Part shown: positions 1 through 64,000 of the stretch, piece after piece
How the letters are laid out: every line of letters begins with the position of its first letter
Numbering within the stretch: position 1 is the stretch's first letter
Source: Podarcis gaigeae
Lineage: Eukaryota
Length of the DNA stretch: 64,000 bases
Assembly: GCA_964106915.2 (NCBI GenBank)
Contig: OZ066921.1
Strand: one strand, 5' to 3'
Notes under the pieces: generated by a model
The model's input: only the letters and a program-made list of their open reading frames with translations
What the model was told of the DNA's origin: nothing
Database searches by the model: none
Made by a program: the position numbers and the translations under genes

Positions 1-194
1 TAAACCCACCCAGCAACAATTTAAAAAAAAATCAGTGCAACGTGACCAACGTATGTCAATAACCAATGACCAGTTCACTGCCCGTAAAGCACTGCCTACC
101 CCCCAAAAGCTTGGCCCAGTTAGTTGCCATCAAAGTTGGCAAGATCAATGATGGTTAAAAACACAGGGTGTCCATGATGATTAAGTATATTATG

Positions 195-363
195 AACATA
201 GGAAGCTGTGTTCTATTGAGTCCGACCATTGGTTGGTCTCTGGCAGCAGCTCTCCAAGTTTTCAGGTAGGGGTCTCTCCCAGCCCTACCTGAAGATGCCC
301 AAGATTGACCTGAGGACCTTCCATGTGCAAAACAGATGCCCTGCCATTGACATATGGCCCTTC
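195..363 (-). mobile_element. tRNA-Ala-derived SINE with CR1-like 3' end
   Basis: Reverse complement of the family seen at 10708 and 55765: GAACATAGGAAGCTG...GAGTCCGACCATTGG...GGCAGCAGCTCTCC...CCCAGCCCTACCTG. Confidence 0.65.
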
Positions 364-478
364 CCTAACCACAGCCAGGTTTTATTGAGATATTATATAA
401 AAGAACTGCAGGTTATTCTTCATGTCTGTCCCTGCTCTAATTCCTGCTCTGCTCTCACTGCCATGTCACTTGCAACAG

Positions 479-602
479 CACCTGCAGGAAGACCTTGCAG
501 AGCACCAAGTGCCTGTAGAGAGGCTTCAGAAGGCAGCTCGGTCCCTCTTGGAAATACACGAAGCGCCCTTACCTGATCACAGAGGCATTCAGGAAACCAC
601 AG
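479..602 (+). CDS. MACF1: MACF1 coding exon (HLQEDLAEHQVPVERLQK...IQETT), phase 0/1
   Basis: Acceptor tgcaacAG|CAC, donor ACAG|GTAAGG; spectrin-repeat peptide. Confidence 0.9.
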
Positions 603-889
603 GTAAGGATGGAAAGAGCTGCTTTCTGGCCCTTGTTGTTCTGTGGACTTCCCAGGGGGGTTCTGGAAATGGGAAGGTGTTGTTTGAGATCACCACCTCC
701 AGCATCAAAGTGGCTTGGGCTGGCCAGCTCTGAGAAGTAACATTTCTCGGCCTCCTTAGTTGGCCTTTTACACATCTGAGTGATTTGTGGCAGCTGGACC
801 CCACACGATCTATGGGGTACTGTACTGGAAGCCCTCCACCCATTTTAATTTTCCACACCCGGTTTGTAATGGATTTGGTTCTCCCTCAG

Positions 890-1098
890 ATTCCCTCGTG
901 AGCCGTTTCCAGAACCTATCCTGTCAGATGGCAGAACGCTCAGACCTCTTGCAGAAGTCCATTGCCCAGTCCCAAAGTGTGCAGGAGGGGCTGGAGAGCC
1001 TCCTTCAGTCCGTGGCTGAGGTAGAGAGGAACCTCCAGAAGGAAGACGTGGCTGCTTTCTCCTCCACCTCCATCCAGGAGACCCTCGCCACAAACATG
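890..1098 (+). CDS. MACF1: MACF1 coding exon (DSLVSRFQNL...LATNM), phase 1/0
   Basis: Acceptor ctccctcAG|AT, donor ATG|GTAAGC. Confidence 0.93.
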
Positions 1099-1355
1099 GT
1101 AAGCTGGGGTTTGTATTTGCTTTCTGTCCATGGTTTTCTTCCCAAATATTTCTGTGCAGGATAGACTAAAGTATTTTTATGCACACTTTGGAATGCACCA
1201 AAATTGCACTGCAAAAGCAAGAAACATGCATAGTCCAACTGGGAGTTGCGTTCCAATCCACAATGAAGTTCAGGATTGGGTCAGTTGGCTGTGAAAAGAA
1301 TTCCTTCCCCCCAATCCTTATGTCTGCCTGCCTGCCCTTGTGTGTCCATTAACAG

Positions 1356-1673
1356 AAGCTGAAGCAGGACATCGCCAGGCAAAAGAGCAGCCTCGAAGCC
1401 ACCCGGGAGATGGTGACCCGCTTCATGGAGACCGCCGACAGTGCCACAGCTGCCGCTCTGCAGAGCAAGCTGGCCGAGGTGACGGAGCGCTTTGGCAGCC
1501 TTTGCCGGCAGCAGCAGGAGAAAGAGGACGCCTTGAAGGGTCTCCTCCCCAAGGTGGAGCAGTATGAGCACCTCTCTGAGAAACTGCATCAGTTCATGGA
1601 GAGCAGGATGCGGCTGTTGGCCTCAGGAAACCAGCCTGATCGTGACATTGCTCACTTCTCCCAACAGATCCAG
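1356..1673 (+). CDS. MACF1: MACF1 coding exon (KLKQDIARQKSSLEATREMVTRF...FSQQIQ), phase 0/0
   Basis: Acceptor taacAG|AAG, donor CAG|GTGAGA; 318 nt. Confidence 0.93.
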
Positions 1674-1734
1674 GTGAGAAGCTGAAGAATGATGGTGGTG
1701 GAGAGAGATAGAGAGGAGTGATGGGGGAGCAGGC

Positions 1735-1875
1735 ATAGCTCAGGTGTGGAGCCACAGGATTGTATGCACAGGGGCCTAGGTTCAGTCCCTGGCACTTTGA
1801 GGTGCTAAGCTGGGAAATGCCTTTGGGGACTTGATGGACCAAAGGTCTGGCTCAGAATAAAGCAGGTTTTACATG
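1735..1875 (+). mobile_element. Degenerate tRNA-Ala-derived SINE
   Basis: TAGCTCAG...AGGTTCAGTCCCTGGCA...GATGGACCAAAGGTCTGGCTCAGAATAAAGCAG. Confidence 0.55.
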
Positions 1876-2587
1876 CATGGGAATGCAGCATGAACACTGA
1901 AAACGAGGGCTCGTTTGTAATCCTGATTGCTGGGGGAGAATGTGTGTGAGAGAGCAAGATGGAGGAGGGAAGGAGTTTGTGAATAAGTGAGTGTCTCTTA
2001 TGTGGGTGGGTGTGTAAGTGAGGGAGTGTGGGGTGGATCCACTCAGCTGCCTTTGCATTGGCCCTGCCTGTTGCTAGCATGTGGCCTTTCAATGTTAACA
2101 AGGATGGAATATGGCCTTCAAATTGCCCTTAACTTAAAAGTTCTATACTCCACCTTTCCTCATTGGAAGCTCAAGGTGGCTAACAGTACAATCAAACCAT
2201 ATATTGACAATTGACTTTCACTGATAGGAGCCTTTTAATGCACACTTTACCTGGTATATGCAATTTGAACACTTGGTTAGCTAACTGCAAAATTTAGAAA
2301 AGTGTGAATTTCAAAGGATGGCTGCATTTTGGCTTGTATGTTGTTTTGGGAAGTGCAAATTTGGTAGAATTGCCTTTCAGCATGAACTGAATAAAATTTA
2401 TTCACACACACATATCCCTTCTGCCTCCCCAGACCACTCACACATGGCTTCCAGGAGCTGACATGAGCTGTGCAGTCTCCATTGGCAGCTTTCTGTAGTG
2501 AATTTGTCCCATATGCTTGGACCTGTGTGTTGGGCACTGCTCTTTGTTCTAATGGCAACATTGCATCCACCCCTGTTTTGTTGCCAG

Positions 2588-2757
2588 GAACTGAATTCTG
2601 AGATGAAGCAGCACCACGAGGACTTGGACACATTGGAGCATCTGACCACGGAGCTGAGCTCTTGTGGTTTTGCAGCAGCAAGCTCCTCCTCACACCAGGA
2701 GAAGGTGCACAGTTTGCGGAAAGACTTCATGCAGTTGCAGAAAGCAGCAAGGGAACG
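2588..2757 (+). CDS. MACF1: MACF1 coding exon (ELNSEMKQHHEDLDTLEHL...AARE), phase 0/2
   Basis: Acceptor ttgccAG|GAA, donor ACG|GTAAGG. Confidence 0.92.
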
Positions 2758-4013
2758 GTAAGGGGTGCTCTTTGCTGCTCTGTGATACAAAGGTGGTGAT
2801 GAGCAGATGCTCTGCAGCTCAGGGGTAGAGCATCTGCTCTGCATGCAGAAGGACCGAGGGTTGTGCTACATGCACAAGAGACAGTGCAAGTGGCCCTGCA
2901 TCTTGTCCTTTATGGAGGTGGAAGGAAGCCAAGATCCAGCTTCATAATATGGCTCCTTAAGTTGTAAAATTCCTTTCCTGCCAGTGTGGTTTCCAAACAA
3001 TGTGGCTGGTGCTTAGTCGTGAATTTTTGCTCAATAGAAATTCACAGCAGTTGGAGAAGGAATGTCAAAACCAACATGTGTCTAAAGCTTGGTTCTCCTT
3101 TGTTGTTGTTGTTAATGAGGGCTGCTTTGACTTTTTTGCAGAGGTCATGTTTTGGAGGGAGTTGTCTGGTTTTTTTTGGGGGGGGGGAGTTGTCTGTTCT
3201 TTGGAGTGGAGGATGTCTGAGCATCATTAGTGTTTCTTCTATGGAATGAGTGTTTTCTCGTGCCTGTGATAGCTTCTTAGATTTCCAAATGTGTCCCTGG
3301 GACTACAAAGTTGGAGGACCCCCCCCCCCAATCTAAACTCACAGCCTGACAAAGACATGTCAAGGCAATGCTTTTCCTGGGAACACCAAGTTTATTTTCT
3401 TTCTCTGCTAGTGGTAGTGAGTTAAAACCTACTTACCTCACACCAGAGACAGAGGCAGAGAGAAGGTTGAAGAACAAAGCTGTCATAAACTGACATTTTG
3501 ATAACTTGAAGGTTTCGGGAAGGGTGTAGGCCATCTCTGCCTCAGTGTTTTCTCAGCATGACTGGGAGGTGGTGGTTGGCTTTGCAGAATTTACTTAACA
3601 GGAGAACTTGGTCTAAATGTCTGCTCACTTTTCTGTGGTGGGTGGATAACCTTGTTAGGGCCTGATCAGCCAGGAACGAAGAACAGAGCGTGAAGAGGCT
3701 GATATTTCCTTTCAGTCCTTAATCCATTGGACTGAGCAACAATGTCCCAAATAGGTGGTCCAGTGTTGCAGAAGGAGCAGTAACAATACTTGGCATATGC
3801 AGGTGTTAAGTGCACTTTTCTCATAATTCCTTACACAGCAGCGCTGCAAGGCAGGCCATGTTAACACATTTTGGGAGCAGGAGCTGAGGTTGAGCCTGCT
3901 GTGGTTGCAGACTTCTCGGCGACTTAGAATTCATCTGATAGAATGCATGCTAGGAAAAGAGCTAGCAGAGCTAACCCACTTTTTTACCTACCTCCTTTCT
4001 CTCCACTTCCCAG

Positions 4014-4170
4014 AGAGAAGGGCGCATCCTCCTGCCAAGAACAGTTGGACGAATTCCGAAAACTGGTTGAATCCATCAAGCAGTGGCTGAAAGAAACAGA
4101 GGCGACTATCCCAGCCACAGAGGCTTCTTTGGGCACCCATGAGTTGGAGAAGCGGATGCAGCAAATTGAG
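4014..4170 (+). CDS. MACF1: MACF1 coding exon (EKGASSCQEQLDEFRKLV...MQQIE), phase 2/0
   Basis: Pyrimidine tract then cccAG|A, donor GAG|GTGGGC. Confidence 0.92.
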
Positions 4171-4531
4171 GTGGGCAGAGAAAGAAGGAAAGAGTCCCAG
4201 AGCCTGCTAGGGAAGATGTGCTCTTGAGGGAGGGAGATCACAACAGCATAAACAGAAGAGCTTCACTGCATCTGGGTTGATGGTCTGAATAGAGGCTAGT
4301 TTCCTCTGAAACTGCAACAAATACAGGAAGCTCTTGGGGGGGCCCTCTCTTGTAGGCTTTCTCTAGTCTTCCCGGGTTCCTATAGCTAGAGCTGTGGTGT
4401 ACTCTGTGAATGAACAAATCACAATTCTGCACCTCGCCCAAAATTAATCTTGAGATCTGGGTTGTGGCATTGTTAAAATGATATTTGTCTTTTGTTCTAT
4501 CAGGTAGCCTCTGAATGCAGAGCGGTGTGGT

Positions 4532-4783
4532 GAGAGCCAGTGTGGTGTAGTGGTTAAGAGCGGTAGTCTCGTAATCTGGGGAACTGGGTTCGTGTCTCCG
4601 CTCCTCCACATGCAGCTGCTGGGTGACCTTGGGCTAGTCACACTTCTCTGAAGTCTCTCAGCCCCACTCACCTCACAGAGTGTTTGTTGTGGGGGAGGAA
4701 GGGAAAGGAGAATGTTAGCCGCTTTGAGACTCCTTAAAGGGAGTGAAAGGCGGGATATCAAATCCAAACTCTCCTTCTTCTTT
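4532..4783 (+). mobile_element. tRNA-derived CORE-type SINE (Squam3-like), young full-length copy
   Basis: A-box TGGTGTAGTGG, B-box-like GGTTCGTGTCTCC, CORE-like GGGTGACCTTGGGCTAGTCAC, CTT-rich tail. Confidence 0.8.
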
Positions 4784-5732
4784 ATAAATTTTGCAGTTAG
4801 CTAATTAAATTAAATTAACTCAAAAGGCTGCCCAGGTGGGTGATGCATCCCAAATGCTGGGCAGACACACCTGTTAAGCATCAGCAAGACTATTGTGTGC
4901 CTTCAGGCCGTGCCCTGGGCCATTGCAGGTTTATATCAGTTTGCTTGTTTTGCAAAATATATTCTGCTTCTGAGGTTGACCTGAGGCAAAGAGATATGCA
5001 GAGCACCAGGCTCCAGTTCCTGAGTACTAGAAATTCTGCTTGCCCTTTCCCAACATGACAACTGGGACTGAGGGGAGTCAGTATCCAAAACATCTGGAGA
5101 CCACCAGGTTGGCAAAAGCTGCTCTGCCCCTCCCCGCTTTTCTGTTGAGACTTGGCAGGATTATGGCCATCTATTCAGGCCTGTCTTCACATCATTATGG
5201 GTTCTGAAAGAAAACATGGAAGCTGAAGTTCTCCAGATGTTGGGTTTTTGCATCCAATAGTACTTTATGCAGTGGAACTGGTGGAGGATACCTTTCCCTG
5301 GGGCCCAGCCTGGTGTTTCAGGAATTGCCTCCTTCCATAGAAAACTACCTGAGAACTTTGTGCTGTGGCCCCTTCTTTATGTTTCCTGCTCCCCCTTCAC
5401 CCATCAGTAGGTAGGGATAAGAGAGAGGTCTTTCTTGGGTTGTGGCATCCAAATTACAGCATCTCTGGTCCCTTGATTGCCCAGCCTTAGGCAGGCATTG
5501 AAAACACACTTGTTTTGCTGGGCATTTTACATTATTTAAATCTGTTCTGATAGTTTCCCATGTTCTAACGTTATGTCATTTGTTGTTCTGACAAATTTGT
5601 AAGCCGCTGTAAGTATTCACTTGATGTTAAGAGGATAGATCAGATATAAATGTGCACCAGTGCCAGCCAAGTCTTGGGATGCCCTACTTGCCTATGGCCA
5701 CCTTCTGATGCCTGACTGTGATCTCTTAACAG

Positions 5733-5850
5733 GTGATCTTGGAAGAATGGACAGGGAAAGGAGTTCTTGTGGATGAGATCAACCGCAGGGGGACAGCCTT
5801 GGAGAGTCTGATAGTTGAGATTACAGCTCCTGATGCCCAGTCCAAATCAG
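5733..5850 (+). CDS. MACF1: MACF1 coding exon (VILEEWTGKGVLVDEINRRG...APDAQSKS), phase 0/1
   Basis: Acceptor ttaacAG|GTG, donor CAG|GTGGGT; translated by hand (not in the ORF track on +). Confidence 0.9.
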
Positions 5851-6226
5851 GTGGGTGAGAGAGACAGACAGGGGCACATGTCTTCAAAGCTGTTTGGAGA
5901 CCACAGAGACAGCACAGTCCTTCCTCCACTTTGGGAGCCCTCCTGACTTCAGTTGCTGATTTGTCCAAACCATAGAAACTTGAGGTGTGTGGCAGGGGGT
6001 GGATTGGGGAATAAGCCATAAGGCTTGTCCTGATTCAGCATTTCTGCACTCTGCATAAGATCTTGGAAGATCTCGCCCATTTCTGGCATTCTTGTTTTGC
6101 GTTCACATTGATGGTCAGAGGCGATGTGGTGGAGCACTTCAGTCCCCAGGCTACCTTTGTTAAAGGATCTCAAGAAGACCCATTTCTGCCTGAAACTTCA
6201 GCTGTAGTTCTCTATTCCAAGTAGAG

Positions 6227-6355
6227 CAGCCTTCACCAACCTGGTGCCTTCCTGATGTCTTGAACTACAACTCCCATCAGCCCCAACCATACTAGCTGGG
6301 GCAGATGGGAATTTTAGTCCAAAATATCTGGAGGGCACCAAGTAGGTGAAGGTTG
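6227..6355. mobile_element. Palindromic ~130-bp MITE (representative copy of a family with >=12 copies in window)
   Basis: CAGCCTTCACCAACCTGGTGCC...ACTACAACTCCCATCAGCCCCA / TGGGGCAGATGGGAATTTTAGTCC...GGCACCAAGTAGGTGAAGGTTG, an end-to-end inverted repeat. Confidence 0.75.
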
Positions 6356-7126
6356 CTCTATTTATTTAATTATACTCATTTTGGGATTTTTATACTGCCC
6401 TTCATCCATGATTCCAGGGATTTTTGCAGCACGTAAAGCAGCAAAATACAGCAAGTTGCTATAAAAAGTCAAAAAAAATCAATAAAAGAATAAGCAGAGC
6501 AGCAGAAAACCAGAATTTCAAGTAGTAAAACATTTTAAAAGCCTAGCAGACTAAAAAGGAAAAAAGATGAAGACTTGCATGACCCCATAGTATAAATGAC
6601 ACAGGGCTGAGCAGTTGTCCCCCAGCGCCATCTTCTGGAAATCACCAGAAGTGGAGTGAAACCACTGGATGGCCATACCCACAACTCCTAACCTATAGAG
6701 GCGACCTAGAACATACAAGAAGTCATGAGTGGTCCTGGATATTCAGTACGGTAGCACTTTTCCATCACTCTCTTGACATAAATAATTTATCAGGGTGACC
6801 AATCTGGTTTCTATGCCAAAACCCAGATTGAATTGGGGGCTTGTCCATCCTGGAGTTTATGGTGTTTTTGCAGCTGTTTGCGTCTCCATTTAATACGTGT
6901 AACCCTTCGACAAGATTAAATTCAATACTTCTTCCCTTGCAGGAAATTAGATTCCAAACCACTCCACTTGCGGTCGCTGACCATTTGTTTTGGTATTTTT
7001 GGGTGGTTAGATTAATTGTCACTTTTTGCTTTTCCATGCCCACAACTTCCTCAGTGTTTTCGTTGCTTTTCCAGATGTTTTTGCAACTTTCCCCAGAAAA
7101 CTCCAGAAGAGAACTTTTTTTCTTTT

Positions 7127-7335
7127 GATCATAGAATCTTAGAGTTGGAAGGTACCCAGGGGTCATCTAGTCCACCCCCTGCAATACAGGAATCTTCGCA
7201 AAAGCATCCATGACAGATCCAACCTCTGCTTAAAAACCTCCAAGGAAGGAGATTCCACCACTTCTCGTGGCACTCTGTTCCACTGCCAAACAGCTCTTAC
7301 TGACCAGAAAGTTTTTCCGAATGCTTAGTCAGATT
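7127..7335 (-). mobile_element. CR1 LINE 3' end fragment
   Basis: ATCATAGAATC (reverse of the ATTCTATG-type terminus), GAGTTGGAAGG...GGTCATCTAGTCCA, TTCCACTG...ACAGCTCTTACTG. Confidence 0.75.
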
Positions 7336-8142
7336 TGCACAAAACCAGAAAACTGCACAAGCAAACCACATTAAAAATGGCTACAACAGATATCTTGTGC
7401 AGCAACCTAAAAAGTGTGTGCTGAGAATTATCAATGGCTTTCATTTCTTTTCCACCCTGCTGGTAAGGGCATGTCAGGAGCTTAACCCTATATATGCCCC
7501 TTCTTTCCCTCCCTATTTTCCTTTTGATCCCCTCGATTGCACAAAACCAGAAAAGTGTGAGAGAGAATTTACAGTTGCCTGACTGTGCTTTTGCATATTG
7601 CTTGGGTGGGCTGGTTTTTTTAAAGAACAAGGTGTCCATGCAGCTTTCAGCAACATGCCCTGTTGGTACTTAATTAGCATAATAGAATCAACAAATTAGA
7701 AGGCAGGGATGGCCACGAAAGGAAATGCCTTTTGGGGATGAATAGGGATGACTGAAGTTGTTCCTCAAGTACAAATTCAAATGTGTGCAGGTGTGGATCA
7801 CTCTGCTCTGATTTGAATGAGGTGGGGGAGTGGATTAATAGCTAAATAATACTCAAATGTGGCAGTTGTGTGGTCACCATCTGCTCAAGCACCTTGCTCA
7901 GGAAGAGGATGTTCCCTAGTGTCTAACAGGTGTTATCCATCCTTGAGGCCTAAGGTGACTTTGGTTTTCAAGAGACCTTCTCTCCTAAAAGCCATCAATT
8001 GCCACCTGGATGCAGGCAGTTCATTTTCTTCTTCTCCTAGATGTAATTATCCATGAAGGGCAAGGGATGAGCAAGCATGACGTAGGCGACACCTCTACAC
8101 GCCCCTTGTCTGAATCTTCAGGTTGCAGCAGCTGACTGCTAC

Positions 8143-8362
8143 AAAGTGGTAGAGCACATGCTTTGTGTGAACCACTCTGAGATCAATGGGAGAAGGGCAG
8201 TATATAAATTAAAATAACTAAAAAATGCTTAGTGTGCAGAAGCTCCCATTTTTAATCTCTGGTGTCTCCAGGGAGGGTTGGTGAAACGCTCCTGCCTGAA
8301 ACCACGGAAAGCCTGCTGATGGACCAATGGTCCAACTTTCTATAAGGTAGCTTCTACTGTTC
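8143..8362 (+). mobile_element. tRNA-Ala-derived SINE, interrupted by a short L2-like tail
   Basis: GTGGTAGAGCACATGCTTTG head ... CCTGCCTGAAACC...GATGGACCAATGGTCC...TATAAGGTAGCTTC. Confidence 0.55.
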
Positions 8363-9677
8363 CAGTGAACTCACAAGACCCGAGCAGACAGAGTCCTGGA
8401 CATGCCCTTTGTCTGAATTGCTTGTGGCAACTAGGACTGTGAACTCAGTTCAGCCTTTGCTCTGAAAGCAAATTCCTTCGCTCAGAATATGCTTCTCTTT
8501 CGGTCTCACTGTGTATCTTTTGCACCTGGCTCTGTTAGTAGATCTTGGGGGTTTATTAGACCTCACAAACCTGAAGTCTGCCCTCCTGTTCTCTGAACCA
8601 TATATAGCTCCCCCTGGTATTTGGTTCCCAGGACTCAATAAAATGCGGGGGAAGAAGTATTGAGAAAACTGTATGGTCTTGTGCTGTGCTAATTTTGTTT
8701 ATGCTGAGGCTTTTTTCTCCCAGTCACATCCATCATTCTAAAATGAATTGTGGCTCAATTTGTGCATGAATTGGGCAACATAATAGCCGCCCAAATACTG
8801 CTTTTGTGTTGTTGGCTCCGCACTTTACAGTGTTAATATATGCAAAGGTCAGTCACATTGGTTTCCCAGGTGACAGGATTACTTCCTGCTGCAGTACCAA
8901 GCCACATGACTTCATGGAGATTGTTCTTTGGTGTCTTCCTTGTTGTTACCCAGGCAACGACAAGGAACTGAGCTTCAGGCAAACAGCGGAAGCTGAGGTT
9001 GTGACAACAATGAACCACATTTGGGGTTGGGATTTTATTTACACACAGCCTTTATCATAGAGAGGTTCCGTGAAATGGCCCACATTTGGGCATATGTGGC
9101 GATATTTTGGTACCAGTGCACAACTTTAATTAAAAACGAACAACAAACCGGGAAGTGCACTAGAGCAAATGTTTTCAGCCAGTTTTCATATTTTGCAATG
9201 GGCATAATGGAGGCTTGTGCTTTTTTGTCTTGTGGGGAGAAATATTCATCTCCATCTGTTTGTTTGTTTTTTGTTTGTTTGTTTTGTTTTGTTTTAAAAA
9301 ATAAAGTCTTATGCAAGAGTGATAAAAAGGTATTGTGCAAGAGTTCTACATTGTTATTATGGATTCTTTAGGCTGATATGTGTACTACAATCACAGTCTC
9401 TTGCTTGCAGAGCTTTTGAGAGAATATCTCCTCTCAACCAGGCATTTGTCCATCAGTGGAAATGAGGGCCTTTTGTTTGACATTGGGGGCTGCCGGAAAC
9501 AAGCTGGTAGAGGTGCACTTGGGTGAGGATCCAGCAGAAGTCAGGTTGTCACAATAGACAATCTCCATGGAAACGTCCCCCCCCAGATGAAACACCCACA
9601 GCAAAAAATGTGCTAATGAGCTTCCACACCAGCAATCACTGCAGAAGTATAATGAGTTATTTCTAACCATATTTCAA

Positions 9678-10039
9678 CAATGGTTCCCACACCTTTTTGG
9701 GCCACTGCCCCCTTGACTCCATAAACTCATCCCCAGTGCCCTGTATCCTACCTTATAAAAAGCATTATTCAGAATAGCAGTTTGCACAACCCACTATAAT
9801 AGCACAATAAAATTCAAAACAGGAACAATTAATTGCACATTTAATCAAAATCCAATTAAATCTATTTAGTTTAATTAATTCAACAAAATTGATGAACTTG
9901 ATCCAGTAATGCCAGCTTTTCAATGTTTGGTAGTCATTTGCACCTCCAGCGTCCCCCTCACCCCCCACCCATTTGCCTCTTGGCACCCCACTACGCAATC
10001 CTGCTCCCAGGGCAGTATCGCCTACTTTGGGACCCACTG
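9678..10039. mobile_element. Non-autonomous hAT (Charlie-like) DNA transposon
   Basis: Imperfect TIRs CAATGGTTCCCACA and TTTGGGACCCACTG; similar T/A-rich flanks (TATTTCAA, TTTTCAAA); AT-rich interior. Confidence 0.6.
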
Positions 10040-10277
10040 TTTTCAAAAGTTTGGGCTGCCACTTTGATGCTGCTGAAGCTGTCCTGTGGATGCTGTAAAA
10101 ACAGCAACATCCCCTCTCAGGTGTTGGTCTCTGTTTGCACATAGCCCCTTCGTGGCCTCCTAGAAAGGGCTGTATTATGGCTGCAAAGGGCACTGCTTAC
10201 ATGTGTTTTCAGACACCCATATTTCTAACATGTTTTGTCTCTGTCGTTTTGTCTTGTCTCCCTGTTGTTTTGCTCAG

Positions 10278-10340
10278 GTTCTGTGCTGCCCGCTGGGGGA
10301 AGTTCTGTAGGCAGCGTTAATGGATATCACACCTGCAAAG
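10278..10340 (+). CDS. MACF1: MACF1 63-nt symmetric mini-exon (GSVLPAGGSSVGSVNGYHTCK), phase 1/1
   Basis: Acceptor tgctcAG|GT, donor AAG|GTGAGA; peptide matches the recalled MACF1 segment GSSVGSVNGYHTCK. Confidence 0.9.
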
Positions 10341-10457
10341 GTGAGAGAGCCCAGACTGTTGTGCGTGCTTGTGTGAGTTGTGTCCTGTGGCTGGTGTTGT
10401 CCTGTTGTTCTCTCAAAGTAACAGGGAAGTTGGTAAGGCCGAGGCACATGTTGCTGG

Positions 10458-10650
10458 TTGCCCTGAAGAAGAGCCTGGCTGCTGGATCAGGCCATAGGGG
10501 GCCCATCGAGTCCAGCCCTCTGTTCTCACAGTGGCCAACCAGATGCCCCAATGGGAATCCCACAAGCAGGACTTGAGTATAGTAGCAGCTCTTTCCTACT
10601 GTCTTGTTATTCCCAACAGCTGGTATTCCAATGCATCCTCTATCCTTTAT
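10458..10650 (-). mobile_element. CR1 3' UTR fragment
   Basis: AAGAGCC...CTGGATCAGGCC...CCCATCGAGTCCAGC...TGTTCTCACAGTGGCCAACCAGATGCC. Confidence 0.6.
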
Positions 10651-10707
10651 GGATGGAGATTGTGTTTGGGTGCCCACTGTTGTCCCCTGTATTCAAGGCA
10701 AAATATC

Positions 10708-10851
10708 ACTGGTAGAGCACCTGCCCAGGTTCAATCCCCAGCATCTCCAGGTGGGAAAGTCCTATGCTGGAAACCCTGGAGAGCTGCTGCCAGTTAGTGC
10801 AAGCAACACTGAGTGAGCTGGACCAATGGTCTGACTTGGTATAAAGCAGCT
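10708..10851 (+). mobile_element. tRNA-Ala-derived SINE
   Basis: GGTAGAGCACCTG...CCAGGTTCAATCCCCAGCATCTCCAGG...CCCTGGAGAGCTGCTGCCAG...GGACCAATGGTCTGACTTGGTATAAAGCAGCT. Confidence 0.7.
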
Positions 10852-11577
10852 GGAGAAAAGAAGGTGCTGCTCTAACCCCAGAGCATGTGTCCCCTCTGTT
10901 CAAACTGTGGGGAGGGGAGAGGACATGCTGCAGAGTAAAAACTTTGCAAGGGTCCTTTCCCTCCCCCTACCAAGCCTCACCTGGTGTCCAAGGAGGGATA
11001 CCTTCTCACAACAGTCTGGCTGCTTCACCTCAAACCAAATTGTGCAGCCTGCCTGCTGCTCCTCCGGCCTAGATGGTGGGAGTCAGAGCAAATACTGAGA
11101 ACTTGCAGAAGAAGAGCAAAAGGTTTTTCTGTGTGAGGTGAATATTTTGGGAGAGGGTTTAGAACAGCCTTGCCACAACCTGTTGCTGGACTATATGCAA
11201 CTGGGGCTCATGGGAGTTGTTGGCTAAAACACATGGAGGGCTTATTTCAAGTGCCTTTTGGAATTCGTGTCTGGTCTGTTCTCAAATGCATGGCGAATAA
11301 CTTGGCATTTCCTGTTTCTGTGACTTCATTGGCCCTGCCTTCCTTCAGAATGTATGGAAAGCACACATTTGTATGTATAGCTGGTGTGCCTGTGAACCGC
11401 ACAGGTACAACCGCACAGGTACCCCTGGAATCACCTCAGCTGATCTGCTTAGGTGTCCTGTCTTTGTCCATATGAACACATCTCCAACTTTATCTTTATA
11501 TTACCATCAATATGGAAATGAAATCATTTCTCCATCTCTGATTCAGTCCTCCCCCTCTCTCTTTTTGTTTTGTTTAG

Positions 11578-11819
11578 ATTTGACAGAGATCCAGTGTGAC
11601 GTGTCAGATGTCAACCAGCAGTATGAGGGGCTTGGTGCCACCTTACGGGGGCACCAGGAGCAGCTGTCCTCCATGTTGGCCAAGATGAGAGATGTCCAGG
11701 AGGAGGTGGGCTCCGTGCTGAAGTGGCTGGAGTCAAAGGAGCGGGCCTTGACCGCGCTGGAAGCTTCCTCCTCACCTACCAAGTCAGAGACGATGAGGGC
11801 TCAGGCGGACCATAACAAG
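11578..11819 (+). CDS. MACF1: MACF1 coding exon (DLTEIQCDVSDVN...AQADHNK), phase 1/0
   Basis: Acceptor tgtttAG|AT, weak donor AAG|GTTCCT. Confidence 0.9.
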
Positions 11820-12169
11820 GTTCCTATTGTTATTCATACATACCTTGATATGTACCTCCTCACCTTGTTTGCAGCAGTTCGTGAAAATTTAAGGGGACAA
11901 CGTCCATAAATGAAATAACTTTCAGGGGGGAATATCGCAAAGATATGCAATTTGGAAGTGGTCATTTTTATAGATCTGGCACAGGAGGTACTCTTTTACA
12001 AGGCTGATCTAACTGTTGGTGCTGGTGCACGGCCAGCCACTGAGCTTAATGACAAGAATCTAGTTGCACCGTGACAACCACAGGTGGTTTAAGGCCTTTA
12101 TGCGCAATCCAAAAAACTAAGCAGGGCCCCAGACGTAGCATTAAAAAGGGAGTACAGAAGGGAAAGTGT

Positions 12170-12815
12170 TTTTATTTTATTATTTATTTATTTAAGTTGG
12201 TAGGCTGCCCTCCATCCACAGATCTCAGGGCAGTTCACAACATAAAAATGCAAGACACCCCCCCCCCCAAAAAAATACAAAATGCATAATAAAAGCAAGA
12301 GCAAACTAAGTATCCACCACCCACAAGACATTAAAAAGGGTATTGGGTGTAATCAGCCAAAGGCCTGGTTGAGGAGGATTGTTTTCTCCTGGCGCCTAAA
12401 GGTGTATAATGAAGGCGCCAGGTGAGCCTCCCTGGGGAGGGCATTCCACAAGTGGAGAGCCACCACAGAAAAGGCCTGGTCTCGTGTTCTCATGTTCCCA
12501 CCCTCAGTTCCTATCATGGAGGAGGCACATGAAGTAGGGCCTCAGATGGTGATCTCAGGGCCCAGTTAGGTTCATATGAAGAGAGGCAGTCCTGAAGGTA
12601 TTGCGGTCCTGAGTCGTTTAGGCTTTATAGGTCAAAACAAGCACTTTTAATTGGGCCCCAAAACTAACTGGCAGCTATTACAGTCAGGCCAGTATCTAAG
12701 TAATATACTCAAACTATCCTGCCCCTGCCTAACCTGGCTGCTGAATTCTGCACCAGCTGAAGTTGCCGAACCGTCTTCAGAGGCAGCCGTATGTATAACG
12801 TGTTGCAGTAATCTG
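12170..12815 (-). mobile_element. L2 LINE 3' fragment
   Basis: Minus strand reads DYCNTLYIRLPLKTVRQLQLVQNSAARL, typical of the L2 ORF2 C-terminus; TTTA-rich tail at 12170-12195. Confidence 0.82.
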
Positions 12816-13571
12816 AGGGCAAGAAGGTAAATTCCTGACACCAGACATGGAGGAAGTAACTGAGCAAAGTTCATCTGATCTGTCAAAGAGGAAGGCCTGG
12901 CCAAAACTGCACAGTGTGGCCCTAAGCAGACAAAAGGTTCAATGCTAACAAACACTTCTGAAGAGCCACCTGAAACTGATGAATGTATTTTAAAGATAAC
13001 ATGTCCCTTAAATGCTGACTGGATGGTGGCCTTGCAGCCCTGAGAGTCCAAATTTGAAAATCTGCTACTGTAACTGACTTAACAAAACTGGAGAATGAAG
13101 CACTGTCTCTCAGGATTGGCAATCAGTCTGAGTTGGTCTGACTGGTGATACTTTACAAAGCTGCATTTATAAACACATTTCTATGTGTCGTGAAAAATTA
13201 TTGTGCATTTTTCAAACTGACTTGCTCTTAGAGTTCATTAATATGTGGCTTTGCATTATGGCCTGTAATATATTTCTGTTTATCAGTGGAAGTGTTGTTG
13301 GGTGTGTTGTCCTTTTCAGAAAAGTGTGCTTATTTTATAGTATTTTCTAGATTCTGCCCTTCATGAACAGGCCCAGCTTGAAATGCATGTGGCACTTATA
13401 TCCCTTGGAAATGGCAGCTGTTTTTCTTCCCACACACCCATCCACCCCACACCTTGAGATTTCTGCTGCTTCATCAAATCCACAAACAAACCATATTCTG
13501 TTTCTAAGAATAATAATAATATTGCAATTGTCTCTTGTGGCTCTTTCCCCTCCCTGCCCATGACCCTGTAG

Positions 13572-13701
13572 GCATTTCTGGCTGAGCTGGAGCAGAACGC
13601 TGTGAAAGTCCAGAAAGCAAAAGAGTCTCTTTCTGGACTCCTGGAGAAATATCCCGAATCGCCAGAAGCAGGAAATTGGAAGCGGATGCTGGAGGACTTA
13701 A
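13572..13701 (+). CDS. MACF1: MACF1 coding exon (AFLAELEQNAVKVQKAKE...WKRMLEDL), phase 0/1
   Basis: Acceptor ctgtAG|GCA, donor TAA|GTATGT; translated by hand. Confidence 0.92.
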
Positions 13702-15597
13702 GTATGTGACCCAGAGACCTCTGAGAAACTCATCAGGGGCTGAGCAAGACTGGGCTAGTTCTAGAAAGGGGAAGCAGAGCTCTATCTAGCTGAAATATAG
13801 ACTGTGTGGTGGGTGGTGCCGTGGCAGTTGGGAAAGGACTGTAGACTAAGGGGAAAGTGTGGAAAGCAAGACCAGGAAGCCAAAGGTCCAGGAAGTTCTC
13901 TTAGCTCTAGTGCTGTGGAAGTGAATAAGAGCTGGCTGCCTCAGATGGCAGATGCTGAAGGGCAGGGAATGGCAGCGAGATGGCGGACAGCAGCCTCCTC
14001 TGTGCCCCCTAAAGAAGCCTGCTACGCTCAGGGCAATGCTGTCCTATCACCAGTATCAAAACAAGATTTAGCTACCAGTCCAGTCAGCATCTGGGTATGA
14101 AATGAGGGGTGCCATCTTGTCCTTGCCTGTAGAAGCAAAATGGCTTGTGCTGGCTGGGGAGGGGGAGTCATTTAGAAATTGTGTTACTGACAATCTTGGG
14201 GTATCATCAGATAAACCTCTTTGGTGGCAAGCAGGCCAGCACATCCTGCTTCTGAACAAACCAGGCTATCACAAGTGGAGAAAGCATGTGCAGCAGGCAG
14301 AGAAGAGCGTTCAGCAATCGGGGGGTGGAGAGGCTGAGAGAGGAGGTGTGTCTTAGGCAGTTATCCTTGGTGTGAGAAAAGGGGCCATCCTAAGTGCATG
14401 TGTGTGGGTGTGGATTCATTTCCCACAGGGTTGGCCCAGTGGATTATTCCACAGGAATGTGCAGCTCTTTCCATTTAGGAGCTCTAGCCCCTCCCAGGCT
14501 GAGTGCATGGTCTCTCTCCACCCCACTCCCTGTTCTGCATGCAACAGAGGATCCACACTGGCCAGAGAGATGGAGTTGCACAAGGCCCTCCTGAGTAGTG
14601 TGTAGCAGTTGCAGACTCTGAATCCTGCAGTTGTGGGCATGCCTTATAGTCAAGAGTTCCCTTACCCTCATATTTGGTTGTGTTTCATTTTCCAGACTTT
14701 CCCTTGCACAGCCCACTCCAAATCTGGGTAGAACAGGCTCATGTCCTGGCCAGTTTATAATGACATTTTATTTCTGAAGCAGCCAGAAATCATTAGTTAG
14801 CACAAAGCATGATCTAGTTTTTGAATGAGTGTCAGAGCTGATTGTGCCTGTCAGCTTGCCCAAGCTACTGCAGTCTTACTGTTGTTATTTTGGAGGAATG
14901 CTGTGTGATTTCCCACCACCACCCCCAGAAAGATGAAACCTGACATTTTAAATGTTTGCTTAAACTGTAATTCATATTTGCAAAAGAATATTGAAACTGC
15001 TTTGCCAAAATTTTCCCCTGAAAACTTTTTTTTAAAGAGCAGTTTTAAGAGCAGTTCCACCTCTGTTTGTTGAGAGGAGACACTCCCTGTTTGCATAGGA
15101 ACTGGGCCAATGAAAAGCATTGTATGGAATCTTTCCAAAAGTTTGTGGAGGAGGCTCTGCCATTCAGCTGAGATCAGGTGCACCACCTCATTTTGTGGGT
15201 AGCGTGGGGGTAGGACACAGTGTGCACCTGCGTTAAATTTTGGGTTCAGTTTGCAGTATCTTCAGTTAAATCAGGAGGGACAGACTTAACCTTCCAGGGG
15301 GCCACATTGTAGCCATACAGGCAAGGCCACCCCACACTCACCCCACACCCATATTCAAACACACATGCCTGCGTGCTGTGTCGACGATGTCCCAACCACC
15401 TAGGTCCATGTCACCTGGGGAGGGGAGACCTGGCCTCATTTGGCCCACGGGCCTGAGTTTTCCCACTCCTGCTGTAAATACCTGATCAGGTAAGTCCTAA
15501 AAATTCCCTTAGAGGTCCGCATTCACCCGTAGCTAATGATTCCTATGGAAGCCTTTGTGGAGGGAATGTACCCAGTCATGGTGTTTCTGGCATTCAG

Positions 15598-15797
15598 ATT
15601 CCAGGTGGGCACATGCCAACCAGGTGACAGCAGAGCGCCAGCAGAAGTTGGAGAAATCAGCCAGCGAGCTGGCCAGCTTCCAGGTGGCTGAGGGCCAGCT
15701 GCGTCCCTGGCTGATGGAGAAGGAGCTCATGATGAGCGTGTTGGGCCCACTCTCCATCGATCCCAACATGCTGAATGCACAGAAGCAGCAAGTTCAG
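15598..15797 (+). CDS. MACF1: MACF1 coding exon ([14 protein letters not shown]...AQKQQVQ), phase 1/0
   Basis: Acceptor cattcAG|AT, donor CAG|GTGAGA. Confidence 0.94.
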
Positions 15798-18011
15798 GTG
15801 AGAAGCCAGCAAAGGCATTTTATGCAACCAGGTTGAAAAGAGTATGGTGGTCAATGCAGGTGGAAGTGACTACAAGAGTGCACCATGCTGGTCATCTGCC
15901 AGTGAGAGGGAACTGTTGACCTTTTGCACTGCACTGTCACCACTGCAGATGGCCTGAGCAATCGCAGCTTCTAGCCCAGCAATGAACAATTGGTATAAGG
16001 GGCTCATATATTTCCACCTGTACCCTGGTTCATCAGTTTGAGCAGCACAGGGTGCCTGTCCTTGCCTACCTGCTTTCCAGCTCCAGATCACTAGCCCTGA
16101 CAGAAGGGGTGCTTGTGTAGAAATGCTTAGTTTCATTGAACAGCAGACCCATCTCTTGCATTTGCCTTCCTCTCCCTTGGATTATGAATCATGCTGCTCA
16201 GAAGAGGCCTGTAGGCAGTCAAACGCTCGAGAGGGTAGGATTGTCGGGAGATCTCCATGCTTATACAGTTTGACTCTCAGTCTGCAACTTGTTTATATGA
16301 ACTGTAGCAGCAGCAGGACAAATAAGGCAGGGGAGTGGAATGTCTTTTGAATGTCATCATCATCCCTGACATCTTTTTAAAGCTGAAATCCTGTTTCAAG
16401 CTGACTTCCCACAGCTTCTTTCCAGAAACTCTACAGATGGTTTATAGCAACTCAATATGCTTTTAGTTGTGTGTCAGCCAACCTAAACTCTTGCAGCAGA
16501 CTAACTTGTTTAATTGATTCATCAGCTGACATCACATACATTTGCAGCTCATTGGATGTATCTTCCTCAATGAAGAGGAACAGTTCATCTTTGGCTGCCT
16601 CATTGCTCAGACCTCAGCTTTCCAAGGAGCCTTGGACTTCAGGGGTTTCTCATTCAGAATCAAATCAGGCAAGCTTTCGTTTACCACTTCCCTTCTAGTG
16701 TGCACACACAGGGAAATGTTAGGTGTGCTCCAGGACCCACTCGGGTCATGTGAGGCCATCTGGAACACTTGCAAGAACCAAGAGCATGTCCTGGAACAGG
16801 GGTCAGCAACTGGTTGATCTCTCAGTTGTTCAACATTAGCAACAGCAAAATGACTTTTCTCACCTAATTTAGGCTGCTGAAATGGAGATGGCTAACAGGG
16901 AGTGGATTTTTTTGTGCAAGAGGACTGGGCTCGGAAAAAAATGAGCTCAGAGGCACCCTGGTATTTAATTCTAACTATGGGCTCCTCCAGACATTCCATT
17001 TATTCATCACTCTTATTAATTTGTTTACATGGTGGTTCAACTATGTCTGGTCTTCATTGCACACTCCTTCTGATTTGTTTGTATATATGCCATTTAGCAT
17101 TTCTTCTGCATTCACCCTGACTTGCTTCCAGGGGATTTACACATCTTCATCTTAGTCAATCATTCATCCCACAGTTTCCCCCATCATTTTCTGTGCTGCA
17201 AAGTGGGACTTGTTTTATAAATTGGAGTTTGTGTAAAAAATGGATTTGTTGCACTTGGGTGACTGAACCCTTTAATCCACTTTAAATGCCCCAAATAGTG
17301 ATGGTCTGGAGGCACCCTGCATGTCTTTTGCACCCGGCTCTCATTGGTAGATCTTGGGGTTCTGGTGAAAAAAACAGATCCAACAAGCCTGAAGATTAAT
17401 TAATGTGAACATGGGAAGTTTGGAAACCACTGATATTACCAGGAAAGGCATTGCTTACATCACATCACATCACATAAGTGCCGCTTGATTGTAAAAAACA
17501 AAGCACCTTCTAAGTGGTTTTACAAAAATTAAAAGAAACATTAAAGTTATCAATAAAAGCAGTTAAAAGCAAGTAAGGAGGCACCAGAAATTGTACAGCC
17601 TGGTGTCAATGGGCAGGGAATTTCAAAGTGTAAGTGCTGCCACTCTAAAAATTGATTTATTGCAGAATGAGCATTATGTGGCACTTGTAACAGTATCAGT
17701 TCCACAGTTCAAAGCAGCTGAGTGGGCACATATAGGGTGATCCTATAAGTAAACTGGTCCATGGCTGTTAATGCCAGTATATAATAGTAACACCTTGAAA
17801 ATGGCCCAGTAATAACACCAAGTCATTATTTTCATCAGGTTTAAGAAGGCAGCCATTCCCTTGGTCATTTTAAAAAAGTGTTTTATTATTCAACCAAGAC
17901 TGACAGTGCTATGGTTGCATTCTCCTTGGCCTCTTTAATCTTTTTTTAACCATCTTGGTCTCTCATTAAAAAACATATGCACTGCTTCTCTACCCCCCTC
18001 CCCCATTTTAG

Positions 18012-18507
18012 TTCATGCTGAAGGAGTTTGAGTCCCGCAAGCCCCAGTATGATCAGCTGAATGAGGCTGCCCAAGGGATACTCACCAGCCCCAGCGAAGG
18101 GTCTCCATCCATCAGCAACATGCAGGAGGAGCTCCAGGCTGTCAACCAGAAGTGGACTGAACTCACAGAGAGGCTCAACTCACGCTCCAGCCAAATCGAC
18201 CAGGCCATTGTCAAGAGCACCCAGTACCAAGAGCTGCTCCAGGGGCTGTCTGAGAAGGTGAAGGCTGCTGGGCAGTGCCTGAGCACCCAGTCCACCATCA
18301 GCACCCAGCCAGAGGCTGTGAAGCAACAGCTGGAAGAAACGAGTGAAATCCGGTCCAACCTGGCACAGCTGGAAGAGGAGATCACGGAGGCTCAGGCCCT
18401 ATGTGATGAGCTCTCAGTCCTCATTGGGGAACAGTACCTGAAGGATGAGCTGAAGAAACGTTTGGAGACTGTGGCCCTCCCTCTCAAAGGGCTGGAGGAT
18501 TTGGCAG
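18012..18507 (+). CDS. MACF1: MACF1 coding exon (FMLKEFESRK...LKGLEDLA), phase 0/1
   Basis: Acceptor cattttAG|TTC, donor CAG|GTATGG. Confidence 0.95.
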
Positions 18508-19177
18508 GTATGGAAATGAATCATTTGAAAACATGGGGTCATCAGGTGCTATATAACACCATTTGCAGAATTTAGAAACACAAACAGCATTTAGTCAAAG
18601 AAGGAGGACTCCCAACAGCCAGGAAAGTTGTGTGGGCAATAAGGACCCAATAGATCCTTGGCTCACCAGATGTGGCGAAAGGCTTAACCTCAGGGCCACT
18701 CCACACATTATGAAGCAAACTCAGTGTGTCACCAACACAGGCCCAATAGGAAGCCCCAGCCAATGCCACCTCTCAGGTGTATTTTTCCCTAATGCATGTG
18801 TAGAAGAAGTGGGATGGTTAGCTGGGCTCCATTTTGTCTGTCTGAAAAGAATTGGAATGCCCCCCCCCATCCCATTTTGACCACTGCCTCTATGTAAATG
18901 TAAGGTCTAGAAACCGTTTTTTAAGGAAACAGATGTTCTGGGGATCCTACAGAATCAATTAAATCCCCCTGAATAGACCCTATGTTCTATGATTTGTGGC
19001 TTCCTAGGTTTATAAGATTGCCTTACCTTTAATGGTATGCCAATTTGCTTTTTCACTGAAAGGTGCTTATTTGCGAAGACTGGAATGTAGATTTGTGCAT
19101 CAGGCACATTAGGAGAGGTTCCTAGCTTTATGAAATGCATATCTTAACAATGTATTCCTGCCTCCTCCAATTTTCAG

Positions 19178-20649
19178 GTGACCGGATGAATCGATTGCAG
19201 ACAGTGCTTGCCAGCTCCCAGCAATTCCAACAGATGTTTGATGAGCTCCACACTTGGCTGGATGACAAGCTGAGGCAGCAGGCACAGAGCGGGCCCATCT
19301 CAGCTAAGCTGGAGAGGCTGCAGTCTCAGATCCAGGAGCAGGAAGAATTCCAAAAGAGCCTCAACCAGCACAGGGGCTCCTATGAATTGATTGTGGTAGA
19401 GGGCGAGTCTTTGCTTCACTCCATTCATCCCGGCGAGGAGAGAGCCAGTTTGCAAAGCCAGCTGGTCAACCTGAAAGCAAACTGGGAGGAGCTTAGCAAA
19501 CAGATCACAGACCGACATGCTAAACTCAAGGACTGCTTACAGAAGGCTCAGAAATACCAGCGTCATGTGGAAGACCTTTTCCCGTGGGTGGAGGACTGCA
19601 GGTCAAAGATGCTAGAGCTGGAAGTCACTCTGGATCCAGTGCAACTGGAAGCCACACTCCTGAGGTCAAAGGCTATGCTGAGCGATGTGGAGAAGCGCCG
19701 CTCCCTTCTGGAGATGCTGAACAGCGCCGCTGATATCCTCATCAATGCATCAGAAATGGATGAGGATGATGTTAGGGATGAGAAAGCTGGGATCAACCAG
19801 AAGATGGACGCTATTACAGAAGAACTCCAAGCAAAGACCGGTTCCCTGGAAGAAATGTCGCAAAGGCTGAAGGAGTTCCAAGAAAGCTTTAGGAACATTG
19901 AGAAAAAACTAGATGGGACAAAGCATCAGCTGGAAATCTATGAGGCTCTTGGCCCACAGGCCTGCAGCACTAAGAACTTGGAGAAGCTGAGAGCCCAACA
20001 GGAGGTTATCCAGGCATTGGAACCCCAGGTGGATTACCTGAGGAATTTCACTCGGGGCCTGGTGGAAGATGCTCCAGATGGGTCTGACTCCTCCCATCTC
20101 TTAAGTCAAGCTGAGGTTGCCCAGCAAGACTTCAAAGCAGTCAAGCAAAAAGTTAACGAATGTTGTCAGCTTATGGAGAGCAAGCTTGAAGGGATTGGCC
20201 AGTTTAATAATCATGTTCGGGAGATGTTCTCTCAGCTGGCTGACCTGGATGACGAGTTGGACAGCATGGGCTCTGTTGGGAGAGACATGGACAGCCTGCA
20301 GTCTCAAGCAGAGGATGTCCATGAATTCCTGGGCAAACTTCAGAGGCTGAGGCTGGATATCCAAGCTTCTGAAGAGAAATGCAGGCAGATGTTGGATGAT
20401 GAAGGAAGCCCTGACCTCATAGGGTTGAAACGTGAGCTGGAGACTTTAAATAAGCAATGTGGCAAACTGAACGAAAGAGGCAAAAGTCGCCTGGAGCAGG
20501 TGGACACAACGCTGGCTCGCGTCAAGGACTTCTATGACAAACTAAAGGAGCTGAACTACATGACAGCCACAGCAGAAGACAGCGAAGCTTTGCAGTGGGT
20601 CGTTGGGACAGAAGTGGAGGTCATCAGCCAGCAGCTGGCAGATTTCAAG
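19178..20649 (+). CDS. MACF1: MACF1 large coding exon, 1,472 nt (DRMNRLQTVLASSQQFQQMFDEL...QQLADFK), phase 1/0
   Basis: Acceptor ttttcAG|GT, donor AAG|GTAAGG; several spectrin repeats. Confidence 0.96.
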
Positions 20650-20767
20650 GTAAGGACCTGGCTATGCTGCAGGTGGCTAATGTTGAATCTACTGATGAGT
20701 TGTTTTTAATGCTGTAACCCACCCTGGGACCTTAGAGTGAAGGTCCTGCACTGCTCCATAGGTGAAA

Positions 20768-20895
20768 NNNNNNNNNNNNNNNNNNNNNNNNNNNNNNNNN
20801 NNNNNNNNNNNNNNNNNNNNNNNNNNNNNNNNNNNNNNNNNNNNNNNNNNNNNNNNNNNNNNNNNNNNNNNNNNNNNNNNNNNNNNNNNNNNNNN
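20768..20895. other. Assembly gap (N run)
   Basis: Ns. Confidence 1.
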
Positions 20896-21350
20896 TTCAG
20901 CTTACCTTAGCAGTTTTTATACAAACGAAGGAGATAAAAGAGTTCTAGAAATAGTATAATCTTATTTTTAAAAGACCTTTATCACTTGTTTGTATAAACA
21001 CTGCCAGGTTGGGCAGAAAACAAAGAGCACAGGGTATATTTCCATCCGTGTCATTCTCCCTGGGTGACTCTTTCATTCGCATAAGCAACTTGTGTGGTCC
21101 AATTTAGGAGGCTCTTCATTCATTAAATCTTAGTGTGTACATGTATTGCAACACACTAAAAACTTAATATGTTGTGCTTAAAAAACATCTGTCCCTCACA
21201 ACCCACCGTGGTCAATGACCCTCCACTTATTTGGATTACTTATTCTAAATATTTAACTTGAATTTGGTTTGAATATTTTAACAGCTCTCAGCTGCCACAG
21301 GTATTCTGTGAAAAGGCTCTGGATATTTAGAAGCATGTAAGACATAATGA

Positions 21351-21710
21351 GGGATGTGGGTGGTGCTGTGGGTTAAACCACAGAGCCTAGGGCTTGCCAA
21401 TCAGAAGGTTGGTGGTTCAAATTCCCGCGACGGGGTGAGCTCCCGTTGCTCAGTCCCTGCTCCTGCCAACCTAGCAGTTTGAAAGCACGAAGTGCAAGTA
21501 GATAAATAGGTACCGCTCCAGCGGGAAGGTAAATGGTGTTTCCGTGCACTGCTCTGGTTTGCCAGAAGCGGCTTAGTCATGCCGGCCACATGACCTGGAA
21601 GCTGTACGCCGGCTCCCTCAGCCAGTAAAGCGAGATGGGCACTGCAACCCCAGAGTCGTCCGCAACTTGTCCAAATTGGTCAGGGGTCCCTTTACCTTTA
21701 CCTTTACCTT
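21351..21710 (+). mobile_element. Full-length Sauria SINE (lacertid type)
   Basis: tRNA-like head GGGATGTGGGTGGTGCTGTGGGTTAAACC..., body GCAAGTAGATAAATAGGTACCGC, (ACCTTT)n tail, perfect 13-bp TSD TAAGACATAATGA (21338-21350 and 21711-21723). Confidence 0.93.
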
Positions 21711-23612
21711 TAAGACATAATGAACTGCACTTTTATTACTTTTGTAGTAGTAACTCCTACACCACAGAATGAGAAGTGAATCAGTTAAATCATCAAATAA
21801 TTCTGTATTCTTCTGCTCACTCCATGGCGAGGTTGCCAGAGGCTTCCTTGTATGACTTGGTGCTCTGACCTTACCTCCTTCATCCAGTGGGGGCAGGAGT
21901 TTCTGCCACAACCCAGCACTGGACGCAATTGGAATTGTTGAACCATTCTCAATGCAGAGATGCCACAGTTTCCTCTGAGGAAACAGACTGGCTGTTGTCC
22001 CACTGCAGAGCCTGGATCCACATCAATGAATCACAAATCATGGAGGAACATCCTCTGAGGGTGTGTCTTTTCTACTTTAAACAAAAGTCTTGCTGGCTGC
22101 AAAAGTGAATTGTGCTTCCTTCAGAAGTCTGAGAAACTCTACTCTTGAGGATGTATTGTTGTGCAAGAACTCTGAGCCAATTGCCTTGTTGGGCTTGCTG
22201 TTTATGGCAACTGACTTGAACACACAACTTTTCTACTTGCCAGGAAAGACAGAGGACGTTTTAACAATCTCAGTGAATCACACCATGAATTGATCTCAGT
22301 TGGGCATCTGGTGCTGACTCAGTTAAACATAAGGCTCTGGACTCCTCCTAGCCTGAGTGCCTTTGATTGGAAACTGAGATTGAGCAAACTTTACATTGAG
22401 AAGGAACTGTCCTCTAGCTGTCCTGGCTGATATGGAAAAGTTGGGAAGGAGCAAGGACTGTGACTTGGGTTTTCTGTGTGGAGAGTAGAAGGCTTTGAGG
22501 ACCCTCTGTAATTTCACCCTTGATATGTTTATCTATTTAATAATTTCTGTCCAGCCGTGATGCATAAATCAGGCAGGTGCATTATAGCAAATAAAATTGC
22601 AATTGCAGTGAGAGACAATTAAAATACCTATTTATTTATTATACTGGTTAATATTCATAATTTCTAAGTGATGTACATAAAATGATTTTTTTAAGCCATA
22701 CAAAGAATAAGAGCAATTATAATTCATCCTAGAATGCCTACCTTAAAATGCTTGCTGAAACAGGAAAGTGTTTGTCAATCACCTCAAATTCGGCAGGGAG
22801 GGGGCCTGTCTAATCTCAGTCAGGAGCAAGTTTGACAGGGTTGGGGTCCACAGTACTGAACTGCATGGCTGTACTGATGGCATGCAGAGTCTGGGGAGTG
22901 GACTCCCCAATTTTTCCAGTTCTAGTAACTGGTAACGTATATCGTCTGCACCAAGGAAATCCTAACCCTTCAATCAGAATAAATTATTATTTATTAAACT
23001 TATTGTTTTTTATTTATTTTACAAAAGCAGCTCACAATAAACACCTACATTAAAACTGGCATGAAACAAAATGAAGAAAAATCTAAAAAGTGATCATATT
23101 TTTAAAAGACAGGATTAAAACATTATGTGCATGCATCATTTGAACATTATGTGAAATTTATTGTGCTTCCAAGATTTCAAGTTTTCAAAGGATAGAGAGG
23201 AGGGAGATTATGTTGATTAACTATGGATAGCCTGTCTGATTGTTGGGCTGATGGGAGCTGTAGGATGAAGACTATAAACTATTGAGAACACTGCAGGTCT
23301 CCTAACGCTCCCCTGCCCTTTCACATCACACTCCTACCTGATCTCTGGAAGTCCTTATTAGGTTTCACCAGACCACTTCACAAAAGAGTCTCTGAAATCA
23401 TAAGGTCTAGAAAGTGCCTGAAATTCTGTTCAGCACTAGCAGTGTGTTTTTTTCTAGAAAAATTTGTGCTGGTACTTGCCAGTACTCACCATGAAGTTGT
23501 TACAGTAAGTGTCATACTTTTTAACCAAAGATGAAGAAGTGCCGGTAATTACCAGGAATACAGAAGGACTGTGTAATTTGCTTGTTCCTGATGTTGGTGG
23601 TGGTGGTCTCTT

Positions 23613-23794
23613 GCGTTTCCATGTGCTCTGGTTTCTGTCACAGTGTTCCATTTCTCCAGAAGCGGCTTAGTGACACTGGCCACGGAAAGCTGTCTGTGGA
23701 CAAATGCTGGCTCCCTCAGCCTGAAAGCGAGATGAGTGCTTCACCCCACAGTCGCCTTTGACTGAACTTAACTGTCCAGGGGTCCTTTACCTTT
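23613..23794 (+). mobile_element. 5'-truncated, older Sauria SINE fragment
   Basis: CCAGAAGCGGCTTAGT...GCGAGATGAG...CAGGGGTCCTTTACCTTT aligns with the 3' half of the 21351 copy. Confidence 0.8.
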
Positions 23795-25149
23795 TATACA
23801 ATAAAAAGTTTCAAATTGATTTGTCAAAATAACAACACATAAAACAATTTAACTCATAAAGCAATTCACTTAGAGTTGGTGATATGAGGGCAGAGTCACT
23901 ATGATAGTTGTCCTTCCTCACAAAAAAGGAGAGTTCAGGTGCCTCCTAAACTTGCTGCAGGGGAAAGAACTTTGAATGGTTTCCCGCATCAGCATGAAAT
24001 CACACCCTGGGCTTGTAAGTGTTTTCCTTTGGGACAGAGACTGGAGAGGCGCCAACTCAGAAGCTTCTCTTCCCAGAGCTTGCAGCAATTCTGTGACTTT
24101 CTTCTGCTGTTCTCATGTTGCAGAAACCGGGATTGGCAGCCGGCTGGCTGATAAGGGGGATCTGTGTTGTGCTGAGCTCACAGGAAGTTAGAACAATGGG
24201 AGGAAAGGATTTGTCTCTGTCGGCTATATTTATACCCCCAAGAGGGTCTGTGACTGGGCAGAGCTTTCTCCTGAGGCTCATTTCCATAGCTTGGAGAGCA
24301 GAGTATCCCCTTTCTCAAACATCCTATGAGTGCAAAATTGGTTTACCTTCTACAGAGTTTACTTTCACCACCCTTAAATAAAAACCCCAAGCTTGCTTTT
24401 TACCTTGAGTTCCCTATTGCAGCATTTGCAAACCTGGTGCCTTCCAGATGTTTGGTGCTGCAGCTCCCATCAGAATCAGCCTGTGTAAGACAAGAGGGCC
24501 CTCCCAATCTGATTTTTCTTCCTGTTGCTTTTTTTGCTCTGAGCTGTTGCCCCCGCTGCTGCTGTCGAGGCTGCAAAAGAGAGGCTGCAGATTGGCAGAG
24601 GGAAGTGTTAAGAAGGGAAGGAAAAGGCTATCCTTGACACAATTTGCTGTCCCACCCCCCAAACTATCAAAATAGCCATTCATTTCTTAGCGTTTAGATA
24701 TGAGGCAGGTGCTTAGTGGGTGGTGTGAGCAACGTGCAGCCTTCCAAGTGCTGTTCCCAGTCACTGAGCACTCTGTTATTCCTGTCCTGGAGAGAATTCT
24801 TTATATCCTTTGAAGGCTGGCCCCAGGACTGGTCCAATACATTTTGGCACCCGAGGTGAACCACAAAATGGCACCCACCACCACCAGGGAAGAATGGGTG
24901 AGTGAACAAGAGTAGAGGAGACCAGCAGCAGCACCCATTCACCAAGAGGATGCTATAGAGGCAGCCTGGGGGGGGGCAGATTTTGTCTCTAAGGTGTACC
25001 CTTCAGCTGTTGATGCCACCATGACAGCAGCTGCAGGGGTTCATTCCTTGGAGGCTGGGTTTGCTGCCCTGCTAATCCTACCACCTGAGGCGGTTGCCTC
25101 ATCTTGCCTCATGAGTGAGCTGACCCCTCCTTATTTTATCCTCCAAGCT

Positions 25150-25268
25150 GCTTCTGTGAGGTAGGACAGGCTGAGAGCTGGTCATTTGCTCAAGGTCACC
25201 CTGTGACCTTTATGACGCAGCAGGGATTTGAACTCTAGTCTCCAGCACTCTGACCACTACACTGTGCT
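25150..25268 (-). mobile_element. Degenerate CORE/MIR-like SINE fragment
   Basis: CTGTGAGGTAGG...CAAGGTCACC...GGGATTTGAAC...ACCACTACAC. Confidence 0.6.
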
Positions 25269-27386
25269 GATCCTCTCAATTGCTCATTGACCTCTCCTAT
25301 CCCCAACTGTTAGCACTTGACTGTGGGCAGCTGAGCATCTGTAGCACCTATTGCAAGTCCTCATAGGTTTGGGGCCAGACTTGGAGAAAACACTGGGGCA
25401 GATTCACTGGAGAGCCAAAGGCAAAGCCAATTGCTCTCCATAGTCCAAAGGGGAAGGACTGGAATGTGTGTGCAGGCAGAAGGGCAGCAGTGGCAGGAAG
25501 ACAAACTCAGAAGTTCAGAGCTTGGTTCTTGCTCAGGTGCAGTAGGTCAGGCCTCACCTGGAAGTATTTATAGCCCGAACCAATATACTCGATTAGGGCC
25601 CTGGGAGGGCAACACCTGTCCTTTCTACATGGCCTGCATCCCTGGGCGGCTCACTCACCACAAGGACAGCCAGGACACAGAGCAAGAAGGCTGCTGCTGG
25701 CACAGCCTTTTGTATGCTTTCAGGTTTGTGATGCCTCAGGTGATGTGATGGCATGAAGGGGGATCTTTGCTAGGGGAAAGAGTCATGAATGTCCCTGGGA
25801 CTCACCAGATCTGGAGAGCATCAAATTCAGCTTTGTTTTTGTTTGGCAGCTTAGTCAAGTCACATCTGCTGCAAAGACTTGCAGCTAATAACTCCAGAGC
25901 AAAATTGCTTCTCAAATGAAAACTGCCAATACTGAATTAGTAATAGCATTTATACAACACTTTTTGTATTTTCAAAGCACATTATCTCTGTAATCTTTAA
26001 ACCAGTCCAGTGGTATAATTAGTGCTAGTATATTAGAATTATCTGCCCTTCACCAACAATTGCAACAATTTGGAATTCAGTATTAAAAGTGGTAAGGAAA
26101 AAATTATGTCACAGGAATATATGCCATTGTTACTGCCCCATGTTGCAGAGAGGAAGGGGAGAATTATGCTTTGCTTAATGCCGGCTAATGAGATTGGGGC
26201 AGAGGTGGGTTGCTGCTGGCTTAATCTCAGCCCACCAAATCCACCCCAAGCCAAATGGTGTTGATATGATTCATGGAAAGTGCTCAGGCTTGGACTCTTG
26301 GTGAGTTTTGTGTGAGAGGGACAGCTACTGAGGATGTCCCTGGTGAGCGCTTCTGCTCAGTGTTTGAAACTCCCATTGTTCTAGGCGCATTTTGTCACAG
26401 GGAATTTCATTAGTGCCAGCAGTTTCTGAGCTCTGGGAGTAGTACCGCACCTAAAATTTCAAATTAAAACTGCAGAGTGGAAGGAAAGGAGGACCTTTTT
26501 CTGCCTCCACACTTCCAGCCACTCTCTGAAGACTGGAGAAGAGACCCTCTTAAGAATATTAGGGGGGTGGGCAGAGGAAAGACTAAACCATGTAAAAAAT
26601 GAACATAATATTTTAGCTGCAGTTCATTCATTTTCAGCTTTGTATTCTTGTTATAAAAAAGTGCACCTAGGCATTCCGTTGTTGCATCCATAACCTAGGT
26701 TTAAGGTGCCATTTAGCTCCTAGCTTCATACAGTATTTCAGTTTCTAACACTGCTTCTGCTGTCTGAACTTGGTTGGTGTGGTCAAAAAGGTGTGCTTGG
26801 TCTGTGATGAAGATCACAGTCGGTGGGATGCTCTGGAGGAGACAGGACTTGTGCAGGCCTTAAAACCTGAAGCCTGTAGGTAGAAAGTTATGGAGGAGGG
26901 TAGGTTAACACTGGGATGGGTGCCTGCAAGCAGAGCTGCCTTGGTGTTCCCCAGCAGAAGCTTCTGAAGAGTCATTGAGAGGTAGCAAAGAGACACACAG
27001 AGAGACCAGATGGCTGGTTCCAGTCAATTGGAGCTCTGTTTTTAATCTGCAGTCAAACCATCCATTGCCTAATCACTCCAATTATTTGATTAAGAGTGCA
27101 AATTACCATGCGCAGCATAGGGGGATGGGACTATGACTGGTTACCAGGAAATACATTAAAGCATCCAGCCAGACCCAGAAAGGACTTCATGCAAGCCTGA
27201 TGTTCATCTTCAGTTGCCCCCCTCCGCACTTACACGTATGCCAATGTAATTCCACGCTTGCTGCTACACACCCAGAAATATGGTTGTCTGGTGCTTAATA
27301 AGCCTCAGGAATGTGCCAGGCACCATACAGGATGCCAAAGAGACTCCAATCATTACTAAGAGAGAGGCTTGCTTATTTGCTAAAAG

Positions 27387-27515
27387 CAGCTTTCACCCAC
27401 CTGGGGCCCTCCAGATGTTTTGAATTATAGTTCCTATCAGAATTCCCTATGCTGGCTGGCACTGATGGGAATTGTAGTCCCAAACATCTGGAAGGCACTA
27501 GGGTGGGGAAAGCCG
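27387..27515. mobile_element. Palindromic MITE copy
   Basis: CAGCTTTCACCCACCTGGGGCCCTCCAGATGTTT...AAACATCTGGAAGGCACTAGGGTGGGGAAAGCCG. Confidence 0.7.
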
Positions 27516-30500
27516 ATTTAAAAAATATTTTTAATCCCACCCTTTACTTATGTATATTTGCCAGGGTGGCATGAGTGGGATCATGAGAACAATAAGAACC
27601 AGCAAAACATTTCAGAAAAGTTCCAAGATGATGAAATGTTCAAACTATAGCAAAAACAAGCACACACCTTCACTTTTCACCTTCAGATTCATCTCTCTTG
27701 CTCCATCTAACAAGGCCTGTTAATCAGCCTGGTTCATGGCCCAAGAAATAAATACCTATGACTGAAAGAAACTCTGCAGATGCTCAGAGGCACTCTCCCT
27801 TACAGCCTGTTTGCTAGCCAGCATCCATTATAGTGGATGAATATCTCACCCTTGTATGTTGCAGAGTCTTGGCACTGAAACTGAGCCCTGCACTTGTCTC
27901 TTATCCTCTCCCCCCCCCCTGCGTCACCTGCTTTGTGCAGATTGTAACCCCACCGGAAAGGGCCCAAGCTGCCCCTGTGGTCTGGCTAGTGGTGGGATTC
28001 AAGAAATGTATTAGTGGCAATGATGACAATACATTCATGGGTTTCCTGTTCATGAGCTCCTTTTCCCTACAATGGCCTTTTTTGTTTTGGAGGAGAAAAG
28101 AAGCCAGTGCCCTGTTGGAAATGGGATTTTGCATATTGGCAACCCTAAAAGAACCATAGCCTCCTCCTTCTCCTCCTCCTCCTCCTCTCCCCCACCCCCA
28201 AGTCCTCCTCTCTCCTTTTTGCTGTCTGTCTGGCTGCCATCCTTTGCCAGCTTTGTATAATAACTGCAGGAACAAAGGCGCTGTGGCCAGAAGGGGGATG
28301 AAATTGAATGCAGATTTTCCAGGTGGTTTCATCCACCCAAAAGCTGAAAAGCACCTGCGTGCTCTTGGCAGAACAGGAGTTCGGCTAACAATAGAGCCGT
28401 TTTGTGGGGGCGGCCATGAGGGAGAAGGAAGAAAGGCTTGATCCATCACACACCCCAACTTCATCACCTTTGCAGGCTGAGTGGTTGTTGTTTTATTCTG
28501 AATGGCTTGTGCTTTTCAGTTTTTATGCAAAAGAGGCAGATAGGGGCTCCTGTGTGTTAAGAAACAAAAAGGCACAAATGGTGATGTAGGACAGAATAAC
28601 CCATCATTCCAGCCTGAAACGGACCATGAGTGAAGCTAGTCTAGTCTGCACACAAAGCCTTCCTTTGCCTCTGTGATCAAATGTGAAAACCCTGGTGTGA
28701 GGCGAGGCTTTCCTGTGCTTTAAGAGGGTTGCAAATGCCCACTAGTTCACCAGTCATTACCCCTGACTTCCTTGTCCACAAAGCTAGGAGTGGTGATCAT
28801 TTTCCCTCTTGTAAATGATCTTTACCTTTCATATAGGATTTAGTTACACTTGAATGGAAGGGATTTTACTGCTGAATTATCACTTCCGAACCTATCATCT
28901 CCCCACCTTTCTAACACCTTGCAACTTAGATGTGCCTAGGAGAATAATTATTTTGCAGCTTTCTCCATCCCTTCCTTCCTCTCCCCCACCCCCTAAATCT
29001 AAAGGTCGATCTGTGCTGATGTTTTAGGGAAATTATCTACATCCTGCACCCAAAACTAGTGCCTTTCCAGTGTTGAAGATGATGTTGGGGTGGACCTTTC
29101 CAAAATGCTTTGGATGGTTGCTTCTGTGGTTGGGTTAGCCCTGGGTGCTGCCCTGCACTTATCCCCACAGTTGGCAGGGTTTTTTTTTTAAAAAGGGGGG
29201 TTCATAAAAGTTGACATTCTTTGGACACCAATTTTGGCCATAGAGAACCAAGGCTGACTTTGTCAGGGCAATTGTGCAGAATGCAGGAGGCCCGGTTACC
29301 ATCATTTCAATTAACATAAGGTACCATAGTCCTTTAAAGTAGCCCCATCAACCTGGTGCCCTCCAGCACAGCTGTAGTCCAAAGTGGCTGAAGTTGGGAA
29401 AGGATGCTTGAGGATGTGTGAAGCACTGCACATACCTAAACCTTATGATGGCCATGCAAGATACTTTGAAATAGGTTAGGCCGTGAGTTTCATGGCATAG
29501 TAGGGATCTGAACCAGCACCTGTGGTTGACATTTTTATGCCTGTAACTTGAAATCCTAGTTTCTCTGTGTAGCTGCATTGGCCCTGCTGGGTAGCAGGAG
29601 AAGGAATCGTCTCCTCTGTAATCCTGGTGCCTTTATGGATGCTGTGATGCTGATAAATCCATCCTTGCTCATTCCTCTGCCTTGCCAGATCGGATGGCCC
29701 AGCTGGCAATATTTTTAACCCTTCTCTGATGTGCATTGGCTCCTTCCAGTCCAGCTCTGAACAGCTGGGGGTGGGGAAGGGGTGGGAGGGAGGTGAACAG
29801 GGTAGCTATTTTGTTTTCCTTGTTGGATGCTTTCCAGGCCCACTTAAATTGTTGCTGTTGCTGCCACTGCCTTGCTGTTTTGAGAGCCAGCATCACCCAG
29901 CAGAATGCTTCCTCTTCCCCAGCTGCCTAACCTTCTTCAAGTCATGGCACCAGCACCTCCAGGGGGCAGCGTTAGAACTGGGGCTGTGGGCAATTCTATC
30001 CAGTGATTGGAGAGCAGCAGCACCTGAGCCAGAGATAGACCCATTTGGCTGGGTGGCCTTGGACCAGCATCTAGTGCTCAGCCCTTAGGGTGTTTTTCTT
30101 TCCTCCAGGTGCTTTGTATCATTGATTCCTACCTGTGCCTCCCATTCATGACTTTCCAACATAGTGCCTCATTAAGCAAGCACTAACCTCTGCACCTTTG
30201 TTCTTGGCTGGATGGACATCCTGCACTGCCCCTCACCCAAAATACCCCACTGTTGCTACTCTTCTCTCATCAAAGCCTTTTCTTTCTTATAAAATAGCAC
30301 AGAATATGCACATATTCATCCATCCTAACAATAGATGTCAGGCTTTTCCAGGGGTGGCAAGGTGGTGATGATGTATTTCTTCTAACAGTGGAAATGCTGT
30401 CAAGATTAAGGTTTGCATGCAACCTACCCACCCTGCTTCTATGGGTGGTGCCTGTAGAGGTGTATATAAGGGTGAAAAAATGATCTGTTGTTGTTTTCCA

Positions 30501-31494
30501 GTTACCTGACCCAGTGAGCTCAAGAAAAGGAAGGCTCTGTGTGTGTGGCGGGGGGATTCCATGCAGAAAAAAGGGCCCCTGGTCTTCTCCATCTGCAAAA
30601 TGGAAGTGAGAGGACAAACAAGATGTGCCTTGCATGTTAATAGTGCTTTTTAACAGAAGACTGAAATGAATTAGGCATTAATCAATGTAATTGACTGCAG
30701 AGTTAAAACTGTGGTTGAGTTGGGGCTCTCCCATGTGAAATAGTTGCTGTTCTTGGAAGCAAGTTGAATTGGGGGGCAAGGGAACAGCTCTGGGGCCCCG
30801 GTTCCCCTGAAGTGTTTTTTTTTGGGGGGTGCCTCAGGCATCTCTCATTAATGCTCTCATGGAAAAACAGAGAGGAGGCAAAAGGGTTTGGTGTGCCTGC
30901 TTCTGAAAGGGAGGTGCATAATGCAATCCATCTGTGTTCTTCTCTGGTTGTTCAGGAAGAAGCTAGCTTGCTCTCAAATCCCTTCCAATGCCTTGGCCAA
31001 TGAGTGCAGATGCACTGGCATTATCAGCAAGGTTTAATTCTTTTAGCTTAAACTTTAATCAAATCAGACTGAATTAATTAAGTCACTTTATATTTAGACT
31101 TCTTGTATTTAAATGTTTGCTTATGGTTCCTCCCCCTTCTTGCCAGCATACACCTAGGCACCGTGCACCTAAGTAACAAGGGGATGGCGCTGAGGGTGGC
31201 AGGCCCCTTCCTAATGTGTGAATGTGCAGGTGCTGCAAATAGATCTGTGTGCAAGCAGAGATGTTCTCCAGCTCCAGTAAGAAGTCTTAATGAGTTGTGT
31301 CAGGCAACACCCTTCTTACTCAAGGAATAAAAGTGCTTTTGAAGAGAAGCCAGCAGGAACCCAGACAGCCTCCGCTTGCCAAAAGCAGCATTGACCAAAG
31401 AATCTTGCCATTGTTCGTTCTGTGGAAGACAGGGGGGAAAACTCTGATTAACCATGACCTTGGCCTTTTGGTGGGAGGTCAGTCTTGCAGTTTG

Positions 31495-31529
31495 CTCTCT
31501 CTCTCTCTCTCTACCTCTCTCTCTCTCTC

Positions 31530-31575
<46 letters not shown>
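31495..31575. repeat. (CT)n microsatellite, interrupted
   Basis: Direct reading. Confidence 0.95.
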
Positions 31576-31577
<2 letters not shown>

Positions 31578-34500
31578 GATGAGGTGCAATCTGGCTCCCT
31601 TGGGAGTTGATGCTGAACTCAGTTTCTCCCCTGTTTGTTTGCTTATTTGTTAATTAATTTTCTGCCCAACCCTTGCTCTCAAAGGAGCCCAGGGCAGTAA
31701 GCAACAAGGTAGTAAAACAATGCAATTACAATAAAATAAAAATCTCTTTATAAACATTAAGGCCACCTAAAACCATTTTAAAACAGCTGCATATCCTCAC
31801 AGCAAATAGTTACAAAGATCTTTTCAGTCAGCAAATGCCCCCTGAATGTAAATTGGACACACCTTACTAGGGAGGTCATTCCAAAAATGGGGATCCACCA
31901 CCAAGGAGGCCTTGTTACAGAGAAACATGAGCCGGGCAACGCCACAATCAACAGGGTTTCCCCTTCTGATCAAACTTGTGCTAATATGTTTTCCAGGCCC
32001 AGAAAGTCCTATTTGGGGGAAGGGCTGTTGTAAAAGGGATGCTGTGCAGTTTTGCCTTGGATTCTTCTTCTGGCTGCATCAGTATAGGAAGCCAGTAGTT
32101 CCTCATCAATGTTCCCTTGCCAGTGCAAGGAAGCAAATAATGCCAAGGTAGAAAGCTCTAGGTCATTATCAGTGATGGAAAGACAGGCCTATCCCCATGG
32201 CAGAGCAGTGTACCCAGTCCAAACCACTAGTGCCCCACAAAGAGGGAGCAGGTACCCAGGCTAGAGTCTTCTCCCAGGACTTGTTTGCAGTGCAAAGTTC
32301 AGCCCTGCAACATGTGAAGTAGCAATAAGCAAGATTGCTTCTGCTTATCTGCTGAATGTTTCTCCAATGACTAACCACAGTTAGCACTCATGCACAGCTG
32401 GGAAGAGTGGAAAGGAGGAATGGGAATCCTGGAAGGACCACCTGATCATATAACAGGGCCATTCCCCATAGCGTTCAGAGCACAGAATGCCCCAAGTTGA
32501 GAGAAGGCAGATGCAGATTCAGTAATTGGAGGGTGTGAGCCAAGCACCTGTCCACTGATTGATGATTGCTAGCATTTCAGCACTTTAGAGCTGCCTTTGT
32601 GGTAGCTGAGGCTGATGGGAGATGTAGTCTGATCAGGTTGGCAAAGGCTGCTTTAGATGGGTGGGCATTCGTGTTTGCCTTTTTAACAGCTCTCAAGCTC
32701 CCCTGTGCTGGAAGGCAAGTTGGCCTTGTGTTTGGGGAAATGTGTGCGTATCTAATTTGACCCTTTGGTAAACAACATAAAAGGATGCTTCATCAGCTCC
32801 CATTACTTGCCACACCTTCCTGTTGTGGAAATCAATCAGCAGCTTAGTTTGCCAAGCAGAGTAGGGAGAGAGAGTTGTGTTTCCTGCAGGGTGCGTCCCA
32901 GAATGGGCAGCAGCTGTGAGCACTGTAGTGTTTGGCCTGGCAAGCCAAGAGGCTGTTTACTTAGCAGCTCTGCAAAATACCCGCTTTATCTGAGGTTGGC
33001 ATCACCAGGGCGCTTTCGGTTCCCGACAACAAACTAGTCATTTATGTCCACTTACATAGTTTCCCAAAATTTGAGGCAAAACAGTTTCAGAGACTAAGAA
33101 TGAGCAGGTGACTCATGAGCTGGAGGCTGGCGACAGAGGTTATTTTTCCGAAGAAAAGGAAAAGGAGATAGAAGAGTGTATGTTGTACGTACAATTGGGT
33201 GCCCGGGGCTCAAATTTGGCATTTTTCGCCTGGAAGCTCTTCTCCAAAATCTCCAGTCTGTTAAAGCAAGCTACTTAGTGGCAAGAGGAATGCACTTGGT
33301 ACATGTTTAAAAGAAAATTAACCTTAAGGAAACAAGCCCAGGGTTTAGCTCAGCTGAGTGCCAACCCAGATGAAGCATCAGAGAGGACTCTTAATCAGGT
33401 GGGAAACCCAGGAGAGGCCTGAAGTGCAGATGGAAGATTGCAAACAGAATGTCCAAGGAGTGGATGAGCTGCAAAGGTGGGAAGCTTACATAGGGGTCTC
33501 CCAGCCAATCAGAAGGCCAGGCAGGGTTTCAGTTTGAGGAACAGATGAAGGCATGGCAGTGGGAAGGATCCACCACTCCCTGGGATGGCTGAAGTGAGGG
33601 CCACTCTTCAGTGTAGCATCTAGTGCTGGAGAATGAGCAATTTTAGGTACAAATTCTTCAAAAAAAGTAAATGTTGGGCAACTAGGAGGAATGGCCACTG
33701 AGAGGGTGAGTTCTGGGCAAGTGGGAAGCCCAACTGTGGCAGTTCACAGCTGAGTTGATGGAGTGGCCCTAATCCTGTCACTTGAAGTGGCCTTTGCTGG
33801 TGCCAAATGTCACATCTGAGGACACTGAAAACACTCTCTGAATGGTATTGTAACCAGGATTGCAGGACATGGGTTGCTGTACTATATAGACCAGTTTTCT
33901 TCTACTACTCCCCAAAGGAGCTAGAACAAGGGCTTGCCACCACCAGTGTGAGATGATATTCCTTCCAGTGGCAGAAAGAGAAGCTTGTATTGGAGCTGCA
34001 ACTTTCTTTCAGTGGTGTTGTGCTTCCTTATTTTCTGTGGATGAAATATGCTCCTTAAATGAACCATGGCAGACTGTAGGGCTCCAGAAACTTACTGGTT
34101 TTGTTGCCTGGTGGTTGCTTAGCATCTAGCAAGGTTTGATCTGTGCCTGGTGGGCTTCAGTCAGTTTGGTGAGCAGGTTTAATCCAGGCACTTTGCCAGG
34201 CATGGCCTGGTTGGGCTGCTGTGGGGAGCAATTTTCCGCAGTGCATCCTAGGAAATTCTGTTGCATCGCTTGCAGAAATGCTAACTCTGGCTGTTGGGAC
34301 AAGGCCACCATCCTTTAACCACAATCTGCAAGAAGAGAAGAGGCTTTTCTTCTTAGGAAAGCAGGATTGTAAGGTGCCTGAGACCTGACATGAAATCAGT
34401 TTGAAGTCTGTCATGAGCAAAGCAGATAAAAGGAATTGCCCAGTGCAGTGCAGTTGGGTGGGATTAGCCTGGCAGCTTTTGTCTAGAGCACGTTTGGAGC

Positions 34501-35416
34501 TGAGGGTTTAGCCTTGTGTCACAGCTACCCCCTATGTCCACAGAAATGTAATTTCCTCCCCTCAAAGATTGGTGCAGGCAGAACTGCTGGATCTAGGCTG
34601 GAAGAGGTAGAATGGAGGAGGAAAGATAAAGTAAATCCCTTGTGTTTCGTAAGTACTAGCTGAGCGTGAGTGAAGGAGGGGCTTTAAAATAAATTATACA
34701 AATCCCACTTCTTTCGTAGGAGGGTGTGTGCTTGTGCGAAGGTGCAGTGTTAAATTCTGAATTAGCATAATCACAGAGAGCTTAGCACTGGGATAACTTT
34801 AATGCTGCTGGCTGTGGTTGCGGAGGAGCACCTCCCTGTGAAAAACTTTCTGATTGTAAATCAGCCATGCCTTTCTCGGGTTGATGGGAGCTGTAGTCTT
34901 AAGACATCTAGTGGGTACCAGTTTGAGGAAGATTGCTGCAAAATCTCCATAACTATCCTTAAAAAGAATAAGCAGGTAAGATTGTAAGGTCACTGACAAA
35001 AAAAAGCAAAAAAGAAAAGGTGCTGTACATTTATGAACTTCCAAGAATCCTAATGGCTAACTAGAACTTCCAAGTGCAGAGGCAGCCTACCAGTAATACC
35101 AGAAACCTGGGACAAACTGTGAGGATCAGCCTATTTTCCTCCTGACCTGCTTGTGGCCTCCCAAGATGTCTCTGGTTGCTTATTGTTGGAAACAGGATGC
35201 TGGGCTGAGATGGACCTTTGGCCTGATTCAGCAGGTGTCTCCTTACATCATAGTTCTGTGTTAGCCAAAACTGCCCCCCCCATCTTTCCCCAATAACCCC
35301 ATCATAGTCCAGCCAAAGATCGCTGATTGGGCCTAGGAAATCAGGGGGTGTTGTTTAAATCAAAGCCTGCTTCCACTGCCATGGGCTTAGCCTTGGAGTG
35401 TGTGAATTAATGCTGG

Positions 35417-35738
35417 AAGATTCAGGACAGATCAAAGAAAGTACTTCATGCAGCATATAGTCGAATTATGGAACTTGCTACCCCCCGGAGGCAGTGATGG
35501 CCACCAACGTGGATGACTTTGAAAGAAGATTAGACTAATTCATGGAGGGGAGGGCTATCATTGGCTACTAGCCACGATGCCTATGCTCTACCTCCACAGT
35601 GGAAGCAGCAATGCTTCCATTATGCCTGAGCTGTGCTTGAGGGTTTCTTACAGGAATCTGGTTGGCCACTATGAGAAAAGGATGTCCACCTATGCTGGAC
35701 TAGGTGAGCCTGATCCAGTAAGCTGTTCTTACGTTCTT
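35417..35738 (+). mobile_element. CR1 LINE 3' fragment (ORF2 end plus 3' UTR)
   Basis: AGATTCAGGACAGATCAAAGAAAGTACTTC...GCAGTGATGGCCACCAAC...GATTAGACTAATTCATGGAG...CTGATCCAG...GTTCTTACGTTCTT. Confidence 0.75.
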
Positions 35739-38700
35739 TCATTCTAAAGAAGTGAACATGTTACTGGGCACGTGCTGAGTGAATTCTCACCACTGAGCAG
35801 CCTCAAGCCGCTCACACACCAAGGTAGAATAGTGAAGAATGCCTTCTAGGCCAATATTGGGTCTGGGCCCCTCACATTTTAGAAATGAAGTCTTGAGGAA
35901 AGTGCTTTGCTTTGCTGCTTACTTCCAGCTGCTAAGTTGCATTACGAGGGACCTAAAAATACCCATCCAAATAGCCTCCTGATGTGGCTTGCCCGTGCAA
36001 GCAGTTTGTGTTGTTGCCTGGAGGAGCTGTTGTGCAGTTGTTTAAGCAGATAGGGGTAAGGACGGTGCTGAAGTCTGCAAATGGGCAGTGTGGAGGGGGG
36101 TGCACGAGGCAAGGCCCATAAGCAAAATACAGGCTGTGTTGTATACTTTTGCATGCCCAGCAAGCCCCATATATGGAGGTGCTCTGCCTTCTGAAGGAAA
36201 AATAGGGAGTTTTGCTGTAATCCTTGGTGACGTTTAACCATCAACAGTCTTCTTATGCCTTGTTTGTGAAACACAACCCATAGTTTAAGACTTGAGCTTC
36301 AAGCTTTAATTGATTTAATCAGTAGATCAATCAACTAAATCTTTTGCTGATGAATCCATGGGAACTGATTTTAATTAGCAGAGTTAAAAAAACCACTTAC
36401 CTATTTTCTGAGGCTATTTTGAGAACAGTGTGCCACTGCCATAAAAAAATAACAAAAAGAAAACATTGAAGGTGGTCTTTTCCTGTTAATAGTGTGCTTT
36501 AAAATGCCACTGCTGCTGTCTCAATACAGTACAAATATTTTAGACTTTGGGATCTCCTGCCTGAAACCCTGGAGAGTCCCTGCCAGTCAGTGTAGACAGT
36601 ACTGTGATAGATGGGTCCAAGGGTCTGAGTCAGGAACATAGGAAGCGGCCTCATACCACCTGCCTTGTGAGTTATCAACTGCCATTCATTAATTGCTCGA
36701 CAGCCCTACTTAAGATCAGTTTGTAGGATTAATTTGCTCAGTGGCTCACCAGAGCAGTCCTGGAATCTGCTTGTAGCTCTGTGGCTACAAGCCACATTCC
36801 CCAAACATGTGGATTAACACTGTACTTCTGAGCATGTAGACTGCTTTCCATCCACTGTTGAGCTACTACAGCAAACCCTGCAATCAGTTTAACAAGGCGG
36901 GGACCCAGGTGCAACAGTGGGCAAAGTCCCAGCTCCTCCTCTTAAAGAAATGCTTTGTGAAAAGCTGCTGGCTACAGAAGGAAACCAATTTTGGCTTAAA
37001 AGTGCCCCCCCCCCAAGTTATTGTCCTCCAGGCATTTTGGACTACCACTTCCAGCAGCCCCAGCATCACATGGCCATTCTGGTGGAGTTGTAGTCCAAAA
37101 CATCTGGAAGGTGTCAGGTTGGGGCTGCTCGAAAGGATGAGCCTCTTGAGCTAACAAGCCTTTGCTGTGCATGTGGGCTTGGGAGTTTGCTTGAATTTGA
37201 CTTGGGATTCTTTGCTCACCAGGCATACTGTAGTCCCACAAATAAACTGAAATTAGCAGACGTGCCTTTGGCTTGTTCTCCCTCTCTTCACGCCCTTCCT
37301 TCTAAATTGTCGCGAGGGGATACAGAGTCTGGAAGTTCCATCATCAGGTAAATATAGTTCAGTGCCACAGCTGGCTGCTTGGCTGGTCTTTCTACATCAC
37401 ACTGCAAGAAATGCAAAAGGAACCATGGTCCCCATGGATCCCTCAGAAATCTTGTACTCTGCCCATCTCCTACACCTGAGCCAATAATCTGGGTGCTCAG
37501 AGCATCTTATTGGAAGGACCCCAGAACACTCAAAGTGCTGAAGACAGTCATAAGGAAGTAGCCATTATTCATTTAAAGGAGTGCCCTCTTATTATGAACC
37601 CAAAAGAATTTTCCCCCCACCAGGTAAAATGTCTCTCCAGGTTTTTGAAAAACATATATAGGCGCAGGGAGGCATTAGTTCCTACACACACCCCTCCCTG
37701 TTCTCTCTCCAGGCAAGGAAGAGGCATTATCCAAGTTCGAGGACACATTTAAGCCAGGCAAAACTGCTCTAGGATAGTGGTTTTAGGCAGGGCCAGTGAA
37801 AGGTGTGGCCTGTGGAGACTCCCAAGGACCAGAAAGTGAGATCTGCAGTATTTAGACTCCAGGTTCCCTACCCCTATCTTAAAGGAATCAGTTGGGGGCA
37901 GGGGAAGAGATATTTCAGATTCTTAGTTGCCAGCGCTGAAATTTTAGAGACCATTTCAAGGAAGTGGGTGGAGTGGAAGAAATGTTACCATTCTTATATG
38001 TGGGCATCTTGTGTGAGTTGTTGCCACTTGGAATTTTTCCAAGACCGTCAAGCAGGCTTGAAGTAATGCCAGTTCAAAGCAAATATTTCAGCTTCAAGAG
38101 AGTCAGTTTGTGTGATGAAGGACAGACCAATTTCGATGTCAGTATCTTTATGTGCATATTTGATTTTAGTGGGGAAGGGGATAGGCCTACATTCCCTCTT
38201 CCAAGGAGGAGGGGAATGAATGTATATTGGCACTCCTTTTGTTGGCATGTGACCTGATGAGGAAATAGCCAAAGAATTCCTGGCTGCAAACTCAACACAT
38301 CGTCCTTTTATAAGTGAGGGGGGAAACCTCACATGGAATTCCTCAGATTCTTCCTGCAGGAAGCTGGGAGAGCCGTTAAAAAAGAAAAACTCACCCTGCG
38401 CAATTGAAGGCAGTTTGAACAGCGAAGGCGGCGGTGGCACATGAAGGGCCTGCTTTGGTGAAACTACTGGCCAGATTATTGTTGCAGCTGCATCCAATTA
38501 TTACAGCTAGCCTAGACGTTCTTCTGTGACTGTAATGTCTGGCTGTCTACTGCGCTCTTGAGCCAAGCAAGGGAAAGGCCAGGAAGGGGGTCTCTGTGTG
38601 CACACAAAATAGTATATTGGCTGGTGGGGCTCTCGGAAGAGAGGAGGCTGGGCAATCTCTCTAACCCTGTATGCAGCCATTGCTATAGGGCTTTTTGGTG

Positions 38701-39810
38701 GTGAAATTTCCTGTTTGGTATAAATGATGCAATGAAATGTTGGTTAATGAGATGAATGCTATGTGGCACCAGAATCCAAGCAGATAATCTGGATCAACTT
38801 TACTTGGCCCATCCCTTAACTGTTTGCCAAGTTTTCTCCCTCGCCTTGGGAGAGGAAATCATATTTAAAGTTTGATTTGATTGACAAGAATTGCTCCTCC
38901 CCCAGAATTGCCTGGCTGGATTGTGCACCTGCTCTATGCAGCATACCTGTGGCCTGGATTGCTTTGGTTGATTGTGGGAGGAAGCTCCTAGGAGGGTGAT
39001 TTCTTGGGTAGGAGTGTGAGCTATGTTTGCATGGAAAGTGAATTGCACTCGCCCACTTCTCCCCCCACCCGTACAATCTGGGTTCAGTTGCTGCTTTTAA
39101 TCACAATCTTGCAGGTTTTGTGGGGAGAAGATGCGTGAATGTGCTGTTGCAGATGAGGCAACTGCTTTTTGCTCTTTGGCCATGATTTCCAGATCGTATA
39201 ATGAGAAAATCTGTGCTTTGTCAAGTGTTCACTGTGGGTTCCTCAAATCAAGGTAGACAATCCTCCCTGAGTGTTTGCCCCAAGACTACCAGCAACTCCC
39301 TTCACCAGCCACAGGTGAAAAGCAGGCTGTGCTTTTGGTTTCCAGGGAGAAGCCCAGGACACCTGGTATGAGCTGAGAATGATGCCCTCCTACATGACAA
39401 GGTGGGCAAAGTTCAATGTAGAAAAGCTTGAAAACTATGTGAATACAAGGAGTTGGGACTATTGAGCATTAAGGATTCAGGGCCTCATTGAGGCAAACGC
39501 CTGTGCAATGTTTCTCCTGCCAGCTCCTGCAGTGTTGCTAGAGCTAGAAACCTTCACCTTTGCTTGCTCTTGGTGCTTTGTTTCTGCAAATAGTCATGTT
39601 GCAGGGAAGCCAGATTGGCAGGGAGAGACTTGTTAAAAATTGTTTGTACATGGTCAGAGGTGCTCCAGCCAGGGGCTCTTGCAGTAAAAACAAGTACGCT
39701 GTGAAGATCCATGGCCCAAACTGAGCCTCTGGATGAGCCACTGCATGTCACTGCAGGGCTGCTCTTTTCACTCCTTGGGGTGATGCTGCCTACATTTCAC
39801 CCCACCTTTG

Positions 39811-39839
39811 GTGTGTGTGTGTGTGTGTGTGTGTGTGTG
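39811..39839. repeat. (GT)n microsatellite
   Basis: Direct reading. Confidence 0.95.
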
Positions 39840-40719
39840 GCAGCAGCACGACCAAAATGTGCTGTGATTCATTAATGCAACCCCATCCTAGCCACAGCTA
39901 AAGTGGGAAGCTTGCTGTATTTCCTCTCCATCTGACCCCACTTACCTGTCTTCATTCATATTGCCCTGAAAATTTAAAGGAGGCATAGAGAAGAATCACA
40001 GCTTTTCATGTGAGGCTTTACACCTTACTAACCAAGGCTCACTCTTCACATGCTTTTCTTTGGAAGTGTACAGTACCATGAGGGCTGGTTGTGGGTGTCA
40101 TGTGTGCGAGAAAGGCCCCCCAAAGAGGAACTCTTTTATTCTTTGTTTCACAGGGCTTAATCCTATAATGTAGTTAGAAGCAGGCTATGTTGGGTCTTTG
40201 CTATGGCCCTCCTAAAATGGTGTGTTGCAAGGGAAATGTCAGGCAAACGCCTTTGAAATCCAACTATGAAACTTTAGCCCTATTTGAAATATCCTAGCAT
40301 ACCTTTGTGCAGATATTTCCACATAAAGACACATCTTGACCCTGTCCTGCTGTTTTCTCACACGTGCACACCTGTGCTTAAAAAAAAAATGTAAGTGAGG
40401 ATGCTTTCATACAGAGTGTTGTCAAAGCTGTAAGGTTGCAGGAGATTTAAATGACCTGCAACTCCTTAGCCAATTGCTAGATAGCAAATAAGAGCTAAGG
40501 AAGAGGGATTTACTCTGCACAGGTACCTCCCCTGCTCCATCATATTAATAAGCTCATCTGCAAGTTATTTCCCCTGCCCTCTCCTGGAAAAACAAAACGT
40601 CAGCAATTTAGAATAGTGGTTTTGTATGCCTAGGAGGAAGACAGTGGTGAGGTACTATCATTTCCGCCCCCTAGTGAAAATTGCAGCTTTGAGAAGATTG
40701 TTTGCTCTGCACTCTGCAC

Positions 40720-42480
40720 ATGTTCAAGCGGCGCGTTCTCACGCTCCAACGAAACGTCTCTACCATCTTTGCGGCTCCAGTGTGCTACTCGAGGCAGAAC
40801 CTTATATTTCTCTGGTTTGGGGGACGGTTGTTTGCCGGAGAGAGGGTGGAGAGAGATTCGCTGGCAGTCGTGCGGGCGGTTGCTGATCGCAAGGCGTCTC
40901 TCCCCGCCCCCGCCCCCCAAAAAGTCTTGGCCTCCGCGAACCGGAGTCAGCGGAGGGGCGCGCTGGAGGGAAGCAGGGCGCCGCTGCTCTTTGTCAAGGG
41001 ATTTGCGCTGCGACCTCCGCCCCAGGCGAAGGGGGAGACCCAGACAAGGCGGGGGAGGGGTTGTTTCTCCCCTTGAACCAGCAAGATTCCTTTTCTCCCC
41101 CGCGGACCAGGCTCAGCGCCCAGCCGCGTTTCCCGCTGCTGAGCGGCCGGGTCCTTGACTGGCGGGGCTGGATTTCCGCGCCTCGATCTGCCCGTGGCCG
41201 TTGGCTTCGCCGAGCCCGCTTGGGGCTCACTAAGGCCGCCCCCATCCTACCTCCTCCCCGCTCCGCCTCGCCTCGCCTGCTGGTCCCCGCCTCCTTCCTC
41301 CCTCCCCGCTCTCCCTCCCCGCCACTCGGCGCGTCCCCTCCCCTCGGAGTTGGCAGCTCGGTGGCCCAGCCGGAATCTCGCAGCCGTTGGCGCTGAGGGC
41401 CGGAGCTCTCCTGCCGGAGTTGGGCTTCCCGGGAGGGGGGCGGACTGCTGCTTGGTCTCGCCCCGCCGGCCCTCCTCCAAGGGCGAGCAAGAGGAGCGGC
41501 CTGCCAGCCAGCCAGCCAGCCGTCGCGCGCTCTGCATCCCTCCATCCGAGCGAGCCTCGCCGCGCAGCCTTTTGTTCCCCCGGCAAGAAGTTTGTGCGCT
41601 GAGAAGGGCCGTGACAGCTGCAGCCCCGTTAGGGAGCACAGAAGAGGGGGCGGCGGCGGCGGTTCCTGCTCCTGCTGCTCGCTTGACATGCAGCCCACGG
41701 CTCGGCTCGGCGGGGACGGCTGCCGGGGGAGGCGGGCCCCGCTCTTGCCGCCGCCGCCGCCGCGACGCACAAAAGGCTCCAACTAAACTTCCCTCCTGGA
41801 GAGCGAGCAAGCAAGCGGGGAGAGCTCCGTCTGCGCGGCCCGAGCATGGTAGGAACCGAGAGCCGCCCGGCGAGGACACCGGCAGCCGGCTGTCCCGGCC
41901 CGTCCCCTGCGGGGGCGCCTCTGCTTCTGTCCGCCGGCTGCCGCCGCCCTTGAGCGAGGGAGAAACGCCGAGCAGACTTCGCCACGAGATTCCCAGGCTG
42001 CACGGGGAGAGCTGCCCGCCTACCTTCCGGGGCCTTTGCTAGCGGTGCTGAACCACCTATCCCGTACGCCGGCCGAGGATGCTGGGCAGACTGGAGGCGC
42101 CCGACGTCGCCCGGCATGAAGAACTTCCTGCGCTGGGACCGCGAGGGATCTCCGCCGCCGGGCGCAGTCCGAGCCAGCCGCGCCGCGCGGAGGGGCCGAC
42201 GAAGCAGCCTCTGCAAAGCGCAGTTCTGCCCAGGCATGGAGGCGCGCGGGAGGCCGGGCCTTTGTTCCGCCAGGAGATCGCGCTCTGCGGCCGCCTTCCC
42301 GAGAGCTGGCCTTTTCCTCGCCGCCGCCGCTGCTGAGCTTCCGACCGGGGCGCCCTCTGGAAGAGGCTTTGTCGGAGCGGGCTGGAAGGCTTGCCTTAAG
42401 GAGAGCAGCCCTACCGAGCAACCGGAGGAGGCGGAGGGCTTGCAAATAGCGATCGGCAAAAACGGCTTTATGTGTTGGCC
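40720..42480 (+). promoter_or_regulatory. Intronic CpG island / internal promoter and 5' leader for the KIAA0754-type exon
   Basis: Abrupt rise in GC and CpG density against a CpG-depleted background; GC boxes (CCCCGCCCCCGCCCC at ~40901, several GGGGCG/GGCGGG) and CCG/GGC runs; lies directly upstream of the long ORF. Confidence 0.88.
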
Positions 42481-42782
42481 TTGGACTGCTAGCGTTTCCG
42501 CAGGAGCCATGGAATGCCTTGCCTCTTTCAAGGACTTCCACGGTGGAAGATGACTTCTCTCTGGAAAGCTCTGTAACTTCTGTGGAATACAAAATTGTGG
42601 CCTCCCAAGTGGTTATTAGGGATTTTCAAAAGACACCTTGCTCCACCATAATCTATTTCATTTTGCTTTGAATGGAGAGCTTGTGAGGCAGGGGAGGTTT
42701 TTTCTTGTTGTTGTGGGACTCTTCTCTGCGGGGTCCCCCCCCATTCTATTCTGTTCTGTTTTCTTTTATTGTTTTGAAAAGT

Positions 42783-45700
42783 ATGGGCAAGCCACTCAGC
42801 AGGCCTGACTGTTTAAGGCAGAGTCCTGCTTGCTTGGGGAAAGGAGAGGATGAGGATGGGTATATAGAAGACTGTTACGTCCCTCAGAGGTCCATCTACG
42901 ACACCATGAGGATAAATGAGCAGATTGATCAGGGGTCTAAGACTAGCCAGCCTTCCAAGAGTACCCTTGAAAAAGGGGATGGCAGCACAATTTCTAGCAA
43001 TGGAACTTTAGGGGCACCCAGTGTCTTTGAATCAAAGGCACCCGAGAGCAAAAAGTTAGACGAGAGGGTCATTTTTGATGCCTTGAAACTTAGTAGTGAT
43101 GTTTCCAAGTCAGCACCGGCACCCCCAAGGCGGCGGCCAAATCCAGAGAAGAAGGAGAATGTCAACAGGCGGTCATGGAAGTCCTTTATGCCACCCAATT
43201 TCCCTGAGTTTGCTGAGAGAATTGAGGCCTCCTTGAGTGAAGTCTCAGAAGCTGGAGTTTCTAACCCATCCTTGCAAGAGAAGCAGGAGTCCACTGCCAT
43301 GTTGGCAGAGAGCCCTAGGCAGTCCGACCAGGGGGAATGCATGTCAGAGCCGTTGACCCTGGAGCACATTCCCAAACTGTCTGGAGTTCCAGAAATTCAG
43401 GAAGTGAAGCAGCTAAGTGAAGCCTTCTGTGAGTTGTCTCAGGATGAGTGCCAGCCTCTTCTGGGACCAGAGGACATGGTAGTTGACCTGACCGGCGGCA
43501 GGCGGCGGGACCACAGGCTCTCGAGCGCCACGTGGCCAAGGGTGATGAAAAATGCCATCAGAGCAGGCCTTGGCAGTGGGCATCATGACACCTTGGAGGC
43601 AGACAACACAGACTGTGTCATAGAAACGGTGCCACTGTCTCCTTGCCTGAGTGAAGAGCTCCTGGACCCAGGAATGAGCATTCTCATCGCCCCCAACCTC
43701 CGGGAAAAGACTGAGTCGGAGCTGAGGTTTGAGGAGGATGAGCGATTGATCATGATGGAGGCTGGGGAGGAGTGGGAGGAAGGCTTGCTGTCAGGGAAGG
43801 CTGCTGAGAAAAGAAGTTGTTACTTGACAGATATTTCTGAAGAAAAGGAACAATTAAGTGTTCCAGCCGTGACAGTTATGGAAGCTGTAGAGAGTTTTGC
43901 TGGTGTCCAAGGGACCTCTAACCACCCATCTCACTGGCAAGAGCTGTGGGATGACTCACAGCTGCGAGCTGTCAACTCTGCTCCCGTTCCCCAGGAAACG
44001 CACCAAGACTTAAACGCTACTCTTGAGGAGGAGGAGGCTGATGCCTGCAATGCTGAAGCTGTAGCAGCCGAAGTGGAAGAGGAGGAATTTGTTTCTGGCC
44101 TAGAAGCCTGTGCCTTCTCTCTTGCCCCAGAGCAGTTCTCTGATACTGATTCTGTGCAGATGTTCCTTGAACTAGAAAAGCTTTGCATGCTCGAAGAAGG
44201 AGGGGATGGAGTGGCTCCAGGTGATCTGGAGGTGCAGGATGCTAATCAGTGTTCAGAAGGGCTGGACATGCAGAAGGACTTGGCAGGAGCCTCCCAGCCC
44301 TTGACTCACCTTGAAGTCAGCATGGCAGACTCTGCTGTGGTCTCAGATCTGGAGGACTTTGATGCCACATGTGGTTCTCAAGCAGTAAGTACAGCAGAAG
44401 CTACCCTTTCAGAGTGCTACTCTGAACGGGAAACTTCTGGTGACTCTGAAAAGGTGACGTCTTCCAGTCCTCCGCTTGAAAAAGATGCTGTATCCCAACA
44501 ATCACTCTCATCCTTAGTTAGTCAGATAGAGGAGTATGGGGCAGAACTGTTGGCAGGTCACGACCCTGCAGAAAGCCAGAGGGTCAAAGGATTGTTGGAC
44601 TTTGCCATGGGTGAACCTGTGGCTTCAGTTGATTTCCCTTGCTGTAGAGAACCACCTCCTTGCATCCATGTTCTTGCCATTGGCAGAGAAACTGAGCAGC
44701 AGCAAATGCAGCCTGTCATTTGCTATGAAGCAAAGGAGGTATCCCCGAGCCATGATGAACTTGCCACAACTGCTGAGGAGCTGGACTCCCAACCAGATTT
44801 TGACTTGGCAAAAGAGATGGTGAGTGCTATGGGGAAAGAGCTGCAGGCTTGCGATGAGCTCAACCCATCAGAAAGGACTGACTTCTCCAACTGGGATGTC
44901 CCAGAGCTGGTTTCTGAGGATGAAGTTGCAGAACTGGATAAAGAAAACCTCCTTTGTGGGGGCCACGTTAGTGACATAGAGGATGTAGATAGTTCCTTGG
45001 TGCCTTCACAAAGTGAGTTTGTATTGCGGGACTCTGAGGAGCCTCTAAAACGTGTAGGCTCCTCTGAGAACTTGAAGGCTGTGTGTCAACTTGAGCCTTT
45101 AACAAGGCTGCTGTGTGATGGAGAAGTGTCAGCGAGTGCAGCCCTTCTCCAGGAGGAAACGCCAGAGGTAGTTGAGCAGGGAGCAGCAGCAGCAGCCAAA
45201 GGCAGCCCAGTGGAAGAGAAGAGATATTGCTTGGAACCTGGAGACTTGGAGTTCCTTTTTGGGCAGAGCAGGGACAGTGAGATAACAAAGGATGAGGAAT
45301 GTAGTGCCAAGTTTGTGTGTACCAACTCACAAGCTTTTGTTGAAGATTTGTTTGCTGCACAGCCCAGTTCAGAAGACTTGGCTGCCTCTTTTGGAGAGGA
45401 ATCTGCTTCTGTCAGTCCCCTCCCTAGTGACAAGGCTCTTGATGCCCCTCCAGATAGCCCAGAGGAGCTTGCTGACCCCTTTCCTTCTGCTGGAGTGGGG
45501 CCTTCCATCACTGATGGTCCAGCAGCTGTAACATGTTCCACCCTGCCTTTGCCATCCTCACTTGCTTCTACCCCAGAAGCAGAAGGGCCTGTTGTGGATG
45601 CTGCCTGCTTATCCAGGTATAAAGAAGTTTGTGGTCAAGATTGTCTTCCAGGAGTCACTTCGGAGCCCAAAGCAGAGGACCTGATACCATTCTTACCAAA

Positions 45701-46142
45701 TGCAGAGGAGATGTCCTCTGCTTCTGTGCCATTCTCCTTGGAAAATATGCCTCTAAGTAGAAAGGAACAGCCTGCTCTGGAAGAGCTGGCCAATGCCACA
45801 ATGCCCACCTCCACCAAGGAGCCTGTTCAGGTGGCCCAAGCGATTAAAGGCCTTGCCATCTCTATGCCATTGGGTGCAGATGGTGTGCCAGAGCCACCAG
45901 AAGTTGGTTTCTCTCTGGCACCTGGAGCAGTGTGGGATACAGTCTGCAGCACACCACAGCTGCCCTCTTCTGCAGCACCTGAAAGTGAAGAGGAGCTGCT
46001 GACCTCTGCTGTGCCAGATTCAGAAAGTACCTCCTTTTCTTCCCTCGTTGCTGAAGGGCCTCCTGCTGAAACGGATGGATTGGTTCCAGATAATGAGGTA
46101 TTTGTTTCCCCTGGTCCCCACACGCTGCCGTATCAGACATAA
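42783..46142 (+). CDS. KIAA0754: KIAA0754-type nested intronless ORF (1,119 aa if unspliced) / alternative first coding exon of MACF1 (1,105 aa up to the donor at 46097)
   Basis: ATG in strong Kozak context (AGTATGG). N-terminus MGKPLSRPDCLRQSPACLGKGEDEDGYIEDCYVPQRSIYDTMRINEQID and blocks MPPNFPEFAERIEASLSEVSEAG, PLSPCLSEELLDP, LREKTESELRFEEDER and SDTDSVQMFLELEK match recalled human KIAA0754, which lies inside MACF1. Confidence 0.9.
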   Translation: MGKPLSRPDCLRQSPACLGKGEDEDGYIEDCYVPQRSIYDTMRINEQIDQGSKTSQPSKSTLEKGDGSTISSNGTLGAPSVFESKAPESKKLDERVIFDALKLSSDVSKSAPAPPRRRPNPEKKENVNRRSWKSFMPPNFPEFAERIEASLSEVSEAGVSNPSLQEKQESTAMLAESPRQSDQGECMSEPLTLEHIPKLSGVPEIQEVKQLSEAFCELSQDECQPLLGPEDMVVDLTGGRRRDHRLSSATWPRVMKNAIRAGLGSGHHDTLEADNTDCVIETVPLSPCLSEELLDPGMSILIAPNLREKTESELRFEEDERLIMMEAGEEWEEGLLSGKAAEKRSCYLTDISEEKEQLSVPAVTVMEAVESFAGVQGTSNHPSHWQELWDDSQLRAVNSAPVPQETHQDLNATLEEEEADACNAEAVAAEVEEEEFVSGLEACAFSLAPEQFSDTDSVQMFLELEKLCMLEEGGDGVAPGDLEVQDANQCSEGLDMQKDLAGASQPLTHLEVSMADSAVVSDLEDFDATCGSQAVSTAEATLSECYSERETSGDSEKVTSSSPPLEKDAVSQQSLSSLVSQIEEYGAELLAGHDPAESQRVKGLLDFAMGEPVASVDFPCCREPPPCIHVLAIGRETEQQQMQPVICYEAKEVSPSHDELATTAEELDSQPDFDLAKEMVSAMGKELQACDELNPSERTDFSNWDVPELVSEDEVAELDKENLLCGGHVSDIEDVDSSLVPSQSEFVLRDSEEPLKRVGSSENLKAVCQLEPLTRLLCDGEVSASAALLQEETPEVVEQGAAAAAKGSPVEEKRYCLEPGDLEFLFGQSRDSEITKDEECSAKFVCTNSQAFVEDLFAAQPSSEDLAASFGEESASVSPLPSDKALDAPPDSPEELADPFPSAGVGPSITDGPAAVTCSTLPLPSSLASTPEAEGPVVDAACLSRYKEVCGQDCLPGVTSEPKAEDLIPFLPNAEEMSSASVPFSLENMPLSRKEQPALEELANATMPTSTKEPVQVAQAIKGLAISMPLGADGVPEPPEVGFSLAPGAVWDTVCSTPQLPSSAAPESEEELLTSAVPDSESTSFSSLVAEGPPAETDGLVPDNEVFVSPGPHTLPYQT

Positions 46143-47189
46143 AATTACTTTTTTTGTAGGAAGGGAGTTGGGGAGGAAGCGAGGAGTTAATCCATAGTTG
46201 ACTGAGTGATGTAATTTGGAGTACAAAGCATGCCTGAGTTTTTCTCCCTTTTGTTAAAATTTGGGTTCTCCTTCCCTTTGAAAGGGGGTTACATTTTGTA
46301 GGCAGATTTAATGGTCTTGATAGAAACAGTGTTGGGTTGGTGGGCTTCTTTTTCTTTTCAGGTGTGGGGAGGGTTTCAAACAAGAACAAACCTGTCATTA
46401 TCTTGCTTACGTAAAAATATTCTTGCCACCACCAATGTCTTGAACTGACTTATTCAAGTAGCATTATGTTCATGCGCTTAGAAGCAAATTATACATTTTC
46501 TTCTGAAAGATTGTGATTAAGTGTGGGTAGCTGCAGAGCTCATAGATGGGAAAATGTGTTGCTAAGAGGGAAATAGTATAAGGCAAATTCCAGCTAACAA
46601 CATTACATAAATGATAAAAACCAACCAACTGCCTAGTCAAGGTTCTTTCAAATCCATAGAGAAGAAAAGAAGTTGCTGAAAACTTTTTATTTAAATCTCC
46701 AAGTAAAGAAGGGGTTTGGAAAAGAGAAGCTTTTGTGCCAAGTCTGTTTGCAGCACCAAACGTCTATAAAAGGGCATTGTTTTCTTTTGGATACTGATTT
46801 TGACAGTTGTCAACCAAGCTAAGCTAGTTTTTTGTACTTTTTAAACTGTCATGACGTTGGTTTTTCCCCCCTACCCCCCTGCCTAGGAACTTGGCTTGGT
46901 TGCAATTTCTCACGCTTCAGACAGTTGCACATTTGAAAAACAAGAAAAGCAGAAGTAGCCAGAGGCTTGAGAAGGGCTATGATGTAGTGTTCAATTCACA
47001 TGTGGAAAACAGTCTCCAACTGTGGGCAGAAGGCTGAGTTTTTCTCAGTGAAAAAATGCAGCACCCACAGCCAAGACTGTACAGTTCAGACCTGTAATTA
47101 GGAAGAAAGGTGGGGGGGCAGGGGATGCCAAGCTAAGCCAAACTGACATGAATTATCGCTCTGGGTTTATTACAGTCTGTCCAGCTGAG

Positions 47190-47225
47190 TCTGAGGAGAG
47201 AGAGCTATCTGAGGAGAGAGAGCTA
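47190..47225. repeat. 18-bp tandem duplication
   Basis: TCTGAGGAGAGAGAGCTA x2. Confidence 0.9.
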
Positions 47226-47906
47226 TTTGATAGAAAACATTATCAGTCCTATGGTGCCCAGAGTGGGAGATATTTGCTCAACACCCCAGGGTCAAAACAG
47301 CCAGGGAAGTATATGGAAGGTGCTCTTAGCTGTTGCCACGGTTGGTTCTACAGGGGAGAAGAGAAGCTATGAGGGGTTATGGGGCATTTCACACATTGCC
47401 AAACTGTTGTGCTGCTAGGTATGAGATAGGATCTCCCACTTTTTAATATGGTGCAAAGCAGCTGTGAGCCCCCAAACTGGATGGTTGGAACTGCACTAGG
47501 GAGAGAGTGTTTAGTTGCTGCCACTTACTCGACCATCTCTTGTTTTCCTGATCTAATCCTCCATTCTCACTTTAGCTGTGTGATGATGGGGGAACGAGCA
47601 AGCACATTAGGCAAGAAGCCATGACTTCTCCTGGCTTTCTGATTGGTGTGTCTGCATGATACATTTATTGCAAGTGTGTGTGTGTTGCATTTGCACTTGG
47701 ATAAAATATAAACCAGCTGTTAGGTAGGAGAAAGAGGTCAGCAAGTTTACCATAAAGAATGGGAACAGGATACTAGAAAAGAGTCTTGAGAGAAGCATCT
47801 TGTAAATGAAAGCCTGGTAGCATCATTAGGAGGGCAGGGAAGCAGAGAATAACAAACAGATGAATTCTGTTTATTTTCTGGGTAATTCTGCAGGACTTGC
47901 TTCCAA

Positions 47907-48128
47907 ATTCATTCATTCATTCATTCATTACATTTATATCCCACCTTTCTCCAGGAAGCTCAGTATGGCCTACAAGCTTCTCCCCATTTCTTAATCACAA
48001 CAACCCTGTGAGGTGGGTTAGACTGAGAGTGAGTGGCTGGCCCAAGACCACACCCAGTGAGCATCATGGCTGAGTGGGGATTTGAAGCCTGATTTCCCAG
48101 CACTCTAACCACTACACCACACTGACTC
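47907..48128 (-). mobile_element. Older CORE-type tRNA-SINE with (CATT)n tail
   Basis: Reverse complement starts GAGTCAGTGTGGTGTAGTGGTTAGAGTG, homologous to the 4532 element. Confidence 0.75.
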
Positions 48129-48790
48129 CTGTGAATAGGAACACGGACTGGCATTCTCCACCCCAAACACACGCACATTTAGTTTCTCTATTGGGCTAAC
48201 CCAAATGTCACAAAATGGTACAGAAGCTTTTAAGTTCGCCAAAACTTTTCATTGGTCTAGGTGGGAAGAAGGTACTTTTGTCAAGCCATCCATTTCTGCA
48301 TCTGGTAAGAGTCTTAAGATGAAGAGTGGGAAGAGGTAGACCCCCCTTTTCTCCCCTCACATATTTACTGTCTAAAAATGGCCCTTCCTAGTGTAGCATC
48401 ATCCAGATTTTTTGAACTACAGTTTGGTTGTGCTGACGGGCTGACGGGAGTTGTAGGACAGTGTGTCTTGAAGGTGCCATGGTGGGGAAGGCTGGTGTGA
48501 GGAAAAAGGCCGCATGCTGGCCCTCCTATTGCAAGGCAGTTAGTGTCTGTCCTCCCTTTTCTTTTGCCCTCCAGTCTTTCCTCCTCCTGCTGCTTTTGCT
48601 TCTCTGAATCAGGGAAAGGTTTGCGCCTTTGTCCAAGTGAGAGCTAGCCAGCCAGCGCTCTGGCATCCTCTCCGCGTTCTGTATTTGAAGCTCTAAGCTA
48701 TGCTTCCAAGTATTTTCTGCCGAGGCGGTTGTTAAGGCTGGGTTTTGCGTTTTTAAGCCTCCCCCACTAAACCTGTCTCTGGTTTCTGGA

Positions 48791-48902
48791 TCATTCCCAC
48801 CCAAATATGGCAGCTGTTCCTGATTGTGGGTGGGGGTGGGGATTTTGCTTGAACAGAGCGAAATGCTTTGGAGTCCTCTCCTGTGTTCGTTTTAAAAATA
48901 AA
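48791..48902 (+). promoter_or_regulatory. Candidate muscle-type enhancer (CArG + E-box + GT box + MEF2)
   Basis: CCAAATATGG 48801-48810, CAGCTG 48811-48816, GGGTGGGGGTGGGG ~48828-48841, TTAAAAATAA 48892-48901, CATTCC 48792-48797. Confidence 0.55.
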
Positions 48903-48989
48903 TTTTGTATTTGAGGTTATGGCCGGAGCGTGTAGGAAGAGGTGGCGGCATGTCCCTTCAGAGAGCTTGCATGCCTGGCTTATCGGTCT

Positions 48990-48990
<1 letters not shown>

Positions 48991-49034
<44 letters not shown>
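48991..49034. repeat. (GT)n microsatellite
   Basis: Direct reading. Confidence 0.95.
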
Positions 49035-49035
<1 letters not shown>

Positions 49036-50936
49036 TGGCTGCTGTTGCATGTAGGAGGGCCCTTTCCATTTATATCTATCTATAAAATATATAATATAAA
49101 ATAAGCAGTCCCAGCAGAAGGGCTGGGTGAGTCGTTTGCTGTTATGTTGCCATCAATCCTTCTTATGGCAGAATGGCTCTATAGCTCTGGACAGCATCTT
49201 CATTTAATATCCTGGCATGTTCCCATTTCTGGAGACAAGTTGCTGAACGTTGCAAGGAAGGAAAACATTTCCCCCTGACTTTTTCAAGCTTAGATTCTTG
49301 CTGCCTTGCATCACAGCTGTCTCGCTCAGGGCCCTCCGTAAACCATAGGGAAGTTTGGGCACAGTTTTGTTTGGAAGTGGCTGCTAAATCTTTAGCTGGC
49401 TGCAAAGCTTTAGAAATGTGTTGCTGTTCCTAATTTTCTTATGAACAGAGCAATTTGTTGCTTCAGTTTGGTGGTTTTTGCTGCTGATTTACTTTTCATG
49501 TGCCACTTTCCCCTGGGAGCAAAGGGCTCCTTAAAGATCACCAAAAACTACCTCGCCAGGTGTTTTGGACTACAACTCCCATCATCCCTCACCATTGTCT
49601 ATGTTGGCAGGAGTGGGAGTCCAGAGCACCTGGGGAGGCTGTGAATGAGTATGAGCGTGCTTTTTCTTTCTCCCACTCCTGCTGCTGACATTTATCATGA
49701 CACCCCTATGAGGTAGGGCAAACTGACAAATAGTGGTGATTCAGGGCTATTGGATGAATAAGAGACTTCGTCCTGGGAGTCTTGTGTTCTAGCAATTACT
49801 CAGCAGCTTAAAAAAACCCCCAGCAACCAGGTACTAAGAAATTGCGGGGGGGGGAGGGGCATGTTGCGTAATGCACTGCTTGAAATTTGAATATTTTTTC
49901 AGCTCTGGACCTTAATACATTCGGTCATGGTTAAATGCCCTATGGGATTTAATCACGCATCAGTTTTTTTTATTATAAAACAAAAGTCTGTAGTTTGAAG
50001 TAATTGTGTTTAAATGCCACAGCAGATGAATTCTACCACTTACACCTGCACAAATCATGCATTTTAATATGATATTTACAGAATTGCTGTGTGTTGACTT
50101 GATCTTTTGGAAAGGCACCTGATAAATCTTGTTAATAAAAAAAAGGGTTCTCCCAATGAAGCATGAGAAAGAGGCTCTTCTGGGTGGTGTATCTTGGCAA
50201 GATCCCAGCAAGACAAAGCTCTCTGTTATAACTGAACCAGTGTCTGTAGCTTTCGAGTAACACAAAACTGCTTGCCTAGACCAGATGTGCGGAACTTCAA
50301 GTTGTTGCTGAAATACAACAACTCCCACCATCCTTGGTCTTCAGCCATGCTTTCTGGAGCTGATGGGAGTTGCAGTTTGGCAACATCTGGAGGGCGAAAG
50401 GTTCCTTGCACCTGGTCTCAGTGATATGCCAATAGATGTTGGCCCAATAAGAAGAAGCATTAAAGACAACTTTTTGTTTTAAAATGGAGGTCCAAAGGAA
50501 GACTGCCAGGATGTAGGAAGATGCCTAATCTTAAGTCAGACTATTGGTCCATATAGCCCAGGAGTATCTACACAACTGGCAGCAGGTCTCTAGGGATTCC
50601 TTCCCACCCCTACTTGGATACAGTGAATGTATTTATTCTGTCTTCTGTCCCAAGCAGAAAACATTTGCTGCCTCCGAAGTAAGGTGTGCACAGAACTGTC
50701 TCTTGCAGTGCATGATGGCAGCCTTCGTGCACAGAGTAAGAACCAGTCCAGGGGCTGCATGCAGCTGGTGTGGCTCGAAGGGCATGGTGGGATGGGAGGC
50801 TCTTCTGCCCTTTTTCTCGCCTCCTTCTGAGGAGAGGAGTTTGCTCAAGGGCAGCTACCCTTTGAGTGTCACTCTCAGTGTGGCCTCTGACCACTTCGGG
50901 TGCTCTTCACGCAGCTGTCTTGCAGGGCAGTGGGGA

Positions 50937-50938
<2 letters not shown>

Positions 50939-50985
<47 letters not shown>

Positions 50986-51040
50986 TTATACCCTACCCAT
51001 CCAGTAGGGTTTCCCAGCCACTCTGGGCAGCTCCCAACAG
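50939..51040 (-). repeat. (AAT)n microsatellite adjoining a short retroelement 3' tail
   Basis: ~14 AAT units followed by TTTATACCC...CCAGCCACTCTGGGCAGCTCCCAACA. Confidence 0.75.
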
Positions 51041-51171
51041 ATTAAATGCAATGCCTCTTCCTTTAATTTGCCACCCTGGGCAACTGCCCTGTTTTCCTCC
51101 TGTAAATACAGTGTGCCCGGAGATGCTGGGGATTGAATCTAGGAGCTTCTGCATGCAAAGCAGTTAATTAT

Positions 51172-51380
51172 AAGAAGAGCCTTGATAGGCCAGAGGAACT
51201 GACTAATCCAGCATCCTGTTCTCCTGCTGGCCAGCAAGATGGGAAGCCTGGACCTGAATGCAGCCATGGAGGCAGAGCATAGCCATTGTCGCTAATTGCC
51301 ATTGATAGCCTTCTCCTCTGTGAATTTGTCTAATATTTTTAAAGCCATCTAGGTTGGTGACTATTCCTGCATCTTGTGAT
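51172..51380 (-). mobile_element. CR1 LINE 3' fragment
   Basis: Reverse-complement homology to 35417-35738 (CCATTGATAGCC...GAATTTGTCTAAT...TTTAAAGCCATCTAGGTTGGTG). Confidence 0.65.
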
Positions 51381-53871
51381 AGGTGCTCTTCCATGCAGCT
51401 ACAGCCCTTCCCATAAGTTGAATCAATGTAAGCTGAAGGAGAAGGGACTGTGTGCATTTTAAAAGGAAGTTCTGGAAGAGAAAGGGCAGCAAGAGGAGCG
51501 GGAGGCAGCTGGGAAGAGAATGAGGTGCTAGACCAATCAAACAGGAATGATATGGTCAGGTGTGGGGGAGGGGAAGGCGCTGGAATGACAGTTGATGTTT
51601 CTCCAGGACAGCATCAAACCTTCAGGTGTTTATTGACTCACATAACTCCTTTGTGTTCATTAAATAAAAAAATAGTAAATCCAGCCCTCTATAAAGAACT
51701 TTGAAGATCACAGTGAAAATTTTTGCGCCAGACATGGAAGTGAGGCAGAAGGGATTGAGATGCAGGTTTAGTAAACTCATCCTTTGCTCTGTCCCTACAA
51801 AAAGGAAGTTGCAGCATAAAGTATATCCTCCTTAATTTCCATCTGCCAGCTTGGCTTTGGGCCTCTGCTGTTTAGCAACCATCCAGGGCAAGCAGTCCTA
51901 TGTCATCTGCCACTATGGCTGCTGTTGATGGTTCCTTGGAGTTTGCCCAGCTCTGTGTGAAGCAGGCCACTGTTCTTCCCATTCCACAGGGAGGGAACCA
52001 AGTGACATGAAAGAGCAACATGCCATGCGCTCTATCGTGGTATATTATCAGAACTCCCAGAAACACACAGGGCTTGTCGTCGTCACTGAGATCAGTTTAC
52101 ATGTGCAGCTGGGAGTCAACAAGCTGAGAATCAGGCAGTCCAAAACATATCTAAACTGGTCCTTAGTGGGCTAAGGGTCTCTTTCCAGGGATGCTTTAGC
52201 CAGACAGTGAGCAGTTTGGATGAGCCTTTTGTGTAGGAATTTGTGTTAATATGAATCTCTTGATTCCAGCCATTGGATTCTTCCCTACCTGTGATCATAT
52301 GTATTCTGGGAGTTGCAGAGGTTTGGCGTTTCACGTGCCCACATGGCTAAATGGCCTCTTCTGCTGTAGTGTTCCCAAGTGAAGGAGCTACCTGCCTTCC
52401 CCTTTTTCTTAATTCCTCCTCTGCTACCATTTCCCCTTCACAGGAGCCTCCCTTTCCTGGGAAGGAGAAATGGCAGCTCTTTGTCAGAGTCTTGTCTGTC
52501 ATCAGGTACTTTTCAGAAGATCCAGGGCTCCCTGATAGGAACAGCCTTCTCCTGATTTTATCTCACACTTTCTTCCCTCCCTTTATTTCTAAACCTTGCT
52601 TTGCCTTATGGAGCTTTTTATTTCTCACAAGGTCGTGGGAAGATCTTGGAGATTGAGCAATTGCACTCATCTTTCTTTTGTCTTTTTGAGTGATAATGCA
52701 GCAAACTTTCCGTATGTTTATGATACCTTGTGCATGTGGAAGGCAGTGTATAGGAAGCAGTTGTGCAGCTGGTGTGAACATGCTGTGGAATGTGGTGCTC
52801 TCTCCAGCGGTGTTGAGAGAAGGAGGTGGATAAATTTTTCTCCAAGAGAGAGAGTGAATTATGCCTGTCAACCTTACAGAGGAGTGTGGGTGTGTAGCTA
52901 ATCTGGCTTTTCTGGTGCAGGAGGTGGTGGTGGAGAGAGATGTAGCTGCTGGCCACTTTGCCTTCTAGGGCCACATGTTGTGTTTCAGTACAGCCTCATT
53001 TGTTGCCATGACTTTTCCTCCAAGCTCTAAATGCAACAGAGCTAACACTTTTCTTGTCTATCAGGTTGGCTGGCTGGTTTTTACAGAGATACCCTTTATA
53101 GCTCAGCTGCATTTTCTTTCTTTTTGCTTGCGTTTAAAACCTTTTTCCAGAAGTGAAACAAAACTCCAGATTCCTCTCTGCAAATACCTTTATATTCTCA
53201 GCTCAAGATACTGATAGCCAATTAGTAAGCTAGTCCATTCTCATTAACTTGCTATGTCTGCAAGCTTCATTCATGGGTTGGTGTGATCTGTAAATGAAGT
53301 CTGGCATTCATATGTAGGAGATGCTCTCAGCCACAGCTGGAGACAGAATGAAATGGTTAGCCAGTAGCCTCCAGGGATTGCCCTAAGGCAGCCTTCATCA
53401 ACTGGGTGTGCTCCAGATATTTTGTACTGCAACTTGCATCAGCTCAGCCAGCACTGCCAATATTCAGGAATGATGGGAATTGTTGTCGAAAGGTCTTGGG
53501 GATACAAGGCAGGCCGAGGTTGCCCGAAAGTACTGAGCAACTTCTTGCCAGTCTGGTGTTAGATTTAGATCAATGTTGTGTGCTGACAGAGACCTGGATT
53601 CAAATCCCTCCATAGCCTTGATGTTCACTGACAGCCAGTCATCTTGACCTTGGGACAGTAAGAATCTCCACTAATGCATCATCTATCTCACAAGTTTGTT
53701 GTTAGGATAAAATTGAAGTGGGGCTAACCATGTACAGTATGCTGCCCTGAGTTCCCGGCCTGATAAAACTATAGCAAATAAGAAGGCTAAGTAAGACAAC
53801 TGATGATTTGTGATGGAGGTTGACATCCTTTGTCTCTCCCTCCCCCATCCCCCGCTTCCATGTTTCCTCAG

Positions 53872-54033
53872 ACATTCCAGAAGGAGCAAGTTGACCCCCT
53901 TCAGGCAAAACTGCAGCAAGTCAATGGGCTCGGACAGGGACTCATCCAGAGTGCGGGAAAGAATTGTGACGTCCAGGGCTTGGAACATGACATGGAGGAC
54001 ATCAACACCCGCTGGAACACCCTCAACAAGAAG
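53872..54033 (+). CDS. MACF1: MACF1 coding exon ([26 protein letters not shown]...WNTLNKK), phase 0/0
   Basis: Acceptor ttcctcAG|ACA, donor AAG|GTGAGC. Confidence 0.95.
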
Positions 54034-54771
54034 GTGAGCTGCACTTGGTGGCTCCTCGGCATTACTAACAATGTCCTTCTGCTGGGAGGAGCAGTGGGAT
54101 ACAGCCTGCAGGCACACAAGGTGACCACCTTGCAGAACTAACCAGGCCTGAACATGGTTGATGCCTGGATGGGAGATGCCTTGGGAACCCCAGGTATGCC
54201 ACTTTGGGTTCCACGATGGAAGAAAGGTGGGATTTAAAATGCACTTCAACTATATTGCATGGGAGCTGTTAGGATGCAGGAGGAGGGTGCCTGCCCATGA
54301 GCAAAGTGAAGATAATTGTCAGTGAAGTCCAGGCCACCTAGTGCTAGGCATGGAGAATGGATGTGGGCCTTTCCACACACACACACACACAGTGTCTTCA
54401 AATACTTTTCTATTTCTGCGTATAAAAGAAGGTAAAAGGGGCACTCTTAGGGAAGTGGCTGGGGGTGGGAGATAATTGTGTCTCCCGGTGGATCTGTCCA
54501 CCATTGAGAGTTGTGTTTGCTTCTCTATAGATTCATTCTGGATTCTGTTCCTTGGTCACCCTAGAGAGTGACCAATTATTGGGAAATTGATTTTTACATA
54601 AATGTTATTAGTCACTTAAAAAAAAAAAGAACTCAAGGGAAGTAATGTTCTACCTTGCAGGGTGACTGTGAAAATGAAGCGAATCTGAGAAGCACTCTTT
54701 CCAAATGGTTGACCAGTAAATGCTTCTGTAGCAATATATATGTGTGACTGTTATGTTTTGGCAAAATGTAG

Positions 54772-54942
54772 GTGGCACAGAGGATTGCACAGCTGCAGGA
54801 AGCCCTGTTGCATTGTGGGAAGTTCCAGGATGCCTTGGAGCCTTTGCTCAGCTGGTTGGCCGACACGGAGGAGCTCATCTCCAACCAGAAGCCACCATCT
54901 GCTGAATATAAAGTAGTGAAGGCTCAGATTCAGGAGCAAAAG
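54772..54942 (+). CDS. MACF1: MACF1 coding exon ([18 protein letters not shown]...AQIQEQK), phase 0/0
   Basis: Acceptor atgtAG|GTG, donor AAG|GTGAGG. Confidence 0.95.
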
Positions 54943-55461
54943 GTGAGGAGTTGGTGGCCGGGGGACCTTGAATTCACAGAGCACAGCTGGCTGGCAGGAC
55001 CCACCATGGCCTCTCTCTGCTTTGGGCACTCAGCTCCACCAGCAGCCCCAGGTACCCCCAGTTGACAGGAAAGGTTTCACTTGCTTTCCTTTTGGCAGAC
55101 AGCTTCTACCTACCACCTGTGCCATGTCAAATAAGCAGGAGAAGGAAGGAAAGAGGTTGGTAGTTGGTGAGCTTTGGAGAACAGAGAGGGGACAATATAG
55201 GGGACAGACACCCAACCTTTAGTGTGGAGACAGCCCCCACTAGGAATGGCATAAAAGGCAGCCTTTGTTGGGTGAGTTCTGGGAACTTGAAGTTGATGGT
55301 GGTGAGTGAAAGGGGAGAAAGAGGGCACAGTTAAAAGTGGTAGGAGGGAAATGTGAGTTTAGCAGAGGGAGAACCCTGGGGACCTTTGGCCTTACTGAAA
55401 GCAGAAGGGTAATTCCTTCCTTAGCAGAATAATTATCACTTTCTAATTCTTTATTCCAAAG

Positions 55462-55628
55462 TTGCTCCAGCGTCTCCTGGATGACCGGAAAGCTACTGTC
55501 GAGATGATCCAAGCAGAGGGTGGGAGAATAGCTCAGTCTGCTGAACCAGCAGACAGGGAGAAGATAGTTGCCCAACTGGAGAGCCTTGGAAGCCACTGGG
55601 CAGGACTTCTCAGCAAAGCTACAGCCAG
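55462..55628 (+). CDS. MACF1: MACF1 coding exon ([21 protein letters not shown]...LLSKATA), phase 0/2
   Basis: Acceptor ttccaaAG|TTG, donor CAG|GTAAGC; translated by hand. Confidence 0.93.
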
Positions 55629-55664
55629 GTAAGCTACAAGGCCTGTAGGATGCAAGCTTGTCTG

Positions 55665-55731
55665 TTGTAATTTAGCACTGAAGCGAGAGAAAGTAACCTT
55701 GTAATTTAGCACTGAAGCGAGAGAAAGTAAC
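55665..55731. repeat. 34-bp tandem duplication
   Basis: TTGTAATTTAGCACTGAAGCGAGAGAAAGTAAC(C) x2. Confidence 0.95.
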
Positions 55732-55766
55732 TCTCCCTGCAAAGTATACTTTGATGTTCTTTTGGT

Positions 55767-55950
55767 AAGCTGCCTTATACTGAGTCGGACCATTGGTCCA
55801 TCTAGCTCAGCACAGGCTACTCTGATTGGCAGCAGCTCTCCAGGGTTTCAGGCAGGGAGCCTTTCCCAGCCCTACCTGGAGATGCTGCTGGGAGCTGGAC
55901 CCCTTGGGGCTTCTGCATGCACAGCAGATACTCTGCCATTGAGCTGTGGT
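55767..55950 (-). mobile_element. tRNA-Ala-derived SINE
   Basis: AAGCTGCCTTATACTGAGTCGGACCATTGGTCCATCTAGCTCAG...CAGCCCTACCTGGAGATGC...CTTCTGCATGC. Confidence 0.7.
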
Positions 55951-57355
55951 CCTTTGCTCTGGTAACCCTGCTGTTTCATAACACAAGTTATTTTATAAAC
56001 TGTGACTACCTGTGCAATGCACACAATAACTTTGCAAAACAAGCTGTTAAAGATGCCGTCTCATGCCTGTGCTCTGAATGAAATCACTCTGAACTTCTGA
56101 GCCATATGGCTAGGACATTGCAACTGAGTGTGGTTAGCAGGACTGAAGAATACAAACTGTGTCTGTAGGATGGGATGCACTACTTGCAGGAGAGTCTCTT
56201 GCTTGTAAAACTCACAAAAACCCCCTCTTGATCCTGTGAGTCCCAGAGCACCATGAGCAGCACATGTGGAACATGCTTCTGTGCCACACTATTTCTTTCT
56301 TCTTTAAAATATTTATCATCTGCCCTTCACTCGAAGGTGCCAAGATAGAAATATGTGCAGTATAAACTAAAACCAAACTATAAGATTAAATCAGCATAAA
56401 ACAAAAATACAGAATTCAGATACCAATAAAACCAGCAGTGGTAGCAGGTAACCTTTGGCCATCCAGGGCCAGTCCAGGATGTTTTAATGTCTGTGGAGGG
56501 CAGTCCTCAAGACCTCTCTTGCAGATGTAAGAAAAAGGGGAAGGTCCCCTTTCAATGAATGGTAGCTGTGCAAGAACAGATAACAGCTGTGGTTCACTTC
56601 AGAGGAGGCAGTCAGTGCAGGAGAACTTTATGTTAGTGGATTTTGACCTGTGCATCAGCTCTGTGTTACTCTCTGCTGCCCTTTAGCTTACCCCCAAGCT
56701 GCTACCTCACCCTCCTACTTGGGGTTGGGATGGAGTGTTTCTTCCAAACTCAGTTTATATTGGCACACCTGTGGGCTCATCATTACACATGACTGCATGC
56801 ATACCGCTTTCCCACATATGTGAAGCAACCCACAGACCAAAAAAAAGGTCTAAGGAACCATGTTCTGGGTATAAAGAGCTGTAGGTTCCCTCCCTCTGTC
56901 CCTAGAAGTTTCTGCTTTGCTTTGGGGGGGGGGGCTGTGTGTGCGTGAGAGAGAAGCTTTTCTGCACAGCTCTGGAATTAGATGGAAGTGTAAAATCCAA
57001 GGAAAGGGTTATCATTAATATTTTTTTAAACCTGGCAGTTGCATTCCAGCAACTCCACAGAGAATCAAGTGCAACATCTGTGAAAATGGCCTATATCAGC
57101 AATTTCTTCAAGCTGTATGTCTCTCCCCCCCCCCACCCCGCCTTGGCTTTCCCACATTTCCTAGACAGGTTTCATTCACATGGAGAAGGGGGAACCCCAC
57201 TCCTCCTTAGCCCCACCATGTCTAAACATGAGATTTCAGATCATCAAATCTTTTGCATGGGGCTACAAAAATTACCAATATTTTCACTGAACCCACAATT
57301 CCCTTCTTGCTCAATCATCACCAATTTAGGCGACATCAGTGTATATGTCATTAAG

Positions 57356-57512
57356 NNNNNNNNNNNNNNNNNNNNNNNNNNNNNNNNNNNNNNNNNNNNN
57401 NNNNNNNNNNNNNNNNNNNNNNNNNNNNNNNNNNNNNNNNNNNNNNNNNNNNNNNNNNNNNNNNNNNNNNNNNNNNNNNNNNNNNNNNNNNNNNNNNNNN
57501 NNNNNNNNNNNN
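57356..57512. other. Assembly gap (N run) adjoining the CR1 fragment
   Basis: Ns. Confidence 1.
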
Positions 57513-57950
57513 TTTATTCATATATTCATTGAACTGCATTTCTCCTCTTGTTACCCCCTGCCCTGTTTTGGAGACATCCTTTTGGAGCTCTTCACAGCCC
57601 ACTTGGTTGTTCATCATACTGAATACTTTGGTGTCATCCACAAACTTTGTCAGCTCCCTTCTCACTCCTGTCTCCAGACCATTCCTGAACAAGTTCAGGG
57701 GCACCATCGGCTTCAATGCACAGATCCTTCAGGAACTTTACTGCATGCTTCCTTCCTTCCATTGTGAGAACTGTCTGTTTATTCCCACACTCTGTTTCCT
57801 GTTCTTTAAGCAGCTGCTGATCCTTAAGAGGATCTGTCCTTTCACCCTGTGACTGCTGAGTTTATTCAGAAGTGTTTGGGGAGAGGGACCTTGTTAAAAA
57901 CTTTTAGGAAGCTCAACTATTCAGTGTCTGCCAGACTACATGTTTCAGCA
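57513..57950 (-). mobile_element. CR1 reverse-transcriptase fragment (decayed)
   Basis: Minus ORF LNLFRNGLETGVRRELTKFVDDTKVF...GCEELQKDVSK...MQFN resembles CR1 RT LFNIFINDL...KFADDTKL...LQKDL. Confidence 0.8.
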
Positions 57951-58077
57951 ATCTTATTGGCACTCCAAATCTTATTGGCACTCTCGAACTCCAAAAGGTT
58001 GATGAGGCAGGCTCTTGATACATTAATCCTGTCTTCAAAAAAGGGGGGTGGAGTTAATGACCCTGGAGGCTCTTGCC

Positions 58078-58172
58078 CATCCTTTGCCAAGATGATGCCC
58101 TCCAGATGTTGGCTGGGGCTGATGGGAGTAGTAGTCCAAAACATCTGGAGGGCATCATCTTGGCGAAGGCTG
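58078..58172. mobile_element. Palindromic MITE copy with perfect 25-bp arms
   Basis: GCCAAGATGATGCCCTCCAGATGTT (58086-58110) and its exact reverse complement (58140-58164). Confidence 0.8.
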
Positions 58173-58385
58173 TTCCAGCCAGTCCTGGAAGTCTCTTAAA
58201 ATGCTTTCTAGCAGAATCCCTGGTGCAAAAGCTGAACCTGGTTATCTGCTCAACTTTCTCATGATAAATACTCTGGGTGCTCATTTCATTCTTTGTTATT
58301 GCAGCAATGGCAAAGTAGCCTCATCTTCTTCCTCGTCCCCCCCCCCCCCATTGTTGCTGATGGATTTGTTTTTTTCTTGCCACAG

Positions 58386-58545
58386 GCAAAACCAGCTGGA
58401 GGAGATCCTGGTTTTGGCCAAGCAGTTCCACGAGACATCAGAGCCCATCTCTGACTGGCTTTCGGTGACTGAGAAGAAACTGGCCAACTCAGAGCCCATT
58501 GGGACTCAGACGGCCAAAATCCAGCAGCAGATAAGCCGGCATAAG
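58386..58545 (+). CDS. MACF1: MACF1 coding exon ([17 protein letters not shown]...QQQISRHK), phase 2/0
   Basis: Acceptor ccacAG|G, donor AAG|GTGGGC. Confidence 0.94.
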
Positions 58546-59638
58546 GTGGGCAAAGGGTTGCCAAGGAATTGTGAAATGTGGGGGTGACGGGGGAGCACTG
58601 TGTGGTAGGCACTTCAGTAAGAATAGCTGCTGCTGTGGAACCTAGGTACCTGAATAAGATTTGGGGGCGGGGGGAGGTTGGAAACATGCATGTCATAATG
58701 GAACAATCCTTAAGCCAAGTTGAGTTGGTTGGAATTCAGAATGAAGAGTCTCATGGTTTGTATCCAAGCAAAATGTTGAGCCTCAGAACATGCAGGACAA
58801 GACTGCCAATGACTACTACCCGTGATGACTTATGTTCTGCTTTCACTGTCAGACATAGTATACCTCTGAATAGCAGATGTGGGAATCAGAGACAGGTAGA
58901 ACGCCGATACACTTGGGTCCTGCTTGCAGACTTCCTATAGGCATTCGTTTGGCCAGTATAAGAGCAGGATACTGGGCTATTGGACTGATCCGGCAGCAGG
59001 GTTGTTCTTAGGTTTTTAACTTTAGTAGTTCCTAGCATATTTCCCATATCACTAAATCCTAGAATCCTGCACTTGGTGCAATCCTAGATGGGTCTGCTTG
59101 GAATAAGGTCCATTGGGTTTAGTGGGACATACTCCCAGCTAATTGTGCATAGGATTGCAGCCTTAGCGTGTTTGAACACTTGAGTGTTGTCACGTCAGCT
59201 CAGCCAATCGCAAGAAGGAATCATTGTTGGTGTCAATCAGGGGTCTCTGGGTAGGAAGAATCCTGGCTCATTAGAAGGGAATTGTGTGGGAGATACACCC
59301 CACCACACACACCTTTTCCCAAATTCAGTAACTTTTCCTCTTTAAGCTATGAAAATAGCAGCCACAGCTATAACTCCTGTTCATGAGATTACCTGGCCTC
59401 CGGAGAAGAATGAAACAAAACTCCCATCTCTCACTTTTCTTTATTTAAACAATTTATTTCATATATGTTATTGCCCTCATGGGTGGATATTTTTACTTTG
59501 AGTTTGCATGATCATCAGACACGCTCATTTCTCAGTTTTGTTTTAGATTTGTTTCCCGTTTATTCCATTTTCAGTCATAAGTTTCTGTCTGCTTGTTTTG
59601 TGTTCCCCCTTCTCTTAAACCATCTCATGGATCTCCAG

Positions 59639-59965
59639 GCCCTCGATGAGGAGATAGAGAGTCATGGCTCAGCTGTGGCTCTGGCAGTCAACACTGGACA
59701 GTCCCTGGCCTCCTTGAGCTGTCAGGCTGAGCAGGCCTCGCTGGCTGAGAAGCTTGACCTGCTTGAGTCCCGGTATGCAGAGGTTTGCGACCGGTGCGGC
59801 CGGAAGGCTGCCCTTCTTGACCAGGCCTTGTCCAACGCCCGGCTCTTTGGGGAGGACGAGGTGGAGGTGCTCAACTGGCTGGCTGAGGTTGAGGACAAGC
59901 TCAGCTCAGTGGCCGTCAAGGATTACAAGCGGGACATCCTGCAGAGGCAGCATGCTGACCACCTG
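59639..59965 (+). CDS. MACF1: MACF1 327-nt symmetric exon (ALDEEIESHG...RQHADHL), phase 0/0
   Basis: Acceptor tctccAG|GCC, donor CTG|GTACTG; 109 aa, about one spectrin-repeat length. Confidence 0.92.
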
Positions 59966-59976
59966 GTACTGACTCC

Positions 59977-59995
59977 TTTTCCCATCTTTCATGAT

Positions 59996-60049
<54 letters not shown>

Positions 60050-60072
60050 TTTCCCATCTTCCATGATGTATT
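59977..60072. repeat. (ATT)n tract enclosed by a 24-bp direct repeat
   Basis: TTTTCCCATCTT(T/C)CATGATGTATT at 59977-60000 and 60049-60072. Confidence 0.9.
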
Positions 60073-60712
60073 CTTATTCTTCTTATCTTTTCCTTTGTTT
60101 CTCTTGCTTTGAGTCTTTTGATTTTGATCTGGGCCATTAATATCTCCCTAGAACACCAGCCCCACCCTTGCTGCTGCCCCATACAGCCACCACACAAACC
60201 GGCGTTATTGCTGTGCCAAAGTGGAAAAAAGAGAGAGAATGATGACCAACCCTTGTCCCAGTTAAGCCTTTTAGAAGGTTGCCACCCTCTACTTAAAGCA
60301 GCCCTTCCCAAAGGCATAGGTTTTTGACTACAGCTCCCATCAGCCCCATGATCCTGGGGTTGATGGGGTTTGTAGTCCAGAACATTTGGACTTGGTTAGG
60401 AAAGGCTGGTGTAAGTATTCCTCCTAGCTTGATGCAGTGGTGGTCTGCCTAGGACTCTCCCTCCTCTTCTGTTTGGTAGAAATAGTGAGCATCATCAATG
60501 CCCTGCCTTCCTTAGGCTTCAGGCTGCTTCTGTGTCCCCTCCCAGGGGCTTCCTGTGTGGAAGGGAGCCACAGGTGTCTCTTGGGTGCCGCCTTTACTCT
60601 GTCAATGGGCTGGTGTTGTCTGAGCCCCAGTGGGGGAAACTTGTTTTGGTCAAAGAGGAGCCTCTCCAGGGGAACTTGCCTTTGACACAAGGTTTTTTCC
60701 CCACCTGCCTAG

Positions 60713-60797
60713 GCCTTGAATGATGAGATTGTGAACCGCAAGAAGAATGTAGACCAGGCCATTAAGAACGGGCAGGCCCTTCTGAAGCAAACCACAG
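60713..60797 (+). CDS. MACF1: MACF1 coding exon (ALNDEIVNRKKNVDQAIKNGQALLKQTT), phase 0/1
   Basis: Acceptor gcctAG|GCC, donor CAG|GTAAGG; translated by hand. Confidence 0.94.
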
Positions 60798-61234
60798 GTA
60801 AGGCTAACCAACCTATTGCACTCCCCACAATCCTTCCTGTCATTCTTCATTGACTTCTCTGTGCCAATGGCTGCAGAACATAGTACTTCCCCCCTCAAAA
60901 AGATTCACCCACTTCATTTCTTATTTTCTTATAAAGGGTTGCTTCAGGCAAACAGGAGTGGGGTTGAAAGCAGGGGCTTTAAATCCCAAGTATTTGCTGC
61001 TTTTTGCTTAGGAAGGCTTGTCATTTTCTAGAACATTAAGTATAGAAATTGTTTTATTGTTTTTAGCTTATTGAGTCTATAACATGTGGGGAGTTAATCT
61101 TATTTTATTCTACTTCGGTAGCTTTTGTTTGAGAAGTAGTTTCTAAGCCTGCAGATAAAGAGGCAAAACAAAAGAAGTCTCTAAACCAGATGACTAGAGT
61201 TTGCTGCAGCTAAACACTTGGTGGCTCCCTGCAG

Positions 61235-61476
61235 GGGAAGAAGTGCTGCTCATCCAGGAGAAGCTGGACGGCATCAAGACCCGCTACTCGGATATCACCA
61301 CAGCCAGCTCAAAGGCTCTCCGCACTCTGGAGCAGGCCCGCCAGCTGGCCACCAAGTTCCAGTCCACGCACGAGGAGCTGACAGACTGGATGGGTCTGGT
61401 GGAAGAGGAGCTGACGTCGGGTGGAGGGCACTCTCCTGTCGGGGAGCAGATCCCTCAGTTCCAGCAGAGGCAGAAG
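61235..61476 (+). CDS. MACF1: MACF1 coding exon (EEVLLIQEKLDGIKTRY...QFQQRQK), phase 1/0
   Basis: Acceptor cctgcAG|GG, donor AAG|GTCAGG. Confidence 0.94.
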
Positions 61477-62224
61477 GTCAGGAGCCATTCCACACTCAGG
61501 CAGAGTGTTTTCAAAGGAGAGTGGGCTTTGGTAGTAACAGGGAGTGTGCTAAGTAGTTAGTAACGGACCAAAAACTCACAAAAATGTGAACAGCTTGTAA
61601 GTTCTCTAGGACTTCTCAGCAGGCAAGAAGCCATTGTTACTTTACCAAATGAGCCTCGCTGTGTAACCTGTTGTTTGTAGGATCAGAGAGGGACCTTCTC
61701 CATCTGCAATCCTCCTCTTGGAATGTGTCTACAAGTGCTGACTTCATGGCTTGCTAATTGCGCTACTTCCCTGGGTTTTGGGGTTTTTTTAAAAAAAATT
61801 GTCCATACTCCCAGCTTTATGTGATATTCTGAAGAGTTATGGAGAGCTTAGAAGCTTTTAGATTGGTCCTAATAAAGGCATTTGCAGACTTTGGAATGGT
61901 TTTTAATGGACTGACACAGCTATGTCTGCTTTTTAGTTTAAAGCACCTGCATGTAAAAGTGGTTGTTATCATACACTGGCCTGTGATCCACAGCCAGGAA
62001 GATGCCTTGCCTGCTTCTGCTGGGATGGGAAATGTTCTTTCCTCTTTCCTTCCACTACAAATGAAATACCTCTCTCCATCTCAGCAAATGGAGGCTTGGA
62101 TTTCCAACATCAGGGGGCCCTCTGCCGGTCTTTGATCATGAAAAAATACCCTTCTTGCACAACCCAAAGGGCAAGTGGATTCACAACCACAGACAGCCGG
62201 ACCTTTTTTCCTTTTCTTTTCCAG

Positions 62225-62431
62225 GAACTGAAGAAGGAGGTCATGGAGCACAGGCTTATCCTGGATACTGTGAACGAAGTCAGCCGTGCCCTCCTGGAGC
62301 TGGTGCCCTGGCGTGCCCGCGAAGGGCTGGATAAGTTGGTTTCGGATACTAATGAGCGCTACAAGATGATCAGTGACACCATCAAGCAAAGGGTGGAAGA
62401 AATAGATGCTGCTATACAGAGGTCCCAGCAG
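62225..62431 (+). CDS. MACF1: MACF1 coding exon ([20 protein letters not shown]...AAIQRSQQ), phase 0/0
   Basis: Acceptor tttccAG|GAA, donor CAG|GTAGAG. Confidence 0.94.
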
Positions 62432-63471
62432 GTAGAGTTTGAGAGTTTGCTTTTTTAGTGGCCCTTGTTTCTTCCCTCATAAAGACCTTCTATGGAAAAA
62501 GGCTTGGTGCAGAGAAGGCAGGGAGCGGGCAGGCTTCTAAATTAAAAAGAAAATAGGTCCCCTCCTCCACACAGATGACAGGAGACTTTGCCTTCAGTAA
62601 GCTGTAATTGGGACTGGTACAATGTGCCACAAACACAAAACAAGAACTAAAGATATGTGTACAGCCAGTCAGTAAAGCACGTGATCTCACCCACAGGATA
62701 CACATCAACTCACAAAACGTAATGTTTCTGCATGGAGCATATTATCAAGGAATCAAACATTTGTAAAATCAGTTTATTTTTCTAGCCTGTCTTGGGTGGT
62801 CCTTTTTCTGGGCTGTCTTCTGCTTTGCAGGCAGAGTAACACTAGCGAGGCCAAGGTCAGTTTCAAGGGTAATGAGTGAGTCATTGATGGAGAGTTGGAT
62901 GAAAACAGAGTTTTCACTCGAGAATAGTGAACCAAAAAACCACAAGCTTCAGGTCAACTTTCTCACACACATTCATTCATTTCAGATACAGAATTAACTC
63001 CGTAAATCTCATCTCTTGATCAGTCAAGTGCCTGAAACACTAATGTTGATTCCTAAGAATTTTCCATCTTTGCACAGGGCTAGTAGTTTTAAAACTTTGA
63101 TTTCTCAGCACTTACGAACTTAAAATTATTTTCACACACTGCTCAGAAGCTGCCTTCTCTCACGTGGCCCTCTGGGTGCTGTTGATGGACTCATCACCCC
63201 TGTCTCTAAGGAGAGTCTGAGTCCCAACAGCATCTGGAGAACAGCACTGGGGCTTGTGGATATGTCAGAAAGCAGTGTTGTGGCTAAGAGGAAACTGCAG
63301 CTTGGTCTGAATGTACTTTAGCCAAAATCTAGCCTGACTTCCTTTCCCCCACCTTACTCTTCGTTTAATGCTCATGCAGCCTCATAGTTGCCCCACTGCA
63401 AGGGCAGATGCCAGGCTTCTTCCGGTTTGTGCCTTGCCAGCTCTAAATTCTCCTCTCTCTCCCCCGGACAG

Positions 63472-63591
63472 TATGAGCAGGCAGCTGATTCAGAGCTTGC
63501 CTGGGTTGCTGAGACGAAACGGAAGCTGATGGCACTTGGCCCAATTCGCCTGGAGCAAGACCAGACTACAGCCCAGCTTCAGGTCCAAAAG
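63472..63591 (+). CDS. MACF1: MACF1 coding exon ([19 protein letters not shown]...QLQVQK), phase 0/0
   Basis: Acceptor ggacAG|TAT, donor AAG|GTGCGG. Confidence 0.94.
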
Positions 63592-64000
63592 GTGCGGGAC
63601 TTTGGGTTGAGCGCTTGCTGGATGGAGTGAGCTGGAGGGCAAAGTGGTACTTTTAACCGTGCCGTTGCAGAAGAGTAGATGATGGCCCTGAGTGCTGGGA
63701 AGCCAGCAGAGAGGCTGGGTGCTTCCAGGGAAGAATAACATGGAAGCATCAGCATCAGCTGGAGCTCTTGAGATTTCTTGAGGCATTGGGAGTCGTGTGG
63801 TGGTCTAAAGGCATCATGGATGAAACCATGGGTTAGGTCCAGACTTAGCCATGCTTCCTGCCCATTGAAATCACCAGGGCAGATTAGTAATGACTGTCTT
63901 ACATAGTCTGCTGATTTCAATTGGTCTAAAGAATGGCTGGCTTTTTCTGGAACCAATTCAGTGTTTGGGGTTTGATCTCAACATGGATAAGAAGGACAAG

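Follow-up and report, generated by a model that had tools for sequence, protein, structure and literature searches.

Spectraplakins are usually regarded as actin-to-microtubule crosslinkers, and an exon with its own start codon inside the spectrin-repeat region of one of their genes raises the question of what a protein beginning there would be attached to. The window studied here, a stretch of 64,000 nucleotides from Podarcis gaigeae, was found by homologue searches and a tree to be part of the MACF1 gene of a reptile, with squamate sequences as its best homologues. In the tree, which was built from 28 hand-picked rows and in which hagfish and the teleost third copy were not placeable (long branches), the window sequence clustered with the MACF1 copy of a snake (99/95 support), away from the dystonin clade. 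The ATG at 42783 opens an exon of 1,105 codons, and homologue and collinearity tests showed this to be an orthologous sequence nested within the MACF1 spectrin-repeat region. By sequence comparison it is the KIAA0754 exon, which human and mouse annotations assign to MACF1 isoforms 6/7. The features of the locus are collected in Table 1.

Table 1. Features of the nested MACF1 exon and its surroundings in the window
Feature	Position	Strand	Basis
N-myristoylation signal (Gly2, Leu5, Ser6, basic residue 7) with S-acylated Cys10 (codon 42810-42812); residues 1-12, MGKPLSRPDCLR	42783..42818	+	conservation; human peptide with myristate and C18:0 probe
Cys17, candidate second S-acylation site	42831..42833	+	present in 179/180 homologues with the block
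Second near-invariant motif with predicted helix 38-49; residues 28-49, IEDCYVPQRSIYDTMRINEQID	42864..42929	+	invariant alignment columns; AlphaFold
Conserved stretch, predicted short helix; residues 92-103, LDERVIFDALKL	43056..43091	+	conservation; AlphaFold
Invariant RRSW, residues 129-132, right before Met136	43167..43178	+	alignment
Acidic spacer, residues 170-1105, 190 D/E against 52 K/R, poorly conserved, likely disordered	43290..46097	+	conservation; composition
CpG island; the short isoform's likely internal promoter (inferred activity)	40500..42499	+	GC 0.54-0.71; CpG o/e 0.76-0.95
GC-rich long 5' leader (~1.4 kb); upstream ATGs: 10, of which 3 have a strong Kozak context	41370..42782	+	contigs; ORF scan
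Intron GT..AG, phase 0, from the exon to the spectrin-repeat exons	46098..53871	+	joint in 4/4 runs; reading frame open across
Nine shared MACF1 spectrin-repeat exons	53872..63591	+	joints in RNA-type contigs over the first introns; collinear tblastn matches of named MACF1 proteins
First three downstream exons	53872-54033, 54772-54942, 55462-55629	+	part of the nine-exon set
Spectrin-repeat exons upstream, belonging to the long MACF1 isoforms; donor after 20649; the short isoform skips them	18012..20649	+	Pfam Spectrin matches; donor sequence

Translation of 42783-42845 (plus strand) gave MGKPLSRPDCLRQSPACLGKG, and residues 1-20 of the exon product contain Gly2, Ser6, Cys10 and Cys17 together with four K/R against one D. 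The start context (aaaagtATGG) has A at -3 and G at +4 and is a strong Kozak context, those of Met42, Met136, Met173 and Met187 being weaker than that of Met1. An in-frame TGA lies upstream at 42684, so that 42783 is the first possible in-frame ATG. The preliminary description of this DNA had picked out these four residues and the basic ones beside them behind a strong-Kozak ATG, and the translation and the start context confirmed what it had seen. Taken alone, the MGxxxS pattern is at chance level: among 997 ATGs with at least 20 open codons on both strands of the window, 64 began with MG and 6 with MGxxxS, three of these six having at least two Cys within 20 residues and four a strong Kozak context. 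It is because of its conservation among homologues that the motif stands above chance. No tandem repeat was found that would explain the region.

Conservation was determined in a set of 190 homologues, made up of all 70 matches from a search for long proteins and the best 120 of 225 from a second search. The N-terminal block was present in 180 of the 190 (in 170 of them at residue 1), and residues 1-6 and 8-12 were identical in every block carrier, MACF1 and dystonin alike, residue 7 being R in 179 and K in one. Conservation of the key residues, which had been proposed earlier as a check on the motif, was thus complete for Gly2, Ser6 and Cys10 (180/180) and nearly so for Cys17 (179/180). The ten homologues without the block comprised eight gene models beginning at Met42 and two with other N-termini; another observation was that ten gene models carried N-terminal extensions, which were unrelated between lineages. 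From residue 170 onward, identity was below 50% in most blocks of this set. An exhaustive search, carried out with a pattern that demanded G2, S6 and P8 and left Cys10 free, recovered the block in 45 of 54 representatives, with Cys10 in 45/45; position 7 was exclusively R or K, Lys7 occurring in hagfish and two other representatives. In the redundant set, the second Cys stood at position 17 in 247 of 251 blocks and at 18-20 in the other four. A metal site or a disulfide of Cys10, Cys17 and Cys31 was also considered and was rejected, the second Cys being at 18-20 in 4/251 and Cys31 being lost in the teleost third copy. The hagfish protein starts with MGKPLSKPDCL, retains motif 28-49 and contains 10 spectrin repeats; the module is therefore older than the split between jawless and jawed vertebrates. 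No invertebrate homologue was found among the 20 matches looked up by name, and a metagenome scan gave 431 pattern matches, none of which was confirmed.

For substrates of N-myristoyltransferase (NMT) that start with GK, a published rule reads GKXXSX, aided by Lys7 or a hydrophobic residue 5, position 7 being the residue read by the acidic loop of the enzyme; in the accessible text of that study, Lys3 is given as less favourable for NMT and the reference peptide carries Pro8 (10.1101/2021.06.22.449375). The G-K-P-L-S-R of the exon fits GKXXSX with a hydrophobic residue 5, and its Pro4 is not among the residues on which that text comments. Gly2 directly follows the initiator Met in the window exon, and the human N-terminal peptide likewise begins at Gly2. 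This peptide, GKPLSRPDCLR, is identical to the N-terminus encoded in the window and is found in a 2026 proteomics study of SH-SY5Y cells, in which matches were kept if MS/MS-identified in at least two of three replicates (PMC13386470). Supplementary file 2 of that study lists it under O94854 with n[210.1984] and C[676.4887] and classes it as dually acylated, and from the methods these masses correspond to myristoyl and to C18:0-DTB on Cys10. Intensities were recorded in 3/3 Alk-18 replicates and with none of the other three probes. The main text of the study, in the portion available, contains no mention of MACF1.

The N-terminus that the preliminary description had matched to the N-myristoyltransferase consensus fits the published GKXXSX rule, and its human copy was detected with myristate. 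The further claim made there of dual acylation, by myristate and by palmitate-type groups on the nearby cysteines, stood in part: Gly2 and Cys10 both carry an acyl group in the identical human peptide (PMC13386470), the group on Cys10 being an 18-carbon probe and not palmitate, and acylation of Cys17 was not seen in the lipidation data searched. We are highly confident that the N-terminal motif is acylated, and Cys17 is probably S-acylated as well. The support for dual acylation consists of a single peptide, seen with one of the four probes and in one cell line (SH-SY5Y). The database searched in that study held 20,467 entries, canonical only, and primate dystonin short isoforms share GKPLSRPDCLR; the peptide therefore fits MACF1 or dystonin alike. 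Two other placements of the modifications on it have an equal total mass, and both are also dual acylations; Lys3 was no allowed modification site in the search, as described in the accessible part of PMC13386470. The supplements of four further lipidation studies (PMC4200515, PMC10696250, PMC12316903 and PMC12394793) do not contain the peptide, and it was not among the rows listed in the supplement of PMC12955691, in which the O94854 row has 0 unique peptides and no NMT-inhibitor ratios.

Transcript evidence was obtained from 4 of 24 listed sequencing runs, which came from four studies of related species; their RNA nature was guessed, and exact GT..AG joints were relied on. In each of the four runs, one contig spanned the ATG at 42783 without a joint (contig starts at 41499, 41672, 42422 and 42317), and the splice from 46097 to 53872 was present at GT..AG in 4/4. 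Read-through past the donor at 46097 was seen in none of the four, only the spliced form being present. The RNA-type contigs begin within or slightly past the CpG island, and in the remaining 500-base bins of 39000-47000 CpG o/e was at most 0.36. The island, the unbroken contigs and the upstream in-frame stop are all compatible with a promoter of the exon's own, the contigs being blind to the start of transcription. What had been proposed as a nested exon is thus a spliced exon, as the contigs of the relatives confirmed, and probably a first one. Use of the KIAA0754-type exon as a first exon is likely rather than proven, because contigs cannot show the start site and 53 further joints lie outside those listed. 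In the leader, none of the 10 upstream ORFs overlaps the main ATG, and the upstream ATGs suggest a translational control of the short isoform. Four of these ATGs end at one common stop, at 42553.

The domain content of the protein was established from the homologues. The long-protein search gave 70 matches from 419 candidates, which were MACF1 or dystonin wherever they were named, and their domain listings included Spectrin in 70/70 and GAS2 in 62/70. When one MACF1 and one dystonin homologue were rescanned with Pfam, 15 spectrin repeats, EF-hands and GAS2 were found, and no calponin-homology or plakin family was detected in these two spliced homologues. It follows that the short isoform exchanges the actin-binding and plakin half for the KIAA0754-type exon, and the earlier view that it lacks the actin-binding end was upheld by this architecture. 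In terms of predicted domains, the spectraplakin gene yields here a truncated isoform that lacks the full spectraplakin architecture. Spectrin repeats were found by Pfam inside the window; the GAR exons of the genome lie beyond it, and GAS2 is known from the homologues. MACF1 and dystonin do not differ in the position of the junction between exon and rod.

Considering these data together, we regard it as probable that the short isoform is a lipid-anchored membrane-to-microtubule tether without actin binding, which would hold microtubules by its C-terminal GAR end. Transcription would start from the CpG island, and the mRNA would be spliced from 46097 to 53872 as in the relatives. After translation from 42783 and removal of Met1, NMT would myristoylate Gly2 in the reptile, as it appears on the human peptide. 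A ZDHHC enzyme would then acylate Cys10, whose acylation was recorded once in human cells, and probably Cys17, and this S-acylation would trap the N-terminus reversibly on a membrane. Which membrane is used would likely be decided by partners bound to motifs 28-49, 92-103 and 129-145. The acidic spacer and about 15 spectrin repeats would lead to the EF-hands and the GAR domain, as seen in the homologues, and the GAR end would capture and stabilise microtubules, an activity known for the domain. The module is also present in dystonin. The GAR domain is described as binding and stabilising microtubules, and in the Drosophila spectraplakin Shot as being autoinhibited through folding onto the actin-binding domain, in the parts of the literature available. 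A short isoform without an actin-binding domain would plausibly escape such ABD-to-EF/GAR autoinhibition.

The exon contains conserved elements besides the lipid signal. In the alignments motif 28-49 is as conserved as that signal, and it is likely a protein-binding or phosphorylation site. Neither this motif nor the dystonin copy of the exon with its identical tryptic peptide figured in the preliminary description. An AlphaFold model built from a 21-sequence alignment was mostly disordered, with short helices at 38-49, 94-104 and 140-151; it was of low confidence as a whole (mean pLDDT 57.6, pTM 0.18), helix 38-49 reaching a pLDDT of about 80. Motifs 28-49, 92-103 and 129-132 look like binding motifs that are not explained by lipidation. 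Nothing was returned for the N-terminal region by Pfam, a PDB sequence search or the ESM Atlas, and the whole exon product had no Pfam match. The tyrosine context in motif 28-49 varies by paralogue, being QRSIYDTM in 194/251 and QRSIYDTV in 51/251 blocks.

These elements give rise to the alternative that the acylated N-terminus is membrane-bound and serves mainly as a signalling or docking scaffold through motifs 28-49, 92-103 and 129-145, with tethering secondary or absent, and with stand-alone forms without the spectrin rod included. It would account for residues 28-49 being as invariant as the lipid signal and predicted to be helical, and for the two conserved tyrosines of the exon, whose YxxM- or YDxV-like contexts we take to resemble SH2-binding motifs. 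It would also accommodate three teleost third-copy proteins and human isoform 7, in which the module had no spectrin Pfam match (4 of 8 scanned, plus one more protein). However, all four runs were spliced without read-through beyond the donor, the stand-alone entries may be gene models of one exon that were truncated at the donor, and the exon-to-rod junction is identically placed in the two paralogues; we therefore consider a scaffold as the main role unlikely.

A second alternative is that the acylation serves other ends, such as shielding from a Gly/N-degron, binding of a lipid carrier or a regulated myristoyl switch, the protein being mostly cytosolic and on microtubules. All 12 residues are invariant, which goes beyond the need of NMT and suggests a specific binding partner. 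In Src-family kinases, however, dual acylation gives stable membrane binding. The second long acyl group on Cys10 makes a pair of the kind that binds membranes stably in HK1S, as far as the accessible part of PMC4736023 goes, and we find this explanation improbable. That the MACF1 copy is not made with a Gly2 N-terminus at all, initiation being mainly at Met42 or Met136 or behind a spliced-on extension and the mass-spectrometric peptide coming from dystonin or a false match, is very improbable: it can draw on the 10 upstream ATGs, on gene models beginning at Met42 or Met136, on a pyrimidine tract and AG right before the ATG at 42783 and on the peptide being common to dystonin, but an in-frame stop lies at 42684, Met1 has the best Kozak context, no joint among those listed uses the AG, which one contig crosses in each of the 4/4 runs, and MACF1-type copies keep the block unchanged from fish to human, the extensions being unrelated between lineages.

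The lipid-anchored tether was also compared with known systems. The MACF1 isoforms 6/7 of human and mouse (O94854, formerly KIAA0754) have the orthologous exon with identical residues 1-12 and the same junction into the spectrin rod, and they show no difference from the window exon at the motif. The dystonin short isoform comes from a paralogous nested exon, yields the same tryptic peptide and shares with MACF1 the identical residues 1-12, motif 28-49, the junction and the spectrin, EF-hand and GAS2 parts; it differs in a spacer of about 430 residues against about 1,100-1,400 in MACF1, and in some mammalian copies by an in-frame upstream Met. A review mentions one more exon that has been conserved in both dystonin and MACF1 and that may be an isoform of its own or an alternative start, the accessible text giving no function for it (10.1101/122010). 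The type-3 N-terminus of dystonin, BPAG1a3, is encoded by an alternative first exon and carries a conserved myristoylation motif, according to the available part of PMC3352950. That exon lies at the 5' end of the gene and gives a near-full-length isoform keeping CH2, whereas the exon here is internal and removes CH2 and the plakin domain. BPAG1a3 retains its plakin domain.

NMT substrates starting with GK (the HPCA/NCS1 family, ARF6 and TMEM106A/B) share G2-K3-x-x-S6 and a hydrophobic residue 5 with the exon, which differs from them in Pro4, in Arg7 instead of Lys7 and in the added Cys10. With proteins of the SH4 type (Src-family kinases, Gi-alpha and HK1S) the common trait is a myristate with a nearby S-acylated Cys; the cysteines are at 10 and 17 here and at 3-6 there, and the likeness is one of mechanism alone, without sequence homology. 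MACF1 was also reported to be myristoylated post-translationally at Gly5087 after caspase cleavage, yielding a C-terminal fragment without the actin-binding end, as stated in the accessible part of PMC4200515. That fragment is an apoptotic cleavage product without the conserved module or Cys10, unlike the exon here, which would encode its isoform from a promoter. No study of the lipidation or function of the short isoform was found in full-text literature searches, which leave most subscription journals outside their coverage, or in the available passages of PMC8500715, PMC9365387, PMC4736023 and PMC10696250. The exon is thus already known, and its dual acylation is on record solely as an unremarked supplementary row; what we would add is its reading as a tether.

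If this tether exists, it would be a second route for pinning microtubules to membranes, kept by the two paralogues since a time before jawless and jawed vertebrates parted. In its broadest form, for which we judge the chances to be even, short spectraplakins from internal promoters would constitute an overlooked class found throughout the vertebrates, hagfish and humans included, and made from both MACF1 and dystonin; in them the actin-binding and plakin half would be replaced by a reversible anchor of myristate and S-acyl together with a docking module, giving actin-independent and probably non-autoinhibited tethers that are switched by acylation cycles and spared by 5'-exon knockouts. Among MACF1/DST mutants, 5'-exon alleles would accordingly spare the short isoform and GAR-end alleles would not. 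Variants or altered expression that 36 listed papers assign to 'KIAA0754' may concern the short MACF1 isoform.

Several minor observations were made on the homologues and the locus. Some dystonin copies (P0204, P0205, P0276, P0277 and P0284-P0286) carry an in-frame Met 13 (and 41) codons upstream of the Gly2 start, and a protein without myristate could arise by alternative initiation there. In the teleost third copy, si:ch73-305o9.3, Asp9 is replaced and extra Cys pairs occur near the N-terminus. Among the proteins of this type (P0216, P0217, P0222, P0227 and P0232), the three scanned had no spectrin Pfam match, and the third copy may represent a lipid-anchored gene in its own right or a truncated gene model. 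In the window, the frame of the exon continues for 14 codons beyond the donor to a stop (46098-46142), which would give a stand-alone product like the annotated isoform 7. Of the coding differences between the relatives' contigs and the window, all of those listed, in codons 47-107, were synonymous (7/7), 137 further differences being outside this list. A non-canonical GT..AT joint from 41521 to 53399, with 21 letters on its short side, appeared in 2/4 runs and is probably a repeat artefact. Stretches with many contigs at 47900-51300, 55770-55900 and 57351-57728, together with a minus-strand frame, are ordinary intronic repeats, the frame being presumably a fragment of a CR1-type LINE reverse transcriptase.

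What the first reader, a model, noticed from the sequence alone, without database searches (positions are those of the whole stretch)
42783..54033. Nested KIAA0754-type ORF is wired as a giant alternative first exon, predicting an actin-binding-less short MACF1
Seen: a 3.36-kb stop-free ORF in the 33-kb intron, same strand as MACF1, behind its own CpG island. After codon 1105 (…LVPDNE) there is a donor GAG|GTATTT (46097/46098) at phase 0, and the next MACF1 acceptor (53872, ACA TTC CAG) is also phase 0, so splicing gives …[18 protein letters not shown]… in frame. Known: MACF1 has N-terminal CH and plakin domains and C-terminal EF-hand, GAR and EB-binding regions. Inference: this isoform drops the CH/plakin domains and the first part of the rod, replacing them with a 1,105-aa acidic head while keeping the microtubule-binding end. 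The mammalian ORF is known by name, and I recall it being linked to MACF1 in annotation, so the novelty is the function of the isoform and its conservation into squamates rather than the ORF itself.
Basis: partly seen in the sequence, partly recalled or inferred. Interest (0 to 1): 0.88.

Follow-up and report, generated by a model that had tools for sequence, protein, structure and literature searches.

The report
Short actin-free MACF1 isoform, ancient start
This lizard intron holds a real second start for the giant cytoskeletal gene MACF1, giving a half-length protein without the actin-binding end; databases already list it, but its function seems unstudied, and its very conserved front end suggests a lipid anchor that ties microtubules to membranes.

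Summary
Confirmed. The 1,119-codon ORF (42783-46142) lies behind the window's only CpG island, inside a 33.2-kb MACF1 intron. An RNA-type contig from a close relative (about 98% alike) runs 42422-46097 and continues into the exon at 53872, so the predicted junction exists. The donor is conserved in snakes, skink and birds; spliced models exist from fish to wombat.

It is not new: databases name the orthologues 'MACF1 isoforms 6/7' (KIAA0754), and a 2017 review legend probably mentions the exon. Two additions: dystonin (DST) has a paralogous first exon in the same intron, and hagfish has one, so the arrangement probably predates the MACF1/DST split. Only about 150 N-terminal residues are shared, with Met-Gly-Lys-Pro-Leu-Ser, Cys10 and Cys17 invariant. 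Best reading: a 3,400-residue linker whose lipid-anchored, disordered head replaces the actin-binding end, tying microtubules to membranes. The lipid anchor is inferred only; two myristoylation datasets did not list it.

The scan's first readers also noted the lipid motif here and the DST exon on another piece of this genome.

The parts
40751..42750 (.). CpG island, inferred internal promoter of the short isoform
   Evidence: only CpG island in the window; islands at the same place in skink, boa, potoo; small RNA-type contigs at 41548-41738 and 42329-42479; exact start site not mapped
42329..42782 (+). 5' untranslated part of the first exon (lower bound; several upstream ATGs lie in the island)
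   Evidence: contigs colinear from 42329/42422 into the ORF with no 5' loose end; in-frame stop ends at 42686; upstream ATGs listed
42783..46097 (+). coding part of the alternative first exon (KIAA0754-type head, 1,105 codons)
42783..42833 (+). N-terminal Gly2-Lys3-x-x-Ser6 with Cys10 and Cys17; candidate myristoylation and palmitoylation signal
   Evidence: invariant in 25 sequences from hagfish to mammals, both paralogues; many synonymous changes under it; modification not shown
42783..43232 (+). conserved core, residues 1-150, shared with the DST head; short predicted helices at 38-49 and 94-104
   Evidence: 53% identity over 162 aa to alligator-lizard DST head; profile; AlphaFold mean pLDDT 53.7, no globular fold
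43629..43781 (+). second conserved block, residues 283-333, MACF1 only (fish to mammals)
44133..44180 (+). third conserved block, about residues 451-466 (coelacanth and amniotes)
46095..46103 (+). phase-0 splice donor GAG|GTATTT
   Evidence: conserved; used in RNA of a sister taxon
46098..46142 (+). 14-codon read-through tail and stop of the unspliced ORF (equivalent of mouse isoform 7)
   Evidence: tail length and sequence not conserved; no RNA depth at 46119-46700 in four runs
48650..49270 (+). conserved non-coding block with AATAAA at 48897-48902; possible 3' end of an unspliced transcript
   Evidence: 73-77% identity to skink and boa; the hexamer is AATAAG in both; use not tested
53872..54033 (+). 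shared MACF1 rod exon that accepts both the upstream exon and the nested exon; starts inside a spectrin repeat
   Evidence: (Pfam spectrin positions 47-94 of 105)
19135..20649 (+). last full-length MACF1 exon before the host intron (5' edge approximate)
54772..63609 (+). following rod exons kept in the short isoform (about 54772-54945, 55459-55629, 58384-58545, 59636-59974, 60713-60802, 61234-61476, 62222-62437, 63469 onwards)
   Evidence: tblastn with turkey, catfish and hagfish models; edges approximate

Best explanation
A CpG-island promoter in the middle of MACF1 starts a transcript whose first exon carries a 1,105-codon head and splices in frame to the rod exon at 53872 (shown). The product is about 3,370 residues: a disordered acidic head, a partial spectrin repeat, about 16 or more rod repeats, EF-hands, GAR and SxIP, with no CH or plakin domain (inferred from orthologous models; the 3' end lies outside the window). 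DST has the same arrangement with a head of about 430 residues, and the arrangement probably predates the MACF1/DST duplication (shown as homology and shared intron position; the order of events is inferred). Most likely the head begins with a lipid anchor (myristate on Gly2, possibly Lys3, palmitate on Cys10/Cys17) followed by short binding motifs, and the long acidic stretch is a spacer, so the isoform links microtubules to a membrane instead of to actin (inferred). With no actin-binding domain it should also lack the head-to-tail autoinhibition described for Drosophila Shot (inferred).
For: Junction: contig covers 42422-46097 and its 28-nt loose end matches the start of exon 53872 at 26 of 28 letters, both differences synonymous; no depth past the donor. 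Donor conserved as phase-0 E|V or equivalent across amniotes, coelacanth ends at the same motif. Spliced head+rod+EF+GAR models without CH or plakin hits from fish to wombat. DST twin in the same intron with phase-0 donor; intron-free 9-10 kb contigs encode the whole short DST, one rodent-type sequence on 81 contigs. Head and rod trees both split MACF1 from DST. M1-S6, P8, C10, C17 invariant with 6-10 of 15-16 identical residues on different codons. Gly2-Lys3 starts can be myristoylated on both residues, as in ARF6 and TMEM106B (PMC12268641); dystonin lead sequences with lipid motifs are known (10.1101/122010).
Against: No lipid evidence: the protein was not found in the supplements of two myristoylation proteomics papers (one file cut, cell-type and database limits apply). 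The whole first 50 residues are conserved, so Gly2 invariance is not specific to lipidation. Lys at position 3 breaks the classical PROSITE pattern and the effect of Pro4 is unknown (own knowledge). The junction rests on one contig from one run of a sister taxon; raw reads were too sparse to show it. No protein-level evidence. Hagfish is a long branch and the trees are midpoint-rooted, so its place is unsure.
Confidence: 0.58

Rival explanations
1. The short isoform is real, but the head works only through protein-binding motifs (the tyrosine-containing block at residues 30-49, helix 94-104, the RRSW block near 130) and is not lipid-modified.
For: These blocks are as conserved as the first ten residues; helix 38-49 is the best-predicted part; no myristoylation hit.
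Against: The start position itself is fixed: 307 records begin with the same six residues and no N-terminal insertions; two invariant cysteines follow in a basic stretch (4 K/R, 1 D/E in the first 20). The two readings are not exclusive.
Confidence: 0.3
2. The main product is the unspliced single-exon protein (KIAA0754, mouse isoform 7), ended by intronic polyadenylation; the splice is minor.
For: Curated mouse record of the 1,115-aa form; weak donor; conserved non-coding sequence after the stop and around AATAAA 48897.
Against: No RNA depth beyond the donor in four runs while the exon is covered; tails after the donor vary freely in length and sequence; the hexamer is not conserved. Depth was low, so a tissue-specific unspliced form is not excluded.
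Confidence: 0.08
3. The exon is an internal cassette spliced into full-length MACF1, not a first exon.
For: A pyrimidine-rich stretch ending in AG lies just before the ATG in squamates; one pigeon dystonin prediction has the head internally (P0422).
Against: That AG would join out of frame with the phase-0 upstream donor; it is absent in DST heads; the RNA contig runs through it unspliced; short-DST contigs have in-frame stops upstream of the ATG; CpG island upstream.
Confidence: 0.04

Closest known systems
MACF1 isoforms 6/7 (formerly KIAA0754) in UniProt/RefSeq
   Same: Direct orthologue: same N-terminus, same intron, same donor; snake, bird, frog, fish and wombat models carry the same junction.
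   Different: Lizard copy; the middle and end of the head are lineage-specific. That isoform 6 is the spliced long form is inferred from the naming; only isoform 7 (mouse, 1,115 aa, unspliced) was seen by name.
Short dystonin (DST) isoform with the paralogous nested first exon
   Same: Same intron, phase-0 donor, shared first 150 residues, rod and tail of about 2,260 aa.
   Different: Head about 430 aa instead of about 1,100; lacks the MACF1 blocks at 283-333 and 451-466.
'Additional exon conserved between dystonin and MACF1' (Voelzmann et al. 2017, 10.1101/122010, Fig. 1 legend item 3)
   Same: Described as possibly its own isoform or an alternative start site; Fig. S1 lists NM_001167918.1 under mouse MACF1, which I recall as the mouse KIAA0754 mRNA.
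   Different: One sentence in a legend, no function or motif; the figure could not be viewed, so the identification is probable, not shown.
MACF1-4, MACF1c and type-3 N-termini of dystonin
   Same: Spectraplakin isoforms without a full actin-binding domain (PMC8012552); a snake dystonin model starts with a Gly/Cys lipid-type motif (P0432).
   Different: According to that review all known MACF1 isoforms keep the plakin domain; this one drops it and part of the rod.
Short dystrophins from internal promoters (Dp260, Dp140, Dp116, Dp71; own knowledge)
   Same: Internal promoters in a giant spectrin-family gene give C-terminal isoforms without the actin-binding domain.
   Different: Their unique first exons encode only a few residues; here the first exon adds over 1,100.

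Membership tests
MACF1 isoform 6/7 (KIAA0754) orthologue | Protein homology of the head | tested here: met
   E=0 to 1e-138 over reptiles, birds, mammals; head tree groups it with MACF1
MACF1 isoform 6/7 (KIAA0754) orthologue | Nested, same strand, in the mid-rod intron of MACF1 | tested here: met
Alternative first exon | In-frame splice to the next host exon in RNA | tested here: met
   one contig of a sister taxon, 28-nt loose end
Alternative first exon | Own promoter and mapped start site | tested here: inconclusive
   conserved CpG island and unspliced 5' coverage; no 5'-end data
Spectraplakin (full definition) | CH and plakin domains | tested here: not met
   no such Pfam hits in orthologous short models; it is a truncated isoform of a spectraplakin gene
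Spectraplakin (full definition) | Spectrin rod, EF-hands, GAR, SxIP | tested here: met
   in orthologous models; only the first rod exons lie in this window
N-myristoylated proteins | Gly2 with small residue at 6 | tested here: met
   G2 and S6 invariant
N-myristoylated proteins | Classical pattern: no charged residue at position 3 | tested here: not met
   Lys3; known exceptions ARF6 and TMEM106B
N-myristoylated proteins | Myristate shown on the protein | not testable with these tools
   not listed in two datasets checked; absence is weak evidence

The most novel reading that the evidence does not exclude
Vertebrates have kept, since before the MACF1/DST duplication, a separate class of half-spectraplakins made from an internal promoter, in which a lipid-anchored N-terminus (myristate on Gly2, perhaps Lys3, plus palmitate) replaces the actin-binding and plakin domains. 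These would be membrane-to-microtubule linkers, missing from the field's isoform lists and untouched by mutations in the 5' half of either gene.
Probability: 0.5. Interest if true: 0.62.

Novelty: already known. Interest (0 to 1): 0.38.

Why it matters
The isoform is in databases but not in the six-isoform lists of recent MACF1 papers, and no functional study turned up in ten literature searches of the held library. If it is an abundant lipid-anchored linker, then knockouts, gene traps and patient variants upstream of this intron spare it, while GAR, EF-hand and late-rod variants also hit it. That bears on why MACF1 and DST phenotypes depend on variant position (inference). It also gives a cheap test: a 60-residue reporter with G2A, K3R and Cys mutants.

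Tried and rejected
No Pfam family for the head; no solved relative for the head profile; ESM Atlas gave only low scores or nothing; the AlphaFold model was too poor for a fold search. Rfam found nothing in the window. No paper held the N-terminal peptide; papers naming both KIAA0754 and MACF1 were genetic-association or expression studies by title and abstract. No contig on record for the hagfish and coelacanth proteins, so their gene structure rests on database models. No invertebrate relative was recognised among 51 phmmer hits (a few weak hits were not identified); a profile search was not possible under the cap. Read piles at 41500-41763 are foreign GC-rich sequence matching a short repeat and were rejected. 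One search was an empty call with no result. Two human records appeared in hit lists (P0072, P0256); they were not opened, compared or searched further and were left out of all scripts. The N-terminal count includes unnamed records whose species I did not check.

Full report
Observation. The ORF runs from ATG 42783 to the stop ending at 46142, 1,119 codons. The donor GAG|GTATTT follows codon 1105 in phase 0, and the exon at 53872-54033 opens in phase 0. The previous MACF1 exon ends at 20649 in phase 0, so the host intron is 33,222 nt, and no rod exon hides in it. The only CpG island of the window covers about 40750-42750. Two N runs were left alone.

Is the splice real? By a rough matrix the donor is weak, seventh of 177 GT sites in the ORF, so sequence alone would not settle it. 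Two tests do. First, the donor and its surroundings are nearly identical in skink, boa and potoo, each with a CpG island upstream; boa and potoo show the matching acceptor 6.8 and 3.1 kb downstream. Single-exon predictions from reptiles, birds and mammals keep a Glu-Val at this point and then diverge freely. Second, a contig from run X2, an organism about 98% alike, covers 42422-46097 and goes on with 28 letters that match the start of exon 53872 at 26 positions, both differences synonymous. None of four runs has depth at 46119-46700. Raw reads over the exon are sparse, on the sense strand, and do not themselves span the junction. The junction therefore rests on one contig plus conservation.

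What it is. The closest proteins are named 'uncharacterized protein KIAA0754 homolog' or 'MACF1, isoforms 6/7'; the mouse 1,115-aa protein is 'Isoform 7' of that entry. Models with head, rod, EF-hands and GAR exist for catfish, eel, frog, garter snake, rattlesnake, birds and wombat, with the same junction. They have about 2,260 residues after the junction, 16 Pfam spectrin stretches, an SxIP motif and no CH or plakin hit. The lizard form should be about 3,370 residues. The junction falls inside a spectrin repeat, so the rod starts with a partial repeat.

The wide search returned a second family with the same N-terminus but heads of about 430 residues. In alligator lizard and whale shark it sits inside a giant spectraplakin gene, before the exon homologous to 53872, with a phase-0 donor; in the lizard the upstream exon also matches. 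Spliced versions are named dystonin, and trees of head and rod both separate the two groups. Intron-free contigs of 9-10 kb encode the whole short dystonin; one rodent-type sequence is on 81 contigs, and none of the 15 members of its cluster carries a database name. A hagfish model has the head joined to the same rod position. The simplest reading is one internal first exon older than the MACF1/DST duplication; hagfish is a long branch and the trees are unrooted, so its exact place is open.

The head. Conservation is confined to residues 1-150 across both paralogues, with MACF1-only blocks at 283-333 and 451-466; the rest changes fast. In 25 sequences M1, G2, K3, P4, L5, S6, P8, C10 and C17 are invariant, as is most of the tyrosine-containing block at 30-48. 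Many identical residues sit on different codons, so selection acts on the protein. AlphaFold predicts no fold, only short helices; Pfam, PDB and the Atlas give nothing.

Mechanism. Shown: promoter-like island, first exon, in-frame splice, domain loss in orthologous models. Inferred: translation, and a lipid anchor. Gly2 with Ser6 and nearby cysteines is the usual layout of doubly acylated N-termini (own knowledge). Lys3 breaks the classical pattern, but Gly2-Lys3 starts are myristoylated on both residues in ARF6 and TMEM106B (PMC12268641). Against this, two myristoylation datasets did not list the protein, and the conservation could serve a binding motif instead. I put the membrane-to-microtubule linker at 0.58, a lipid-free adaptor head at 0.30, a mainly unspliced product at 0.08 and an internal cassette at 0.04. 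Autoinhibition in Shot needs the actin-binding domain (10.1101/122010), so the short form may be constitutively open; that is inference. The lipid idea was my reading before I consulted the scan's notes, which repeat it and are not independent support.

Prior knowledge. [quoted passage not shown] A 2021 review and a 2026 paper list six MACF1 isoforms without it. The library lacks most subscription papers, so a functional study may have been missed.

Limits. Human records seen in hit lists were not used. The MACF1 3' end lies outside the window.

Verdict. Real and correctly read, already annotated, apparently unstudied. Novelty: already known. Interest 0.38, carried by the ancient twin arrangement in MACF1 and DST and by a directly testable lipid-anchor hypothesis.

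Noticed in passing
L001:10001-11302 and L002:10001-11209: Paralogous nested first exon in dystonin of alligator lizard and whale shark, same intron and phase; whale shark has a CpG island about 1.5 kb upstream, alligator lizard none by the same test.
   Followed up: yes
L003, L004, L005 (whole contigs): Intron-free contigs encoding a full short dystonin of 2,636-2,690 aa; the rodent-type cluster has no named member among 15, so it may be poorly annotated in protein databases.
   Followed up: partly
window 41688-42686: Ten upstream ATGs in the CpG island and 5' leader, several ending at one stop (42553); possible translational control.
   Followed up: no
window 42750-42782: Pyrimidine-rich stretch ending in AAAG just before the ATG, kept in skink and boa but not in potoo; looks like an acceptor for a 5' leader intron, not used in the one contig seen.
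   Followed up: partly
window 46143-47100 and 48650-49270: Non-coding sequence conserved with skink and boa (66-77%); AATAAA at 48897 is AATAAG in both.
   Followed up: partly
window 34414-34805, 35861-36030, 37269-37389, 37910-38560: Intronic blocks conserved with skink or boa upstream of the CpG island; candidate enhancers.
   Followed up: no
window 42876-42902: Residues 32-40 hold two invariant tyrosines in YxPQ and SIYDT(M/V) contexts that resemble SH2-binding motifs (own knowledge, untested).
   Followed up: no
window 53872-54033: The short isoform starts its rod with a spectrin repeat lacking its first helix, in both MACF1 and DST; it could be unfolded or pair with a helix from another chain.
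   Followed up: no
proteins P0150, P0152, P0155, P0157, P0162: A divergent copy of the head (P0152 from a teleost) with an altered cysteine pattern, possibly from a teleost duplicate of macf1.
   Followed up: no
window 55665-55731: Perfect 34-nt tandem duplication just after the exon ending near 55629.
   Followed up: no
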